DNA of 64,000 nt, taken from the NCBI RefSeq assembly GCF_006345805.1, contig NC_043010.1, positions 60,326,001 to 60,390,000 on the forward strand, given 5' to 3'. The DNA is from Octopus sinensis. Lineage: Eukaryota. The notes under the pieces were generated by a model. It saw nothing but the letters and a program-made list of their open reading frames with translations. It did no database searches and was not told the origin of the DNA. How positions within the stretch are numbered: the first letter of the stretch is position 1; each line of letters opens with the position of its first letter. The position numbers and the translations under genes were made by a program. This document shows, one piece after another, positions 1-64,000 of this stretch.

Positions 1-1
1 C

Positions 2-2296
2 ACCTATATAGGAGACATTTCCGTTGACTCCAACTTATCACACCCTCTCACACATCAACAACACACTCTCATTACATTTACACAACTACAAAGGACAGTC
101 GAGAGTGGTTCTCATTTATTTAATGTCACCAACTCAGGAAAACTATACACTACTCAAACACTGGATGCTGAGTCTCTGTGTACATACAACAAGGAATGTT
201 CCAGAATAGTTAAGGTGGCAGTGAGGAAAGCAGGAACATTTATAAAGATATTGAAGATAAAAATAATTATAGAAGATATTAATGACCACCAGCCAGAGTT
301 TCCTCAAAAGCAAATAAAATTACAGTTTGATGAATATTACAGCAAAGGAACTGCAAAATCAATACCAAATGCTGTTGATAAAGACATTAGTCTTCCAAAT
401 TCTAAGATAATATATAAACTCAAAGATAAAAGCAAAACATTCTCACTCTCCATATTTAAAGAATCTGATGGAATAAGTTTACTTAAAATAATTCTAGAAG
501 GAATGTTAGATAGAGAATTAAAAGACACTTATATGTTACAGTTGATGGCTAGAGATGGAGGTTCTCCACCAAAAGAAGGTATTCTGGACATTGAAATATC
601 TGTTATTGATGTCAATGATAACAGACCTACGTTTACACAAAAATTATATAATACCACCATCAGTGATACACATCATATATCTTCTCCTGTTTTTGTTTTA
701 TCAGCAACAGATTTAGATTCTGGTCAAAATGGAAATATTAATTATTTTTTACATAGAAATACAAATGAATATGATAAAAAGTATTTCAAATTAAATCATA
801 AATCTGGAGAAATCTTCATCAATGATAATTTCTTTAGAAATAAGGAAAGTAAATACCAGTTATATGTTGGAGCTAGGGATGGCGGAAATCCTTCATTAAG
901 CTCCATGTCAACGTTGATTATAAATGTAATTAACAATCAAAATAATGTGCCATCTATAAATATAGATTTTGTATCACCTTTAACAAAGACTTCTACTGCT
1001 ATCTCAGAAGCAAGTAAAATTGGAAGTTTTATAGCTTATGTTATGGTCACTGACACTGATAGAGGACCTAATGGACAAATTAAATGTAATATTCACCATA
1101 AAATGTTCCAGCTTTCTAATATGGGTTCTAAAGAATATAAAATATTGGTGAAAGAACCTCTGGACAGAGAAACTATAGACCATTATGTTGTTTCTATTGT
1201 ATGTCATGACATGGGATCACCTCCATTAAAGACTAAGAAACAGTTCTCTGTCAAAGTAACTGATGTCAATGATGTAGAACCACATTTTACCAAAGAGACA
1301 TTCCAATTCCTCACCTATGAAAACCAGAAAGTTGACTTCCCTATTGGCTTCATCAATGCTACAGACCCTGATCTTGGAGATGGAGGCCAACTTACATATT
1401 CTATCATCAATGATAACAACAATGATAACATTCCTTTCCAACTGACAAAATATGGATTTATTTCTACATCACAACCAATAGATCGAGAAGTGAAAGACAT
1501 CTATAATTTACAGGTTTTAGTCAAAGATAATGGAACACCTTCTCTGAATAACACTGCCAACATTCTTATAGAGATTCTAGATAAAAATGATAATGCTCCG
1601 TATTTTACACTTCCTAATAATGACCCTTACAATCTAGATGTCCACTACCATCCACACAGTAAGAAGGACATCACAATTTTGAAAGCATCTGACAAAGACA
1701 CTGGAAACAATGCTTTCCTCACATATGGAATACTGAGATCCAATGATAAAAACCTGTTTACAGTGAACTCACACACTGGTGTGTTATCTTTCTCTCGCAC
1801 AGTCTACCAAAATGATGCAGGAACATATGAGCTGCAGTTTATAGTGAAAGACGGTGGTACTCCAGTTCAATCAGCAACAACTGCTATCATACTAACACTG
1901 TTTGTTAGTAACGATACATCTCCAATGTTGACTGCTATCCACTCACAGTCTGATAACAACCTGGATATGACTTGGATAATTATCATTGTAGCAGCAGCTG
2001 TAATACTATCTGTGGCTGTTGTTGTGTCAATAACAATGTGTGTTTTCAAATGTATTAATCACTTCAATAATTCATCTGGAGAAAAAGATAATCCAAAATT
2101 TCTATCGAGGACTGAAATGAGACAAATTCTGTATCAGACAAACAATCCTGTTGCAATAACTCGCAATGCAGAAGAGATATTTAGCAGAAATCTTCAGTCA
2201 ATAAACCCCAAAAGTCCATATTATCCAGAGATGGAACAATCAGCCAATGAATGGAAATTCTCAACAACACCCAGGCGACTTCCACCAGTTCCACAG
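2..2296 (+). CDS. Protocadherin P1, large exon (5' end outside window): EC1(partial)-EC6, TM, juxtamembrane tail
   Basis: Frame open from base 2 (TYIGDISVDSNL...) through ORF 215..2335. Cadherin motifs LDRE, DxNDNxP, AxDxD and DGGxP; TM MTWIIIIVAAAVILSVAVVVSITMCVF; phase-0 donor CAG|GTATCT at 2296/2297, homologous in all six genes. Confidence 0.96.
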
Positions 2297-2517
2297 GTAT
2301 CTGGGCAACAAATCCATTTTTCAAATGTTGTTTAATGCTTTTGCTTTTAATATTTATTCACTTCATTATTCCTTATATCACCATATCATCATATAATTTA
2401 ATAAGAGCTGTAGAGTGTACAATGTAGAATGTAATCTCATATGAAATCATCATAAACTCATAATAGTGTACACTAACTGTCAAATGTTTATCTAAAGCTT
2501 TGTTATTTCAACAGCAG

Positions 2518-2665
2518 ATCTACAATAAACAGATTTCAGATGAGTCTTGTGAGCAAGGTGACAATGGCAGCATTGTGACATCAAACAACCTAAGTGATAC
2601 ATTACCGTCTCAAAGAGATCGCTGCCGTGGATGGAGTGAAGGGGATATTAAAAATCATATATCAG
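2518..2665 (+). CDS. P1 cytoplasmic exon 2 (IYNKQISDESCEQGDNGSIVTSNNLSDTLPSQRDRCRGWSEGDIKNHIS-G)
   Basis: tttcaacagcag| acceptor, TCAG|GTAACT donor, 148 nt (phase 0 to 1), open; homologous exon follows every paralogue. Confidence 0.9.
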
Positions 2666-3091
2666 GTAACTTGTCAAATAACAAATGCTGACACCTACTT
2701 CCCATAAATGCATGGATACACATGTATCATATTTATAACACTGTTTTTTTAATGTCATATAAAAGATTTAAAGAGTATAAATGAATGGATATCTTTCAAT
2801 GATTACCTGCAACAATAAACACTGATTTAATATAAGCTCACAGCAACAATTGAATCATATTTTATAACCTCAAATCCCTTTATTGTAATGTAAAAAGGTT
2901 TATAGGTTTATATAAGATACTCAAAGAGTAAACTATTTAAAAGAATGTGTTTTAATGTAAGCAGCTAAATCTTACATAATATAATATAAAACTAATATAA
3001 TAATGTTGGATTAATTTAATAAAAGCGTTGGCATAATATAAGGTAGCTGTCCCTTTCAACTCTTATTAAATAATTTTTTTTTATCTTTCAG

Positions 3092-3180
3092 AATACAGTA
3101 ACTACACACCAAACATACCTCCAATACTAAAAGATGAACATGAGCAAGACACATATCTAGAACCAATATATAAGAAATAG
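3092..3180 (+). CDS. P1 terminal exon 3 (EYSNYTPNIPPILKDEHEQDTYLEPIYKK*)
   Basis: ttttatctttcag| acceptor, phase 1 matches exon 2, ends in TAG; conserved in all paralogues. Confidence 0.9.
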
Positions 3181-3890
3181 TAAACTCAAAATAAACACAA
3201 TTCTAACTCTTTGCTTTGGAGATTATTAAAGTTTCCTTGCATTTAATATTAATAAGGCAACAGAATCAAAACATAGCTTCTGCTTTAAAATAAAGTAAAA
3301 TTAATTTGAAAATACAGAATAATGTAATTTCAACTAATATAGCTAAATTTATACATTAATAATATGTATTTGTAAATATTTTCCTTCAAACTGTAACTCA
3401 AGAATAAACAAATTAGTTCATTCAAATTCATAAATATCATAATTTAATTTGGACATATACTAAGCCAAAATATTCAAAAGATGGGGTAAAATATTTTGAA
3501 TTTCCTCTAGTATATTAAAAGTACAGTTTGTGTTTACCCTGCAAAAAAAGAAATGTTGTCAGAAAATATATAAATATAAAAACAAAAGTACAAGAAAACA
3601 TTTACTCCAAAATTCTACAATTTTTACAACCACTTATACTAGTCACTAATAATATACTATCACAGGTTAATGAATAAACAATAGAATGGTCAAAATAAAA
3701 TTGCAAAATGTCTATAATTTTTATGTAATTACAATAATTATTCTCCAGTTCAATCCACTACAATATGTACCATTAAATTACCATTGAAATGAGAAATTGG
3801 TATTTTACTTATTGCAATACACAATGTGTAAACATGAGCATATAAATTAGGTTGTCATAAGCATACATATACAAGTAGAATGTAATACTT

Positions 3891-3950
3891 GTGTGTGTGT
3901 GTGTGTGTGTGTGTGTGAGTGCACATGCGTGTTTGTGTGCGCGTGTGTGT
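3891..3950. repeat. (GT)n microsatellite, imperfect
   Basis: Direct inspection. Confidence 0.95.
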
Positions 3951-4083
3951 GCATACGTACATATTCATGTACTTTAAAATAAATTAGAGCTATTGTAAAA
4001 TTAATTATAAAATATTTCAGCCATTGTTTAAAATAATTTAAACAAATTCATTATGCACCAAACATAGATTCTTTAAAGAGTAG

Positions 4084-4218
4084 TTGGCTCCTATTTGACT
4101 CACAAACCTACACCATCAGGATACTGCAATTGTCACACTACTACAGCAGCAGTTACACTGGAACACTACACAATAATGTCTTCTATAAGAGGCCCAAACA
4201 AAGGATTTCTCAATAACA
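4084..4218 (+). other. Conserved exon-like cassette X1 (candidate alternative coding exon of P1 and/or 5'UTR exon of P2)
   Basis: tag| ... ACA|GTAAGT; 135 nt; open in phase 1 (VGSYLTHKPTPSGYCNCHTTTAAVTLEHYTIMSSIRGPNKGFLNN); homologues at 15775, 29875, 46588 and 55301. Confidence 0.6.
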
Positions 4219-5170
4219 GTAAGTCGTTTTGCAATTTTACATTAAATATTTTAGTAATACATATTTGAATATTGTGATATGATGTGATAAATTGAAAATA
4301 AATAATAGTGTGTTTCATGGTAATATATATAAACTACACCACAGAGTGCCATAGATAGGTCTAGCCATTACTAAAAGTAATTACTACAGCAGTAGTATCG
4401 TTTCTATGAGAAGATAGATATTTTATCGACAACTATTATGTTAATACTCATCTCTGTCAGCCAATTGTGTTTAATTAAATATTTTCATATATACTGACAC
4501 ATTTCTTAATATGATTTAATGATATAATATTGTTATAATTGAGAATATTGAATGGATGCTTGCAACATCTTATTTCTCTCCACTGAAATGGAGTACTAGA
4601 TATCTATATATTAGATCATATAAGATTTTCTAGTATATTATTCAAATTTTGGGATATATAAATAATGAAATACTGTATATCACTGCCAATATATTATTAA
4701 AATACCCTCACTATATTTACCATAAATATACCTATAATAAATTTAAAATTTTTATATTTCCTTGATATTTATAATATATTTATATTTATTATATTATATT
4801 TTTAGTTCTTTTCATTTTGGTCATATGCAAATTTAAGTTTTCTAGTTTTTCAACTTTGGTTAAATGAAACCATCATCTGTAACAGGCATTTCTTATTATT
4901 TTATTCACACTCTTATGAAGTAATTATGAATTGTGAGTATGTATACATGTATAACATGTATATGCATATGCATACATACATATATGTAATAATCGTTTGG
5001 TTATATTAGTTATACATTCCAAAAGAACATTAATAAATATTATTATATTATTATACCACTACTACCACTTAATCTCGGGTGAATTTTATTTGGAAGCAGA
5101 AATCTACATATTGTCAAACATTTAGACTGTATTTTGGATATTTATAAAAATTCTACCAAACCAAGATACA

Positions 5171-5683
5171 TCATTATCATTATCATCCAGTGTTTTAAAT
5201 CTGGGTTTTGTCCCCGTTAACAGAAGTGGCTGGATCTACCTTAATGCCATAGCAACTGCCCTCACACCATTTCGCCATCTTGCCCAGTTTTGGGTGTCCT
5301 CCCTTCTCAATCCAACCATCCCCTCCATGTTTTCCTTAGTCTACCTCACTTTCGTGGTCCATTTACCTCAAACTCAAGCATCCTCCTCAGCACATGCTCC
5401 TCATCCTGCCTCAACATATGCCCATACCACTGCACTCCTTTCGCCCTTACCAGCCATTCCACTGATTCCTCCAACCCCAACATCCCCATCAAGTCCTCTT
5501 CTTATCAAACAGCTTCACACCATACATTTCTCTCACCCTTACTCTCTCAGTCCGTCTCAAAATTGTCATGTCTCTCTCCCTCAGACATGATGTCACACTC
5601 CCATACAGCATTGCAGTTCTCATGCAACTCCTATAGACCCTTATAGGAATTAATGAGAGAGATAGTCTGGTAAGTGGGGACAA
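5171..5683 (-). mobile_element. 5'-truncated RTE-type LINE 3' end
   Basis: Minus-strand peptide VYRSCMRTAMLYGSVT...RRTERVRVREMYGVKLFD resembles the post-RT region of RTE elements; GL.REDTQNWARWR-like end followed by a GAT/GATAAT tail near 5171-5190. Confidence 0.75.
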
Positions 5684-5689
5684 TAATGA

Positions 5690-6240
5690 AGACAGTAATA
5701 ATAGAGGATAATGGGTGATAGCAGTTACGTATTTAGTGGTGAGAGAGAAAAACTGGTAGTAAGTTGTAGAGACAGCTTATGTAAGGAGTGTTGAGTGTCA
5801 GTTAGGAGTGACTTAGGAGGAGAAGGAGTAATGGTTAGCAGCACAGAAGAGGTGCAGTGTATCCATTGTAAAGGGATCTAATGCAATCCCTCATTATATA
5901 GGCACTGTGATGGGAGAGAAACAGGGGTAGAGTGAAAAGGATGATATTAGAATAGTTTGAATATTAAAAGATCCCTTGCTATCTCATGTTACATTGATAG
6001 CATGGCACACTGGATAAGAGACAAAGAGTGTGTGAGAGGGTGTGTGGAAAGGAGAAGAATGAGATAGATGAGAGGATGTCAAATAGGTGGCAGAGGCCAA
6101 AGCAGGCAGAAAGTGAATGGAACAAAGGCAAGAGGATGTCAAAGGCAATAGTGTGGACAAGCATGAATATGGAGAATGTGGCGGATAGAGACAAAATATG
6201 TCAAAGAAGCAAGGGGGCAGATGATGGAGATTTAACATAT
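5690..6240 (-). mobile_element. Degenerate purine-rich repeat, probably a LINE remnant
   Basis: Strong purine skew on + strand, sits between two RTE fragments, compositionally like 49330-49800; no clear protein motif. Confidence 0.3.
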
Positions 6241-6244
6241 TTGT

Positions 6245-6720
6245 ATGGATGAGACAGAAAGTGTCCTCTAGCACTACAACACTATTAATCCTTGTGGTAC
6301 TTTGTCACCTCCTTTTTGAAGTTCAGCATCCATCACTTTATAAAACCTCTTTCTTCCACAGGTTCCATCTACATAGAGCACTCAGCACTTCTTTACAGGG
6401 CTGTTAGTCTCTATAAGCACCACAAGTCTGTACCAGCACAAGCTTCTCTCTTGCACCTTAAATCTGATTTTTATTATAACCAGTTTTTCTCTCAAATCAT
6501 TTGTGTTCCACAATTCATGCTCATTCACATAACACAAGTAGTAGTGCATACTGTATTTATTTCTAGTCTTCATAAATCGTTTTATGTCAGAACCCTTATG
6601 TTCACTACCATGCAGTACTGCAATTCATATACCAGCATAATACAATCTGCCCTTCACTCTACAAGAACTCGTTTGTTGCCAGCAGAGATAATAGCTCCCT
6701 AAATTTTTTCCATCATGTTC
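6245..6720 (-). mobile_element. RTE-type LINE 3' fragment
   Basis: Minus peptide LREKLVIIKIRFKVQERSLCWYRLV...SPVKKC resembles the RTE C-terminus; related to segments at ~24740-24930, 48060-48500 and 49940-50330. Confidence 0.7.
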
Positions 6721-7997
6721 TTCTTCAGATTCTACTATGCCTTGTATACACTCACCTCTACTACAAATTAGGTCATCTTGGTAATGAAAACTATTAACTA
6801 CTTTTAGGAAGCCTCCCATGTATTTGAAAGAGTTGGTTTTTGTGTGTATTATTACCACTAATTATTTATGTGCCTCCACCACAAACAAAGCCTACGTTCC
6901 CTGTGATCCCATTACATCTTTTGTGCATCCATAGTTTACACTGAGTACAGCATACAAATTTACAATCTGCTATACTGAGTAAGTGCAGCCTTTTTGTGTG
7001 AGTGTGTGTATGTGTGTGAACATTGCACTGGCTACTTTTCTATATGCTTGGTAAATCTTTAGCCTTTGTTGAATTCATTTCGAGGTCACTGAATGTTGTT
7101 TACAGACCTAGGAAGCACATTTTCACATATTTTTTTGTATCTCAGCTAACATGGGACCTTCTTCAAACTTTTATTAACGTAAGAAAAAGAAGGAAATATT
7201 CAAAATATTAGAAGGGGGAATAACTCTATTGTTTTTAATAGTTATCATAGAAAATATATTGGCTGCCACAAATTTGAAAAGCTTCATAAATATATCTTGG
7301 AGACCAAGGGATTAACTACTGAATTTATTTTGCAACACTATATCGTCCAACAAGAATTGTAAGTGTCAATAATTATGTTTACTTTGAAATGGTGTAAAGC
7401 TAAGTTGAAAGAGTATCCAAGAATAGGGCGAAGACATAAATTAGTACTTTTTAAAAATCAGCTCTGTAAGTTGGTTGATATAAAAACTTTTAAATTAAAC
7501 CTTTTGATGAATAATCTGAGACAATGACAGATATTTTTTAAAATCTAATCTGACTACAGATATAGGATGATATAAAAAGGAAAAGCTCAAGTGAGCTTTA
7601 TATAAGAATCAATTCAAATTGTTGATTCATTTACTATATGGTACACAACACCAGGTCCTCATTGCACACTTTCTATATCCATTTATACAATTAGTTTTAA
7701 AAATTAAGTAATGTATAAAGTGTTGACAAAACATTTTATGGAATTTGGTTTAGTCTCTCAGTTCAATTCCAGATCAATTCCGACAATGGCTGACATTACT
7801 TTAATTTCACCTGAGTTAATAACTTAACAACTAATTTTCATCAATTATATTACAGAAGTTACTAAACATTATGGATTAGTAAGTTTCTCATATTTTTCAT
7901 CTCTCAGTTTAAACTATCTATAATTTTCATATAGTTAACATTTCTATATTAGATTGTATGATTCAATTAACAAGCTCTCTTTTCTTTTTAAATTTAG

Positions 7998-8030
7998 ATA
8001 AATATTTATGAAAGATAATGAATAACAACA
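7998..8030 (+). promoter_or_regulatory. P2 spliced 5'UTR portion: 3' splice site upstream of ATG, with short uORF (8008-8025)
   Basis: tttctttttaaatttag| at 7997; equivalent acceptors end at 21366, 35545, 50477 and 58380. Confidence 0.65.
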
Positions 8031-10430
8031 ATGGTTTCAATCAACACTTTACAGCTTTACATTTTTTATGGCTTACTGTATTTTGGTGTAGCCTTAGACA
8101 TTACTTACCATATCAATGAAGAAGACAGTCCTCACACCTATATAGGAGACATTGCTGTTGACTCCAACTTATCACACCCTCTCACACATCAACAACACAC
8201 TCTCATTACATTTACACAACTACAAAGGACAGTCGAGAGTGGTTCTCACTTATTTAATGTCACCAACTCAGGAAAACTATACACTACTCAAACACTGGAT
8301 GCTGAGTCTCTGTGTACATACAACAAGGAATGTTCCAGAACAGTGAAAGTAGCAGTGAGGAAAGGAAAAACATTTATGAAGATTTTGAAGGTGAAAATAA
8401 TTATAGAAGATATCAATGACCACCAGCCAGAGTTTCCATCGAACCAATTAAAAGTCAAATTTTATGAAACAGAAGGGAAAGGATCAACAAAATCAATACC
8501 AAATGCTGTTGATAAAGACATTGGTCTTCCAAATTCTAAGATAATATATAAACTCAAAGATAAAAGCAAAACATTCTCACTCTCCATATTTAAAGAATCT
8601 GATGGAATAAATTTACTTAAAATAATTCTAGAAGGAATGTTAGATAGAGAATTAAAAGACACATATATGTTACAGTTGATTGCTAGAGATGGAGGTTCTC
8701 CACCAAAAGAAGGTATTCTGGACATTGAAATATCTGTTATTGATGTCAATGATAACAGACCTACGTTTACACAAAAATTATATAATACCACCATCAGTGA
8801 TACACATCATATATCTTCTCCTGTTTTTGTTTTATCAGCAACAGATTTAGATTCTGGTCAAAATGGAAATATTAATTATTTTTTACATAGAAACACAAAT
8901 GAATATGATAAAAAGTATTTCAAATTAAATCATAAATCTGGAGAAATCTTCATCAATGATAATTTCTTTAGAAATAAGGAAAGTAAATACCAGTTATATG
9001 TTGAAGCTAGGGATGGCGGAAATCCTTCATTAAGCTCCATGTCAACGTTGATTATAAATGTAATTAACAATCAAAATAATGTGCCATCTATAAATATAGA
9101 TTTTGTATCACCTTTAACAAAGACTTCAACTGCTATTTCAGAAGACAGTCAAATTGGTAGTTTTATAGCTTATGTTATGGTAACTGACACTGATAGTGGA
9201 CCTAATGGACAAATAAAATGTAATATTCATCATAAAATGTTCCAGCTTTCCAATATGGGTTCTAAAGAATATAAAATATTGGTGAAAGAACCTCTTGACA
9301 GAGAAACTATAGACCATTATGTTGTTTCTATTGTATGTCATGACATGGGATCACCTCCATTAAAGACTAAGAAACAGTTCTCTGTCAAAGTAACTGATGT
9401 CAATGATGTAGAACCACATTTTACCAAAGAGACATTCCAATTCCTCACCTATGAAAACCAAAAAGTTGACTTCCCTATTGGCTTCATCAATGCTACAGAC
9501 CCTGATCTTGGAGATGGGGGCCAACTTACATATTCTATCATCAATGATAACAACAATGATAACATTCCTTTCCAACTGACAAAATATGGATTTATTTCTA
9601 CATCACAACCAATAGATCGAGAAGTGAAAGACATCTATAATTTACAGGTATTAGTCAAAGACAATGGAACACCTTCTCTGAATAACACTGCCAACATTCT
9701 TATAGAGATTCTAGATAAAAATGATAATGCTCCGTATTTTATCTTTCCTAATAATGACCCTTACAATCTAGATGTCCACTACCATCCACACAGTAAGAAG
9801 GACATCACAATTCTGAAAGCATCTGACAAAGACACTGGAAACAATGCTTTCCTCACATATGGAATACTGAGATCCAATGATAAAAACCTGTTTACAGTGA
9901 ACTCACACACTGGTGTGTTATCTTTCTCTCGCACAGTTTACCAAAATGATGCAGGAACATATGAGCTGCAGTTTATAGTGAAAGACGGTGGTACTCCAGT
10001 TCAATCAGCAACAACTGCTATCATACTAACACTGTTTGTTAGTAACGATACATCTCCAATGTTGACTGCTATCCACTCACAGTCTGATAACAACCTGAAT
10101 ATGACTTGGATAATTATCATTGTAGCAGCAGCTGTAATACTATCTGTGGCTGTTGTAGTGTCAATAACACTGTGTGTTTTCAAATGTATTAATCACTTCA
10201 ATAATTCATCTGCAGAAAAAAATAATACAAAATTTCTATCGAGGACTGAAATGAGACAAATTCTGTATCAGACTAACAATCCTGTTGCAATAACTCGGAA
10301 TGCGGAAGATATATTTAGCAGAAATCTTCAGTCAATAAACCCTAAATGTTCATACTATCCAGAAATAGACCAGTTGACCAATGAATGGAAATACTCAACA
10401 ACACCCAGAAAACTTCCACCAGTTCCACAG
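8031..10430 (+). CDS. Protocadherin P2, large exon: signal peptide, EC1-EC6, TM
   Basis: ORF 8031..10550; hydrophobic N-terminus, six cadherin repeats, EC1 Cys-X5-Cys (CTYNKEC), TM; donor CAG|GTACCT at 10430 (800 codons). Confidence 0.97.
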
Positions 10431-10849
10431 GTACCTATGCCATATATCTATTTTTCAAGTGTTATATTTTTTATTATCTTCTTTCATTTATACTTTTCAA
10501 TGTTGTATAGGTCATCAAATTCTAATTCATATAGACACAAGAGATTATGAAACAGTGATTCACTGCTAGTATAGATTGGATGGTTTGACTGGAGCTGCTA
10601 TGTCACAGCACTATACCAAGCTCCACTGTCTACTTTGGCCTGCTTTTTACAGCTGGACACCCTTCCTAACACCAACCACCTTCCTTAGTAAACTGCGTAC
10701 TTTTTGTGAGGTACCAGTGCTATCAAGGTCACCAAGAAACTTGCAAGGCAAAGCTCACTTGAGTGGTATGGAGTGTTGAAGTAGGTGGCTTTGTGCTAGG
10801 TGATGAGAGGAAAGAGAATGACCAAAGGGGAAAGAGGTGTTCTGTTGTG

Positions 10850-11240
10850 CATGATGGATATTTGTCCTCATCTTGTTTGTTGTTAACATAATGTTTCAGC
10901 TGATATCGCCTCCAGCCTTCATCCGGAACTAAGGAAGGATAGAAAAATATTAGATTTATAAGCCCTAAAATTCACTCCATAATTGCCCACGGGTATATGA
11001 TGTAGTGGTTAAGAGCGCAGGCTACTAACCCCAAGATTCCAAGTTCGATTGCAAGCAGAGGCCTGAATAATAACAATAATAACAATAACATTGAAAAATA
11101 CCTTAGGAATGAGAACCCAGGTTTGAAATTTCCCCAAGACACCTGATGAAGGCTGGAGGGTATAGCAGCCGAAACGTTGTGTTATCTGAAACATGTTAAA
11201 TGTAAATAATGTAAATAAAGCATAGTCCTCTCTCTTGCAT
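10850..11240 (+). mobile_element. tRNA-headed SINE-like element with hammerhead-bearing 3' part, preceded by an inverted partial copy of that 3' part
   Basis: A-box-like TAGTGGTTAAG (11003-11013), B-box-like GTTCGATT (11043-11050), AAT/AAC-rich spacer, hammerhead motif at 11138-11183; reverse-complement copy at ~10850-10930. Confidence 0.75.
11138..11183 (+). ncRNA. Minimal type I hammerhead ribozyme motif
   Basis: GACAC-CUGAUGA-A-GGCUG(GAGGGUAUAG)CAGCC-GAAA-C-GUU-GUGUU: stem I GACAC/GUGUU, stem II GGCUG/CAGCC, palindromic ACGU minimal stem III, GUU cleavage triplet. Confidence 0.75.
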
Positions 11241-11269
11241 GCCACATTTGATTCAACTCTTGCACTTTG

Positions 11270-11990
11270 TCATACATGCACACTGATGTTGCACATCAGC
11301 TTCATTCCTCACTAGTCATCTACATTTGCCTCTCCCTACCATGGAGCATATAGGGGTAATAGCTCTCTGAACTTCCTCCATCTTATTCTAACTCTAGGAA
11401 CAATACATTCAGAACATCTTCCATTATGGCTAATTTTATCTCCTAGATAATGGAGACTATTTACAATCTTAAGGGAGCCTCCTGAGTTTTTGAGAGAGCC
11501 TAATTCCTGTATGTCCTTAATACTTATTGTTTCTGCACATCTGCCACATACAGAGGCAACTTTGTCTCTTAACCTACCTGTGATTCCAATGCACTGCTTA
11601 TGTGTCTATAGCTTGTACTAGATGCAATGAATGGAATTTCTTCCAACACCTTTCCCACATACTGAACAGGGCCATCTACCTGAAAGAAGGAGAATCTTAT
11701 TTGCTTTCTGCAATTTCACTACAGATTCTACTATAAAAGTGAGGTCATCAGCATATAGTTGTTTCCATGGGCAACCAACTTAAATTTCTCCGTTATGGCC
11801 TGGATGACTATGTTGAATAAGAGGAAACTGAGAATACAGCCCTGTACTTGTACCCTGAATTCATCATCTGTGCTCATGGATTTTGTTGCTGTAGTAATCA
11901 AGATGTAATTTACAATGTCCAGCCACACTAATAAGTGAAATCTGTCCTCCCACCAGATATGTAAAATATTCTAGTTGATAAAGTGAGGCA
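11270..11990 (-). mobile_element. Degenerate RTE LINE reverse-transcriptase fragment
   Basis: Minus peptide RVQVQGCILSFLLFNIVIQAITEKF resembles the RT motif GVxQGSxLSPLLFxxVxxAIT; duplicate at ~25420-25870. Confidence 0.7.
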
Positions 11991-13926
11991 GATAAACTTC
12001 TTTCTCTGTTGATTATTCCTTACCACAACCCACCTTTCCTAGAAAGCACTACAATTTTTCCAGTGCTTATCAACAGACAATCTTTTGTATTGTTTTTATC
12101 ATGCAAAATATTTTACCATTTTTATTTTGGAAACCACCATTTTCTCCTCAACAACTTTTTTTCATTAATTTCATTAAATTTGTTTGAAAAGTAATATGCC
12201 TTGTCACCTATTTATTTCAGATGTGTTCCTCAATTGCTTTCTTCCATTTGATCATAAGTCTAATCAACTGACTGTCATCTCTATAACTGGTCTTTCCCTG
12301 TTAACCAATTCTCATCCTAATTTATACATTGCTCTTTCACAAACCATTTTCCTCTAATGAACATAATAACAGATTATATTAAAATCATTTGCCTTAAGTT
12401 CTTTTCATATATAAAATAATAATTCATATTTATGAAAATATAAAGTATGACCAGGATACAGTCAAGTATTTTGCTCTTACAGAAACTCAGATAAATTTTG
12501 AGAATTTAGAAATTAAACTTTCTTTTTAAACAAAAGGTAACTTATTGGTATTTTAGCTAAGATCAAAGGATACTTATCAATTTCAAAATCTTTAATCACA
12601 GTACATACATGTGTAGGCATGTGTAGGTGTCACTATAAACACAGAGTGTAAGGTGGAAGTTTTCACTGTGATTAGTCTTGGGGATGGGAATACATTTTCT
12701 TGGGCTTCAATGACTATCTATATCTATCTGCATACAGATATATATGAATGTGTGTGTGTGTTTGTTTGTAACTACACATGGTCCATCAGTGATTTCTTCT
12801 TCTCCTCTTTCTTTGGACTTTTCCCTTTCTCATTTCTGATGGAGAGCAACACCTTTCTAAAATAAAAGACAATCACATGAAATAATGTGGTGCTGTAGTA
12901 TATTTTAAAAGCTGAATGCAATGTCTTTTATCTTTTGTCAATGATAATTGACTTGAGAGTAAAAAGCAACAACAAAACAATTAACAAGAAAAATATGACC
13001 ACTGCTACAGTTAACAATATCCACCATTATCATCACTACCAATACCAAGATCAATACAACCAATATCATCACCACTATCAAACAATGGCAGTAATTTTAT
13101 TCAGCTGAATACATGTCATTGATTGGTTGAAATTACTGAAATACGAGAAATTCAACACAAAATAACTTTGTAAACATAAACTTTTCTGAAAAAAAGAGAA
13201 GAGTAAAAGTTGTTTTATATGACACATTCTACCAGTATACGAAGTTTGAAAGTTTTCAGTTACAAAAAATTACTTTTTAAATCTGTAGGTCAAAAGGTAA
13301 AGGTCTAGAAACCTCATTAAGTCAGAATGTTCAATTAAAATACTTTATGTCCATATCAAATTTCTAGACTTCAGCTCATATTATATACCAGGACACATCG
13401 TATTGCATCGTGCTATCTTCAATTAAACATTAACGTGTTACATCTGAATCACTGGGTCTATAAATTTTAACAAGTCATTTTTCTTATCAAATTTAATCAA
13501 CCTTGAAGTACAGCACAAAATCACTGAAATATAACTTTCATCATAGCAGTATATAAGTTCAATATAATGTAGGTTATTACCATATTCTGAGGAATGCCAC
13601 CCTTCATGAATATGTGTTTATTTCAGAACTACTTTTTAGAATTCATGACAATGCTTCCCACACAAAACTTATCTAGTTGATCAGCTCTTCAATTAAAAAA
13701 ATCACAGAGTTCAGTTACCTTAATTATCTAAATTTATTCATTATCAAAATTTAAATAGGCAAAATTATGTATTTCTATGTATTATCTATTAAAATTTCCT
13801 ACTTGTTTGAGCAATATTTCTTCAATTGGTTCTTTAATATAATTTAAAATGTACTTAATAAAAATGTAATACTGTGTAATCTAATATCTTAAATATATGA
13901 CTGAGTCCTTGTTCTTTCATTGACAG

Positions 13927-14074
13927 ATCTATAATAAACAGGTTTCAGATGGGTCTTATGAGCAAGGTGACAACAGTAGCACTTTGACATCAAACAACCT
14001 AAGTGATACATTGCCATCTCAAAGAGATCACAACTGTGGTTGGAATGAAGGAGATATTAAGCATCAACCAGCAG
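13927..14074 (+). CDS. P2 cytoplasmic exon 2 (IYNKQVSDGSYEQGDNSSTLTSNNLSDTLPSQRDHNCGWNEGDIKHQPA-G)
   Basis: ttctttcattgacag| acceptor, GCAG|GTAACT donor, 148 nt, open. Confidence 0.9.
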
Positions 14075-14408
14075 GTAACTTGTCAAATATCAACAAACAT
14101 TGGATACTGACTTTGTCTATGTGCATGTGTGCAGTTGTATCATATTCATAACATTGAATAATTTTATTGCAATATACAAAGTTTATAGGAAGTACTTGAA
14201 AAGTAAACTAAATAAAAGAAAGTGCTGTAACATAAGCAGATACAAGATACAAAATTTTGAAAATAGATAAGCTAATTTAATATCAATACAGGACTATTTT
14301 AGAACCAAGTATTTGATTACATTTTTCTTTCATTTTTTTTCTTCTCATTGACACAAAATTCTATTCTCAGATATTATTTATACTATTTTGTATTTTTCTC
14401 TCTTTCAG

Positions 14409-14497
14409 AATATAGTAATTATACACCAAACATACCTCCAATGCCAAAGAGTGGACAAGAACAAGACACTTATCTTGAACCAATATATAAGAAATAA
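14409..14497 (+). CDS. P2 terminal exon 3 (EYSNYTPNIPPMPKSGQEQDTYLEPIYKK*)
   Basis: ctctctttcag| acceptor, 89 nt, TAA. Confidence 0.9.
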
Positions 14498-15774
14498 TAA
14501 TCACAGGACTAACATGACTCAAATTCTTAGTACTAGGGATAACTAAATTTCTCTCACAATTTGACTCCAGAAACGGAATATAATTAAGACACTCTTCTAA
14601 AATAAAATTGATCTAACCAGCAGATACATAGCAAGAACTAATTAATCCAAGTTTATATATAAAAAAATATGTAAATATGTAAATATGTAAATTAGAAATG
14701 TTGACACATAATTGATAAATTTTGATCATGCACTTGGTCAAAATCTTCAAAGATAACTTTATAACATTAAATCCTCATTAGTTGTTTATTAATAACAGAT
14801 ATTTTAGCAATATACTCTGCAATTAAAAAATATAGAAACAAAACTACTTGAAAACATACACTTTGACAATTTACCATTTCTGGCACTAACTCTACTATTT
14901 TGAACATTCAGATCAATATTTTAAAATTATTAAAATGATAGTTTCCAGCAATGTTATTTTTCATGTAATCTAGATAGGTATTTCATAGAGGACTAATCCA
15001 CTGTAGTATGTATAATGAAATTGTTACTGGACTTAGAAATTAATATTTTACATTCTGCAGTACATAGTGCATAAATACGTATATCAGTGTTATAAGCATC
15101 TGCATACAAGAGATAATCCATTAGTTATGTGCATGTGTGTGTGCGTGTGTGCATACAAACACACAGATAAAATGAGAGATTTATTGCATCAAAAAATTTA
15201 TAAATAGTTTACAGAAATATGCATATAAAATATAATTAAGTCAAACACAAGAAGTTAGTTAATAGTACTCCTCTATAAATTAGTTGCTTTCCAGAGATTT
15301 CATAAGCAAAAGTACAACTGAGAAGAAAGAAAATAACTCAATGTAGTCTTTTACTCCCATATCAAGGATTCAGTAACAAACAGATGTAGTAATAGTCATT
15401 ATGCATACATAGATATGTACTAAACTGATGTTAACAAATAACTATGGAATATATCAATTTAAGATATAATTGTGTTGCTATCCATTCCTTCTAACAGTGG
15501 AATATGTAGCAACACAATTAGGATGTTGGATTTTAGGAATTCAGTCTGCTGAACTCTAAGCTGATCCATATCTATTGTATGCCTTTTGACATATACTTAC
15601 GTGCATAAGTGTGTGTGTGTGTATGTGTGTGTGTATACATGCACAGACATTAATGCAGTTTGAAATAAACTGAAAATACTTTAGCAAAATTCATTATTAA
15701 ATATTTTAATCATTATGTAAAATAATCTAAGTGAATCCAATATGCTCAGATGAAAAAATGTCTTTAGAGTATAG

Positions 15775-15906
15775 TTGGCTCTCTGTATGACTCACAAATC
15801 TACACCATCAACATACTGCCCTTGTCAAACTACTACAGCAGCAGTTACACTGAAACACTATGCAATAATGTCTTCTATTGGAAGCACAACGGATTAAACA
15901 ATGTAG
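15775..15906 (+). other. Exon-like cassette X2
   Basis: tag| ... GTAG|GTAAGT; 132 nt; open in phase 1 (VGSLYDSQIYTINILPLSNYYSSSYTETLCNNVFYWKHNGLNNVG). Confidence 0.6.
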
Positions 15907-16779
15907 GTAAGTCATATTACATTGCAATTTCTCATTTGATATTTTGTTCATATTTTAGGATATTGAAGCATGAGAAATGGATACTAATATATTTAATAAT
16001 GATAATATATTCAAGCAAGGAAATAGGAAGCCATGGAATTATGTAGCCATTACCAAAATCTATTGCTATTGAAGTAGGATAGTTACTATGTGAAAGTAGA
16101 TATATTTAACAGCAATCATTATGTAAATACTAGACTGTCAGTTAACTGTATTTTACTTCATATTTTTCATACATATTACTATATTTCATTAAAATTATTA
16201 ATTCAAATATTTCTATAAATCAGTTTAAATAGGCAATATTTATTAACCTTTGAAAATGTCTTATTTCTTTCTATTTAAATAGAATATTGAATCAAATGCA
16301 TAACAAAATATGCATGGACTGCTAGTCTCAAAGAATATAATTTCATTTTAGAATTTAGTTTCTCTGTCAACAAATTCAGAGTCTGTGTTTTGATTCCTTA
16401 TTGCAAGTTTTTATTAATTTTACAAATAACCTCAAGGAAGACATTCATGTTTAAAACTAAAAATATTATTCAGTTATTTCTTTTATTCTTAATTACAAAA
16501 TACATATTTTCTAAACTTATTTTGATATCTTTAAAATTTATTCTTATCAAGAAAACAGAATCAATTATATAAACATCTGTATCACTGTAAATATATATAA
16601 TTAAAATAACTATGTATATAAATGAAAATATATGTTCATACACTCGGTGAATCATTGCACTTCATTGTACAAAGACAAGCATCACTAACGAAGTAAAAAT
16701 CGTCATTTGCAGTAAATGCAAGTTATTTTTTATCCCATTTTTAATAAATAATGATGATAAGCAAATATAACTAACAATT

Positions 16780-16782
<3 letters not shown>

Positions 16783-16810
<28 letters not shown>
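16783..16810. repeat. (TA)n microsatellite (shorter copy at ~30967-30988)
   Basis: Direct inspection. Confidence 0.95.
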
Positions 16811-16814
<4 letters not shown>

Positions 16815-18299
16815 GTATAAATGACCTCAAAATTATCCCTAATTACAAATTATTTCTATTCTATTATTGCTACTTTATCAAGATTGGAAGAGTTTGATCA
16901 GGAAACATGAGGCTACCTATTGTTAAACATCTGAACACCATTTTTCTTGTTTGTGTAAATAATTCTACTAATATTAGAATCTTCTGAGTAATGTTTTCAA
17001 CTCACATAGAAAAACAATCACAATCATAACTAAAACAACATAAACACACACTACAAATTTTCAGTCAAATATAAGTAAAAGAAATAAGATTATTTTTCCA
17101 GCTATTTATGACAGCCATCAAGGTCTATGCCATTTCTGGTAGTAAACTCAACTCTTCCACAAAATGAAAAATTTACTTGTTATGTAGATTTTACTTTTGT
17201 ACATGCTTCATATTGCCAACAACTGTACAAAAATTCAAACATACTCTGAAATCCACTTTTATTTCAAATAGTCTACATAACATAGTATGATATCACAACA
17301 GACGGCAGTTTAGTATGTATGGGCATCTAAATCTGCAGTCTTCATTTAGTTGATTGACTACACTTTTGTTGAGTGTCTTCTCAAGCAAAGCTGATCAGAA
17401 CTAGTCGAAAATAACAATCATAAAACTAGAGACATAGATTTATATTTCATATGATCTCAAAAGTACATATTAAATGGAAAATTAATTTATCATTTAACAC
17501 CAGAATTTTAATAAGGATTAAAATTGTCATTCCTCATCATTTTTGTAATTTACATCTATTTTTCCATGTGGGCATGGATTGAAGAAATCTCATTATTCAT
17601 CTCACACTTGTAATCTATCACACACAGTAACAAAAAAAAATTTCCAGTTTTATGTATGTCTTACGGTGTGAACCGGATGTGTTGACTGTATCACCAGAAC
17701 TAGAATGGTTAGCCAATGTTAAAGGCTAAAATTCTCCTCTATTTTGAATCAGATTTTATTTGGAATTACTGTCCTCCTGGAAGGCAAATCTTTGTCAACA
17801 GAAATCAGTCAGTTGCCAATATAATACTACTTAAACAATCAGATTATAAGTGAATAATGCAAGGCCACATCGATTAGAAGTCAGTGAAATATTTCAATAA
17901 AATGTGCAATTGGAGATATATATTTCTTCCATGCATCGACAGACTAACAAGATAAAACATAACAAGATTGAAAGGGGGAACAACTCTGTTATCTTAAAAG
18001 CTTTAGTGAAAATATATTAACTGTCATTATAAAGTAATATTTAATTTTTTTTTTCTGATTAACTTAAACCACAAAGACTGCGAAATTTATTTTAAAAAGA
18101 TTAATAGCCAACCCAACAGGGTATCTTCTCACGGGGTGAGTGGTTCAAAGTTGTTTTTCTTCATGATTTCTGTCAAATGAACAATATAATAAAAGGGAAA
18201 TAAAGTAAGTTGATGATTAATATAAGACAATGAAAAAAACATTTTGCATAGCTTTAATCTGAATACAGACACAGGTGACATTCTTAGGGAAAAAAAACG

Positions 18300-20290
18300 A
18301 AAACTGAGCACTAAGTTGGAATCAATTGAAGTTGTTTCAGGTTTCCTCTTCATACAATTTCCTCTGCCTTGAAATTTAGAATTTAAGAAGTGTATAGCAA
18401 CCAATCCTGAAGTAAGGTGTTCTGGAAATATGTGTGTTCAAAGCAGAGACCTCACTCTCCAGTTGGTCCTCTTCGCAATCTCCAAACAAGCCAGATTACT
18501 GACGATCCCAAAGAATGCACAGAACTCATTGCTGATTGCTATGCAGGCATTTGTATTGTCGAAAACCAAAACGTACCATCTCCACCACCTCTGATATAAA
18601 ATTCCATAACAATTATGGAATTTGCACCTGCAATACTGCAACGTCACCTTAAGAATAAGCGCAACTATGCCTCTCCTGGTCTTCATGGTGTTATCTACCT
18701 GCTTCTCAAACGTAGTGGGTACTTTCTTCTGCACCAGCTTTCACTCTTCTTTCAGTTATGTCTTAACAATGGTGCTACTCCTGAGCAGTATCATTCCTCT
18801 GTTCAAAAAGGGTGACAGAACGTCACCTGTCAACTATCATCCTGTCAGTCTTGCTAACTGCATTGCCAAACTGATGGAATCCTATGTCAGAGAAGCACTC
18901 TGGAACTTCTGGAATTCTCACAGCCTTATCCAGCCCTCGCAATTTGGATTTATCCCTAACTCCAGCTGCTGTGATCAATTTATCATTTTTTTTAAAGATA
19001 TCACCCAGATCCCTAATGGTGGCACGTGGGAGGATGTTGTTTACCATGACATTCCTAAAGCTTTTAATTCTGTGCCACAAAAAAGACTTATGGCAAAACT
19101 CTCTGCAATTGGTGTGAAAGATGATCTTTTTAACTGGTTGGGCTCCTTCATCCTCAGCTGAAAAGAGGTAGTCACAGTTCTAGGGCAGCATTCTTCCCCC
19201 TATAACGTGACATCTAGTGTACTGCAAGGTTCTGTTCTTGGTCCCGTTTTGTTTGTTACATACATTAATGACATATTAAAGGCAACTTAAAGAATGCCAC
19301 CATGCTGAAATATGCAGATGACATCAGGCTGTACCTTGAGATAAAAAGTACAGGTCCTGGGCACTATAGATCTTTCATGCAATCAGACCTGACACAACGC
19401 AACAATGGATCATGGACTAGCAACTCAAACTGGCTGTGGAAAAGTGTTCCACCATGCATTTTTGGAGGAAAAACCCAACGTCCACATACTTTCTCTACAA
19501 CACTAATATCAAGAAGTCTTCTTGTGAATGTGATCTGGGCATTAGTCAGCAGCAATTTGCACTGGGCGAAGCACATCTCTAAAATTGACAAGAAGGCTGA
19601 GGGTGTCTTGGCATCACTCAGCAAGACGTTTGTCAGCTGCTCTCCAGCTATCTATTTAAGACTGTATATGGCTATGGTGTGGCCACACTTGGAATTTGCA
19701 TCACTAGTCTGGAACCCCTATCTTCGTCAGAACATTGACCTCCTGGAAAATGTTCAGAGATGTGCTACCAAGCAATTGCCTTCCATCAGACATTGACCAT
19801 ACTCTGAATTCCTTGCTTCCCTGGGCATAGATACATTGAAGCTCCGATGTCTGGTAACTGACTGAGCAAACTCCCACAAAATTAATACCCATCATGCCAA
19901 CAACCACCTTAAGCACCTTTTTGAGCTCTATATATCTAACACAAATTGGTGTGTCTACAAAGTCAGAAAACAGCACAGCTCCCATGACTTTTGGAAACAT
20001 TTTTTCAAACTCAGAGTTTCTGAAGCATGGAACAAATTACCTGCATCAACTGTTAGCTGCCAAGACATTGCATCCTTTAAGAACTCCATACTTCCTGAAC
20101 CTTGCCAATGCTACACCTGATATCCCCACCACTCCATACGTATGCACAAATGTACATCATGACTCTTACACTGTTCACTTCTCTGATTTTTGTATATAAT
20201 TCTATGTACTGTACATACACCTTTGATGAGTTGTAATTCACCTGAACACTATACACAATAATTTCATTATCATTATTATTACTATTAATA
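18300..20290 (+). mobile_element. Degenerate CR1/L2-group LINE (RT domain and 3' end)
   Basis: Fragmented frames give KGDRTSPVNYHPVSL, QFGF, YHDIPKAFNSVP, QGSVLGP, KYADD and HLEFASLVWNPY...LLENVQR; ATT-rich tail near 20265-20298. Confidence 0.9.
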
Positions 20291-21392
20291 TTATTAGTTA
20301 TATTGTTAAGAGACTTGACAGAACATTCAAGAGACCAAGTGACTACATAGATTATTTCACTTTGAATATCAACACAAAATATTTAAGTGAGAAAAAGTTA
20401 TCAAACTTTGTGCATATCCAGGTCTTAAAACTTTTTTCAATATTTACTCTGCATCATAGCTTTTAATACTGTATGACTTTATGTTTCCACCTCAAAGTTG
20501 CCCCATTAGCCTGCTGCTGCCAACTTTAATGCTGGGGAGATGAAGATTACTTATTTCTTCCATGCTTCATTTGAATGAAATATGAACATTCCACTAACAT
20601 ACACATATATAACCTGCATATGTATGTTTTATTGGATGGCTAATGACTTATCTAAGTTTACCTGCTCTTTGATAAGTTTTGTTATTCATCCTGCAGCTTA
20701 TCCAAAATCACCCTTCACACCATGCAAGTTTGGTGGAATTAACAGCTCTGTAGCCAACAACCTAATTATGAAACAAGTTGGACTGGGTTAGATATTGCCA
20801 GATGCACCCACAAGTGACCTAACATCAAATTCCATTTAACAGCTAAGTATGATAAATAGATGCAATGATAGTGTTTGAAAAATAATGTGTTTCTTTTACA
20901 TTATTTACAATCTGTAATTCAGTAATTTCAATCTTAGGAATAAGTTCATAATGAGAAAACTTTCATAAAAACTTCATAAAAGCAAATAGCACAGTTTATG
21001 TGTTAAAATCTCTTATTATGTCTAATTTTGGATATAGAGGCAATGCATTCTCAGTCTAATCACTTCATATATGTGAAGAGATAATTTTATTTACTATGAT
21101 TTAAATTTTTTTTATAATTAGGGAATATACTTCTATGTTGTACCAAGTATGGATTTTGCTTCATTCAGAAAACTGGCCACATGCACATATGAGACTATCA
21201 AAATTTTACTTCATTATTTCATAATGTTACAAACATTTCTAAATATTATTGATTATATTACATGATAAATGTTGTACACTTGATTTTAGTATACATATTT
21301 TCTCCATATTAATATTTGTGTATAATGACTGTTTGATTCAAGCAATGCCTTTTATATTCTTTTTAGATTTTGAGGTATATCCATGAATAATA

Positions 21393-23807
21393 ATGAATTA
21401 CAATAATGAGATGACAAGCAATACTTTGCAGTTTTACCTTTTCTATGGACTAATGTATTCTGTCATGTCGATAGACTACATTTACCATGTCAATGAAGAA
21501 GACAGTCCACACACATACATTGGAGATATTGCAGCTAACTCTAACCTATCAAATCCTCTTACACATCAACGGCTCACACTCATTACATTTACACAACTAC
21601 AGAGAACAGTATCAAGTGGTTCTCACTTATTTAATGTCACAAGCTTAGGAAAACTATACACTACTCAAACATTGGATGCTGAAAAACTTTGTGTTTACAA
21701 GAAAGAATGCTCTAGAACTGTTAAAGTAGCAGTAAGGAAAGAGGAAACATTTCTAAAGATATTAAACATTAAAATAATTATAGAAGATATTAATGATCAT
21801 CAACCAGAGTTCCCATCAAACAAAATAAAAATCAAATTCTATGAAACAGATGTGAAAGGATCAACAAAATCAATACCAAATGCTGTTGATAAAGACATTA
21901 GTCTTCCAAATTCTAAGATAATATATAAACTCAAAGATAAAAGCAAAAAATTCTCGCTCTCCATATTTAAAGAATCTGATGGAATAAATTTACTTAAAAT
22001 AATTCTAGAAGGAATGTTAGATAGAGAATTAAAAGACACATATATGTTACAGTTGATTGCAAGAGATGGGGGTTCTCCACCAAAAGAAGGTATTCTGAAC
22101 ATTGAAATATCTGTTATTGATGTCAATGATAACAGACCTACGTTTACACAAAAATTATATAATACCACCATCAGTGACACACATCATATATCTTCTCCTG
22201 TTTTTGTTTTATTGGCAACAGATTTAGATTCTGGTCAAAATGGAAATATTAATTATTTTTTACATAGAAATACAAATGAATATGATAAAAAGTATTTCAA
22301 ATTAAATCATAAATCTGGAGAAATCTTCATCAATGATAATTTCTTTAGAAATAAGGAAAGTAAATACCAGTTATACGTTGAAGCTAGGGATGGTGGAAAT
22401 CCTTCATTAAGCTCCATGTCAACGTTGATTATAAATGTAATTAACAATCAAAATAATGCTCCAGCAATAAATATAGATTTTATATCACCTTTAACAAAGA
22501 CTTCTACAGGTATTTCAGAAGCAAGTAAAATTGGGAGTTTTATAGCTTATGTTATGGTCATTGACACTGATAATGGGCCTAATGGACAAATTAAATGTAA
22601 TATTCACCATAAAATGTTCCAGCTTTCTAATATGGGTTCTAAAGAATATAAAATATTGGTGAAAGAACCTCTTGACAGAGAAACTATAGACCATTATGTT
22701 GTTTCTATTGTATGTCATGACATGGGATCACCTCCATTAAAGACTAAGAAACAGTTCTCTGTCAAAGTAACTGATGTCAATGATGTAGAACCACATTTTA
22801 CCAAAGAGACATTCCAATTCCTCACCTATGAAAACCAGAAAGTTAACTTCCCTATTGGCTTCATCAATGCTACAGACCCTGATCTTGGAGATGGAGGCCA
22901 ACTTACATATTCTATCATCAATGATAACAACAATGATAACATTCCTTTCCAACTGACAAAATATGGATTTATTTCTACATCACAACCAATAGATCGAGAA
23001 GTGAAAGACATCTATAATTTACAAGTTTTAGTCAAAGATAATGGAACACCTTCTCTGAACAACACTGCTAACATTCTTATTGAGATTCTAGATAAAAATG
23101 ATAATGCACCTTATTTCATCTTTCCTAACAATGACCCTTACAATCTAGATGTCCACTACCATCCACACAGTAAGAAGGACATCACAATTCTGAAAGCATC
23201 TGACAAAGACACTGGAAACAATGCTTTCCTCACATATGGAATACTGAGATCCAATGATAAAAACCTGTTTACAGTGAACTCACACACTGGTGTGTTATCT
23301 TTCTCTCGCACAGTTTACCAAAATGATGCAGGAACATATGAGCTGCAGTTTATAGTGAAAGACGGTGGTACTCCAGTTCAATCAGCAACAACTGCTATCA
23401 TACTAACACTGTTTGTTAGTAATGATACATCTCCAATGTTGACTGCTGTCCACTCACAGTCTGATAACAACCTGAATATGACTTGGATAATTATCATTGT
23501 AGCAGCAGCTGTAATACTATCTGTGGCTATTGTAGTGTCAATAACAATGTGTGTTTTCAAATGTATTAATCACTTCAATAATTCATCTGCAGAAAAAGAT
23601 AATCCAAAATTTCTCTCTCAGACTGAAATGAGACAAATTCTGTATCAGACAAACAATCCTGTTGCAATAACTCGGAATGCAGAAGAGATATTTAGCAGAA
23701 ATCTTCAGTCAATAAACCCTAAATGTTCATACTATCCAGAAATAGACCAGTTGACCAATGAATGGAACTACTCAACAACACCCAGAAAACTTCCACCAGT
23801 TCCACAG
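21393..23807 (+). CDS. Protocadherin P3, large exon (P4-like 5' end, P2-like 3' end)
   Basis: ORF 21393..23864 (ATG at 21411 also in frame); acceptor ends at 21366; donor CAG|GTACCT at 23807 (805 codons). Confidence 0.97.
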
Positions 23808-24260
23808 GTACCTATGCCATATATCTATTTTTCAAGTGTTATATTTTTTGATTTTCTTCTTTAATCTATACTTTTCAATGTTGTATAGGTCATCAAATTC
23901 TAATTCATATAGACACAAGAGATTGTGAAACAGTGTTCACTGCTAGTATAGATTGGATGGTTTGACAGGAGCTGCTAAGTCACAGCACTGTGCCAAGCTC
24001 CACTGTCTACTTTGGCCTGCTTTTTACAGCTGGACACCCTTCCTAACACCAACCACCTTCCTGAGTAAACTGCATACTTTTTGTGAGGTACCAGTGCTAG
24101 AAAGGTCACCAAGAAACTTGCAAGGCAAAGCTCACTTGAGTGGTATGGAGTGTTGAAGGAGGTGGCTTTGTGCTGGGTGATGAGAGGAAAGAGACTGACC
24201 GAAGGGGAAAAAGGTGTTCTGTTGTGGAGGAGATATATGGTTATTGTAGTTGTGGTGGGG

Positions 24261-24320
24261 AGAGAAAGAGATAAATAGATAGATAGATAGAGAGTGAGAG
24301 AGAGAGCAAGAGCAAGAGAG
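24261..24320. repeat. (GATA)n/(GA)n simple repeat
   Basis: Direct inspection. Confidence 0.85.
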
Positions 24321-24739
24321 TCAACAAAAGTCAGAGGTGGTGAGAGAGATGGTGACTATGTGCCAAGGCATACTCTCAAGTTAAAAAGATATGTATATAA
24401 ATGGAATGGTAAAGGATTTCTTAGGATACATGAGTAAAAAGTTCTTATAAGTGCAAAAAGGGGAGAGAAAAGGAAAAGTGGGGAGGGGTGGATGCAGTGA
24501 ATGGTGAAACATTGGTATATGGGGGAGGAGGCAACAGGCTAGCAATGATACATTTGGCAGTGGAGAGGACATGATTGGGCTACAGGAGTGAGAAGATAAA
24601 GGTAAGTATAGTGCATGGTGGGGAGCAGAAGAAGAGATGTAATTTGATTTGATTTGCTAGGGTACAATGTGTGAATGAATGTTACATGTTGGTAGAATAC
24701 ACAGCACTTCCAGGAAACAGTTTCACTGAGGTGGGCCGG

Positions 24740-24930
24740 ACTTCCTAAGAACATCATACGGCCAGACATCTTGATCCATTGTCATCTCCTATATGAGGGC
24801 CAACTTCTTGAGATCAGTCCCCACTACTTCATCCCATGTCTTTCTGGGTTTCCACAGGTGCCATCCACTTTAAGAGACTGACACTTATTTATACAGCTGT
24901 CTTCATTCACACTTATCACATGTGCAAACA
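24740..24930 (-). mobile_element. RTE LINE 3' fragment
   Basis: Similar to the reverse complement of 48300-48480 and to 6290-6400. Confidence 0.55.
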
Positions 24931-24937
24931 ATCATAG

Positions 24938-25400
24938 CCTTACAGTTCTATATTTAAGAGATGAGGAATTATGTACATTATTTACACATGATGGATATTT
25001 GTCCTCATCTTGTTTGTTGTTAATACAATATTTCGGTGGATATCGCCTCCAGCCTTCATCCGGAACTAAGGAAGGATAGGAAAATATTGGATTTATAAGC
25101 CCTAAAATTCACTCCATAATTGCCCACAGGTATATGATGTAGTGGTTAAGAGCGCAGGCTACTAACCCCAAGATTCCAAGTTCGATTGCAGGCAGAGGCC
25201 TGAATAATAACAATAATAATAATAACATTGAAAAATACCTTAGGAATGAGAGCCCAGGTTTGAAATTTCCCCAAGACACCTGATGAAGGCTGGAGGGTAT
25301 AGCAGCCGAAACGTTGTGTTATCCGAAACATGTTAAATGTAAATAATGTAAATAAATCATAGTCCTCTCCCTTGCATGCTACATTTGATTCAACTTCTCT
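24938..25400 (+). mobile_element. Second copy of the tRNA-SINE/hammerhead element, with a longer inverted segment
   Basis: Same A/B boxes (~25140-25189) and hammerhead; inverted segment spans ~24938-25066. Confidence 0.75.
25275..25320 (+). ncRNA. Minimal type I hammerhead ribozyme motif (copy 2)
   Basis: Identical 46-nt motif to 11138-11183. Confidence 0.75.
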
Positions 25401-28022
25401 CTTGCATGCCACATTTGATTGAACTCTTGCACTTTGTCATACATGCGCACTGATGTTGCACATCAGCTTTATTCCTCACTAGTCATCTACATTTGCCTCT
25501 CACTTGAATGGAATTTCTTCCAACACCTTTCCCACATACTGAACAGGGCCATCTACCTGAAAGAAGGAGAATCTTATTTGCTTTCTGCAATTTCACTACA
25601 GATTCTACTATAAAAGTGAGGTCATCAGCATATAGTTGTTTCCATGGGCAACCAGCTAAATTTCTCTGTTATGGCCTGGATGACTATGTTGAATAAGAGG
25701 AAACTGAGAATACAGCCCTGTACTTTTACCCTGAATTCATCATCTGTGCTCATGGATTTTGTTGCTGTAGTAATCAAGATGTAATTTACAATGTCCAGCC
25801 ACACTAATAAGTGAAACTGTCCTCCCACCAGATATGTAAAATATTCTAGTTGATAAAGTGAGGCAGATAAACTTCTTTCTATGTTGATTATTCCTTACCA
25901 CAACCCACCTTTCCTAGAAAGCACTACAATTTTTCCAGTGCTTATCAACAGACAATCTTTTGTATTGTTTTTATCATGCAAAATATTTTACCATTTTTAT
26001 TTTGGAAACCACCATTTTCTCCTCAACAACTTTTTTTCATTAATTTCATTAAATTTGATTGAAAAGTAATATGCCTTGTCTCCTATTAATTTCAGATGTG
26101 TTCCTCAATTGCTTTCTGCCATTTGGTCATAAGTCTAATCAACTGACTGTCATCTCTATAACTGGTCTTTCTCTGTTAACCAATTCTCATCCTAATTTAT
26201 ACATTGCTCTTTCACAAACCATTTTCCCCTAATGAACATAATAACAGATTATATTAAAATCATTTGCCTTAAGTTCTTTTCACATATAAAATAATAATTC
26301 ATACTTATGAAAATATAAAGTATGACCAGGAATCGCTCAAGCATTTTGCTCTTACAGAAACTCAGATAAATTTTGAGAATTTAGAAATTAAACTTTCTTT
26401 TTAAACAAAAGGTAATTTATTGGTATTTTTGCTAAGATCCAAGGATAGTTATCAATTTCAAAATATTTAATCACAGTACATACATGTGTAGGCACGTGTA
26501 GGTATCACTATAAACACAGAGTGTAAGGTGGAAGTTTTCACTGTGATTAGTCTTGGGGATGGGAATACATTTTCTTGGGCTTCAATGACTATCTATATCT
26601 ATCTGCATACAGATATATATGAATGTGTGTGTGTGTGTGTGTTTGTAACTACACATGGTTCATCAGTGATTTCCCTTTCTCATTTCAGATGGAGAGCTAT
26701 GCTCGAAATGTTAATCTTTCTCCTTTCACTGAGCATCATGCTAATATACTTCTTGTGCACGTCCTCACGTTTGTTGTTTTTGTTCTTTTTTTTGTTTATT
26801 TGAATTATTTGTTTATTTTAATTGACTATATATATATATAAACCTTCACTACTACCATTCATCAACACCAAACCTATACAACCAGGGTCATTACCAACTC
26901 TTTAATGACAAACAACAACAGCAACAATAGTATGAACAAGATAAGCAACACCTTTCTAAAATAAAAGACAATCACATGAAATAATGTGGTGCTGTAGTAT
27001 ATTTTAAAAACTGAATGCAATGTCTTTTATCTTTTGTCAATGATAATTGACTTGAGAGTAAAAAGCAACAACAAAACAATTAACAAGAAAAATATGACCA
27101 CTGCTACAGTTAACAATATCCACCATTATCATCACTACCAATACCAAGATCAATACAACCAATATCATCACCACTATCAAACAATGGCAGTAATTTTATT
27201 CAGCTGAATACATGTCATTGATTGGTTGAAATTACTGAAATACGAGTAATTCAATACAAAATAACTTTGTAAACATAAACTTTTCTCAAAAACGATAAGA
27301 GTAAAAGTTGTTTTATATGACACATTCTACCAGTATACAAAGTTTGAAAGTGTTTAGTTACAAAAAATTATTTTTTAAATCTGTAGGTCAAAAGGTAAAG
27401 GTCTAGAAACCTCATTAAATCAGAATGTTCAATTAAAATACTTTATGTCCATATCAAATTTCTAGACTTCAGCTCATATTATATACCAGGACACATCGTA
27501 TTGCATGGTGCTGTATTCAATTAAACATTAACGTGTTACATCTGAATCACTGGGTCTATAAATTTTAACAAGTCATTTTTCTTATCAAATTTAATCAACC
27601 TTGAAATACATCACAAAATCACTGAAATATAACTTTCATCATAGCAGTTTATAAATTCAATACAATGCAGATTATTACCATATTCTGAGGAATGCCACCC
27701 TTCATGAATATGTGTTTATTTCAGAACTACTTTTTAGAATACATGACAATTCTTCCCGCACAAAACTTATCTAGTTGGTCAACTCTCAAATAAAAAAAAT
27801 TACAGAGTTCAGTTACCTTAATTATCTAAATTTGTTCATTGTCAAAATTTAAATAGACAAATTATGTATTTCTATGTATTATCTATTAAAATTTCCTACT
27901 TGTTTGAGCAATATTTCTTCAATTGGTTCTTTGATATAATTTAAAACGTACTTAATAAAAATGTAATACTGTGTAATCTAATATCTTAAATATATGACTG
28001 AGTCTTGTTCTTTCATTGACAG

Positions 28023-28170
28023 ATCTATAATAAACAGGTTGCAGATGGGTCTTATGAGCAAGGTGACAACAGTAGCACTTTGACATCAAACAACCTAAGT
28101 GATACATTGCCATCTCAAAGAGATCACAACTGTGCTTGGAATGAAGGGGATATTAAGCATCAACCAGCAG
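28023..28170 (+). CDS. P3 cytoplasmic exon 2 (IYNKQVADGSYEQ...HNCAWNEGDIKHQPA-G)
   Basis: gacag| acceptor, GCAG|GTAACT donor, 148 nt. Confidence 0.9.
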
Positions 28171-28504
28171 GTAACTTGTCAAATATCAACAAACATTGGA
28201 TACTGACTTTGTCTATGTGCATGTGTGCAGTTGTATCATATTCATAACATTGAATAATTTTATTGCAATATACAAAGTTTATAGAAAGTACTTGAAAAGT
28301 AAACTAAATAAAAGAAAGTGCTGTAACATAAGCAGGTACAAGATACAAAATTTTGAAAATAGATAAGCTAATTTAATATCAATACAGGACTATTTTAGAA
28401 CCAAGTATTTGATTACATTTTTCTTTCATTTTTTTTCTTCTCATTGACACAAAATTCTATTCTCAGATATTACTTATACTATTTTGTATTTTTCTCTCTT
28501 TCAG

Positions 28505-28593
28505 AATATAGTAATTATACACCAAACATACCTCCAATGCCAAAGAGTGGACAAGAACAAGACACTTATCTTGAACCAATATATAAGAAATAA
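28505..28593 (+). CDS. P3 terminal exon 3 (EYSNYTPNIPPMPKSGQEQDTYLEPIYKK*)
   Basis: Same as P2 exon 3; tttcag| acceptor, TAA. Confidence 0.9.
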
Positions 28594-29874
28594 TAATAAT
28601 CACAGGACTAACATGACTCAAATTCTTAGTACTAAGGATAACTAAATTTCTCTCGCAATTTGACTCCAGAAATGGAATATAATTAAGAGACTCTTCTAAA
28701 ATAAAATTAATCTAATCAGCAAATACATAGCAAGAACTAATTAATCCAAGTTTATATATAAAAAATATGTAAATATGTAAATATGTAAATTAGAAATGTT
28801 GACACATAATTGATAAATTTTGATCATGCACTTGGTCAAAATCTTCAAAGATAACTTTATAACATATTAAATCCCCATTAGTTGTTTATTAATAACAGAT
28901 ATTTTAGCAATATACTCTGCAATTAAAAAATATAGAAACAAAACTACTTGAAAACATACACTTTGACAATTTACCATTTCTGGCACTAACTCTACTATTT
29001 TGAACATTCAGATCAATATTTTAAAATTATTAAAATTATAGTTTTCAGCAATGTTATTTTTCATGTAATCTAGATAGGTATTTCATAGAGGACTAATCCA
29101 CTGTAGTATGTATAATGAAATTGTTACTGGACTTAGAAATTAATATTTTACATACTGCAGTACACAGTGCATAAATATGTACATCAGTGTTATAAGCATC
29201 TGCATACAAGAGATAATTCATTAGTTATGTGCATGTGTGTGTGCGTGTGTGCATACAAACATACAGATAAAATGAGAGATTTATTGCATCAAAAAATTTA
29301 TAAATAGTTTACAGAAATATGCATATAAAATATAATTAAGTCAAACACAAGAAGTTAGTCAATAGTACTCCTCTATAAATGAGTAGCTTTCCAGAGATTT
29401 CATAAGCAAAAGTACAACTGAGAAGAAAGAAAATAACTCAATGTAGTCTTTTACTCCCGTATCAAGGATTCAGTAACAAACAGATGTAGTAATAGTCATT
29501 ATGCATACATAGATATGTACTAAACTGATGTTAACAAATAACTATGGAATATATCAATTTAAGATATAATTGTGTTGCTATCCATTCCTTCTAACAGTGG
29601 AATATGTAGCAACACAATTAGGATGTTGGATTTTAGGAATTCAGTCTGCTGAACTCTAAGCTGATCCATATCTATTGTATGCCTTTTGACATATACTTAC
29701 GTGCATAAGTGTGTGTGTGTGTATGTGTGTGTGTATACATGCACAGACATTAATGCAGTTTGAAATAAACTGAAAATACTTTAGCAAAATTCATTATTAA
29801 ATATTTTAATCATTATGTAAAATAATCTAAGTGAATCCAATATGCTCAGATGAAAAAATGTGTTTAGAGTATAG

Positions 29875-30006
29875 TTGGCTCTCTGTATGACTCACAAATC
29901 TACACCATCAACATACTGCCCTTGTCAAACTACTACAGCAGCAGTTACACTGAAACACTATGCAATAATGTCTTCTATTGGAAGCACAACGGATTAAACA
30001 ATGTAG
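29875..30006 (+). other. Exon-like cassette X3 (duplicate of X2)
   Basis: Same 132-nt sequence with the same AG/GT boundaries. Confidence 0.6.
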
Positions 30007-32499
30007 GTAAGTCATATTACATTGCAATTTCTCATTTGATATTTTGTTCATATTTTAGGATATTGAAGCATGAGAAATGGATACTAATATATTTAATAAT
30101 AATAATATATTCAAGCAAGGAAATAGGAAGCCATGGAATTATGTAGCCATTACCAAAAGCTATTGCTATTGAAGTAGGATAGTTACTATGTGAAAGTAGA
30201 TATATTTAACAGCAATCATTATGTAAATACTAGACTGTCAGTTAACTGTATTTTACTTCATATTTTTCATACATATTACTATATTTCATTAAAATTATTA
30301 ATTCAAATATTTCTATAAATCAGTTTAAATAGGCAATATTTATTAACCTTTGAAAATGTCTTATTTCTTTCTATTTAAATAGAATATTGAATAAAATGCA
30401 TAACAAAATATGCATGGACTGCTAGTCTCAAAGAATATAATTTCATTTTAGAATTTAGTTTCTCTGTCAACAAATTCAGAGTCTGTGTTTTGATTCCTTA
30501 TTGCAAGTTTTTATTAATTTTACAAATAACCTCAAGGAAGACATTCATGTTTAAAACTAAAAATATTATTCAGTTATTTCTTTTATTCTTAATTACAAAA
30601 TACATATTTTCTAAACTTATTTTGATATCTTTAAAATTTATTCTTATCAAGAAAACAGAATCAATTATATAAACATCTGTATCACTGTAAATATATATAA
30701 TTAAAATAACAATATATATAAATGAAAATATATGTTCATACACTCAGTGAATCATTGCACTTCATTGTACAAAGACAAGCATCACTTGATATTTTAATTT
30801 ATTATATTTTTAGTCAGTTTAATTTTGGCCACTTACATAAGCAAATTCAAAATTCTATATTTTCAAGTGTAACGAAGTAAAAATCGTCATTTGCAGTAAA
30901 TGCAAGTTATTTTTTATCCCATTTTTAATAAATAATGATGATAAGCAAATATAACTAACAATTCTTTATATATATATATATATATATAATATGTATAAAT
31001 GACCTCAAAATTATCCCTAATTACAAATTATTTCTATTCTATTATTGCTACTTTATCAAGATTGGAAGAGTTTGATCAGGAAACATGAGGCTACCTATTG
31101 TTAAACATCTGAACACCATTTTTCTTGTTTGTGTAAATAATTCTACTAATATCAGAATCTTCTGAGTAATGTTTTCAACTCACATAGAAAAACGATCACA
31201 ATCATAACTAAAACACCATAAACACAAACACCACAAATTTTCAGTCAAATATAAGTAAAAGAAATAAGATTATTTTTCCAGCTATTTATGACAGCCATCA
31301 AGGTCTATGCCATTTCTGGTAGTAAACTCAACTCTTCCACAAAATGAAAAATTTACTTGTTATGTAGATTTTACTTTTGTACATGCTTCATATTGCCAAC
31401 AACTGTACAAAAATTCAAACATACTCTGAAATCCACTTTTATTTCAAACAGTCTACATAACATAGTATGATATCACAACAGACGGCAGTTTAGTATGTAT
31501 GGGCATCTAAATCTGCAGTCTTCATTTAGTTTATTGACTACACTTTTGTTGAGTGTCTTCTCAAGCAAAGCTGATCAGAACTAGTCGAAAATAACAATCA
31601 TAAAACTAGAGACATAGATTTATATTTCATATGATCTCAGAAGTACATATTAAATGGAAAATTAATTTATCATTTAACACCAGAATTTTAATAAGGATTA
31701 AAATTGTCATTCCTCATCCTTTTCGTAATTTTACATCTATTTTTCCATGTGGGCATGGATTGAAGAAATCTCATTATTCATCTCACACTTGTAATCTATC
31801 ACACACAGTAACAAAGAAAACTTTCCAGTTTTATGTATGTCTTACGGTGTGAACCGGATGTGTTGACTGTATCACCAGAACTAGAATGGTTAGCCAATGT
31901 TAAAGGGCTAAAATTCTCCTCTATTTTGTATCAGATTTTATTTGGAATTACTGCCCTCCTGGAAAGGAAATCTTTTTTCAACAGAAATCAGTCAGTTGCC
32001 AATATAATACTACTTAAACAATAAGATTATAAGTGTATAATACAGGGCCACATCGATTAGAAGTCAGTGAAATATTTCAATAAAATGTGCAATTGGAGAT
32101 ATATATTTCTTCCAAGAACACTATGCATCGACAGACTAACAAGATAAAACATAACAAGATTGAAAGGGGGAACAACTCTGTTATCTTAAGAGCTTTAGTG
32201 AAAATATATTAACTGTCATTAGAAAGTAATATTTAATTTTTTTTTCTGATTAACTTAAACCACAAAGACAGCGAAATTTATTTTAAAAAGATTGATAGCC
32301 AACCCAACAGGGTATCTTCTCACGGGGTGAGTGGTTCAAAGTTGTTTTTCTTCATGATTTCTGTCAAATGAACAATATAATAAAAAGGAAATAAAGTAAG
32401 TTGATGATTAATATAAGACAATGAAAAAAACATTTTGCATAGCTTTAATCTGAATACAGACACAGGTGACATTCTTAGGGAAAAAAAACGAAAACTGAG

Positions 32500-34470
32500 C
32501 ACTAAGTTGGAATCAATTCAAGCTGTTTCAGGTTTCCTCTTCATACAATTTCCTCTGCCTTGAAATTTAGAATTTGAGCAGTGTATAGCAACCAATCCTG
32601 AAGTAAGGTGTTCTGGAAATATGTACGATCAAAGCAGAGACCTCACTCTCCAGTTGGTCCTCTTCGCAATCTCCACACAAGCCAGATTACTGACGATCCC
32701 AAAGAATGCATAGAAGTCATTGCTGATTGCTATGCAGGCATTTGTATCGTCGAAAACCAAAACGTACCATCTCCACCACCTCTGATATAAAATTCCATAA
32801 CAATTATGCACCTGCAATACTGCAACGTCACCTTAAGAATAAGAGCAACTATGCCTCTCCTGGTCTTCATGGTGTTATCTACCTGCTTCTCAAACGTAGT
32901 GGGTACTTTCTTCTGCACCAGCTTTCACTCTTCTTTCAGTTATGTCTTAACAATGGTACTACTCCGGAGCAGTGTCATTCCTCTGTTCAAAGAGCGTGAC
33001 AGCATGTCACCTGTCAGCTATCATCCAGTCAGTCTTGCTAACTGCATTGCCAAACTGATGGAATCCTATGTCAGAGAAGCACTCTGGAACTTCTGGAATT
33101 CTCACAGCCTTATCCAGCCCTCGCAATTTGGATTTATCCCTAACTCCAGCTGCTGTGATTGATTTAACATCTTTTTTGAAAATATCACCCAGATAACTAA
33201 TGGTGGCACGTGGGAGGATGTTGTTTACCATGACATTCCTAAAGCTTTTAATTCTGTGCCACACAAAAGACTTATGGCAAAACTCTCTGTAATTGGTGTG
33301 AAAGATGATCTTTTTAACTGGTTGGACTCCTTCATCCTCAGCTGAAAAGAGGTAGTCACAGTTCTAGGGCAGCATTCTTCCCCCTATAACATGTCATCTA
33401 GTGTACTGCAGGGTTCTGTTCTTGGTCCCCTTTTGTTTGTAACATACATTAATGACATATTAATGCCAATTTAAAGAATGCCACCATGCTGAAATATGCA
33501 GATGACATCAGGCTGTACCTTGAGATAAAAAAAGACAGGTCCTGGGCACTATAGATCTTTCATGCAATCAGACCTGACACAACGCAACAATGGATCATGG
33601 ACTAGCAACTCAAACTGGCTGTGGACAAGTGTGCCACCATGCATTTTTGGAGGAAAAACCCAACGTCCACATACTTTCTCTACAAAACTAATATCAAGAA
33701 GTCTTCTTGTGAATGTGATCTGGGCATTAGTCAGCAGCAATTTACACTGGGCGAAGCACATCTCTAAAATTGACAAGAAGGGTGTCTTGGCATCACTCAG
33801 CAAGACGTTTGTCAGCCGCTCTCCAGCTATCTATTTAAGACTGCATATGGCTATGATGTGGCCACACTTGGAATTTGCATCACTAGTCTGGAACCCCTAT
33901 CTTCGTCAGAACATTGACCTCCTGGAAACTGTTCAGAGATGTGCAACCGTGCAATTGCCTTCCATCAGACATTGACCATACTCTGAATGCCTTGCTTCCC
34001 TGGGCATAGATACATTGAAGCTCTGATGTCTGGTAACTGACTGAGCAAACTCCCACAAAATTAATACCCATCATGCCAACAACCACCTTAAGCACCTTTT
34101 TGAGCTCTATATATCTAACACAAATTGGTGTGTCTACAAAGTCAGAAAACAGCACAGCTCCCATGACTTTTGGAAACATTTTTTCAAACTCAGAGTTTCT
34201 GAAGCATGGAACAAATTACCTGCATCAACTGTTAGCTGCCAAGACATTGCATCCTTTAAGAACTCCATACTTCCTGAACCTTGCCAATGCTACACCTGAT
34301 ATCCCCACCACTCCATACGTATGCACAAATGTACATCATGACTCTTACACTGTTCACTTCTCTGATTTTTGTATATAATTCTATGTACTGTACATACACC
34401 TTTGATGAGTTGTAATTCACCTGAACACTATACACAATAATTTCATTATCATTATTATTACTATTAATAT
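32500..34470 (+). mobile_element. Degenerate CR1/L2-group LINE (duplicate of 18300-20290)
   Basis: Same RT motifs, with additional stops and indels. Confidence 0.9.
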
Positions 34471-35571
34471 TATTAGTTATATTGTTAAGAGACTTGACAG
34501 AACATTCAAGAGACCAAGTGACTACATAGATTATTTCACTTTGAATATCAACACAAAATATTTAGGTGAGAAAAAGTTATCAAACTTTGTGCATATCCAG
34601 GTCTTAAAACTTTTTTCAATATTTACTCTGCATCATAGCTTTTAATACTGTATGACTTTATGTTTCCACCTCAAAGTTGCCCCATTAGCCTGCTGCTGCC
34701 AACTTTAATGCTGGGGAGATGAAGATTACTTATTTCTTCCATGCTTCATTTGAATGAAATATGAACATTCCACTAACATACACATATATAACCTGCATAT
34801 GTATGTTTTATTGGATGGCTAATGACTTATCTAAGTTTACCTGCTCTTTGATAAGTTTTGTTATTCATCCTGCAGCTTATCCAAAATCACCCTTCACACC
34901 ATGCAAGTTTGGTGGAATTAACAGCTCTGTAGCCAACAACCTAATTATGAAACAAGTTGGACTGGGTTAGATATTGCCAGATGCACCCACAAGTGACCTA
35001 ACATCAAATTCCATTTAACAGCTAAGTATGATAAATAGATGCAATGATAGTGTTTGAAAAATAATGTGTTTCTTTTACATTATTTACAATCTGTAATTCA
35101 GTAATTTCAATCTTAGGAATAAGTTCATGATGAGAAAACTTTCATAAAAACTTCATAAAAGCAAATAGCACAGTTTATGTGTTAAAATCTCTTATCATGT
35201 CTAATTTTGGATATAGAGGCAATGCATTCTCAGTCTAATCACTTCATATATGTGAAGAGATAATTTTATTTACTATGATTTAAATTTTTTTTATAATTAT
35301 GGAATATACTTCTATGTTGTACCAAGTATGGATTTTGCTTCATTCAGAAAACTGGCCACATGCACATATGAGACTATCAAAATTTTACTTCATTATTTCA
35401 TAATGTTACAAACATTTCTAAATATTATTGATTATATTATATGATAAATGTTGTACACTTGATTTTAGTATACATATTTTCTCCATATTAATATTTGTGT
35501 ATAATGACTGTTTGATTCAAGCAATGCCTTTTATATTCTTTTTAGATTTTGAGGTATATCCATGAATAATA

Positions 35572-37985
35572 ATGAATTACAATAATGAGATGACAAGCAA
35601 TACTTTGCAGTTTTACCTTTTCTATGGACTAATGTATTCTGTCATGTCGATAGACTACATTTACCATGTCAATGAAGAAGACAGTCCACACACATACATT
35701 GGAGATATTGCAGCTAACTCTAACCTATCAAATCCTCTTACACATCAACAGCTCACACTCATTACATTTACACAACTACAGAGAACAGTATCAAGTGGTT
35801 CTCACTTATTTAATGTCACAAGCTTAGGAAAACTATACACTACTCAAACATTGGATGCTGAAAAACTTTGTGTTTACAAGAAAGAATGCTCTAGAACTGT
35901 TAAAGTAGCAGTAAGGAAAGAGGAAACATTTCTAAAGATATTAAACATCAAAATAATTATAGAAGATATTAATGATCATCAACCAGAATTCCCATCAAAC
36001 AAAATAAAATTCAAATTTGATGAAACAGATGGGAAAGGATCAACAAAATCAATACCAAATGCTGTTGATAAAGACATTAGTCTTCCAAATTCTAAGATAA
36101 TATATAAACTCAAAGATAAAAGCAAAAAATTCTCACTCTCCATATCTAAAGAATCTGATGGAATAAATATACTAGAAATAACACTTGAAGAAAAATTAGA
36201 CAGAGAATTAAAAGACACATATATGTTACAGTTGATTGCTAGAGATGGAGGTTCTCCACCAAAGAAGGTATTCTGACCATTGAAATATCTGTTATTGATG
36301 TCAATGATAACAGACCTACATTTACACAAAAATTATATAATACCACCATCAGTGATACACATCATATATCTTCTCCTGTTTTTGTTTTATCAGCAACAGA
36401 TTTAGATTCTGGTCAAAATGGAAATATTAATTATTTTTTACATAGAAATACAAATGAATATGATAAAAAGTATTTCAAATTAAATCATAAATCTGGAGAA
36501 ATCTTCATCAATGATAATTTCTTTAGAAATAAGGAAAGTAAATATCAGTTATACGTTGAAGCTAGGGATGGTGGAAATCCTTCATTAAGTGCCATGTCAA
36601 CGTTGATTATAAATGTAATTAACAATCAAAATAATGCTCCAGCAATAAATATAGATTTTGTATCACCTTTAACAAAGACTTCTACTGCTATTTCAGAAGG
36701 AAGTAAAATTGGTAGTTTTATAGCTTATGTTATGGTCATTGACACTGATAGAGGACCTAATGGACAAATTAAATGTAATATTCACCATAAAATTTTCCAG
36801 CTTTCTAATATGGGTTCTAAAGAATATAAAATATTGGTGAAAGAACCTCTTGACAGAGAAACTATAGACCATTATGTTGTTTCTATTGTATGTCATGACA
36901 TGGGATCACCTCCATTAAAGACTAAGAAACAGTTCTCTGTCAAAGTAACTGATGTCAATGATGTAGAACCACATTTTACCAAAGAGACATTCCAATTCCT
37001 CACCTATGAAAACCAGAAAGTTGACTTCCCTATTGGCTTCATCAATGCTACAGACCCTGATCTTGGTGATGGAGGCCAACTTACATATTCTATCATCAAT
37101 GATAACAACAATGATAACATTCCTTTCCAACTGACAAAATATGGATTTATTTCTACATCACAACCAATAGATCGAGAAGTGAAAGACATCTATAATTTAC
37201 AGGTATTAGTCAAAGACAATGGAACACCTTCTCTGAATAACACTGCCAACATTCTTATAGAGATTCTAGATAAAAATGATAATGCTCCATATTTTATCTT
37301 TCCTAATAATGACCCTTACAATCTAGATGTCCACTACCATCCACACAGTAAGAAGGACATCACAATTCTGAAAGCATCTGACAAAGACACTGGAAACAAT
37401 GCTTTCCTCACATATGGAATACTGAGATCCAATGATAAAAACCTGTTTACAGTGAACTCACACACTGGTGTGTTATCTTTCTCTCGCACAGTTTACCAAA
37501 ATGATGCAGGAACATATGAGCTGCAGTTTATAGTGAAAGATGGTGGTACTCCAGTTCAATCAGCAACAACTGCTATCATACTAACACTGTTTGTTAGTAA
37601 TGATACATCTCCAATGTTGACTGCTATCCACTCACAGTCTGATAACAACCTGAATATGACTTGGATAATTATCATTGTAGCAGCAGCTGTAATACTATCT
37701 GTGGCTGTTGTAGTGTCAATAACAATGTGTGTTTTCAAATGTATTAATCACTTCAATAATTCTTCTGGAGAAAAAAATAATCCAAAATTTCTCTCTCAGA
37801 CTGAAATGAGACAAATTCTGTATCAGACTAACAATCCTGTTGCAATAACAAGAAATGCAGAAGATATATTTAACAGAAATCTTCAGTCAATAAATCAGAA
37901 AAGTCCTTACTACCCTGAAATGGAAGAAACTGTTGGTGAATGGAAATTCTCAACAACACCCAGAAGATTACCACCCACACCACAG
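35572..37985 (+). pseudogene. Protocadherin P4 large exon with a 1-nt deletion (young pseudogene or sequencing error)
   Basis: ORFs 35572..36276 and 36594..38000 join if ccaAAAgaa (36261-36263) is restored to the AAAA seen in paralogues. Length 2414 nt (2415 expected); donor CAG|GTACTT intact. Confidence 0.9.
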
Positions 37986-38099
37986 GTACTTAAACAATAA
38001 CTTTTGTAAATATGTTTATTTTCTTTAGGTTTAATTGCTGTACTTTATTTTGTTATTTCAGTTCTTTTCTTTAATATCATTACCTTATGATTTAATAGT

Positions 38100-38245
38100 T
38101 CTTTCTCCTTTTGGCACAAGGTCAGTAATTTTCAACAGAATATGAATTCAGCTACATCAACCCCAGTACTCAACTGGTACTCATTTCATTAACCTCAAAA
38201 TGATGAAAAGGAGAGTTAACCTCAGTGATATTTGAGCAAGAACTT
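38100..38245 (-). mobile_element. tRNA-SINE fragment (Nin/Deu-like core)
   Basis: Minus strand ...ccttttcatcattttgaggttaatgaaatgagtaccagttgagtactggggttgatgt... matches the element at 63120-63290. Confidence 0.6.
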
Positions 38246-38271
38246 CATAGTTTACAGAATTTTATTTCTTG

Positions 38272-41200
38272 CTAGATGTACCCATTACTCATTGGGTCAC
38301 TACCACTCCAAGTTGAAAATGTTGATATGCAGCGGGAAAGGAAAAAATGCTATTTTATTTAAAATAGTAATCTTTGTCATTTTAATCCCTGAGTTTATTT
38401 CAAACTCCATGATATACCTTAGTAGCCATCCAACATTACTAGGAGGAAACATAGTCCAAACTTTTCTCAGTGTAACTTCAGATTAAGGGAAGTAAAAGAA
38501 AGCATAGTAATTTTCCTTTTGAGAAAATTAAAATTAAGTTGAAAATGTGGCTTTGAAGTGCCCATACCCCACCCCACCCCTCCAGAGTCAAGTGAGTAGA
38601 AATAGATTATTATGATTTCCTTTTTGAAATAAGGGGTCAGCCTGCTGGCACTCCATAAGTTTATCACCACTGCAAATTAACATTTTCAACTTGATTGTTT
38701 TTCTTGAAAGGGAAAATTACTATTTTATTTAAATCAAAAGGCAGAAAAACAGGCAGAGAGACAAATTTTGAGTTTTAATTTTATATAGACAGATAAATGC
38801 TCATTAAATCACTCTATTGAGGTTCAAAACCCATTATAAATTGAAAATTCCCTTCATTACAATATTTTTCGTTTTTTTTCCTCCTCCAAAGTAAATTCTG
38901 ATATTATCACTACTTTTTACTCAATTTAGTGCTATATACAATTGATGATAACAAATTTTTTTTAAATTAAAAGAACCTTCTCTACAGAATTTTGAATTGT
39001 CATGGCAAATAACAACAACACCAGGAATTGCAAACTGCTTCCTCTGCAAGGGTACACCTTCTTCTTCACATAAATTCAACTTTATTCTGGGGATTATTAC
39101 AACTTCATTAGCAAATGTACCATAATTAATTTTTGCAATGATGACATTCTCTTTTAATTGTTGTGCAATCAATCTTGTTCTATTACAAAGCTTTGTTGGA
39201 TTCAGATTCCTTTGCAATATAATTGGTGAGCCAACTTTCAGTTTCAGTCTATAAGAAAATTCCCGGAATTTAAAAATTTTTAAATGGAAAATGTGTGACA
39301 TTAGCTTCTCCATATAGACTGCCAAAAGTTTTGTACTCTTTCAGCTCTTCTGGAAATAATTTAATACTTTCTTCATTTATGGCTCTTAAGATGTCATTCT
39401 TTGTGACTAATACACAGTTCTTTGAGAAGAGGTTCGTCAGATCTTCAAATGATGGGTATATTTCTGTGGTGTATTCTTGCAATTTTTTAAAATTACTAAC
39501 CAAATTTTGGGGAATCTGAATTTCTTCTTATTCATTTTTGGGAATTAGAACTCTTCAAGCATTGAGAATGAATTGTGAATATTCTTCTTGGCCCTCTCTC
39601 AATTACATACTGTGATGTTATTAAATTTTTCAAATTTCCTTATAAAGAGGATCTTTTGATGCTTGAATTGACTATATTAACGTTTGTTCCTCTCTTAACA
39701 ATTGCTAAAAGTTGTTTGAAATTTCCACAACAAATGGTGATGATTCCACCAAATGGTTGATCTTTGTGGCAGATATCTCTTAGTGTTTGGTTAAGTTTCA
39801 GAGCATGCTTTTCATATTGATATTTAATCTCAAATGGTAAGTTTTACTCCTCAAATGATTTATGCTAATTTGGATTTCTTATCAATGTCACAGACTGACT
39901 TTTCTTGAATTGAGATTGGAATCTTGAATTTGGAATAAACCATCCAGCCACTCGGCATCAACATAGCAGCAATTCCTGATGAAGTAACAGCAAGAGCTAT
40001 TTGACATTTACCTCTGACATAAGCTAATAAGGTATTTGTGAGGAAAGTTTTTCCAGTTCCTCCTGGTGCCTAAATGAAATTGAATGATGAGGAATTCATG
40101 TTCAACCATCTGACAATATGATTATAAATGGTCTGTTGCTCTTCATTAAGCAGTGGTGTTCTTTCCGCAACAATATTTCACGGCTCATCTATCTCATAGT
40201 TCAATTCATGCAAAAATTCGTGATTGATTTCAGTCTCTTCATTATTGCAAGGAAATGATAAATTGAAATCTTCCAGCTTTTTTTTAAAAACATTTCAGTT
40301 TTTCTGGTACATACTGCAGTGATCCATCATGATGCCTTTGTTGACATAATAGGCAAAGATCATTCCTCAGTTGTTGTTCTTTCAAGAAGTCATCTGACAT
40401 GGAATCTTTGAATTTCTTCCAAAGAGCTAATGCATCTGACAAATCTCCATGAGTGAGGATCATGAGGACTAAGTCCCTCATTTCTTTAGGAAGCCTTGTT
40501 GTTAGTGTATCTTACATGGTATTAATCCTTAAAGTTAGGAAGGATCATTCTGTTGTATGTTCATAATGCAATGAAATTTTCAGGTCCATGAACTTTATGC
40601 AATAAAATTCTTAAATAATATAATTCTCCTGCTCTTAGTGTGGCAACATAAACATGACAGAGTGTTTCTTCTTTGAAAACGTTCCAATGGCCTTCAACCT
40701 TTTTCCTCACTTTCTTTTTTGCCATTCTTTGTTAGTACTGTTCCAGGTGAAATACATGGGTACTTCAGCATAAAGCAATGTTTTTGCGAAGTCATGTACA
40801 ATGGAAAAAATTCTGTCAATGCTGTTCTCATAATTCATTCACTGGCAGCCATATCCTAATTACTTCTGAGCAATATTCTTTGTTCACCTGGTAGACAAAC
40901 TTGCAGTTTCACTATTGCAGGTTCTCTTTCATGATTGAAAATCCTAAATGGATGCAACTGATTTTCATGGTTCACTATACTTACTATTTGATATTGACTA
41001 ATTTCATTATCATTGTTTATTTGAACAGCAGCTTGGTCATTTCTTTTCAGCATATACTTGCTGATGTACTTAATTGACCTCACTGAGGCAATAATTCCGA
41101 CATGGCAGTGGCATTTGAATGTTCTTAAAAGAGTTCATTATAACATGCAGCCCATTTGTTGTTAATTGTTTTTTCATTGTAATGAGCTTCAACTCCTCAC

Positions 41201-41955
41201 ATTGCAACTGATCTTTGTCTATAGAGAGGATAAGAATCTTCTCCACAGACAGTACTTTGCAAGTATTCTTTGGGAAATCTTTTGGCATATGATCCATTCT
41301 TCCAAAGTTGTTTCTGTTCTTCATTTTTATTCAAATTAACTTGCTGTTGTCTCATTCAGTCTTACTCTAGTCTTTCAGTCCTTTGATTATGATTTTCATC
41401 TAAAGGAATGTGTTGATGTCACATTCAATGTTGCTCTAGTCTCTCAGACTTTGATTATAATTTTTGTTTAAATGTTGGCTTTGTTGTCTTTCCAATTTAT
41501 GTTGTTTCTGTTCTTCAGTTTCAAGTCTTAATTGCACTCTTTTCTGATTCAGCCATCTTTCTCTGTTTAATTGATACCTCTCCCTTTCTCTGATCCTTTT
41601 GGCTTCAAGTATTGAAAGGCTCAAACCAGGCCTTTTTGGTGGCATTTGGGAAAAATATTCTTATGAATTCTTATAAAAATATTTCATAAAAATAAAGGGA
41701 GAATTTCTATCTTTCAGTCCACATCTCTCCTAAAGTAGTATAAATGATTAAGGGAAGGAAAAAGAAAGTGAGAAAAAGGACAGATGGCAATAGCTGCAAT
41801 AAATCATTGAAGAGTCACTGCCACGAATCAACATTTTTGACTTGACTTTTTTTTCTTAAAGGGGAAAATGACTATTTTATTCGCAATCTTTACCATTTTA
41901 ATCAAAGGGTAGGAAAACAGACAGACAAACTTTGAGTTTTAGTATAATATAGATA
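38272..41955 (-). mobile_element. Degenerate, internally deleted Helitron in P4 intron 1
   Basis: Minus strand starts A|TCTATATT at 41955 and ends with hairpin ACCCA..TGGGT plus CTAG at 38272. Walker A APGGTGKTFL at ~40040-40070; PIF1-like C-terminus LKLKVGSPIILQRNLNPTKLCN...PRI...LQRKQF; many stops and frameshifts. Confidence 0.88.
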
Positions 41956-43199
41956 ACCAAATGAGACATTCTAAAAGCTAAAAATGAACAGTTTCTGTTT
42001 GTTTTGATGATTGACTATTTATTATCAAAATATAACATAGGTAACTGAGCATACCACAAACACTGGCATCTTTAACACAATCCTCTGGTCAAATTAGCAT
42101 GTTACTGTGTATGACAATGCTAGCCCTTTCACAAGTACAGTTCCCTTGGCAAACTTTCCTTTTCCATCAACCACTAGCTGTAGATTGACCTAATACTCTG
42201 GTTAAGACATTTGCCAACAATATCATACAGTGGAACTGAATTCAGAGTATCAAGGTCAAAATGTAAACTTCTTAACCATTCAGCAATATTTGTATCCTTA
42301 ATTTTTCATATGCTATGCAACATCAGCTAATACATATTCATGAATCTAAAATCTCTATGATGTAAGCACAGAAACAACCTTTGTATCTACCTATGAAAAA
42401 CTAAATGTCACCAGATATACCTAAGATTTGTCGAGGTATTTTATTGACTTTATAGATACTCCTAGTATTCATTAATTTACTAACTTATGTAGATATATTC
42501 ATATGTTGCCATGGCTGTAAATAAGCTCTGAATAGTTTGAGCATCAGAGCTTGATGTCAAACTTCCTATTTCATCTGAAACCAAAGATGTTCAAGAATAT
42601 TCCAGTTGGAAAATTGAAAAGGCTGTATTATTGTCTTGCAAAAGTAGATTCAATGCAACAGGAGTCTTACAATCCTAGAAACTAATAGTGCCTGCCATAA
42701 AATTGCAGGTCACAGTATATCCTAAGTTATTGTCAAAATGTAGTTTCCATAATGTGAATTCTGACCACTGCAATGAGGGATTCATCCCCAGATCAAAACA
42801 AAAATGAATTATTTCTGGTTAAGTGAAATAGGTTTGTTTCCTTGGATGTTCTTCCTTTTAATCATTCATTATAAAACTTCTATTATTTTCAAGATAATTT
42901 TCTCTATTGTAATAACTATGCCAAATGTTTTTAATCCACAAGGGTTGGACCAAAAGCAATGCAAAAGTGGTCATAATATTCCATTAACTGACATAGATCG
43001 TTCAAATTGTTGATAGAGTAACTCTTCCCCTATACAAAAGTGCAACTCAACGTATTTTCTGTCACAAGTAGTGTGTTTGCATCGTCATTGAACCCAACTA
43101 TCAAATCTTCTTTCTAAAAATTTAAGGTATTCCCTATTGCATTGACTTCTTTATAGCCATTTTACCTCATCTGTATCATCAAATTATTGTCTTCAAAAA

Positions 43200-44049
43200 G
43201 CATCCTTCATTAGACTGAACAAGCAGATGCTGTATGAGGAAGAAGATACAACTGACCAGCCCAGTTTAATGCCAAAGTTGTATATGACAGTATATTGTCA
43301 AGGTGAATGTAGATCATTTTCAGATTCTTGTTCAGTCTCTTCCTCCAAAAGGCTTCTCTAACTTTTTTGAGTTTCTTAATGTACTGTTCACTGCTCACTG
43401 TTCACAGTACATTTACATTCCAGAAAATCAAAGAGAATGTCGTCCATGTTATCCCAAAATACAGTCACCAAAATTTTTTGTTCTGTTTGTTGGCTCTTGA
43501 ATTTCTTAGGCCTTGAAGAAGAGATGTGATGCCATTCTATGGACTGAGCCTCCTTTGCTAGATCATAAATAGATGACCACACTTCATCCTTTGAGAGCAA
43601 AAAAAAGAATGTCTTCATTGACTTCAAATTCTTCCAGCAGATCAGAGCAGATTTCCATCTTCTTTCTTTGAAACAGATGTCAACTGCCAGAGTATATTGC
43701 ACACACTTTCTTGTAGCCAAATTCTATCTTCTATAACACATTGGCCACTGTCCAGTTGTTTGAACAAGTTATGGATTGTAATTTGTGCACACAGATCAGT
43801 TCATCTACTCTCTCATGAGTCATGTCAGTTATTACAGCTGATGGTTTCCCACTGTGTAGTTTGTCTTCAATGTTTATTTCCTCTTCTTTAAACTTCATCT
43901 ATTTATGCACATTGCTTTGGTTAGTGGTGTCATCTCAATAAATTCCGCTTTTGTAAAGAACTCAATGATGGCATGGTTCCGCTTGAACTCCATACAAGGA
44001 AAAAGAACAAGAAGGAGTGTACACCATTACTTTCAGTCCAACCCTCGTA
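43200..44049 (-). mobile_element. Degenerate mariner transposase fragment
   Basis: Minus peptides QSIEWHHISSSRPKKFK...KILVTVFWD...FDFLE and KLKKVREAFWRKR...IHLDN; TACGAGG-type terminus at ~44049. Confidence 0.8.
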
Positions 44050-44389
44050 TTTAACCATGAAAGTTATAGTTTTCTTCTGAAATATTTACATAGATTTGAA
44101 TTGTTTTAGAATGTTTTTTTCTGAAGGATCCCTATTTTCATTACATTCACTTGCAGTACAGGGCAGCTGTAACATCACACAATGGGTTTCTACTGTTTCA
44201 GTCTGAAGTTCATCAACAAACTCTCATCACTATACCTGAACCTGAATCGCTTATATGTTATATATTCTTTATCATTATGCTATCTTCTTTTCTCTTCATT
44301 TTATACTGTATTTATTCTTTCCCTACCTCCTCCTATATCTTTTCTCTTCTCTTCTCATCTTTCGTTTTTGATCATTTCTTTCTCCACAT

Positions 44390-44480
44390 ATACATATTCA
44401 CATACATATATACATACATATACATATATATTAATATATATATATATATATTAATATACAAATACATGTACATATATGTG
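44390..44480. repeat. (TA)/(CATA) low-complexity tract
   Basis: Direct inspection. Confidence 0.85.
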
Positions 44481-45167
44481 ACTTCATAGTCTTTTTTTAT
44501 ACTTTAAGATGTACAGTCAATGTTTTTAACAACTCCAACCCTTTCTATGAACTTAAAAAACTTCTCAAATATACAGCTGTAACTATGGATGTTAATATGC
44601 TATCAGTTAAGTTTCAGAAGGAAATGTATATGTGCTGAAAGACAAAAATATAACATTCAAAATTAAATTTTTCTAAGAAAAGTTTACTTCATATCAAATT
44701 ATTACAATTTGTCTTTTTTTTTTGTTTTTACTTGCTTATTCTGGGGGAAAGGGCAGACCCTATGTTTTTTAGCAAGTCCTCTGAGACTGGTAAGCCTGAT
44801 GATATTTGATCATTTATCATATAGGGTCCAGTTTTCAACTTAACTGTGTCATGTATAATTGAAGTACTGGATCTGTGGATCAAAACAAATTTTTTTATCT
44901 AACTTCCTAAATGTTAGAGATACACTGTATCTATAACATTCTGACCAACATTTGAATATATCACAAACTCACTAGAATTTAAGCTTCATTATAGCACTTT
45001 CAATATTGAATTCAATGTATTAAGTATCACATATTAAAGAATTCTAAAGATTGTAAATGTAAGTTTATTTCAGAACTATGTTTCCCATAGTAATACATTT
45101 CATAAATATATAATAATGTACACCCTAACCTCTAAAATAAGTATATAAAACTTTATTTTGATGACAG

Positions 45168-45315
45168 ATCTATAATAAGCAGGTTTCAGATGGATCTGGT
45201 GAGCAAAATGACACCAGCAGCATTGTGACATCAAACAACCTAAGTGATACATTACCATCTCAAAGAGATCGTGGCCGTGGATGGAGTGAAGGAGATATTA
45301 CACATCAGATATCAG
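45168..45315 (+). CDS. P4 cytoplasmic exon 2 (IYNKQVSDGSGEQNDTSSIVTSNNLSDTLPSQRDRGRGWSEGDITHQIS-G)
   Basis: gacag| acceptor, TCAG|GTAACG donor, 148 nt, open. Confidence 0.88.
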
Positions 45316-45677
45316 GTAACGTGTGAAATATCATTAAAAATAGATATTAATTTCTTATAAACTCACAAGCACAATTCTATCATAATTATAACAGTAAATC
45401 ATTTCTATTGTAATAGAAGGGCTTTACATAAAATACACAAGGAATAAATTAAAAGAGTGGCTTACTATATACAGCTAAATCTAACAAAATGTTCAAATAA
45501 AATGTAATTATAGTAAGATGAATTTAGAATCAAACAATTTTTTTTTCACTTTTCATGGATATAGAAAATAATTTTTTAAAAATGATATATAATCTACTTA
45601 AATACTGTATGTTAGATAACGTATATTTTATACTGTATGATAATGTATATTGTATAAAGTATTTTTGTTTCTTCCAG

Positions 45678-45766
45678 AATATGGTAACTACACACCAAAC
45701 ATACCACCAATGCCAAAGGGTGAACATGAACAAGACACATATCTTGAACCTGTATACAAGAAATAG
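45678..45766 (+). CDS. P4 terminal exon 3 (EYGNYTPNIPPMPKGEHEQDTYLEPVYKK*)
   Basis: tttcttccag| acceptor, 89 nt, TAG. Confidence 0.88.
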
Positions 45767-46587
45767 TCAACACGAAATGATACAGTATATTTGCCCACTC
45801 TTTATTTATTTTTTCTTTTTAACATCTATAAAACAAAAAACAAAATTTTAAAACAGAATAAAACCAATTAAACCACATTTAAAATTAAAAGATATTTTTT
45901 TCAATTACTTCCATTAAATTTGTACCTTAAAAGGTAAACAAATGTGAAAATCTAAAACTCAAAATATTCACAAATATTGTACATACCCTATGCCAAGTAA
46001 AAGGACATAATATAGTGAATCCTCACTCATATATTAATGGCACACATTTTAAACGACGTTAGAAGAGAAAGGAATTATTTTGCCTCAAACAATGATAGAT
46101 CAAAAAATGAACAAACACTTATACTAGAAAACCTCTATGCCAGCATGCAATTTCTGCCATCATCTATCCTATCCACAAATAATTCACTATTTTAATAAAA
46201 AATGATTTTCTAGTCAAGGATTATCATTAAAATTATGAATAAATAATGATATAACATGAATAAGATTTTTGAGAGCCTAAAATTTATATATAATTTAAAT
46301 AATTATTTTCTAGTTCAATATACTGCAATATATCTTATGAAATTGACACTGGGATTCGAATTAATGCTTTACGTAGTCTTATAGTGTCTGTGTTTGCATA
46401 TCATGTGAGCAAATCATAAGTGTTAATGTATAGGGGGTAATTTGGTAGCTGCGTATATTTTCAATAGATTGAATAATATTAAAATCACTTATAAAGCTCA
46501 TTACTAAATATTCAATCATTCTGCAAAATAAAAATTAATTTTAATAAACACAATATATATGGATAAATACAATACTTTAAAATGTAG

Positions 46588-46725
46588 CTAACTCCTACTA
46601 TGACTCACATTCTTCACCATTAAGATACTTCCATTGTCACCCTACTATAGCAGCAGTTATACAGGAACAGTATGGAAGAATCGATGTCTTCGAAAGAGGC
46701 ACAAACAAAGGATTAAACAATGTAG
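46588..46725 (+). other. Exon-like cassette X4
   Basis: tag| ... GTAG|GTAAGT; 138 nt; open in phase 1 (ANSYYDSHSSPLRYFHCHPTIAAVIQEQYGRIDVFERGTNKGLNNVG). Confidence 0.6.
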
Positions 46726-47119
46726 GTAAGTCACTCTATATTGTAATTTTATTCTAAATACTTTGGTAATTTTTGCTTGAATTCTAAGATTTGACAATTA
46801 TATAATAGATAATGTTTTTCATGATATATACAGAGATTCAAAACTAGAGATATATACAAAGATTTAGCCATTTCCAAGAGCTATTTCTGCAGCAATTTCT
46901 ATATACTTTAAGACACATATTTATTAATAGCTACAATCATACAAATATTCATTTGTCAAATATTTACTTATATATTTTCATATACATTGCTATTATTCAT
47001 ATATAATCTAACATGATTTATCTATAAATTGCTTTCAACAAGGAGTATTGATTGTCTATTGGTAATGTCCAATTTCACTCCATTTAAGTAGTATATTAAA
47101 TATCTAAATATATATGTGT

Positions 47120-47125
47120 GTATGC

Positions 47126-47174
<49 letters not shown>

Positions 47175-47245
47175 TATATGATATAATATAATATAATATA
47201 ATATAATATAATATAATATAATATAATATAATATAATATTAATAT
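47120..47245. repeat. (TA)n plus (ATAAT)-type simple repeat
   Basis: Direct inspection. Confidence 0.9.
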
Positions 47246-48059
47246 AAATTCATTCTGTACTAAATTTTTCAGTGGAATAATTCAAAATTTCAGATATATT
47301 TTGTTGTTGCAATTTTTTCATTTGCTTTTCCTAGACCATCATATAATAACTTCTAATGTTACCTTTTATTATTCATTTTTCTCTGTAGTTAATTAATTAA
47401 TTAATTATATCAAGATAGAAATACACACACATATACACAAGTACACCAACAATTAGAAAGAGTACAGCAACAAATTTAACGTGGAGGTAGGAGTTCACTG
47501 GGGCTCAGCTTTCAGTCCCCTCCTATTTATCATAGTCCTCTAGGTCATGCCAGAGGAGTTTAAAACCAGTTGTCCTCTGTTCTGATCACCTTGTTCTTAT
47601 AGCTGAATCTGTAGTAGAATTAAAAAAAGAAATTCCCAGTGTTTATATGAAGAAAACATAGAATAGAAGGATCTTAAAGCTAATAAAGCTAATTTAACAA
47701 AGATCAAAGTTCTAGTAAGCAGGGAAACAGAGAGAACACTGGTCCCATTTGTAAAATGGCCCTGTCTGATATATAGCAAAAGCTTTAGTAGAAATTCCAT
47801 AAGGTGTACCCAGTGAAGACTATGGAAACTTATGAGGTAACAGAATCATGGAGTCACATGAAGTTTAAGCCAGAAAGTAGACTTTGCAGTAGATGTGCAG
47901 AAGCAGTAAGAACACAAGGAAAATAAATTTTCTCTAGAACCCAGGAGTATCTTTAGAGGAAGTAGACAACTGCTGTTTTTTTTTTTTATTTGGTACCTAA
48001 TTAGGAGTGGGTGTGCTCTGAATGAATGGTTGCTAGAATAAGAACCAGCAGGAGAATGT

Positions 48060-48500
48060 TAAGAAAGGTGTTACCACTGTTGGCAACAAAAGGCTTCTTT
48101 CTCTGAGTGAAAGCAGATTGTATGATACTTGTGTATGAACAGTAATGCTACATAGTTGTCCATAAATGCAGAGGAAATGTGAAAACTAGAAAGAAATGAA
48201 ACTAGCACACCTCTCTGGATGTGCAACATCAGTGTATACATATGACAAAATGCAAAGTTTGTAAGAGATATCAGATGTAATGAACAAGACTGCACTGGCA
48301 TAGTCATGTGATGCATATGGATAAAAACGGCTGCATAGAGAAGTGCCAATCACTAAATGTAGATGGAACCTGCAGAACTGAGAGACCTAGGAAGACTTGG
48401 AATGAAGTAGTAAAGATTGACCTGAGGTTGTTCAGCTTCATGAATGAAGTGACAAAGGTCTAAGATGATTGGTGATTCACTGTGCTTGAGAACATACACC
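48060..48500 (+). mobile_element. RTE LINE 3' fragment
   Basis: Degenerate WHxHV.....KRLHREV...RPRKTWNEVVK.DL-like coding remnant; same family as 6245-6720. Confidence 0.65.
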
Positions 48501-49939
48501 CATCTCAGCAAAAATGAGGTCCTAAAAGCAAACTGTTCATGTCTATGCTCCTGTACCCAATCTGTGCCTCACCTTTCAAGCCTTCTCCACAAGTCTTCTT
48601 AAGAACCATCTCTCCAAAATCTATAGCACTATTTACTCAGCTTCAGGGCTGTGCTGAGGCTTCAGTGTCAGCTTTGGCAAGGTTTCTATGGCTGGAAGCT
48701 CTTCCTAATGCCAACCTCTTTACAGTGTGGACTGCGTGCATTTTTTATGACACCAGCTCTTGTGAGGTCATCATAAAAAGTACAGACAAGGAGTAAAGAC
48801 CTCATAACTAAGTGATGGATGGGGTAGTATTTAGAAGCAGAAGGTGGGTATATGCCTAGTGCTGAGAGACTAAAGTATGATAACAAGACAAGCACATGTG
48901 TTTTGCTATAGAGGAGACATATAGCTACTCAAAATTGTATAAGGGTGAGTAGAAGTAGCCAGGAAGAAGATAAAGATAGTTGTGCCAGAGCAAACTCTCT
49001 AGATATAAGAAGATGAACATAAGAGAGGAAACAGTCAGTAGGTTAGATGTGGGAAAGGAGAGGATATATAGTTTCATAAAATTATAAAGGAAGAGTAACA
49101 GATGGTTACACTGAGTTCAACATCAACATCATTTTATATCATCTTTTTCAGGCCAAGCATGGGTTGGAAGGTTGTCACAGACTGAGTTTGTTCTTATTCA
49201 GGGGACCATGTCTTATTTCTGTTTTCTTTTGACATGTTTCTATGGTTGGATGCCTATCCCATTACCAACCATTTTACAGCGTATACTAAGTGCATTTTAA
49301 TGTAGCACTAACACTAGCAGGACTGTCATATTCTCAGCAGGACTGAAAAATCCTCTAAACTTTGCTTTTACTCCCTTCTTCATCAGAGAGTAATGAAAGA
49401 GAACCGGAGCCATAGAGGTAGGAGGACAATAAGGAAAATAGTAAAACAAGAGAGAGAGGGGGAGAGAGGAGGATATTGGATAGTGACAGTACAAATGGTA
49501 GGATGGAAAAAGATTAATAGGAAGGAGACAGTAATAGAAGAGGGATTGTTGGTAGTGAGAGACAGCAAGTGGAGAGAGAAGTGTTTTGACAAAGAAAGAG
49601 TGATGGGTGTTAGCAATGAGTGAAAGATATGTAAGTAATATGAGAAATAGTTATTAAGATTGAGGCTGGCAGGTGAGTGGGAGTGATGGATATCAATAAT
49701 AAGTGAGATTGACAGCTAACAATAAAGAAGTGGTGATGTTAAATGAGGATTGAGTAGATACTCTTCCACTAATGCAATACCATTCCTCAGCACAAGGACA
49801 CATGATGAGTGAGAGATAGGGTGATAGCAGGGACACACTTTAGCAAGAGAGGGATGAATGATAGATGAAGAAGTAACAAAGGGAGGGAAGTAGTGTGTGG
49901 AAACTTAAAATGAACATTACACTTAGGAGAGATGCACAT

Positions 49940-50330
49940 GAACATATTGTACATCACATCTTTATCACTGCCACCATCATTATTCACTTTTAATCCATCT
50001 TTCCATGGTAGCATGTGATACATGGCTACAATATATTGTGACGAGTTTCAGCTTCTTGAGATTTGTCATCCCTATCTTGACCCATGTTTTTGGCTTCCTT
50101 CTTCCACAGGTTCCATCTCCATGGAGTGCTTTGCATAGCATTCTTTATACAACTAGCATACTCTAGATGGATCACATGCTCATGTCAGCATAATCTTCCC
50201 TCTCACTACAACTGCTTTCAAGGCCCGTGTCTCATTCCATGCAACAGCATTTTATACACATGCATCATACATCCTGTAATTAACTCCAAGAAAGAGATTC
50301 TTTGTTGTCAGCAGAGGTAGTACCTTGCTG
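49940..50330 (-). mobile_element. RTE LINE 3' fragment
   Basis: Reverse complement resembles 48060-48480 (cttccacaggttccatct is shared with ~6353-6370). Confidence 0.6.
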
Positions 50331-50517
50331 ATCATATTCCAGTTTGTTCAGTTTTTGTTTACAATGACAATATCAGAAGTTTTTAAAGCAATTTCCCAAA
50401 CTACAAATTTCATTTATCAGATTTAAATGTTTACATATGTTAATATAATTAAATCAACAAGGATTTTTTTTTTTTAGGTTTAAATACACATATGTACATG
50501 AATAATAATGAATTACA

Positions 50518-52922
50518 ATGATGATAATAATCAACATTCTAAAGTTTTACATCATCTGTGGATTGATGTACTCTGTTGTAATGGTGGATATTACATACCA
50601 TGTCAATGAAGAAGACAATCCTCACACCTACATAGGAGACATTGCAATCGATTCCAACTTAACAACACACTCATTCAAACATCAACAACACACTCTCATT
50701 ACTTTTACACAATTACAACGCTTAGTTGCAAGTGGATCTAACTTATTTAATATCACCAACTTGGGAAAACTTTACACTACTCAGACATTAGATGCTGAAT
50801 CACTTTGTACATATAAGAAAGAATGTTTCAAAGTGGTTAAAGTAGCAGTAAGGAAAGCAGAAACATTTATAAAGATATTGAAGATAAAAATAATTATAGA
50901 AGATATTAATGATCATCAACCAGAGTTTCCATCGAACCAATTAAAAGTCAAATTTTATGAAACAGATGGGAAAGGGTCAACAAAGTCAATACCAAATGCT
51001 GTTGATAAAGACATTGGTCTTCTCAATTCTAACATCACATATAAACTAATAGATAAAAGTAATAAATTTTCGCTACTTATGTTTAAAGGATTTGATGGGG
51101 TAACCCTACTGGAAATAACACTTGGGGAAAAATTAGACAGAGAATTTAAAAACATTTATACATTACAGTTGGTGGCCAAGGATGGAGGTTCTCCACCAAA
51201 AGAAGGAATTCTGAATATTGAAATACATGTTATAGATGTCAATGATAATCAACCACTTTTTAAACAAAAATCATATAATACTACCATCAGTGATACACAT
51301 CACATATCTTCCCCTGTGTTTCATATATCAGCTACAGATTTAGACTCTGGTCAAAATGGACATATTACTTACTATTTACATAGAAATACAAATAAACATA
51401 CCAAAAATAAGTTCAAATTAAATTCTAAAAGTGGAGAAATCTACATCAATGATAATTTCTTTAGAAATAAAGAAAGTAAATATCAGTTATATATTGAAGC
51501 TAGGGATGGTGGAAATCCTTCATTAAGCTCCATGACAATGCTGATTATTAATGTTATTAGCAATCAAAATAATGCTCCAGCAATAAATATAGATTTTGTA
51601 TCACCTTTAACAGAGAGCTCTACTGCTGTTTCAGAAGCAAGTAAAATTGGAAGCTTTATAGCTTATGTTATGGTTACTGACACTGATAGTGGACCTAATG
51701 GACAAATAAATGTAATATTCATCATAAAATGTTTCAACTTTCTAATATGGATTCTAAAGAATATAAAATATTGGTGAAAGAACCTCTTGACAGAGAAACT
51801 ATAGACCATTATGTTGTCTCTATTGTATGTCATGACATGGGATCACCTCCATTAAAGACTAAGAAACAGTTCTCTGTCAAAGTAACTGATGTCAATGATG
51901 TAGAACCACATTTTACCAAAGAGACATTCCAATTCCTCACCTATGAAAACCAGAAAGTTGACTTCCCTATTGGCTTCATCAATGCTACAGACCCTGATCT
52001 TGGAGATGGAGGTCAACTTACATATTCTATCATCAATGATAACAACAATGATAACATTCCTTTCCACCTGACAAAATATGGATTTATTTCTACATCACAA
52101 CCAATAGATCGGGAAGTGAAAGACATCTATAATTTACAGGTATTAGTCAAAGACAATGGAACACCTTCTCTGAATAACACTGCTAACATTCTTATTGAGA
52201 TTCTAGATAAAAATGATAATGCTCCATATTTTATTTTTCCTAATAATGACCCTTACAATTTAGATGTCCACTACCATCCACACAGTAAGAAGGACATCAC
52301 AATTCTGAAAGCATCTGACAAAGACACTGGAAACAATGCTTTCCTCACATATGGAATACTGAGATCCAATGATAAAAACCTGTTTACAGTGAACTCACAC
52401 ACTGGTGTGTTATCTTTCTCTCGCACAGTTTACCAAAATGATGCAGGAACATATGAGCTGCAGTTTATAGTGAAAGATGGTGGTACTCCAGTTCAATCAG
52501 CAACAACTGCTATCATACTAACACTGTTTGTTAGTAATGATACATCTCCAATGTTGACTGCTATCCACTCACAGTCTGATAACAATCTGAATATGACTTG
52601 GATAATTATCATTGTAGCAGCAGCTGTAATACTATCTGTGGCTGTTGTAGTGTCAATAACACTGTGTGTTTTCAAATGTATTAATCACTTCAATAATTCT
52701 TCTGGAGAAAAAAATAATCCAAAATTTCTCTCTCAGACTGAAATGAGACAAATTCTGTATCAGACTAACAATCCTGTTGCAATAACTCGGAATGCAGAAG
52801 AGATATTTAGCAGAAATCTTCAGTCAATAAACCCCAAAAGCTCATATTATCCAGAGATGGAACAATTAGCCAATGAATGGAAATTCTCAACAACACCCAG
52901 GAGACTTCCACCAGTTCCACAG
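50518..52922 (+). pseudogene. Protocadherin P5 large exon with a 1-nt deletion (young pseudogene or sequencing error)
   Basis: ORFs 50518..51777 and 51729..52937 join if caaatAAAtgt (51708-51710) is restored to the AAAA seen in P2 and P6. Acceptor ends at 50477; donor CAG|GTATGT at 52922. Confidence 0.9.
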
Positions 52923-53854
52923 GTATGTCAACCATAAATCTACTTTTTACACATTATTTTTCTTCATTTGTGTTTATTAATTTAAATATTTCTGTTTGAT
53001 TTGTATATTAATTCTAAGAAAAGAATGAGTAAGTGGTAATGTTGATTATATCTTCCCAGTTCTTTACTGGAATGACTTTATGAACCATAGTGCATTAAAA
53101 GTTGACACTGTCATGATTTAACTAAATAGTGATTTGTCAATTCCCCTGTCTACTGTCCTCATAATTGTCTAATAGTACAATTTATTTGCTTTTTGTTTTT
53201 TGCTAGAAAGCTCTCTTTTTCTGCTTTTGTTGTTGTTAAACTTAGGTCCAGACATGAATGAACAAACCTACAATCTAATTTCCATTTATAACAGTTCATC
53301 TCTTTTTTTTTTTTTAAGGAAATTTTGTATCTAAGACAACATTGTCCTCAACCAAATGTGTACTTGTACTTCTAACATGGCAGGTAGTGATTTGAGGAAG
53401 ATTTACTTACTATTTCTAATAGATCAAACAATCTCATTGGAGTTTCCAATTGGTTTCAAATTTTCTAATGAACAATTATGATGTGCTAAAAACCATGAAT
53501 ACAAATACTCCAAATTTTAAATTCTCATATAAAATCAATTTAAGTCTTGTCCATATAAACTTACTGGAACAAACTCCAGTTGTTTCTGTTCAAAACCCAC
53601 TAAAAATGAAAGTAGTACCTTAAAAAATCTCAGTTTATTTCAGAGGTATTTCATAAATTCAGAACCATATTATACAGAGCTACTGCTTTAGCAACCATGT
53701 TTTAATTAGTTCAAATATATTACAAAATTTATTAGATTTAACAGAATTCAGATTAGTTTTTCTGGTAAGATATAAAACATAAGTCATTGAAATAAAACAG
53801 TGAGAATCATAACCTCCCAAATACACATGTAAATCTTTGGCATTTCATTGACAG

Positions 53855-54002
53855 ATATACAATAAGCAGGTTTTGGATGTATCATGTGAACAAAGTGACA
53901 GCAGCAATATTGTGACATCAAACAACCTAAGTGATACATTGCCATCTCAAAAAGATCGCAACCGTGGATGGAGTGAAGGAGATATTACATATCAGACGTC
54001 AG
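53855..54002 (+). CDS. P5 cytoplasmic exon 2 (IYNKQVLDVSCEQSDSSNIVTSNNLSDTLPSQKDRNRGWSEGDITYQTS-G)
   Basis: tttcattgacag| acceptor, TCAG|GTAATT donor, 148 nt. Confidence 0.88.
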
Positions 54003-54468
54003 GTAATTTAAGCATTTCTCACTCCTCAATCTGTTCCATAATCTGAAAAATCATTTTAAAACCCTTTTAAAGAACTATGGTAACCTACAAGATAAGATTT
54101 GTACTTCATCATAGGTTGCACACATACTATTCATAATTCACATACATACTATTAATAGTAAAACATATCTTTAAGACAGATTTCTTAATTTCCAATAAAA
54201 CATCCAGTACAATTGTATAATATATTTAAAACATTAAATCTTTTCTATTCTAATACATAAAAGATATACTATAAAATGACAACAAATGTAAATCACTGAA
54301 AGTAAATAAGTAACAAGTAATTAACCTTCTCAATATTTTATAAAGATGAAAGAGAAACTAACATAATATCAACATGTAATTAGTTTTAAAATAGTTTTTG
54401 TATTATTTTTCAGAAATATAATATTCCTTTAAAAGTTTCTATTTAAAATATATCCCTTTATCTTCCAG

Positions 54469-54548
54469 AATACAGTAACTACAAACCAAATATACCCCCC
54501 ACAGCAAAAAGTGATCATGAACAAGATACATATCTAGCACCAGTGTAA
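54469..54548 (+). CDS. P5 terminal exon 3 (EYSNYKPNIPPTAKSDHEQDTYLAPV*)
   Basis: tcttccag| acceptor; TAA three codons earlier than in paralogues. Confidence 0.85.
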
Positions 54549-55300
54549 TTGTGAACTCAAAAGAAACAAACCTCCAATTCATTGCTATGAAAAATATTAA
54601 TAGTACTTTTTTAAAGTTTAAACATCAAAACTGCAATTGAATTAAATTGTTATTTCTAATTTGATTATATAATTATAATATATTATTTAGCACATATAAA
54701 CTAATTAAATCAAAACCATATCCTGAAAACATACCGTTTTGCAATTATTTTCTTTAAACCTATGCTGTAAGTGTAAAACAAAACTAAATCATCAAATTAA
54801 ATAACAGAATAGTTTATTACAACTGGCACTTGTATATTATTACTTTAATGTACTTATTTTAGTAATTTTGAAAAAAACAAGAGCTGAATTTGAACTCAGA
54901 AAATAAGAGAAAAAGATTACCCTAAGGTGTTTACTTTCTTTGATCTATTTTTGAAAAATGTTACTAAATAATGAAATAACATCAATAGAATAACAGAAAA
55001 CTTTCAGTAACATGAAATTAAACAGGATATTTTGTAGTTCAATATATGTGTAATTGTCATTAGAAATTGACAGTTTATATACTGCAGAACTCAGTGTGTA
55101 TGCATGTATATAAATGCAATATATAATCTATGCATATTTCATAGAAAAATATAAAAGATGCATGTTCAAGATATAATATGATAATTAAAATATATTTAAA
55201 TATGTTACATACTTTACATAAAATTAGATTTACATATTGTAAAATTTATAAAAAATTTAACAACCCTGAAATACATCTGAATATATTAAATGCTGTGTAT

Positions 55301-55423
55301 GCATCTTCTATGACTCACGAATCTGCACTAACAAGATGCTACTGTAGCAGCAGTTATACTGGAACACTACGCAAGAACAGATGTCTTCTATAAGAAGCCC
55401 AAACAAAGGATTAAGTAATGAAG
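55301..55423 (+). other. Exon-like cassette X5 (acceptor lost, frame broken, donor retained)
   Basis: TATGACTCAC, gcagcagttatactgg and caaacaaagga conserved; homologous AG reads AT; in-frame TAG; GAAG|GTAAGT intact. Confidence 0.55.
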
Positions 55424-58412
55424 GTAAGTTGCTTTATAGTTCATATTCTCAATTAATATTTTCGTAGTATATAGTTGATAGTGAGGTATAATAACCTGAT
55501 AAAATCTAGAAAGTCTGTTATGAGAATTATATAAAGAAACTTGCCATTAACTATTGCATTACCAAAAAACAATTATTGCAGCCATTTATTTAATGAAGAT
55601 AGTTACTGCAGTATATTCACTTCAATGAAAATACTTCTAGCAGTGCCATTGCACAAATACTGATTAGAAAATTTATATTTGTTTACTTATCTAATGTTAT
55701 TTATAAAATTATTTTGTAAATTTGGACAACTGAAAATTGTTTTATTAATTTTCACAAATGTTGATAATTAAGCACAGAGATGTCACTCAATTTATATTTA
55801 GCGGCTAGTAAAAAATTTAGATATACAATAGTACATGTTCATTTAAGCCTCAGATTTTTCTGTGAGAAGAATCTGTTATTTCTTCCTTTCTTCTTCATTA
55901 ATGCAGTTATTTCATTTGTAATCAATTTCCTTAAAGATATTAATGTCTCAGTTCCCAGTTACTATTCACTATAACTTGGTGAGGAGGGATTCTTGACTGA
56001 TATAGAAATTATCATTATGCATATCTCTAATGATACAAACTTAAATATCTAAAGAAATACATCACTATAAATATTTTGTTAAAATATAATATGAATCAAT
56101 TACTTTCACAAAAATTATTCTCCTCTTGTTAAAAAACAACAACAACCTATATAGATGATTAAACTGATATAATTATATTATTACAGAGATGTACTTGCAT
56201 AGCAAATGACTTGATCTAAGATTGTTGTACAGAATTTTGTCAGTGAACAGGTTACAGGTTCAAAGTGATGAAAATATTTTCCCAAATTATATTTAAATGT
56301 TGAAGTGAATCTAACGGTTTTTGTGTGTTTTTAAATGGCTTATAAACACCTTCTATACTGCAATTATATTATTGCTGTTAGTTTATTTTCCTTTAAAAAC
56401 GTTGATTTAATCCAGTGACACAAAATTATATGCTGTAAAGCATTTAGTCTATGTTTGTATTACACAAGCAAATGTTAGCAACCAAGGATTCTTAATAATC
56501 TACCATTTTTACTGTGTATTGACTATATGTCTTTCATCCTACATGCAGGGGATATAAAAACCAAAGTCATTAGATTAGTAATCATATTTCCAAGTACTCA
56601 CTATCCCAGCATTTAAAGAAAATATAGCAACTGCTACAATAGTCTCTAAACAGTTCCTTAAATCAAAAAGAAAGTATGCCAGTCCAACATAAGTCCTTCC
56701 ACCCACCCAATTTGTCTTCATATTCCTAAAAAAAAATTAAACTCTTACAAAACCTGCAATATATGCTTTGCAGTTCATCATAGGATGCACACATATCATG
56801 CATTGAAGATTTGTTCAGCAGAACAACCACATTATATAAAGGTATTTCAATTTCAGCAAACAATGGCAATAATACTGAGCTGTATTAGTTAAATCACCTC
56901 AAATATTTCAGTATAAAGTATAAATGAATGGAAGTGTTAGGAAATATACAGAGATAACAAGGGAAATAACTCTGTGGTTTTCAAATGTTACACCTAATTT
57001 ATACAGATAAGATACCAGTTTTTCCACAGCTTGTTTCAGCACTACTTTTTTTAAAACCTGGCATAATTAAAAGCAAACACATGAATTTCTTACAACTCAC
57101 CAGACCAATACATTGGGTGACCACTATTGATATTTGGAGTCATTTGAATTCGCATGAATATCTAAATATTCTGCCGATTCAGGGGACTTTGCTTCCAAGC
57201 ACAATTTAAGTGTCAGGGTGGGGCAAAGTGTAAGTACATGTCCACATCGATGTGGATAAGATAGAAGTAATGAGAGAATTGGACCATGGTTTTTTTGCTT
57301 TAGATATATGATATTGGTTAATCAGCTGCATATAATGTGTGAAAGAAAGGAAGGAAAATAATGCAATTCTTCACAGAAAGTGCTTCTCAGAAGTAAATAA
57401 ACATTCAGGCCAATGATATGAATCTGCATTGCTCCTAAAGTTTCTGTACCCAGATCACTTGGATGCATGGTGTTTGGCAAATCTAGTTTCAACCCCAGTA
57501 GTTATGAGTGCTGCAATGGCTATCTTGTATTCAAGACATTAAACATATCAAACAGAGTAGGTGTATTCTTGAAAGAAATTTACTTACGCACATCATGTAT
57601 AGTGACTGCCTATAAGCATTCTCACAGACTAACTGTGAAATATTTTTGTATGAAACAAGTTAATAAAGTCAACTTGTAACATTATTTCAGTAATTACAAT
57701 TGAATTGTACAATTTTGGGGCAATAATTGAACTCAATCAATGGCAATTTGAAAGTTAGCAATGCTTTTATGTTTTGTCAAAAATCTGTGCAGCAGTAATT
57801 TCTTGAGTGAAAAAAAGTTGATTGCACCACTGTATAACATGAGCAACAAATGCAGTTTCTTTGCTGAGTTTATTCAGTTTTTTTTATCATTCTTCCCTCC
57901 AATGTAGCCTTACTGGCATCTCATTGTCAATTAAATCTCTCCCATGTAACAACTCTATTGTGTAGTGCTTGTTTTCTCTTTGATGAATGTCTAATATTCT
58001 GCAAGATACAGCAGTCTAAAAAATACTATTTCTATTGAAAACATAAATAACATAAATTGACAAGACATGGAAATTCAATTTGGGCAGCCAGTTATTCATT
58101 TTTGTGAGATATGTTATGATTTAAACTATTGGCAAAATGTTAAGTATGAAATCTGTACCCTGGGAAGAAGTCTTGTGAAAAAAATCTGCTGATTCATTAC
58201 TCCTTTTGTTTTAAGTTTTACCTCAATTTATTGCCTATTTTACCTTGTTAAAAATTTATCAAAATTCATACATATGGTGATAATTGAAATATGACAAGCT
58301 TTAAAGCAACATCAATACTTAAATGTAAATTTCAACAAAAATTCTATGATTAAATTCGAAATTTTCTTCTTTTATTTAAGTAATATGGATTCAAGAACAA
58401 TGAAATAAAACA

Positions 58413-60812
58413 ATGATTGGAAATAATATTTTACAATTTTACATTTTGCATGTTTGGATAAAAGCAGTCATAGCTGTAGATATTTCATACTATATCAATG
58501 AAGAAGACAGTCCTCACACCTATATAGGAGACATTGCTGTTGACTCCAACTTATCACACCCTCTCAAACATGAGCAACGCACTCTCATTACATTTACACA
58601 ACTACAAAGGACAGTCGAGAGTGGTTCTCAATTATTCAATGTCACCAACTCAGGAAAACTCTACACTACTCAAACACTGGATGCTGAGTCTCTGTGTACA
58701 TACAACAAGGAATGTTCAAGGATTCTTAAGGTTGCAGTGAGGAAAGCAGAAACGTTCATAAAAATATTAAAGATAAAAATATTAATAGAAGATATCAATG
58801 ACCATTCACCAGAATTTCGAGATGATCAAATAAAAATACAATTTGATGAAACAGATGCAAAAGGATCAACAAAATCAATACCAAATGCTGTTGATAAAGA
58901 CATTAGCCTTCTAAATTCTAAGATTACATATAAACTGAAAGACAAAAGTAAGAAATTCTCACTATCCATATTTAAAGGGTTTGATGGAGTAAACTTACTT
59001 AAAATAACCCTAGAAGAAATGTTAGACAGAGAATTAAAAGACACTTATACGTTACTGTTGATGGCTAAAGATGGTGGCTCTCCACAAAAAGAAGGTTCTT
59101 TGAAGATAGAAATCTCAGTTACAGATGTCAATGATAACCAACCAATGTTTACTCAGAAATCATATAATATTTCCATCAGTGATACACATCACAAATCTTC
59201 TCCTGTTTTTGTTTTATCAGCAACAGATTTAGATTCTGGCCAAAATGGGAATGTTACTTACTATTTACATAGAAATACAAATAAATATGCCAGAAAACAT
59301 TTCAAATTGAAGAGTAAATCTGGAGAAATTTTCCTTAATAATAATTTCTTAAGTAATAAAGAAAGTAAATACCAACTATACATTGAAGCCAGAGATGGTG
59401 GAAAACCATCTTTAAGTTCTACAACAATATTAATTATTAATATAATTAACAATCAGAATAATGCACCAACAATAAATATAGATTTTGTATCTCCACTAAC
59501 AAAAACTTCTACTGCTATTTCAGAAGGAAGTAAAATTGGAAGTTTTATAGCTTATGTTATGGTCATTGACACCGACAGTGGGCGTAATGGACAAATAAAA
59601 TGTAATATTCATCATAAAATGTTCCAGCTTTCCAATATGGGTTCTAAAGAATATAAAATATTGGTGAAAGAACCTCTTGACAGAGAAACTATAGATCATT
59701 ATATTGTTTCTATTGTATGTCATGACATGGGATCACCTCCATTAAAGACTAAGAAACAGTTCTCTGTCAAAGTAACTGATGTCAATGATGTAGAACCACA
59801 TTTTACCAAAGAGACATTCCAATTCCTCACCTATGAAAACCAGAAAGTTGACTTCCCTATTGGCTTCATCAATGCTACAGACCCAGATCTTGGAGATGGA
59901 GGCCAACTTACATATTCTATCATCAATGATAACAACAATGATAACATTCCTTTCCAACTGACGAAATATGGATTTATTTCTACATCACAACCAATAGATC
60001 GAGAAGTTAAAGACATTTATAATTTACAGGTATTAGTCAAAGACAACGGAATGCCTTCTCTGAATAACACTGCCAACATTCTTATAGAGATTCTAGATAA
60101 AAATGATAATGCACCTTATTTCATCTTTCCTAATAATGACCCTTACAATCTCGATGTCCACTATCATCCACACAGTAAGAAGGACATCACAATTCTGAAA
60201 GCATCTGACAAAGACACTGGAAACAATGCTTTCCTCACATATGGAATACTGAGATCCAATGATAAAAAGCTGTTTACGGTGAACTCACACACTGGTGTGT
60301 TATCTTTCTCTCGCACAGTTTACCAAAATGATGCAGGAACATATGAGCTGCAGTTTACAGTGAAAGACGGTGGTACTCCAGTTCAATCAGCAACAACTGC
60401 TATCATACTAACACTGTTTGTTAGTAATGATACATCTCCAATGTTGACTGCTGTTCACTCACAGTCTGGTAACAACCTGAATATGACTTGGATAATTATC
60501 ATTGTAGCAGCAGCTGTAATACTATCTGTGGCTGTTGTAGTGTCAATAACAATGTGTGTTTTCAGATGTATTAATCACATTAATAATTCACCTACAACAA
60601 AAGATAATCCAAAATTTCTCTCTCAGACTGAAATGAGACAAATATTGTATCAGACCAACAATCCTGTTGCAATAACTCAGAATGCTGAAGAGATATTTAA
60701 CAGAAATCTTCAGTCAATAAACCCCAAAAGTCCATATTATCCAGAGATGGAACAATCAGCCAATGGATGGAAATTCGCAACAACACACAGAAGATTACCA
60801 TCACTTCCTCAG
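58413..60812 (+). CDS. Protocadherin P6, large exon
   Basis: ORF 58413..60842; acceptor ends at 58380; donor CAG|GTAAGT at 60812 (800 codons). Confidence 0.97.
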
Positions 60813-63004
60813 GTAAGTCTCATCATCTGTAAACAACTATAAATATATTTATAATTCAATATCAACACATTATAAGCACATAATTAAACTATTAACCGAA
60901 AGCCTTTTCCTTGATATGAATATTGAAGATTGTGTTTTACATTGTAAATATTTTTGATTGAAATGAGCAAATACTCTTAATGATTTGTAGTTAAATTTCT
61001 TGGAATGGGCACATGAGGCTGCTTCATTTAACATGATTATGATCATTCTATTTCTTTCAATGCTTTACATAGGATAGAGCATCCACTCAGATGCTAAATT
61101 ACCTAATGCAGTGTTTCATTGATGTCCTGTAAAGCAAGCACTATTTTATTTTGAGAGCAGAAAAGTCAATGCAACTAGTATATGAGCACATAAGCAGACA
61201 TCTCCCATAAATGTTCAATACCACAGTGACTAGTAACAAAAAAAAGATATAATGACAACCTATTAGCATACTGATTAAGGTTCCATGGATTACTTATGAA
61301 GGGAAGTTTATCCATTAAGTAAATAACATTCCTAGTAATGCAGTCAAGATGCCAATCATAGAAGGCAACATGAATTCTAGATAGGAGAATGGCAATCTGA
61401 ACCAAAATAATGTATGTGAGTCTTGCTGTCTAAGTAAAAATAATAAATCAGTCCTTGTCATATATTTTGCAATATATTTTAGAATGTGAAACTTAAAATG
61501 GATTATGACAGTAAGTCTTACAACTCAAAGTAGGGGATTTATTTTCAGGGATAGATTTTAGAAGTCACTCTCATAAAATACTAGCTATTTATATCACAAG
61601 AGTTTTGATCTGCTAGATATCTGGAGATATAAGTTTATATTTTCTTGTAAAATGTTTGTGCAGTAATTTATATGCTGGCTACGCCATTCAATGACACTTT
61701 CCAGAGCTTCAAAAAAGAAAATGAAGCACATTTGTGTATTTTTCTGACCATATTTACTTGAATACAGAACTAGTGAAGAAGTCAGAATGCATTTTAGTAT
61801 AATATTTTAGTTTAAACTGACAAGATTGATTAAATGAAAGCAACAGGTCTTGCTGAAAGACACAATGCACTGCCTGATCCAAGCATCAAAACCATGTCCT
61901 AACAATAGTGAGCCCAACACTCTAACCACTAAGTTACATAACCCTGTGATTCATCTTTATTCTCTTAAGATAAACATAATTATCACATAATTTTAATGCA
62001 ATATCTTAGCTCTTAATATCAATAGCTCTTCTTCATTATACATTTTCCATTTATGAATATCTTATGTGTTTCCTTCAATAGGTAGTGTGATGATATCTAA
62101 TATACCCAAAATATTAAAATTAGTTATTTGAAAGAACTATATTATACTGATCACCAAGTCCCAACTTAAAGTAATCTTTTCAGTACACATACTAAAATTC
62201 ACTGTCAATTGTTACCTTTCATGAAAATTTTATATTTTGCCAAAACTACATCAATAAATTGACTATATTTTATGATACAAGCATTATCTTAACCTTGATC
62301 TTTTGCTCAACAAGTCTAAAGTGTACCTTGCAACTAATAACTCTCATAGCTGTGGTGATACACAAACTTGCTTTGTTAGGAAACAAATTTAACAAACAAA
62401 AATATTTTCATATCATCAACAAAATCTTCCTAATTGAAAATGCTAACTTTCATTTAAATCACGTTGTTGTTTCATCTTACCCTCTTTTTTGAGTATTCCA
62501 ACTGCACTTCACCTATTTTAAATCCTTATTATTAAATCTATCTTCTAACTTCTCACCATCCATCATACTTCCTATCCTTAAATTTATAACAGTAAATGAA
62601 TTATTTTTTTTTTATGAAGACTGAACATTTTTTCTCACGCTTTCATGTATCTCATTACCTACACAGAATTTATGTTACACATTAACCTCACACTAGAATT
62701 ACTTTCTGTGCTTAGTTTTTGGAAGTAAATTAATATTTACATTTCAGCAGTATTGTTTGCTCATTCTTAGACACAACAATGAATGAAAACTGAAAAATAT
62801 GATTCCATTTTCCATTTTTATAAATGGAAATAGAATACTTGTCTAGCCATGAAATTATAGTTCCAATATTTTATTTACATATTATATTCATGAATTCAAA
62901 GAATACTAGCATGATAAAAATTATATTCATACTTAGAAATAAAAAAAGAGAACTATTCAGTGCCCATTGAACATGCAACCCATGTTTTCATTTAATATAT
63001 TTTA

Positions 63005-63300
63005 CAAATATGGCAGTGAGCTGGCAGAATCATTACCATGTGGGAAAATTGCTTAGCAGCATTTCTTCCAACTTTATGTTCGGAGTTCAAATGCTGCCAG
63101 GGTCAATTTTGGCTTTATAAGGCAGTGAACTGGCAGAATCATTAGCATGCCAAACAAAATGCTTAGTGGCTTTTTGTCCCTCTTTATGTTCCTATTCACT
63201 AAGGTCAACATTACCTTTCATTCTTTTGGGATCAATGGAAGAAGTACTAGTTGAACATTGGGGTTGATGTAATTAACATACCCACTTCCCCAAAATCGTT
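63005..63300 (+). mobile_element. tRNA-derived SINE with duplicated head (Nin/Deu-like core)
   Basis: Two tandem ggcagtga(g/a)ctggcagaatcatta heads (~63012 and ~63121), B-box-like gagttcaaat, then ctttcattcttttgggatcaat...agtactagtt core. Confidence 0.65.
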
Positions 63301-63510
63301 GGCCTCTCGTCAAAATTTGAAACTGATATATGATATTACAAATAAAATTCAGCTAAAGTCAAATCTGTTATATTTGATAAATATATTTTGATAAAAGTCG
63401 TACTGTTTTTTTCTCTTTAGTTATACACTTAATATTTGCTGCATGTAGTCATCAATGAAAACATTGTTAAAAAATTTTTTCCATTTATCTCTCTTTTTTT
63501 TTTTTGTCAG

Positions 63511-63670
63511 AATTATAATAAAGATATGGTAGAGGACCGAGCTGAACAAAAATGTTATAATGATAGTATTATCACAGCAAACAACTTGAATGGCACTCTA
63601 CCCTCACATAAGGAACAGAACCGTGGGTGGAGTGATGGTGACATTACACATCAAGTATCTGGTATATCAG
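63511..63670 (+). CDS. P6 cytoplasmic exon 2 (divergent: NYNKDMVEDRAEQKCYNDSIITANNLNGTLPSHKEQNRGWSDGDITHQVSGIS-G)
   Basis: Long polyT-gtcag| acceptor, TCAG|GTAATT donor, 160 nt phase 0 to 1; alternative donor at 63661. Confidence 0.85.
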
Positions 63671-63961
63671 GTAATTATAAAAATAAATCAAAAATTCTTA
63701 TGAAGATGTTTTTAAAAAACTAAGTTAAATTGAATTGAATGATAAAAAATACTTTATTACTATAAATACAATAGTTTTTTGTTATCGTTTTGTAACAAAT
63801 AACATACTGAGAAATTATTATAAAGCATACAAATCTTTACAAAACTATTAAACAAATCCAATCAGAAAATAAATACTATCAGTGCATCAATTTCCTTATT
63901 TCCTCTTTCATATTGGTGCTTACATTGTCTAATATCACTTTAATATTTATATATTTTGCAG

Positions 63962-64000
63962 AATACAGCAACTATCACCCAAATATACCTCCAACACCAA
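63962..64000 (+). CDS. P6 exon 3, 5' part (EYSNYHPNIPPTP...), runs off window
   Basis: attttgcag| acceptor; homologous to the other exon 3s. Confidence 0.85.

Follow-up and report, generated by a model that had tools for sequence, protein, structure and literature searches.

In the window, i.e. the whole 64-kb stretch of Octopus sinensis DNA analyzed here, six protocadherin (Pcdh) genes, P1 to P6, lie head-to-tail on one strand as a tandem array, and a conserved block that we call X is found 0.75-1.3 kb past exon 3 of each of the first five (copies X1 to X5), with GTAAGT right after every copy (Table 1). The block is real and is conserved far beyond chance; it has a donor with partner acceptors downstream, and it lacks both an acceptor of its own and coding constraint. 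Comparison of its copies within the array and across species suggests that X is probably the untranslated first exon, together with promoter-proximal sequence, of the next Pcdh gene downstream. Transcription of each gene would then begin at the 5' edge of X or close to it, and a leader of roughly 120-135 nt would end in a near-perfect U1-complementary donor, (A)G|GTAAGT, to be joined over a 3-9-kb intron to a strong acceptor 25-45 nt before the ATG. The spliced leader would be non-coding and rich in short upstream ORFs, with one conserved upstream ATG. The binders and the role that we propose below for the motifs within X are likewise putative.

Each gene consists of a 2.4 kb exon encoding the ectodomain and transmembrane segment, an exon 2 of 151 nt, which leaves 1 base over and so sets the phase, and a terminal exon 3. 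Exons 2 and 3 are present in every unit, each unit with its own stop codon, and the tail encoded by the terminal exon, ...DTYLEP(I/V)YKK, is conserved from Octopus to Argonauta. The spliced model of P2, of 879 aa, shares 98% identity with a protocadherin of O. vulgaris, and the DNA of the window is 98-99% identical to the O. vulgaris chromosome OX597827.1. The exon-1 ORF of P6 is intact, although X5, upstream of it, is degenerate at its 5' edge.

The copies of X are 80-86% identical between paralogues, X1 against the others included, which is the same level as that of coding exons 2 and 3 (83-88%), while in the flanks of X the column identity drops to 20-55%. Within the intergenic regions of 4-7 kb, only X and about 200 nt on either side are consistently alignable between paralogues. 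When a 13.6-kb O. sinensis unit was compared with the Argonauta locus, exons 1, 2 and 3 aligned, as did X over 15776-15913, and the only other non-coding alignment was one marginal 36-nt match. X2 aligns to three Argonauta copies, with a sharp 5' edge of conservation at 15776; Argonauta belongs to the Argonautidae and Octopus to the Octopodidae, which are separate families of Incirrata. We searched Pcdh loci of related species and paralogue subfamilies with a profile of X and found a single copy for each gene unit, always on the strand of the gene, in the window (5/5), in O. vulgaris (3/3), in Argonauta hians (3/3) and in O. bimaculoides (8/8). Recognizable copies also occur in more distant subfamilies, two in an O. 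sinensis subfamily of 70% identity and three in an O. vulgaris subfamily of 54% identity. No X-like block was present in the 15-kb gene or the 10-kb flanks of a distant Argonauta paralogue that lies on a different contig (L005), so X is tied to the sampled tandem arrays and not to every Pcdh. The strongest conservation lies in internal motifs rather than at the edges of the block, and conservation falls about 40 nt past the invariant consensus donor. In all copies X lies 0.5-1.9 kb from the upstream stop and 2-9 kb from the next ATG. This spacing, tighter to the upstream stop than to the downstream ATG, would also suit an element of the 3' end of the upstream gene.

The five blocks and their GTAAG donors had been located in a first-pass annotation of this DNA, and the sequence bears out their positions. 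It also bears out the view that X2 and X3 are recent duplicates, as the two are identical over 132 of 132 nt, and that X5 has lost its acceptor and frame and kept its donor. X5 is without an AG at its 5' edge and has a 14-nt internal deletion, and it retains TGACTCAC, the core motif and the donor. Its O. bimaculoides orthologue, Ob_3, shows the same degenerate state, which must therefore be old.

Table 1. Positions of the X blocks, of their parts and of the proposed partner leaders in the window
Feature	Position	Strand	Description
X1	4084-4218	+	Proposed non-coding leader exon and promoter-proximal element of P2
TGACTCAC in X1	4096-4103	+	
Core AGCAGCAGTTACAC in X1	4145-4158	+	
Upstream ATG in X1	4176-4178	+	Conserved
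X1 donor	4218|4219	+	ACA|GTAAGT
X2	15775-15906	+	Proposed leader exon of P3; TGACTCAC at 15788-15795; donor TAG|GTAAGT
X3	29875-30006	+	Proposed leader exon of P4
X4	46588-46725	+	Proposed leader exon of P5; TGACTCAC at 46601-46608; donor TAG|GTAAGT
X5	55301-55423	+	Proposed leader exon of P6; TGACTCAC at 55311-55318; donor AAG|GTAAGT
P2 leader	7998-8030	+	33 nt; acceptor pyrimidine fraction 0.82; ATG at 8031; proposed partner of X1, intron 3.8 kb
P3 leader	21367-21392	+	ATG at 21393; proposed partner of X2, intron 5.5 kb
P4 leader	35546-35571	+	ATG at 35572; proposed partner of X3
P5 leader	50478-50517	+	Acceptor with T11 tract; proposed partner of X4
P6 leader	58381-58412	+	Acceptor pyrimidine fraction 0.88; proposed partner of X5

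The splice signals at the two edges of X are of very different quality. The pyrimidine fraction before the 5' edge is 0.35-0.47, as against a mean of 0.47 for 1,529 intergenic AGs and 0.53-0.88 for the 15 real acceptors of the window, which puts the weak polypyrimidine tracts that the first annotation had cautioned about at background level. The AG itself is missing from the 5' edge in X5, in all Argonauta copies, in the O. bimaculoides copies Ob_3 and Ob_8 and in the 70% and 54% subfamilies. The donor, on the other hand, is kept in all copies examined from the four species, as GTAAGT, GTAAGA, GTAAAT, GTATGT or GTCAGT. The form GTAAGT is found in 5/5 window copies, in 3/3 Argonauta copies and also in the O. 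vulgaris copies, and the X donor is closer to consensus than the coding-exon donors gtaact and gtacct. With a donor and apparently no functional acceptor, X has the look of a first exon.

The partner for such a donor is found in front of the coding exons. Among the Pcdh genes sampled (P2-P6, the Argonauta genes and the 70% and 54% paralogues), every ATG lies 25-45 nt past a polypyrimidine tract and AG, the pyrimidine fraction of these tracts being mostly 0.71-0.88. Since a strong acceptor precedes every ATG, each Pcdh must have an upstream untranslated exon, and the sole conserved donor between the stop of one gene and the acceptor of the next is that of X. The introns implied between X and the downstream leader are 3.0-5.5 kb in the window and reach 8-9 kb in the 54% subfamily. 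Spliced together, X and leader hold short upstream ORFs only, all of which end before or at the main ATG, and one of which begins at the conserved ATG. The reading frame that leaves X stops within 5-15 codons in the next leader, and we recovered the early stops listed previously for such joins (NKYL*, DFEVYP*). X is thus found with a consensus 5' splice site that is conserved in homologues, with a partner acceptor that shortly precedes the downstream start codon, with no 3' splice site at its 5' edge and with no coding constraint, as a non-coding first exon would be. Among the three models put forward in the first-pass annotation, the donor and the pre-ATG acceptors best support the one in which X opens the 5'UTR of the following gene as its first exon.

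That annotation had presented X as a frame-preserving cassette, and the observations behind this description are accurate: X1-X4 are directly preceded by TAG, measure 135, 132, 132 and 138 nt and are stop-free in phase 1, the phase left by exon 2, and ..AAVT.. is read in X1 and X4 where X2 and X3 give ..SSSY... An open frame of this kind is, however, within chance expectation. A single frame is open in 5-12% of dinucleotide shuffles of X and some frame is open in 11-30%; in 135-nt intergenic stretches of the window a given frame is open in 8.7% and some frame in 24%. Throughout X, and in the ancestral sequence as well, two of the three frames have hardly any stops, so indels readily leave an open path. 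We would see the stop-free frame of the O. sinensis copies as a by-product of an A/C-rich, T-poor sequence. X1 and X2 use different reading frames over about 75% of the exon, so that no X peptide is conserved.

Frame preservation also breaks down in orthologues, where lengths and stops vary, and with it fails the cassette model, for which the annotation had named just this comparison as a check. A 1-nt insertion brings the O. vulgaris X1 to 136 nt, with a stop at its end, and in O. bimaculoides the orthologous copy of X4 measures 139 nt and contains 2 stops. For Argonauta we count 2 stops in phase 1, which is interrupted in each of the three copies; any open frame that a copy has lies in another phase. 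The X2/X3 lineage alone keeps 132 nt and an open frame, in three species. Between O. sinensis and O. bimaculoides, X2 has 7 differences that change 6 codons, with 0 synonymous and 6 non-synonymous changes, and its divergence is 5.3% vs 4.7% in the flanks. Three X peptides were searched against 5.8 billion proteins and no representative scored; this search saw cluster representatives, and the models that contain X peptides sit in clusters headed by normal Pcdhs. Neither frame, nor length modulo 3, nor peptide is conserved in the way that an alternative coding cassette would be, and the conserved donor goes with an acceptor that is weak and not conserved. These comparisons indicate that X is not protein-coding and that coding constraint is absent from it.

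What appears to be conserved in X, then, is a set of short motifs. All 5 sites of TGACTCAC in the 64 kb are inside X (5/5), and its counterpart in the 54% subfamily is TGACGTG. The near-invariant core reads ..TTGTCACAC.A.TACAGCAGCAGTTAYAC.GGAACAC.., which can also be given as TTGTCACAC..ACAGCAGCAGTTACAC.GGAACAC, and in the 70% subfamily the core motif is tandemly repeated. An ATG, ACAAAGGATTAAACAATG.AG and the donor are the other invariant or near-invariant pieces. Such motifs are most likely array-wide transcription-factor sites or regulatory sites of a 5'UTR. We take TGACTCAC and TGACGTG to resemble an AP-1/CRE site, which may point to bZIP factors. By eye, the aligned X copies held no match to the vertebrate conserved sequence element (CSE) with its CGCT core and no CTCF-type motif like CCCTC/CCASYAGRKGGC, and TATA-like words 5' of X were indistinguishable from the AT-rich background. 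Resemblances to REST and CTCF sites were weighed and set aside as unconvincing. A scan of 3800-4500 with Rfam 15 returned nothing within X; sub-threshold matches to mir-297 and mir-466 fall on the (GT)n tract at 3896-3973 that neighbors X1. The consensus fold of seven X copies reached only -3.9 kcal/mol, with negligible covariation, and thus gave no structure.

X had been called unannotated, and this does not hold for public gene models, in which pieces of X0 and X4 are coding (P0121, O. sinensis) and X1 and X2 appear in models of O. bimaculoides and O. vulgaris, respectively. P0121 is a model of 5090 aa encoded by the window that chains six units. It runs from an exon 3 upstream of the window to an internal acceptor in X0, and from the X0 donor to the P1 acceptor (...RLNN|FEIMNYNN...). 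Further along, it leaves exon 3 of P4 via a split stop codon (TA|G), enters X4 at ...TAGCAG|CAGCAG and exits it via CAAT|GTAGGT, a site 4 nt short of the conserved donor, to land midway in exon 1 of P5. The O. vulgaris model P0001 ends in ...PPMPK-NRKHNGLNNV-DFEVYP, where a piece of exon 3 is followed by the final ~25 nt of X2 and these by the leader of P3, and holds the junction of X2 donor and P3 acceptor, ...GLNNV|DFEVYP*. Its C-terminus could not be rebuilt with canonical splice sites, as the step from exon 3 to X2 needs a GT..CT intron. In the old O. bimaculoides model P0129 (XP_014767705.1, 5758 aa), exon 2 of the P1 orthologue is joined in frame to X1, with the sequence ...GDIKNHIS|AHKPTPSGYCNCHTTTAAVTLEHYTIMSSLRGPNKGFLNN at the joint. 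Further chained models belong to other subfamilies (P0017, P0087, P0138), and P0121, P0125 and P0129 are among the giant chained models listed as 'uncharacterized protein'.

For entry into X the chained models rely on three separate internal acceptors, in differing frames, and none of them uses the TAG that precedes X1-X4; some of their splice sites appear to have been picked just to hold the ORF open, e.g. acceptors inside the next exon 1. Chained proteins of 4,000-5,800 aa with 5-6 ectodomains and internal transmembrane segments are biologically implausible. Judging from how they are built, these models look like read-through or annotation artefacts riding on the strong X donor. The junction of X donor and next acceptor is contained in two public models, P0001 and P0121, both of which are otherwise aberrant. 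The in-frame joining of exon 2 to X1 in P0129 counts against a reading of X as a leader only. The cluster membership lists, checked for transcriptome-derived entries, hold only NCBI, UniRef and EukProt entries.

These models bear on two other ways of reading X. It is possible, but on the whole we doubt, that X is also entered by read-through from the upstream gene via cryptic acceptors, which would be compatible with its serving as a leader; the conjoined transcripts would mostly stop early and would probably be degraded. Such chaining is suggested by predicted models in three species that link neighboring units through X, and is put in question by the fact that each model enters X at another position and frame, by sites as odd as CAAT|GTAGGT, the stop split TA|G and the acceptors inside the next exon 1, and by the implausibility of the multi-ectodomain products with their internal transmembrane segments. 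Of the earlier proposal that X serves both purposes and gives chained transcripts, the chaining is mirrored in the predicted models, but the differing entry sites and frames do not fit an exon designed for dual use. It is very improbable, by comparison, that X is a coding cassette, in which exon 2 would be spliced to X in frame, skipping the terminal exon, to give an alternative cytoplasmic tail and perhaps to continue to a distal shared exon. The lengths of X1-X4, divisible by 3 and open in the exon-2 phase, the X2/X3 lineage with its 132 nt and open frame in three species, and XP_014767705.1, in which exon 2 is joined to X1, are what such a cassette would predict. Yet its acceptor would have no pyrimidine tract and is missing in most homologues, a given frame is left open by chance in 5-12% of shuffles, and frame or length is broken in the O. 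vulgaris X1, in the O. bimaculoides orthologue of X4 and in Argonauta. Moreover, the peptides are frameshifted between copies over about 75% of the exon, X2 shows 0 synonymous against 6 non-synonymous changes, there was no protein homologue among the sequences searched, the canonical ...DTYLEP(I/V)YKK tail is conserved, and the frame after X stops within 5-15 codons. The distal shared exon that the first-pass annotation had envisaged is at odds with the conserved terminal exon that each gene has of its own and with the report that shared final exons play no part in the splicing of cephalopod Pcdhs (PMC9068888). By comparison with orthologues, the cassette seems largely refuted, from its acceptor to its frame, length and peptide.

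X may also be separated from the next gene altogether. As a DNA or RNA regulatory element of the 3' side of the upstream gene or of the whole array, unspliced to the next gene, it could be associated with a terminator, act as an insulator or enhancer, or bind U1 to control polyadenylation. The constant proximity to the upstream stop, compared with the 2-9 kb to the next ATG, and the concentration of conservation in internal motifs rather than at the edges would agree with this, but the drop in conservation about 40 nt past the invariant donor is the signature of an exon-intron boundary, and the pre-ATG acceptors need an upstream donor, of which there is no other conserved one; we regard such an element as improbable. 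The least probable of the readings considered, and hardly a credible one, would have separate RNA genes alternate with the Pcdh genes, X being either the first exon of such an independent non-coding RNA or a structured RNA gene in itself. X is conserved, non-coding and donor-bearing, as such a gene would require, but it has no Rfam match and a fold of just -3.9 kcal/mol with negligible covariation, and its donor would still need an acceptor, the sole conserved one downstream being that of the Pcdh leader.

Should X indeed supply the downstream gene with its first exon and promoter region, as we propose, the positions of octopus Pcdh promoters would be given, along with a short list of invariant motifs, and the leader exon could be used to mend the chained models in the annotation of three octopus genomes. 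The choice of Pcdh genes in vertebrates rests on a conserved element in each promoter, and octopus has 100-plus protocadherin genes for its neurons to choose among. By analogy, X might be an independently evolved octopod promoter/leader module of ~130 nt, the counterpart of the vertebrate Pcdh promoter element, serving neuronal Pcdh choice or regulation. It would place an AP-1/CRE-like site and the CAGCAGCAGTTACAC core before every gene of the tandem arrays, and could act through activity-dependent transcription or through translation controlled by upstream ORFs. Taken jointly, we consider these propositions unlikely. In a weaker variant, read-through splicing into X would give regulated alternative cytoplasmic tails. 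The idea that a vertebrate-like shared-exon or cassette mechanism is hidden in X finds no support in the sequences compared here. A leader followed by a 5'UTR intron would be functionally ordinary; it is the degree of conservation of this leader that appears unusual.

In our search of the literature, neither a leader exon nor a promoter motif came up for cephalopod Pcdh genes, and X is best placed by its likeness to known systems. Like ordinary non-coding first exons of animals, it is short, with a strong 5' splice site near the proposed transcript start and a multi-kb intron behind it, and as in ordinary genes with a 5'UTR intron, the acceptor lies tens of nt before the ATG and the leader is rich in upstream ORFs. 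Unlike ordinary leaders, X matches the coding exons in its conservation between paralogues, can be aligned from Octopodidae to Argonautidae and is common to subfamilies whose proteins are only 54% identical.

Each variable exon of the vertebrate clustered Pcdh genes has a CSE in its promoter (PMC7811963, PMC3333863). As with the CSE, there is one copy of the X motif per tandem Pcdh unit, always in the same orientation, and X would be a candidate handle for promoter choice in the array. In contrast to the CSE, which lies ~200 bp before the ATG, X would lie 3-9 kb before the coding exon, within or beside a separate leader that is spliced to it, and it has no sequence resemblance to the CSE and no CGCT core. 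The Pcdh expansions of octopus and vertebrates were independent (PMC9068888), so X would have arisen independently of the CSE. A consensus donor after each repeated Pcdh unit also recalls the splicing of variable to constant exons in vertebrates. However, the X donor follows a non-coding block and not an ectodomain exon as in the vertebrate variable exons, and the octopus genes, unlike the vertebrate clustered ones, keep their own exons 2 and 3 and their own stop. Within the window there are no units without 3' exons of their own and no shared constant exons, as would mark a locus of the vertebrate type; cephalopod Pcdhs owe their diversity to the duplication of whole genes rather than to splicing onto shared constant exons (PMC9068888). 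Finally, the giant models resemble those of conjoined or read-through tandem genes, where neighbors on the same strand are linked by cryptic splice sites. What sets them apart from the usual read-through is that the linker repeatedly passes through a conserved leader, whose strong donor is a natural stepping stone from one gene to the next.

The public O. sinensis model P0121 (5090 aa), which spans the whole window (1-64000), joins six protocadherin units of the locus as a single ORF. It includes an additional 87-nt exon at two places, puts acceptors inside exon 1 of P2, P3 and P5, and takes in parts, in two frames, of X0 and X4, two copies of the conserved block X that ends in a GTAAGT donor and is proposed as a non-coding leader exon of the next gene. 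Comparable giant models, of 4355 and 5758 aa, are found in O. bimaculoides, and in both species they look like chaining artefacts that mask the real genes.

Two of the units have a disrupted exon 1. Exon 1 of P5 is split into two overlapping ORFs, a sign of a frameshift; the O. vulgaris orthologue (P0002) is intact, at 861 aa. In P4, the ATG is present, yet the ORF is open only from a position further downstream. These defects mark either young pseudogenes or assembly errors. Exon 2 varies among the units, in that P1 has a NAGNAG tandem acceptor (acagCAG), while in P2-P5 the upstream AG is gone (ttgaCAG) and the downstream acceptor alone is therefore left.

Most copies of X in the window, and most X-like copies at other loci, end in ATG-NAG|GT. 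Splicing at this end would leave an upstream ORF that is either a bare start-stop pair (ATG TAG) or two codons long (ATG AAG|TAA). Some 45 nt 5' of the donor there is another conserved upstream ATG (ATGTCTTC), and in the 70%-identity subfamily of O. sinensis the core motif of X, ACTACAGCAGCAGTTACACAGGAACAC, forms 2-4 tandem repeats within the leader block. A (GT)n microsatellite lies 130-190 nt 5' of X, with equivalents before X2 and X3. It drew sub-threshold Rfam matches to mir-297 and mir-466, and microRNA genes at this tract were rejected, the matches being low-complexity.

Positions of features in the window and at related loci
Feature	Locus	Position
P1 exon 2 tandem acceptor	window	2511-2517
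(GT)n microsatellite	window	3890-3975
X ends with ATG-NAG|GT	window	15899-15906, 29999-30006, 46718-46725, 55416-55423
Extra 87-nt exon of P0121, within intron separating X from following gene	window	20696-20782 and 34875-34961
P4 exon 1: ATG; start of open ORF	window	35572; 36243
P5 exon 1; its two ORFs	window	50512-52937; 50512-51777 and 51699-52937
Core-motif repeats	O. sinensis subfamily (L003)	4094-4334, 20079-20400
Exon-1-tail fragment	O. sinensis subfamily (L003)	13522-13695
Partial exon-1-tail / exon 3 copies	Argonauta hians (L002)	6471-6722, 7007-7086, 22593-22846, 23145-23245
Unit without exon 1	O. bimaculoides (L006)	59073-62241

Incomplete pieces of the unit occur at other loci. 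In Argonauta hians, additional partial copies of the exon-1 tail and exon 3 lie between the stop of each gene and the next X, and a similar exon-1-tail fragment follows one gene of the O. sinensis subfamily. One unit of the O. bimaculoides array has exons 2 and 3 and a copy of X but lacks exon 1; it is a partial unit, the remnant of a deletion or of a partial duplication.
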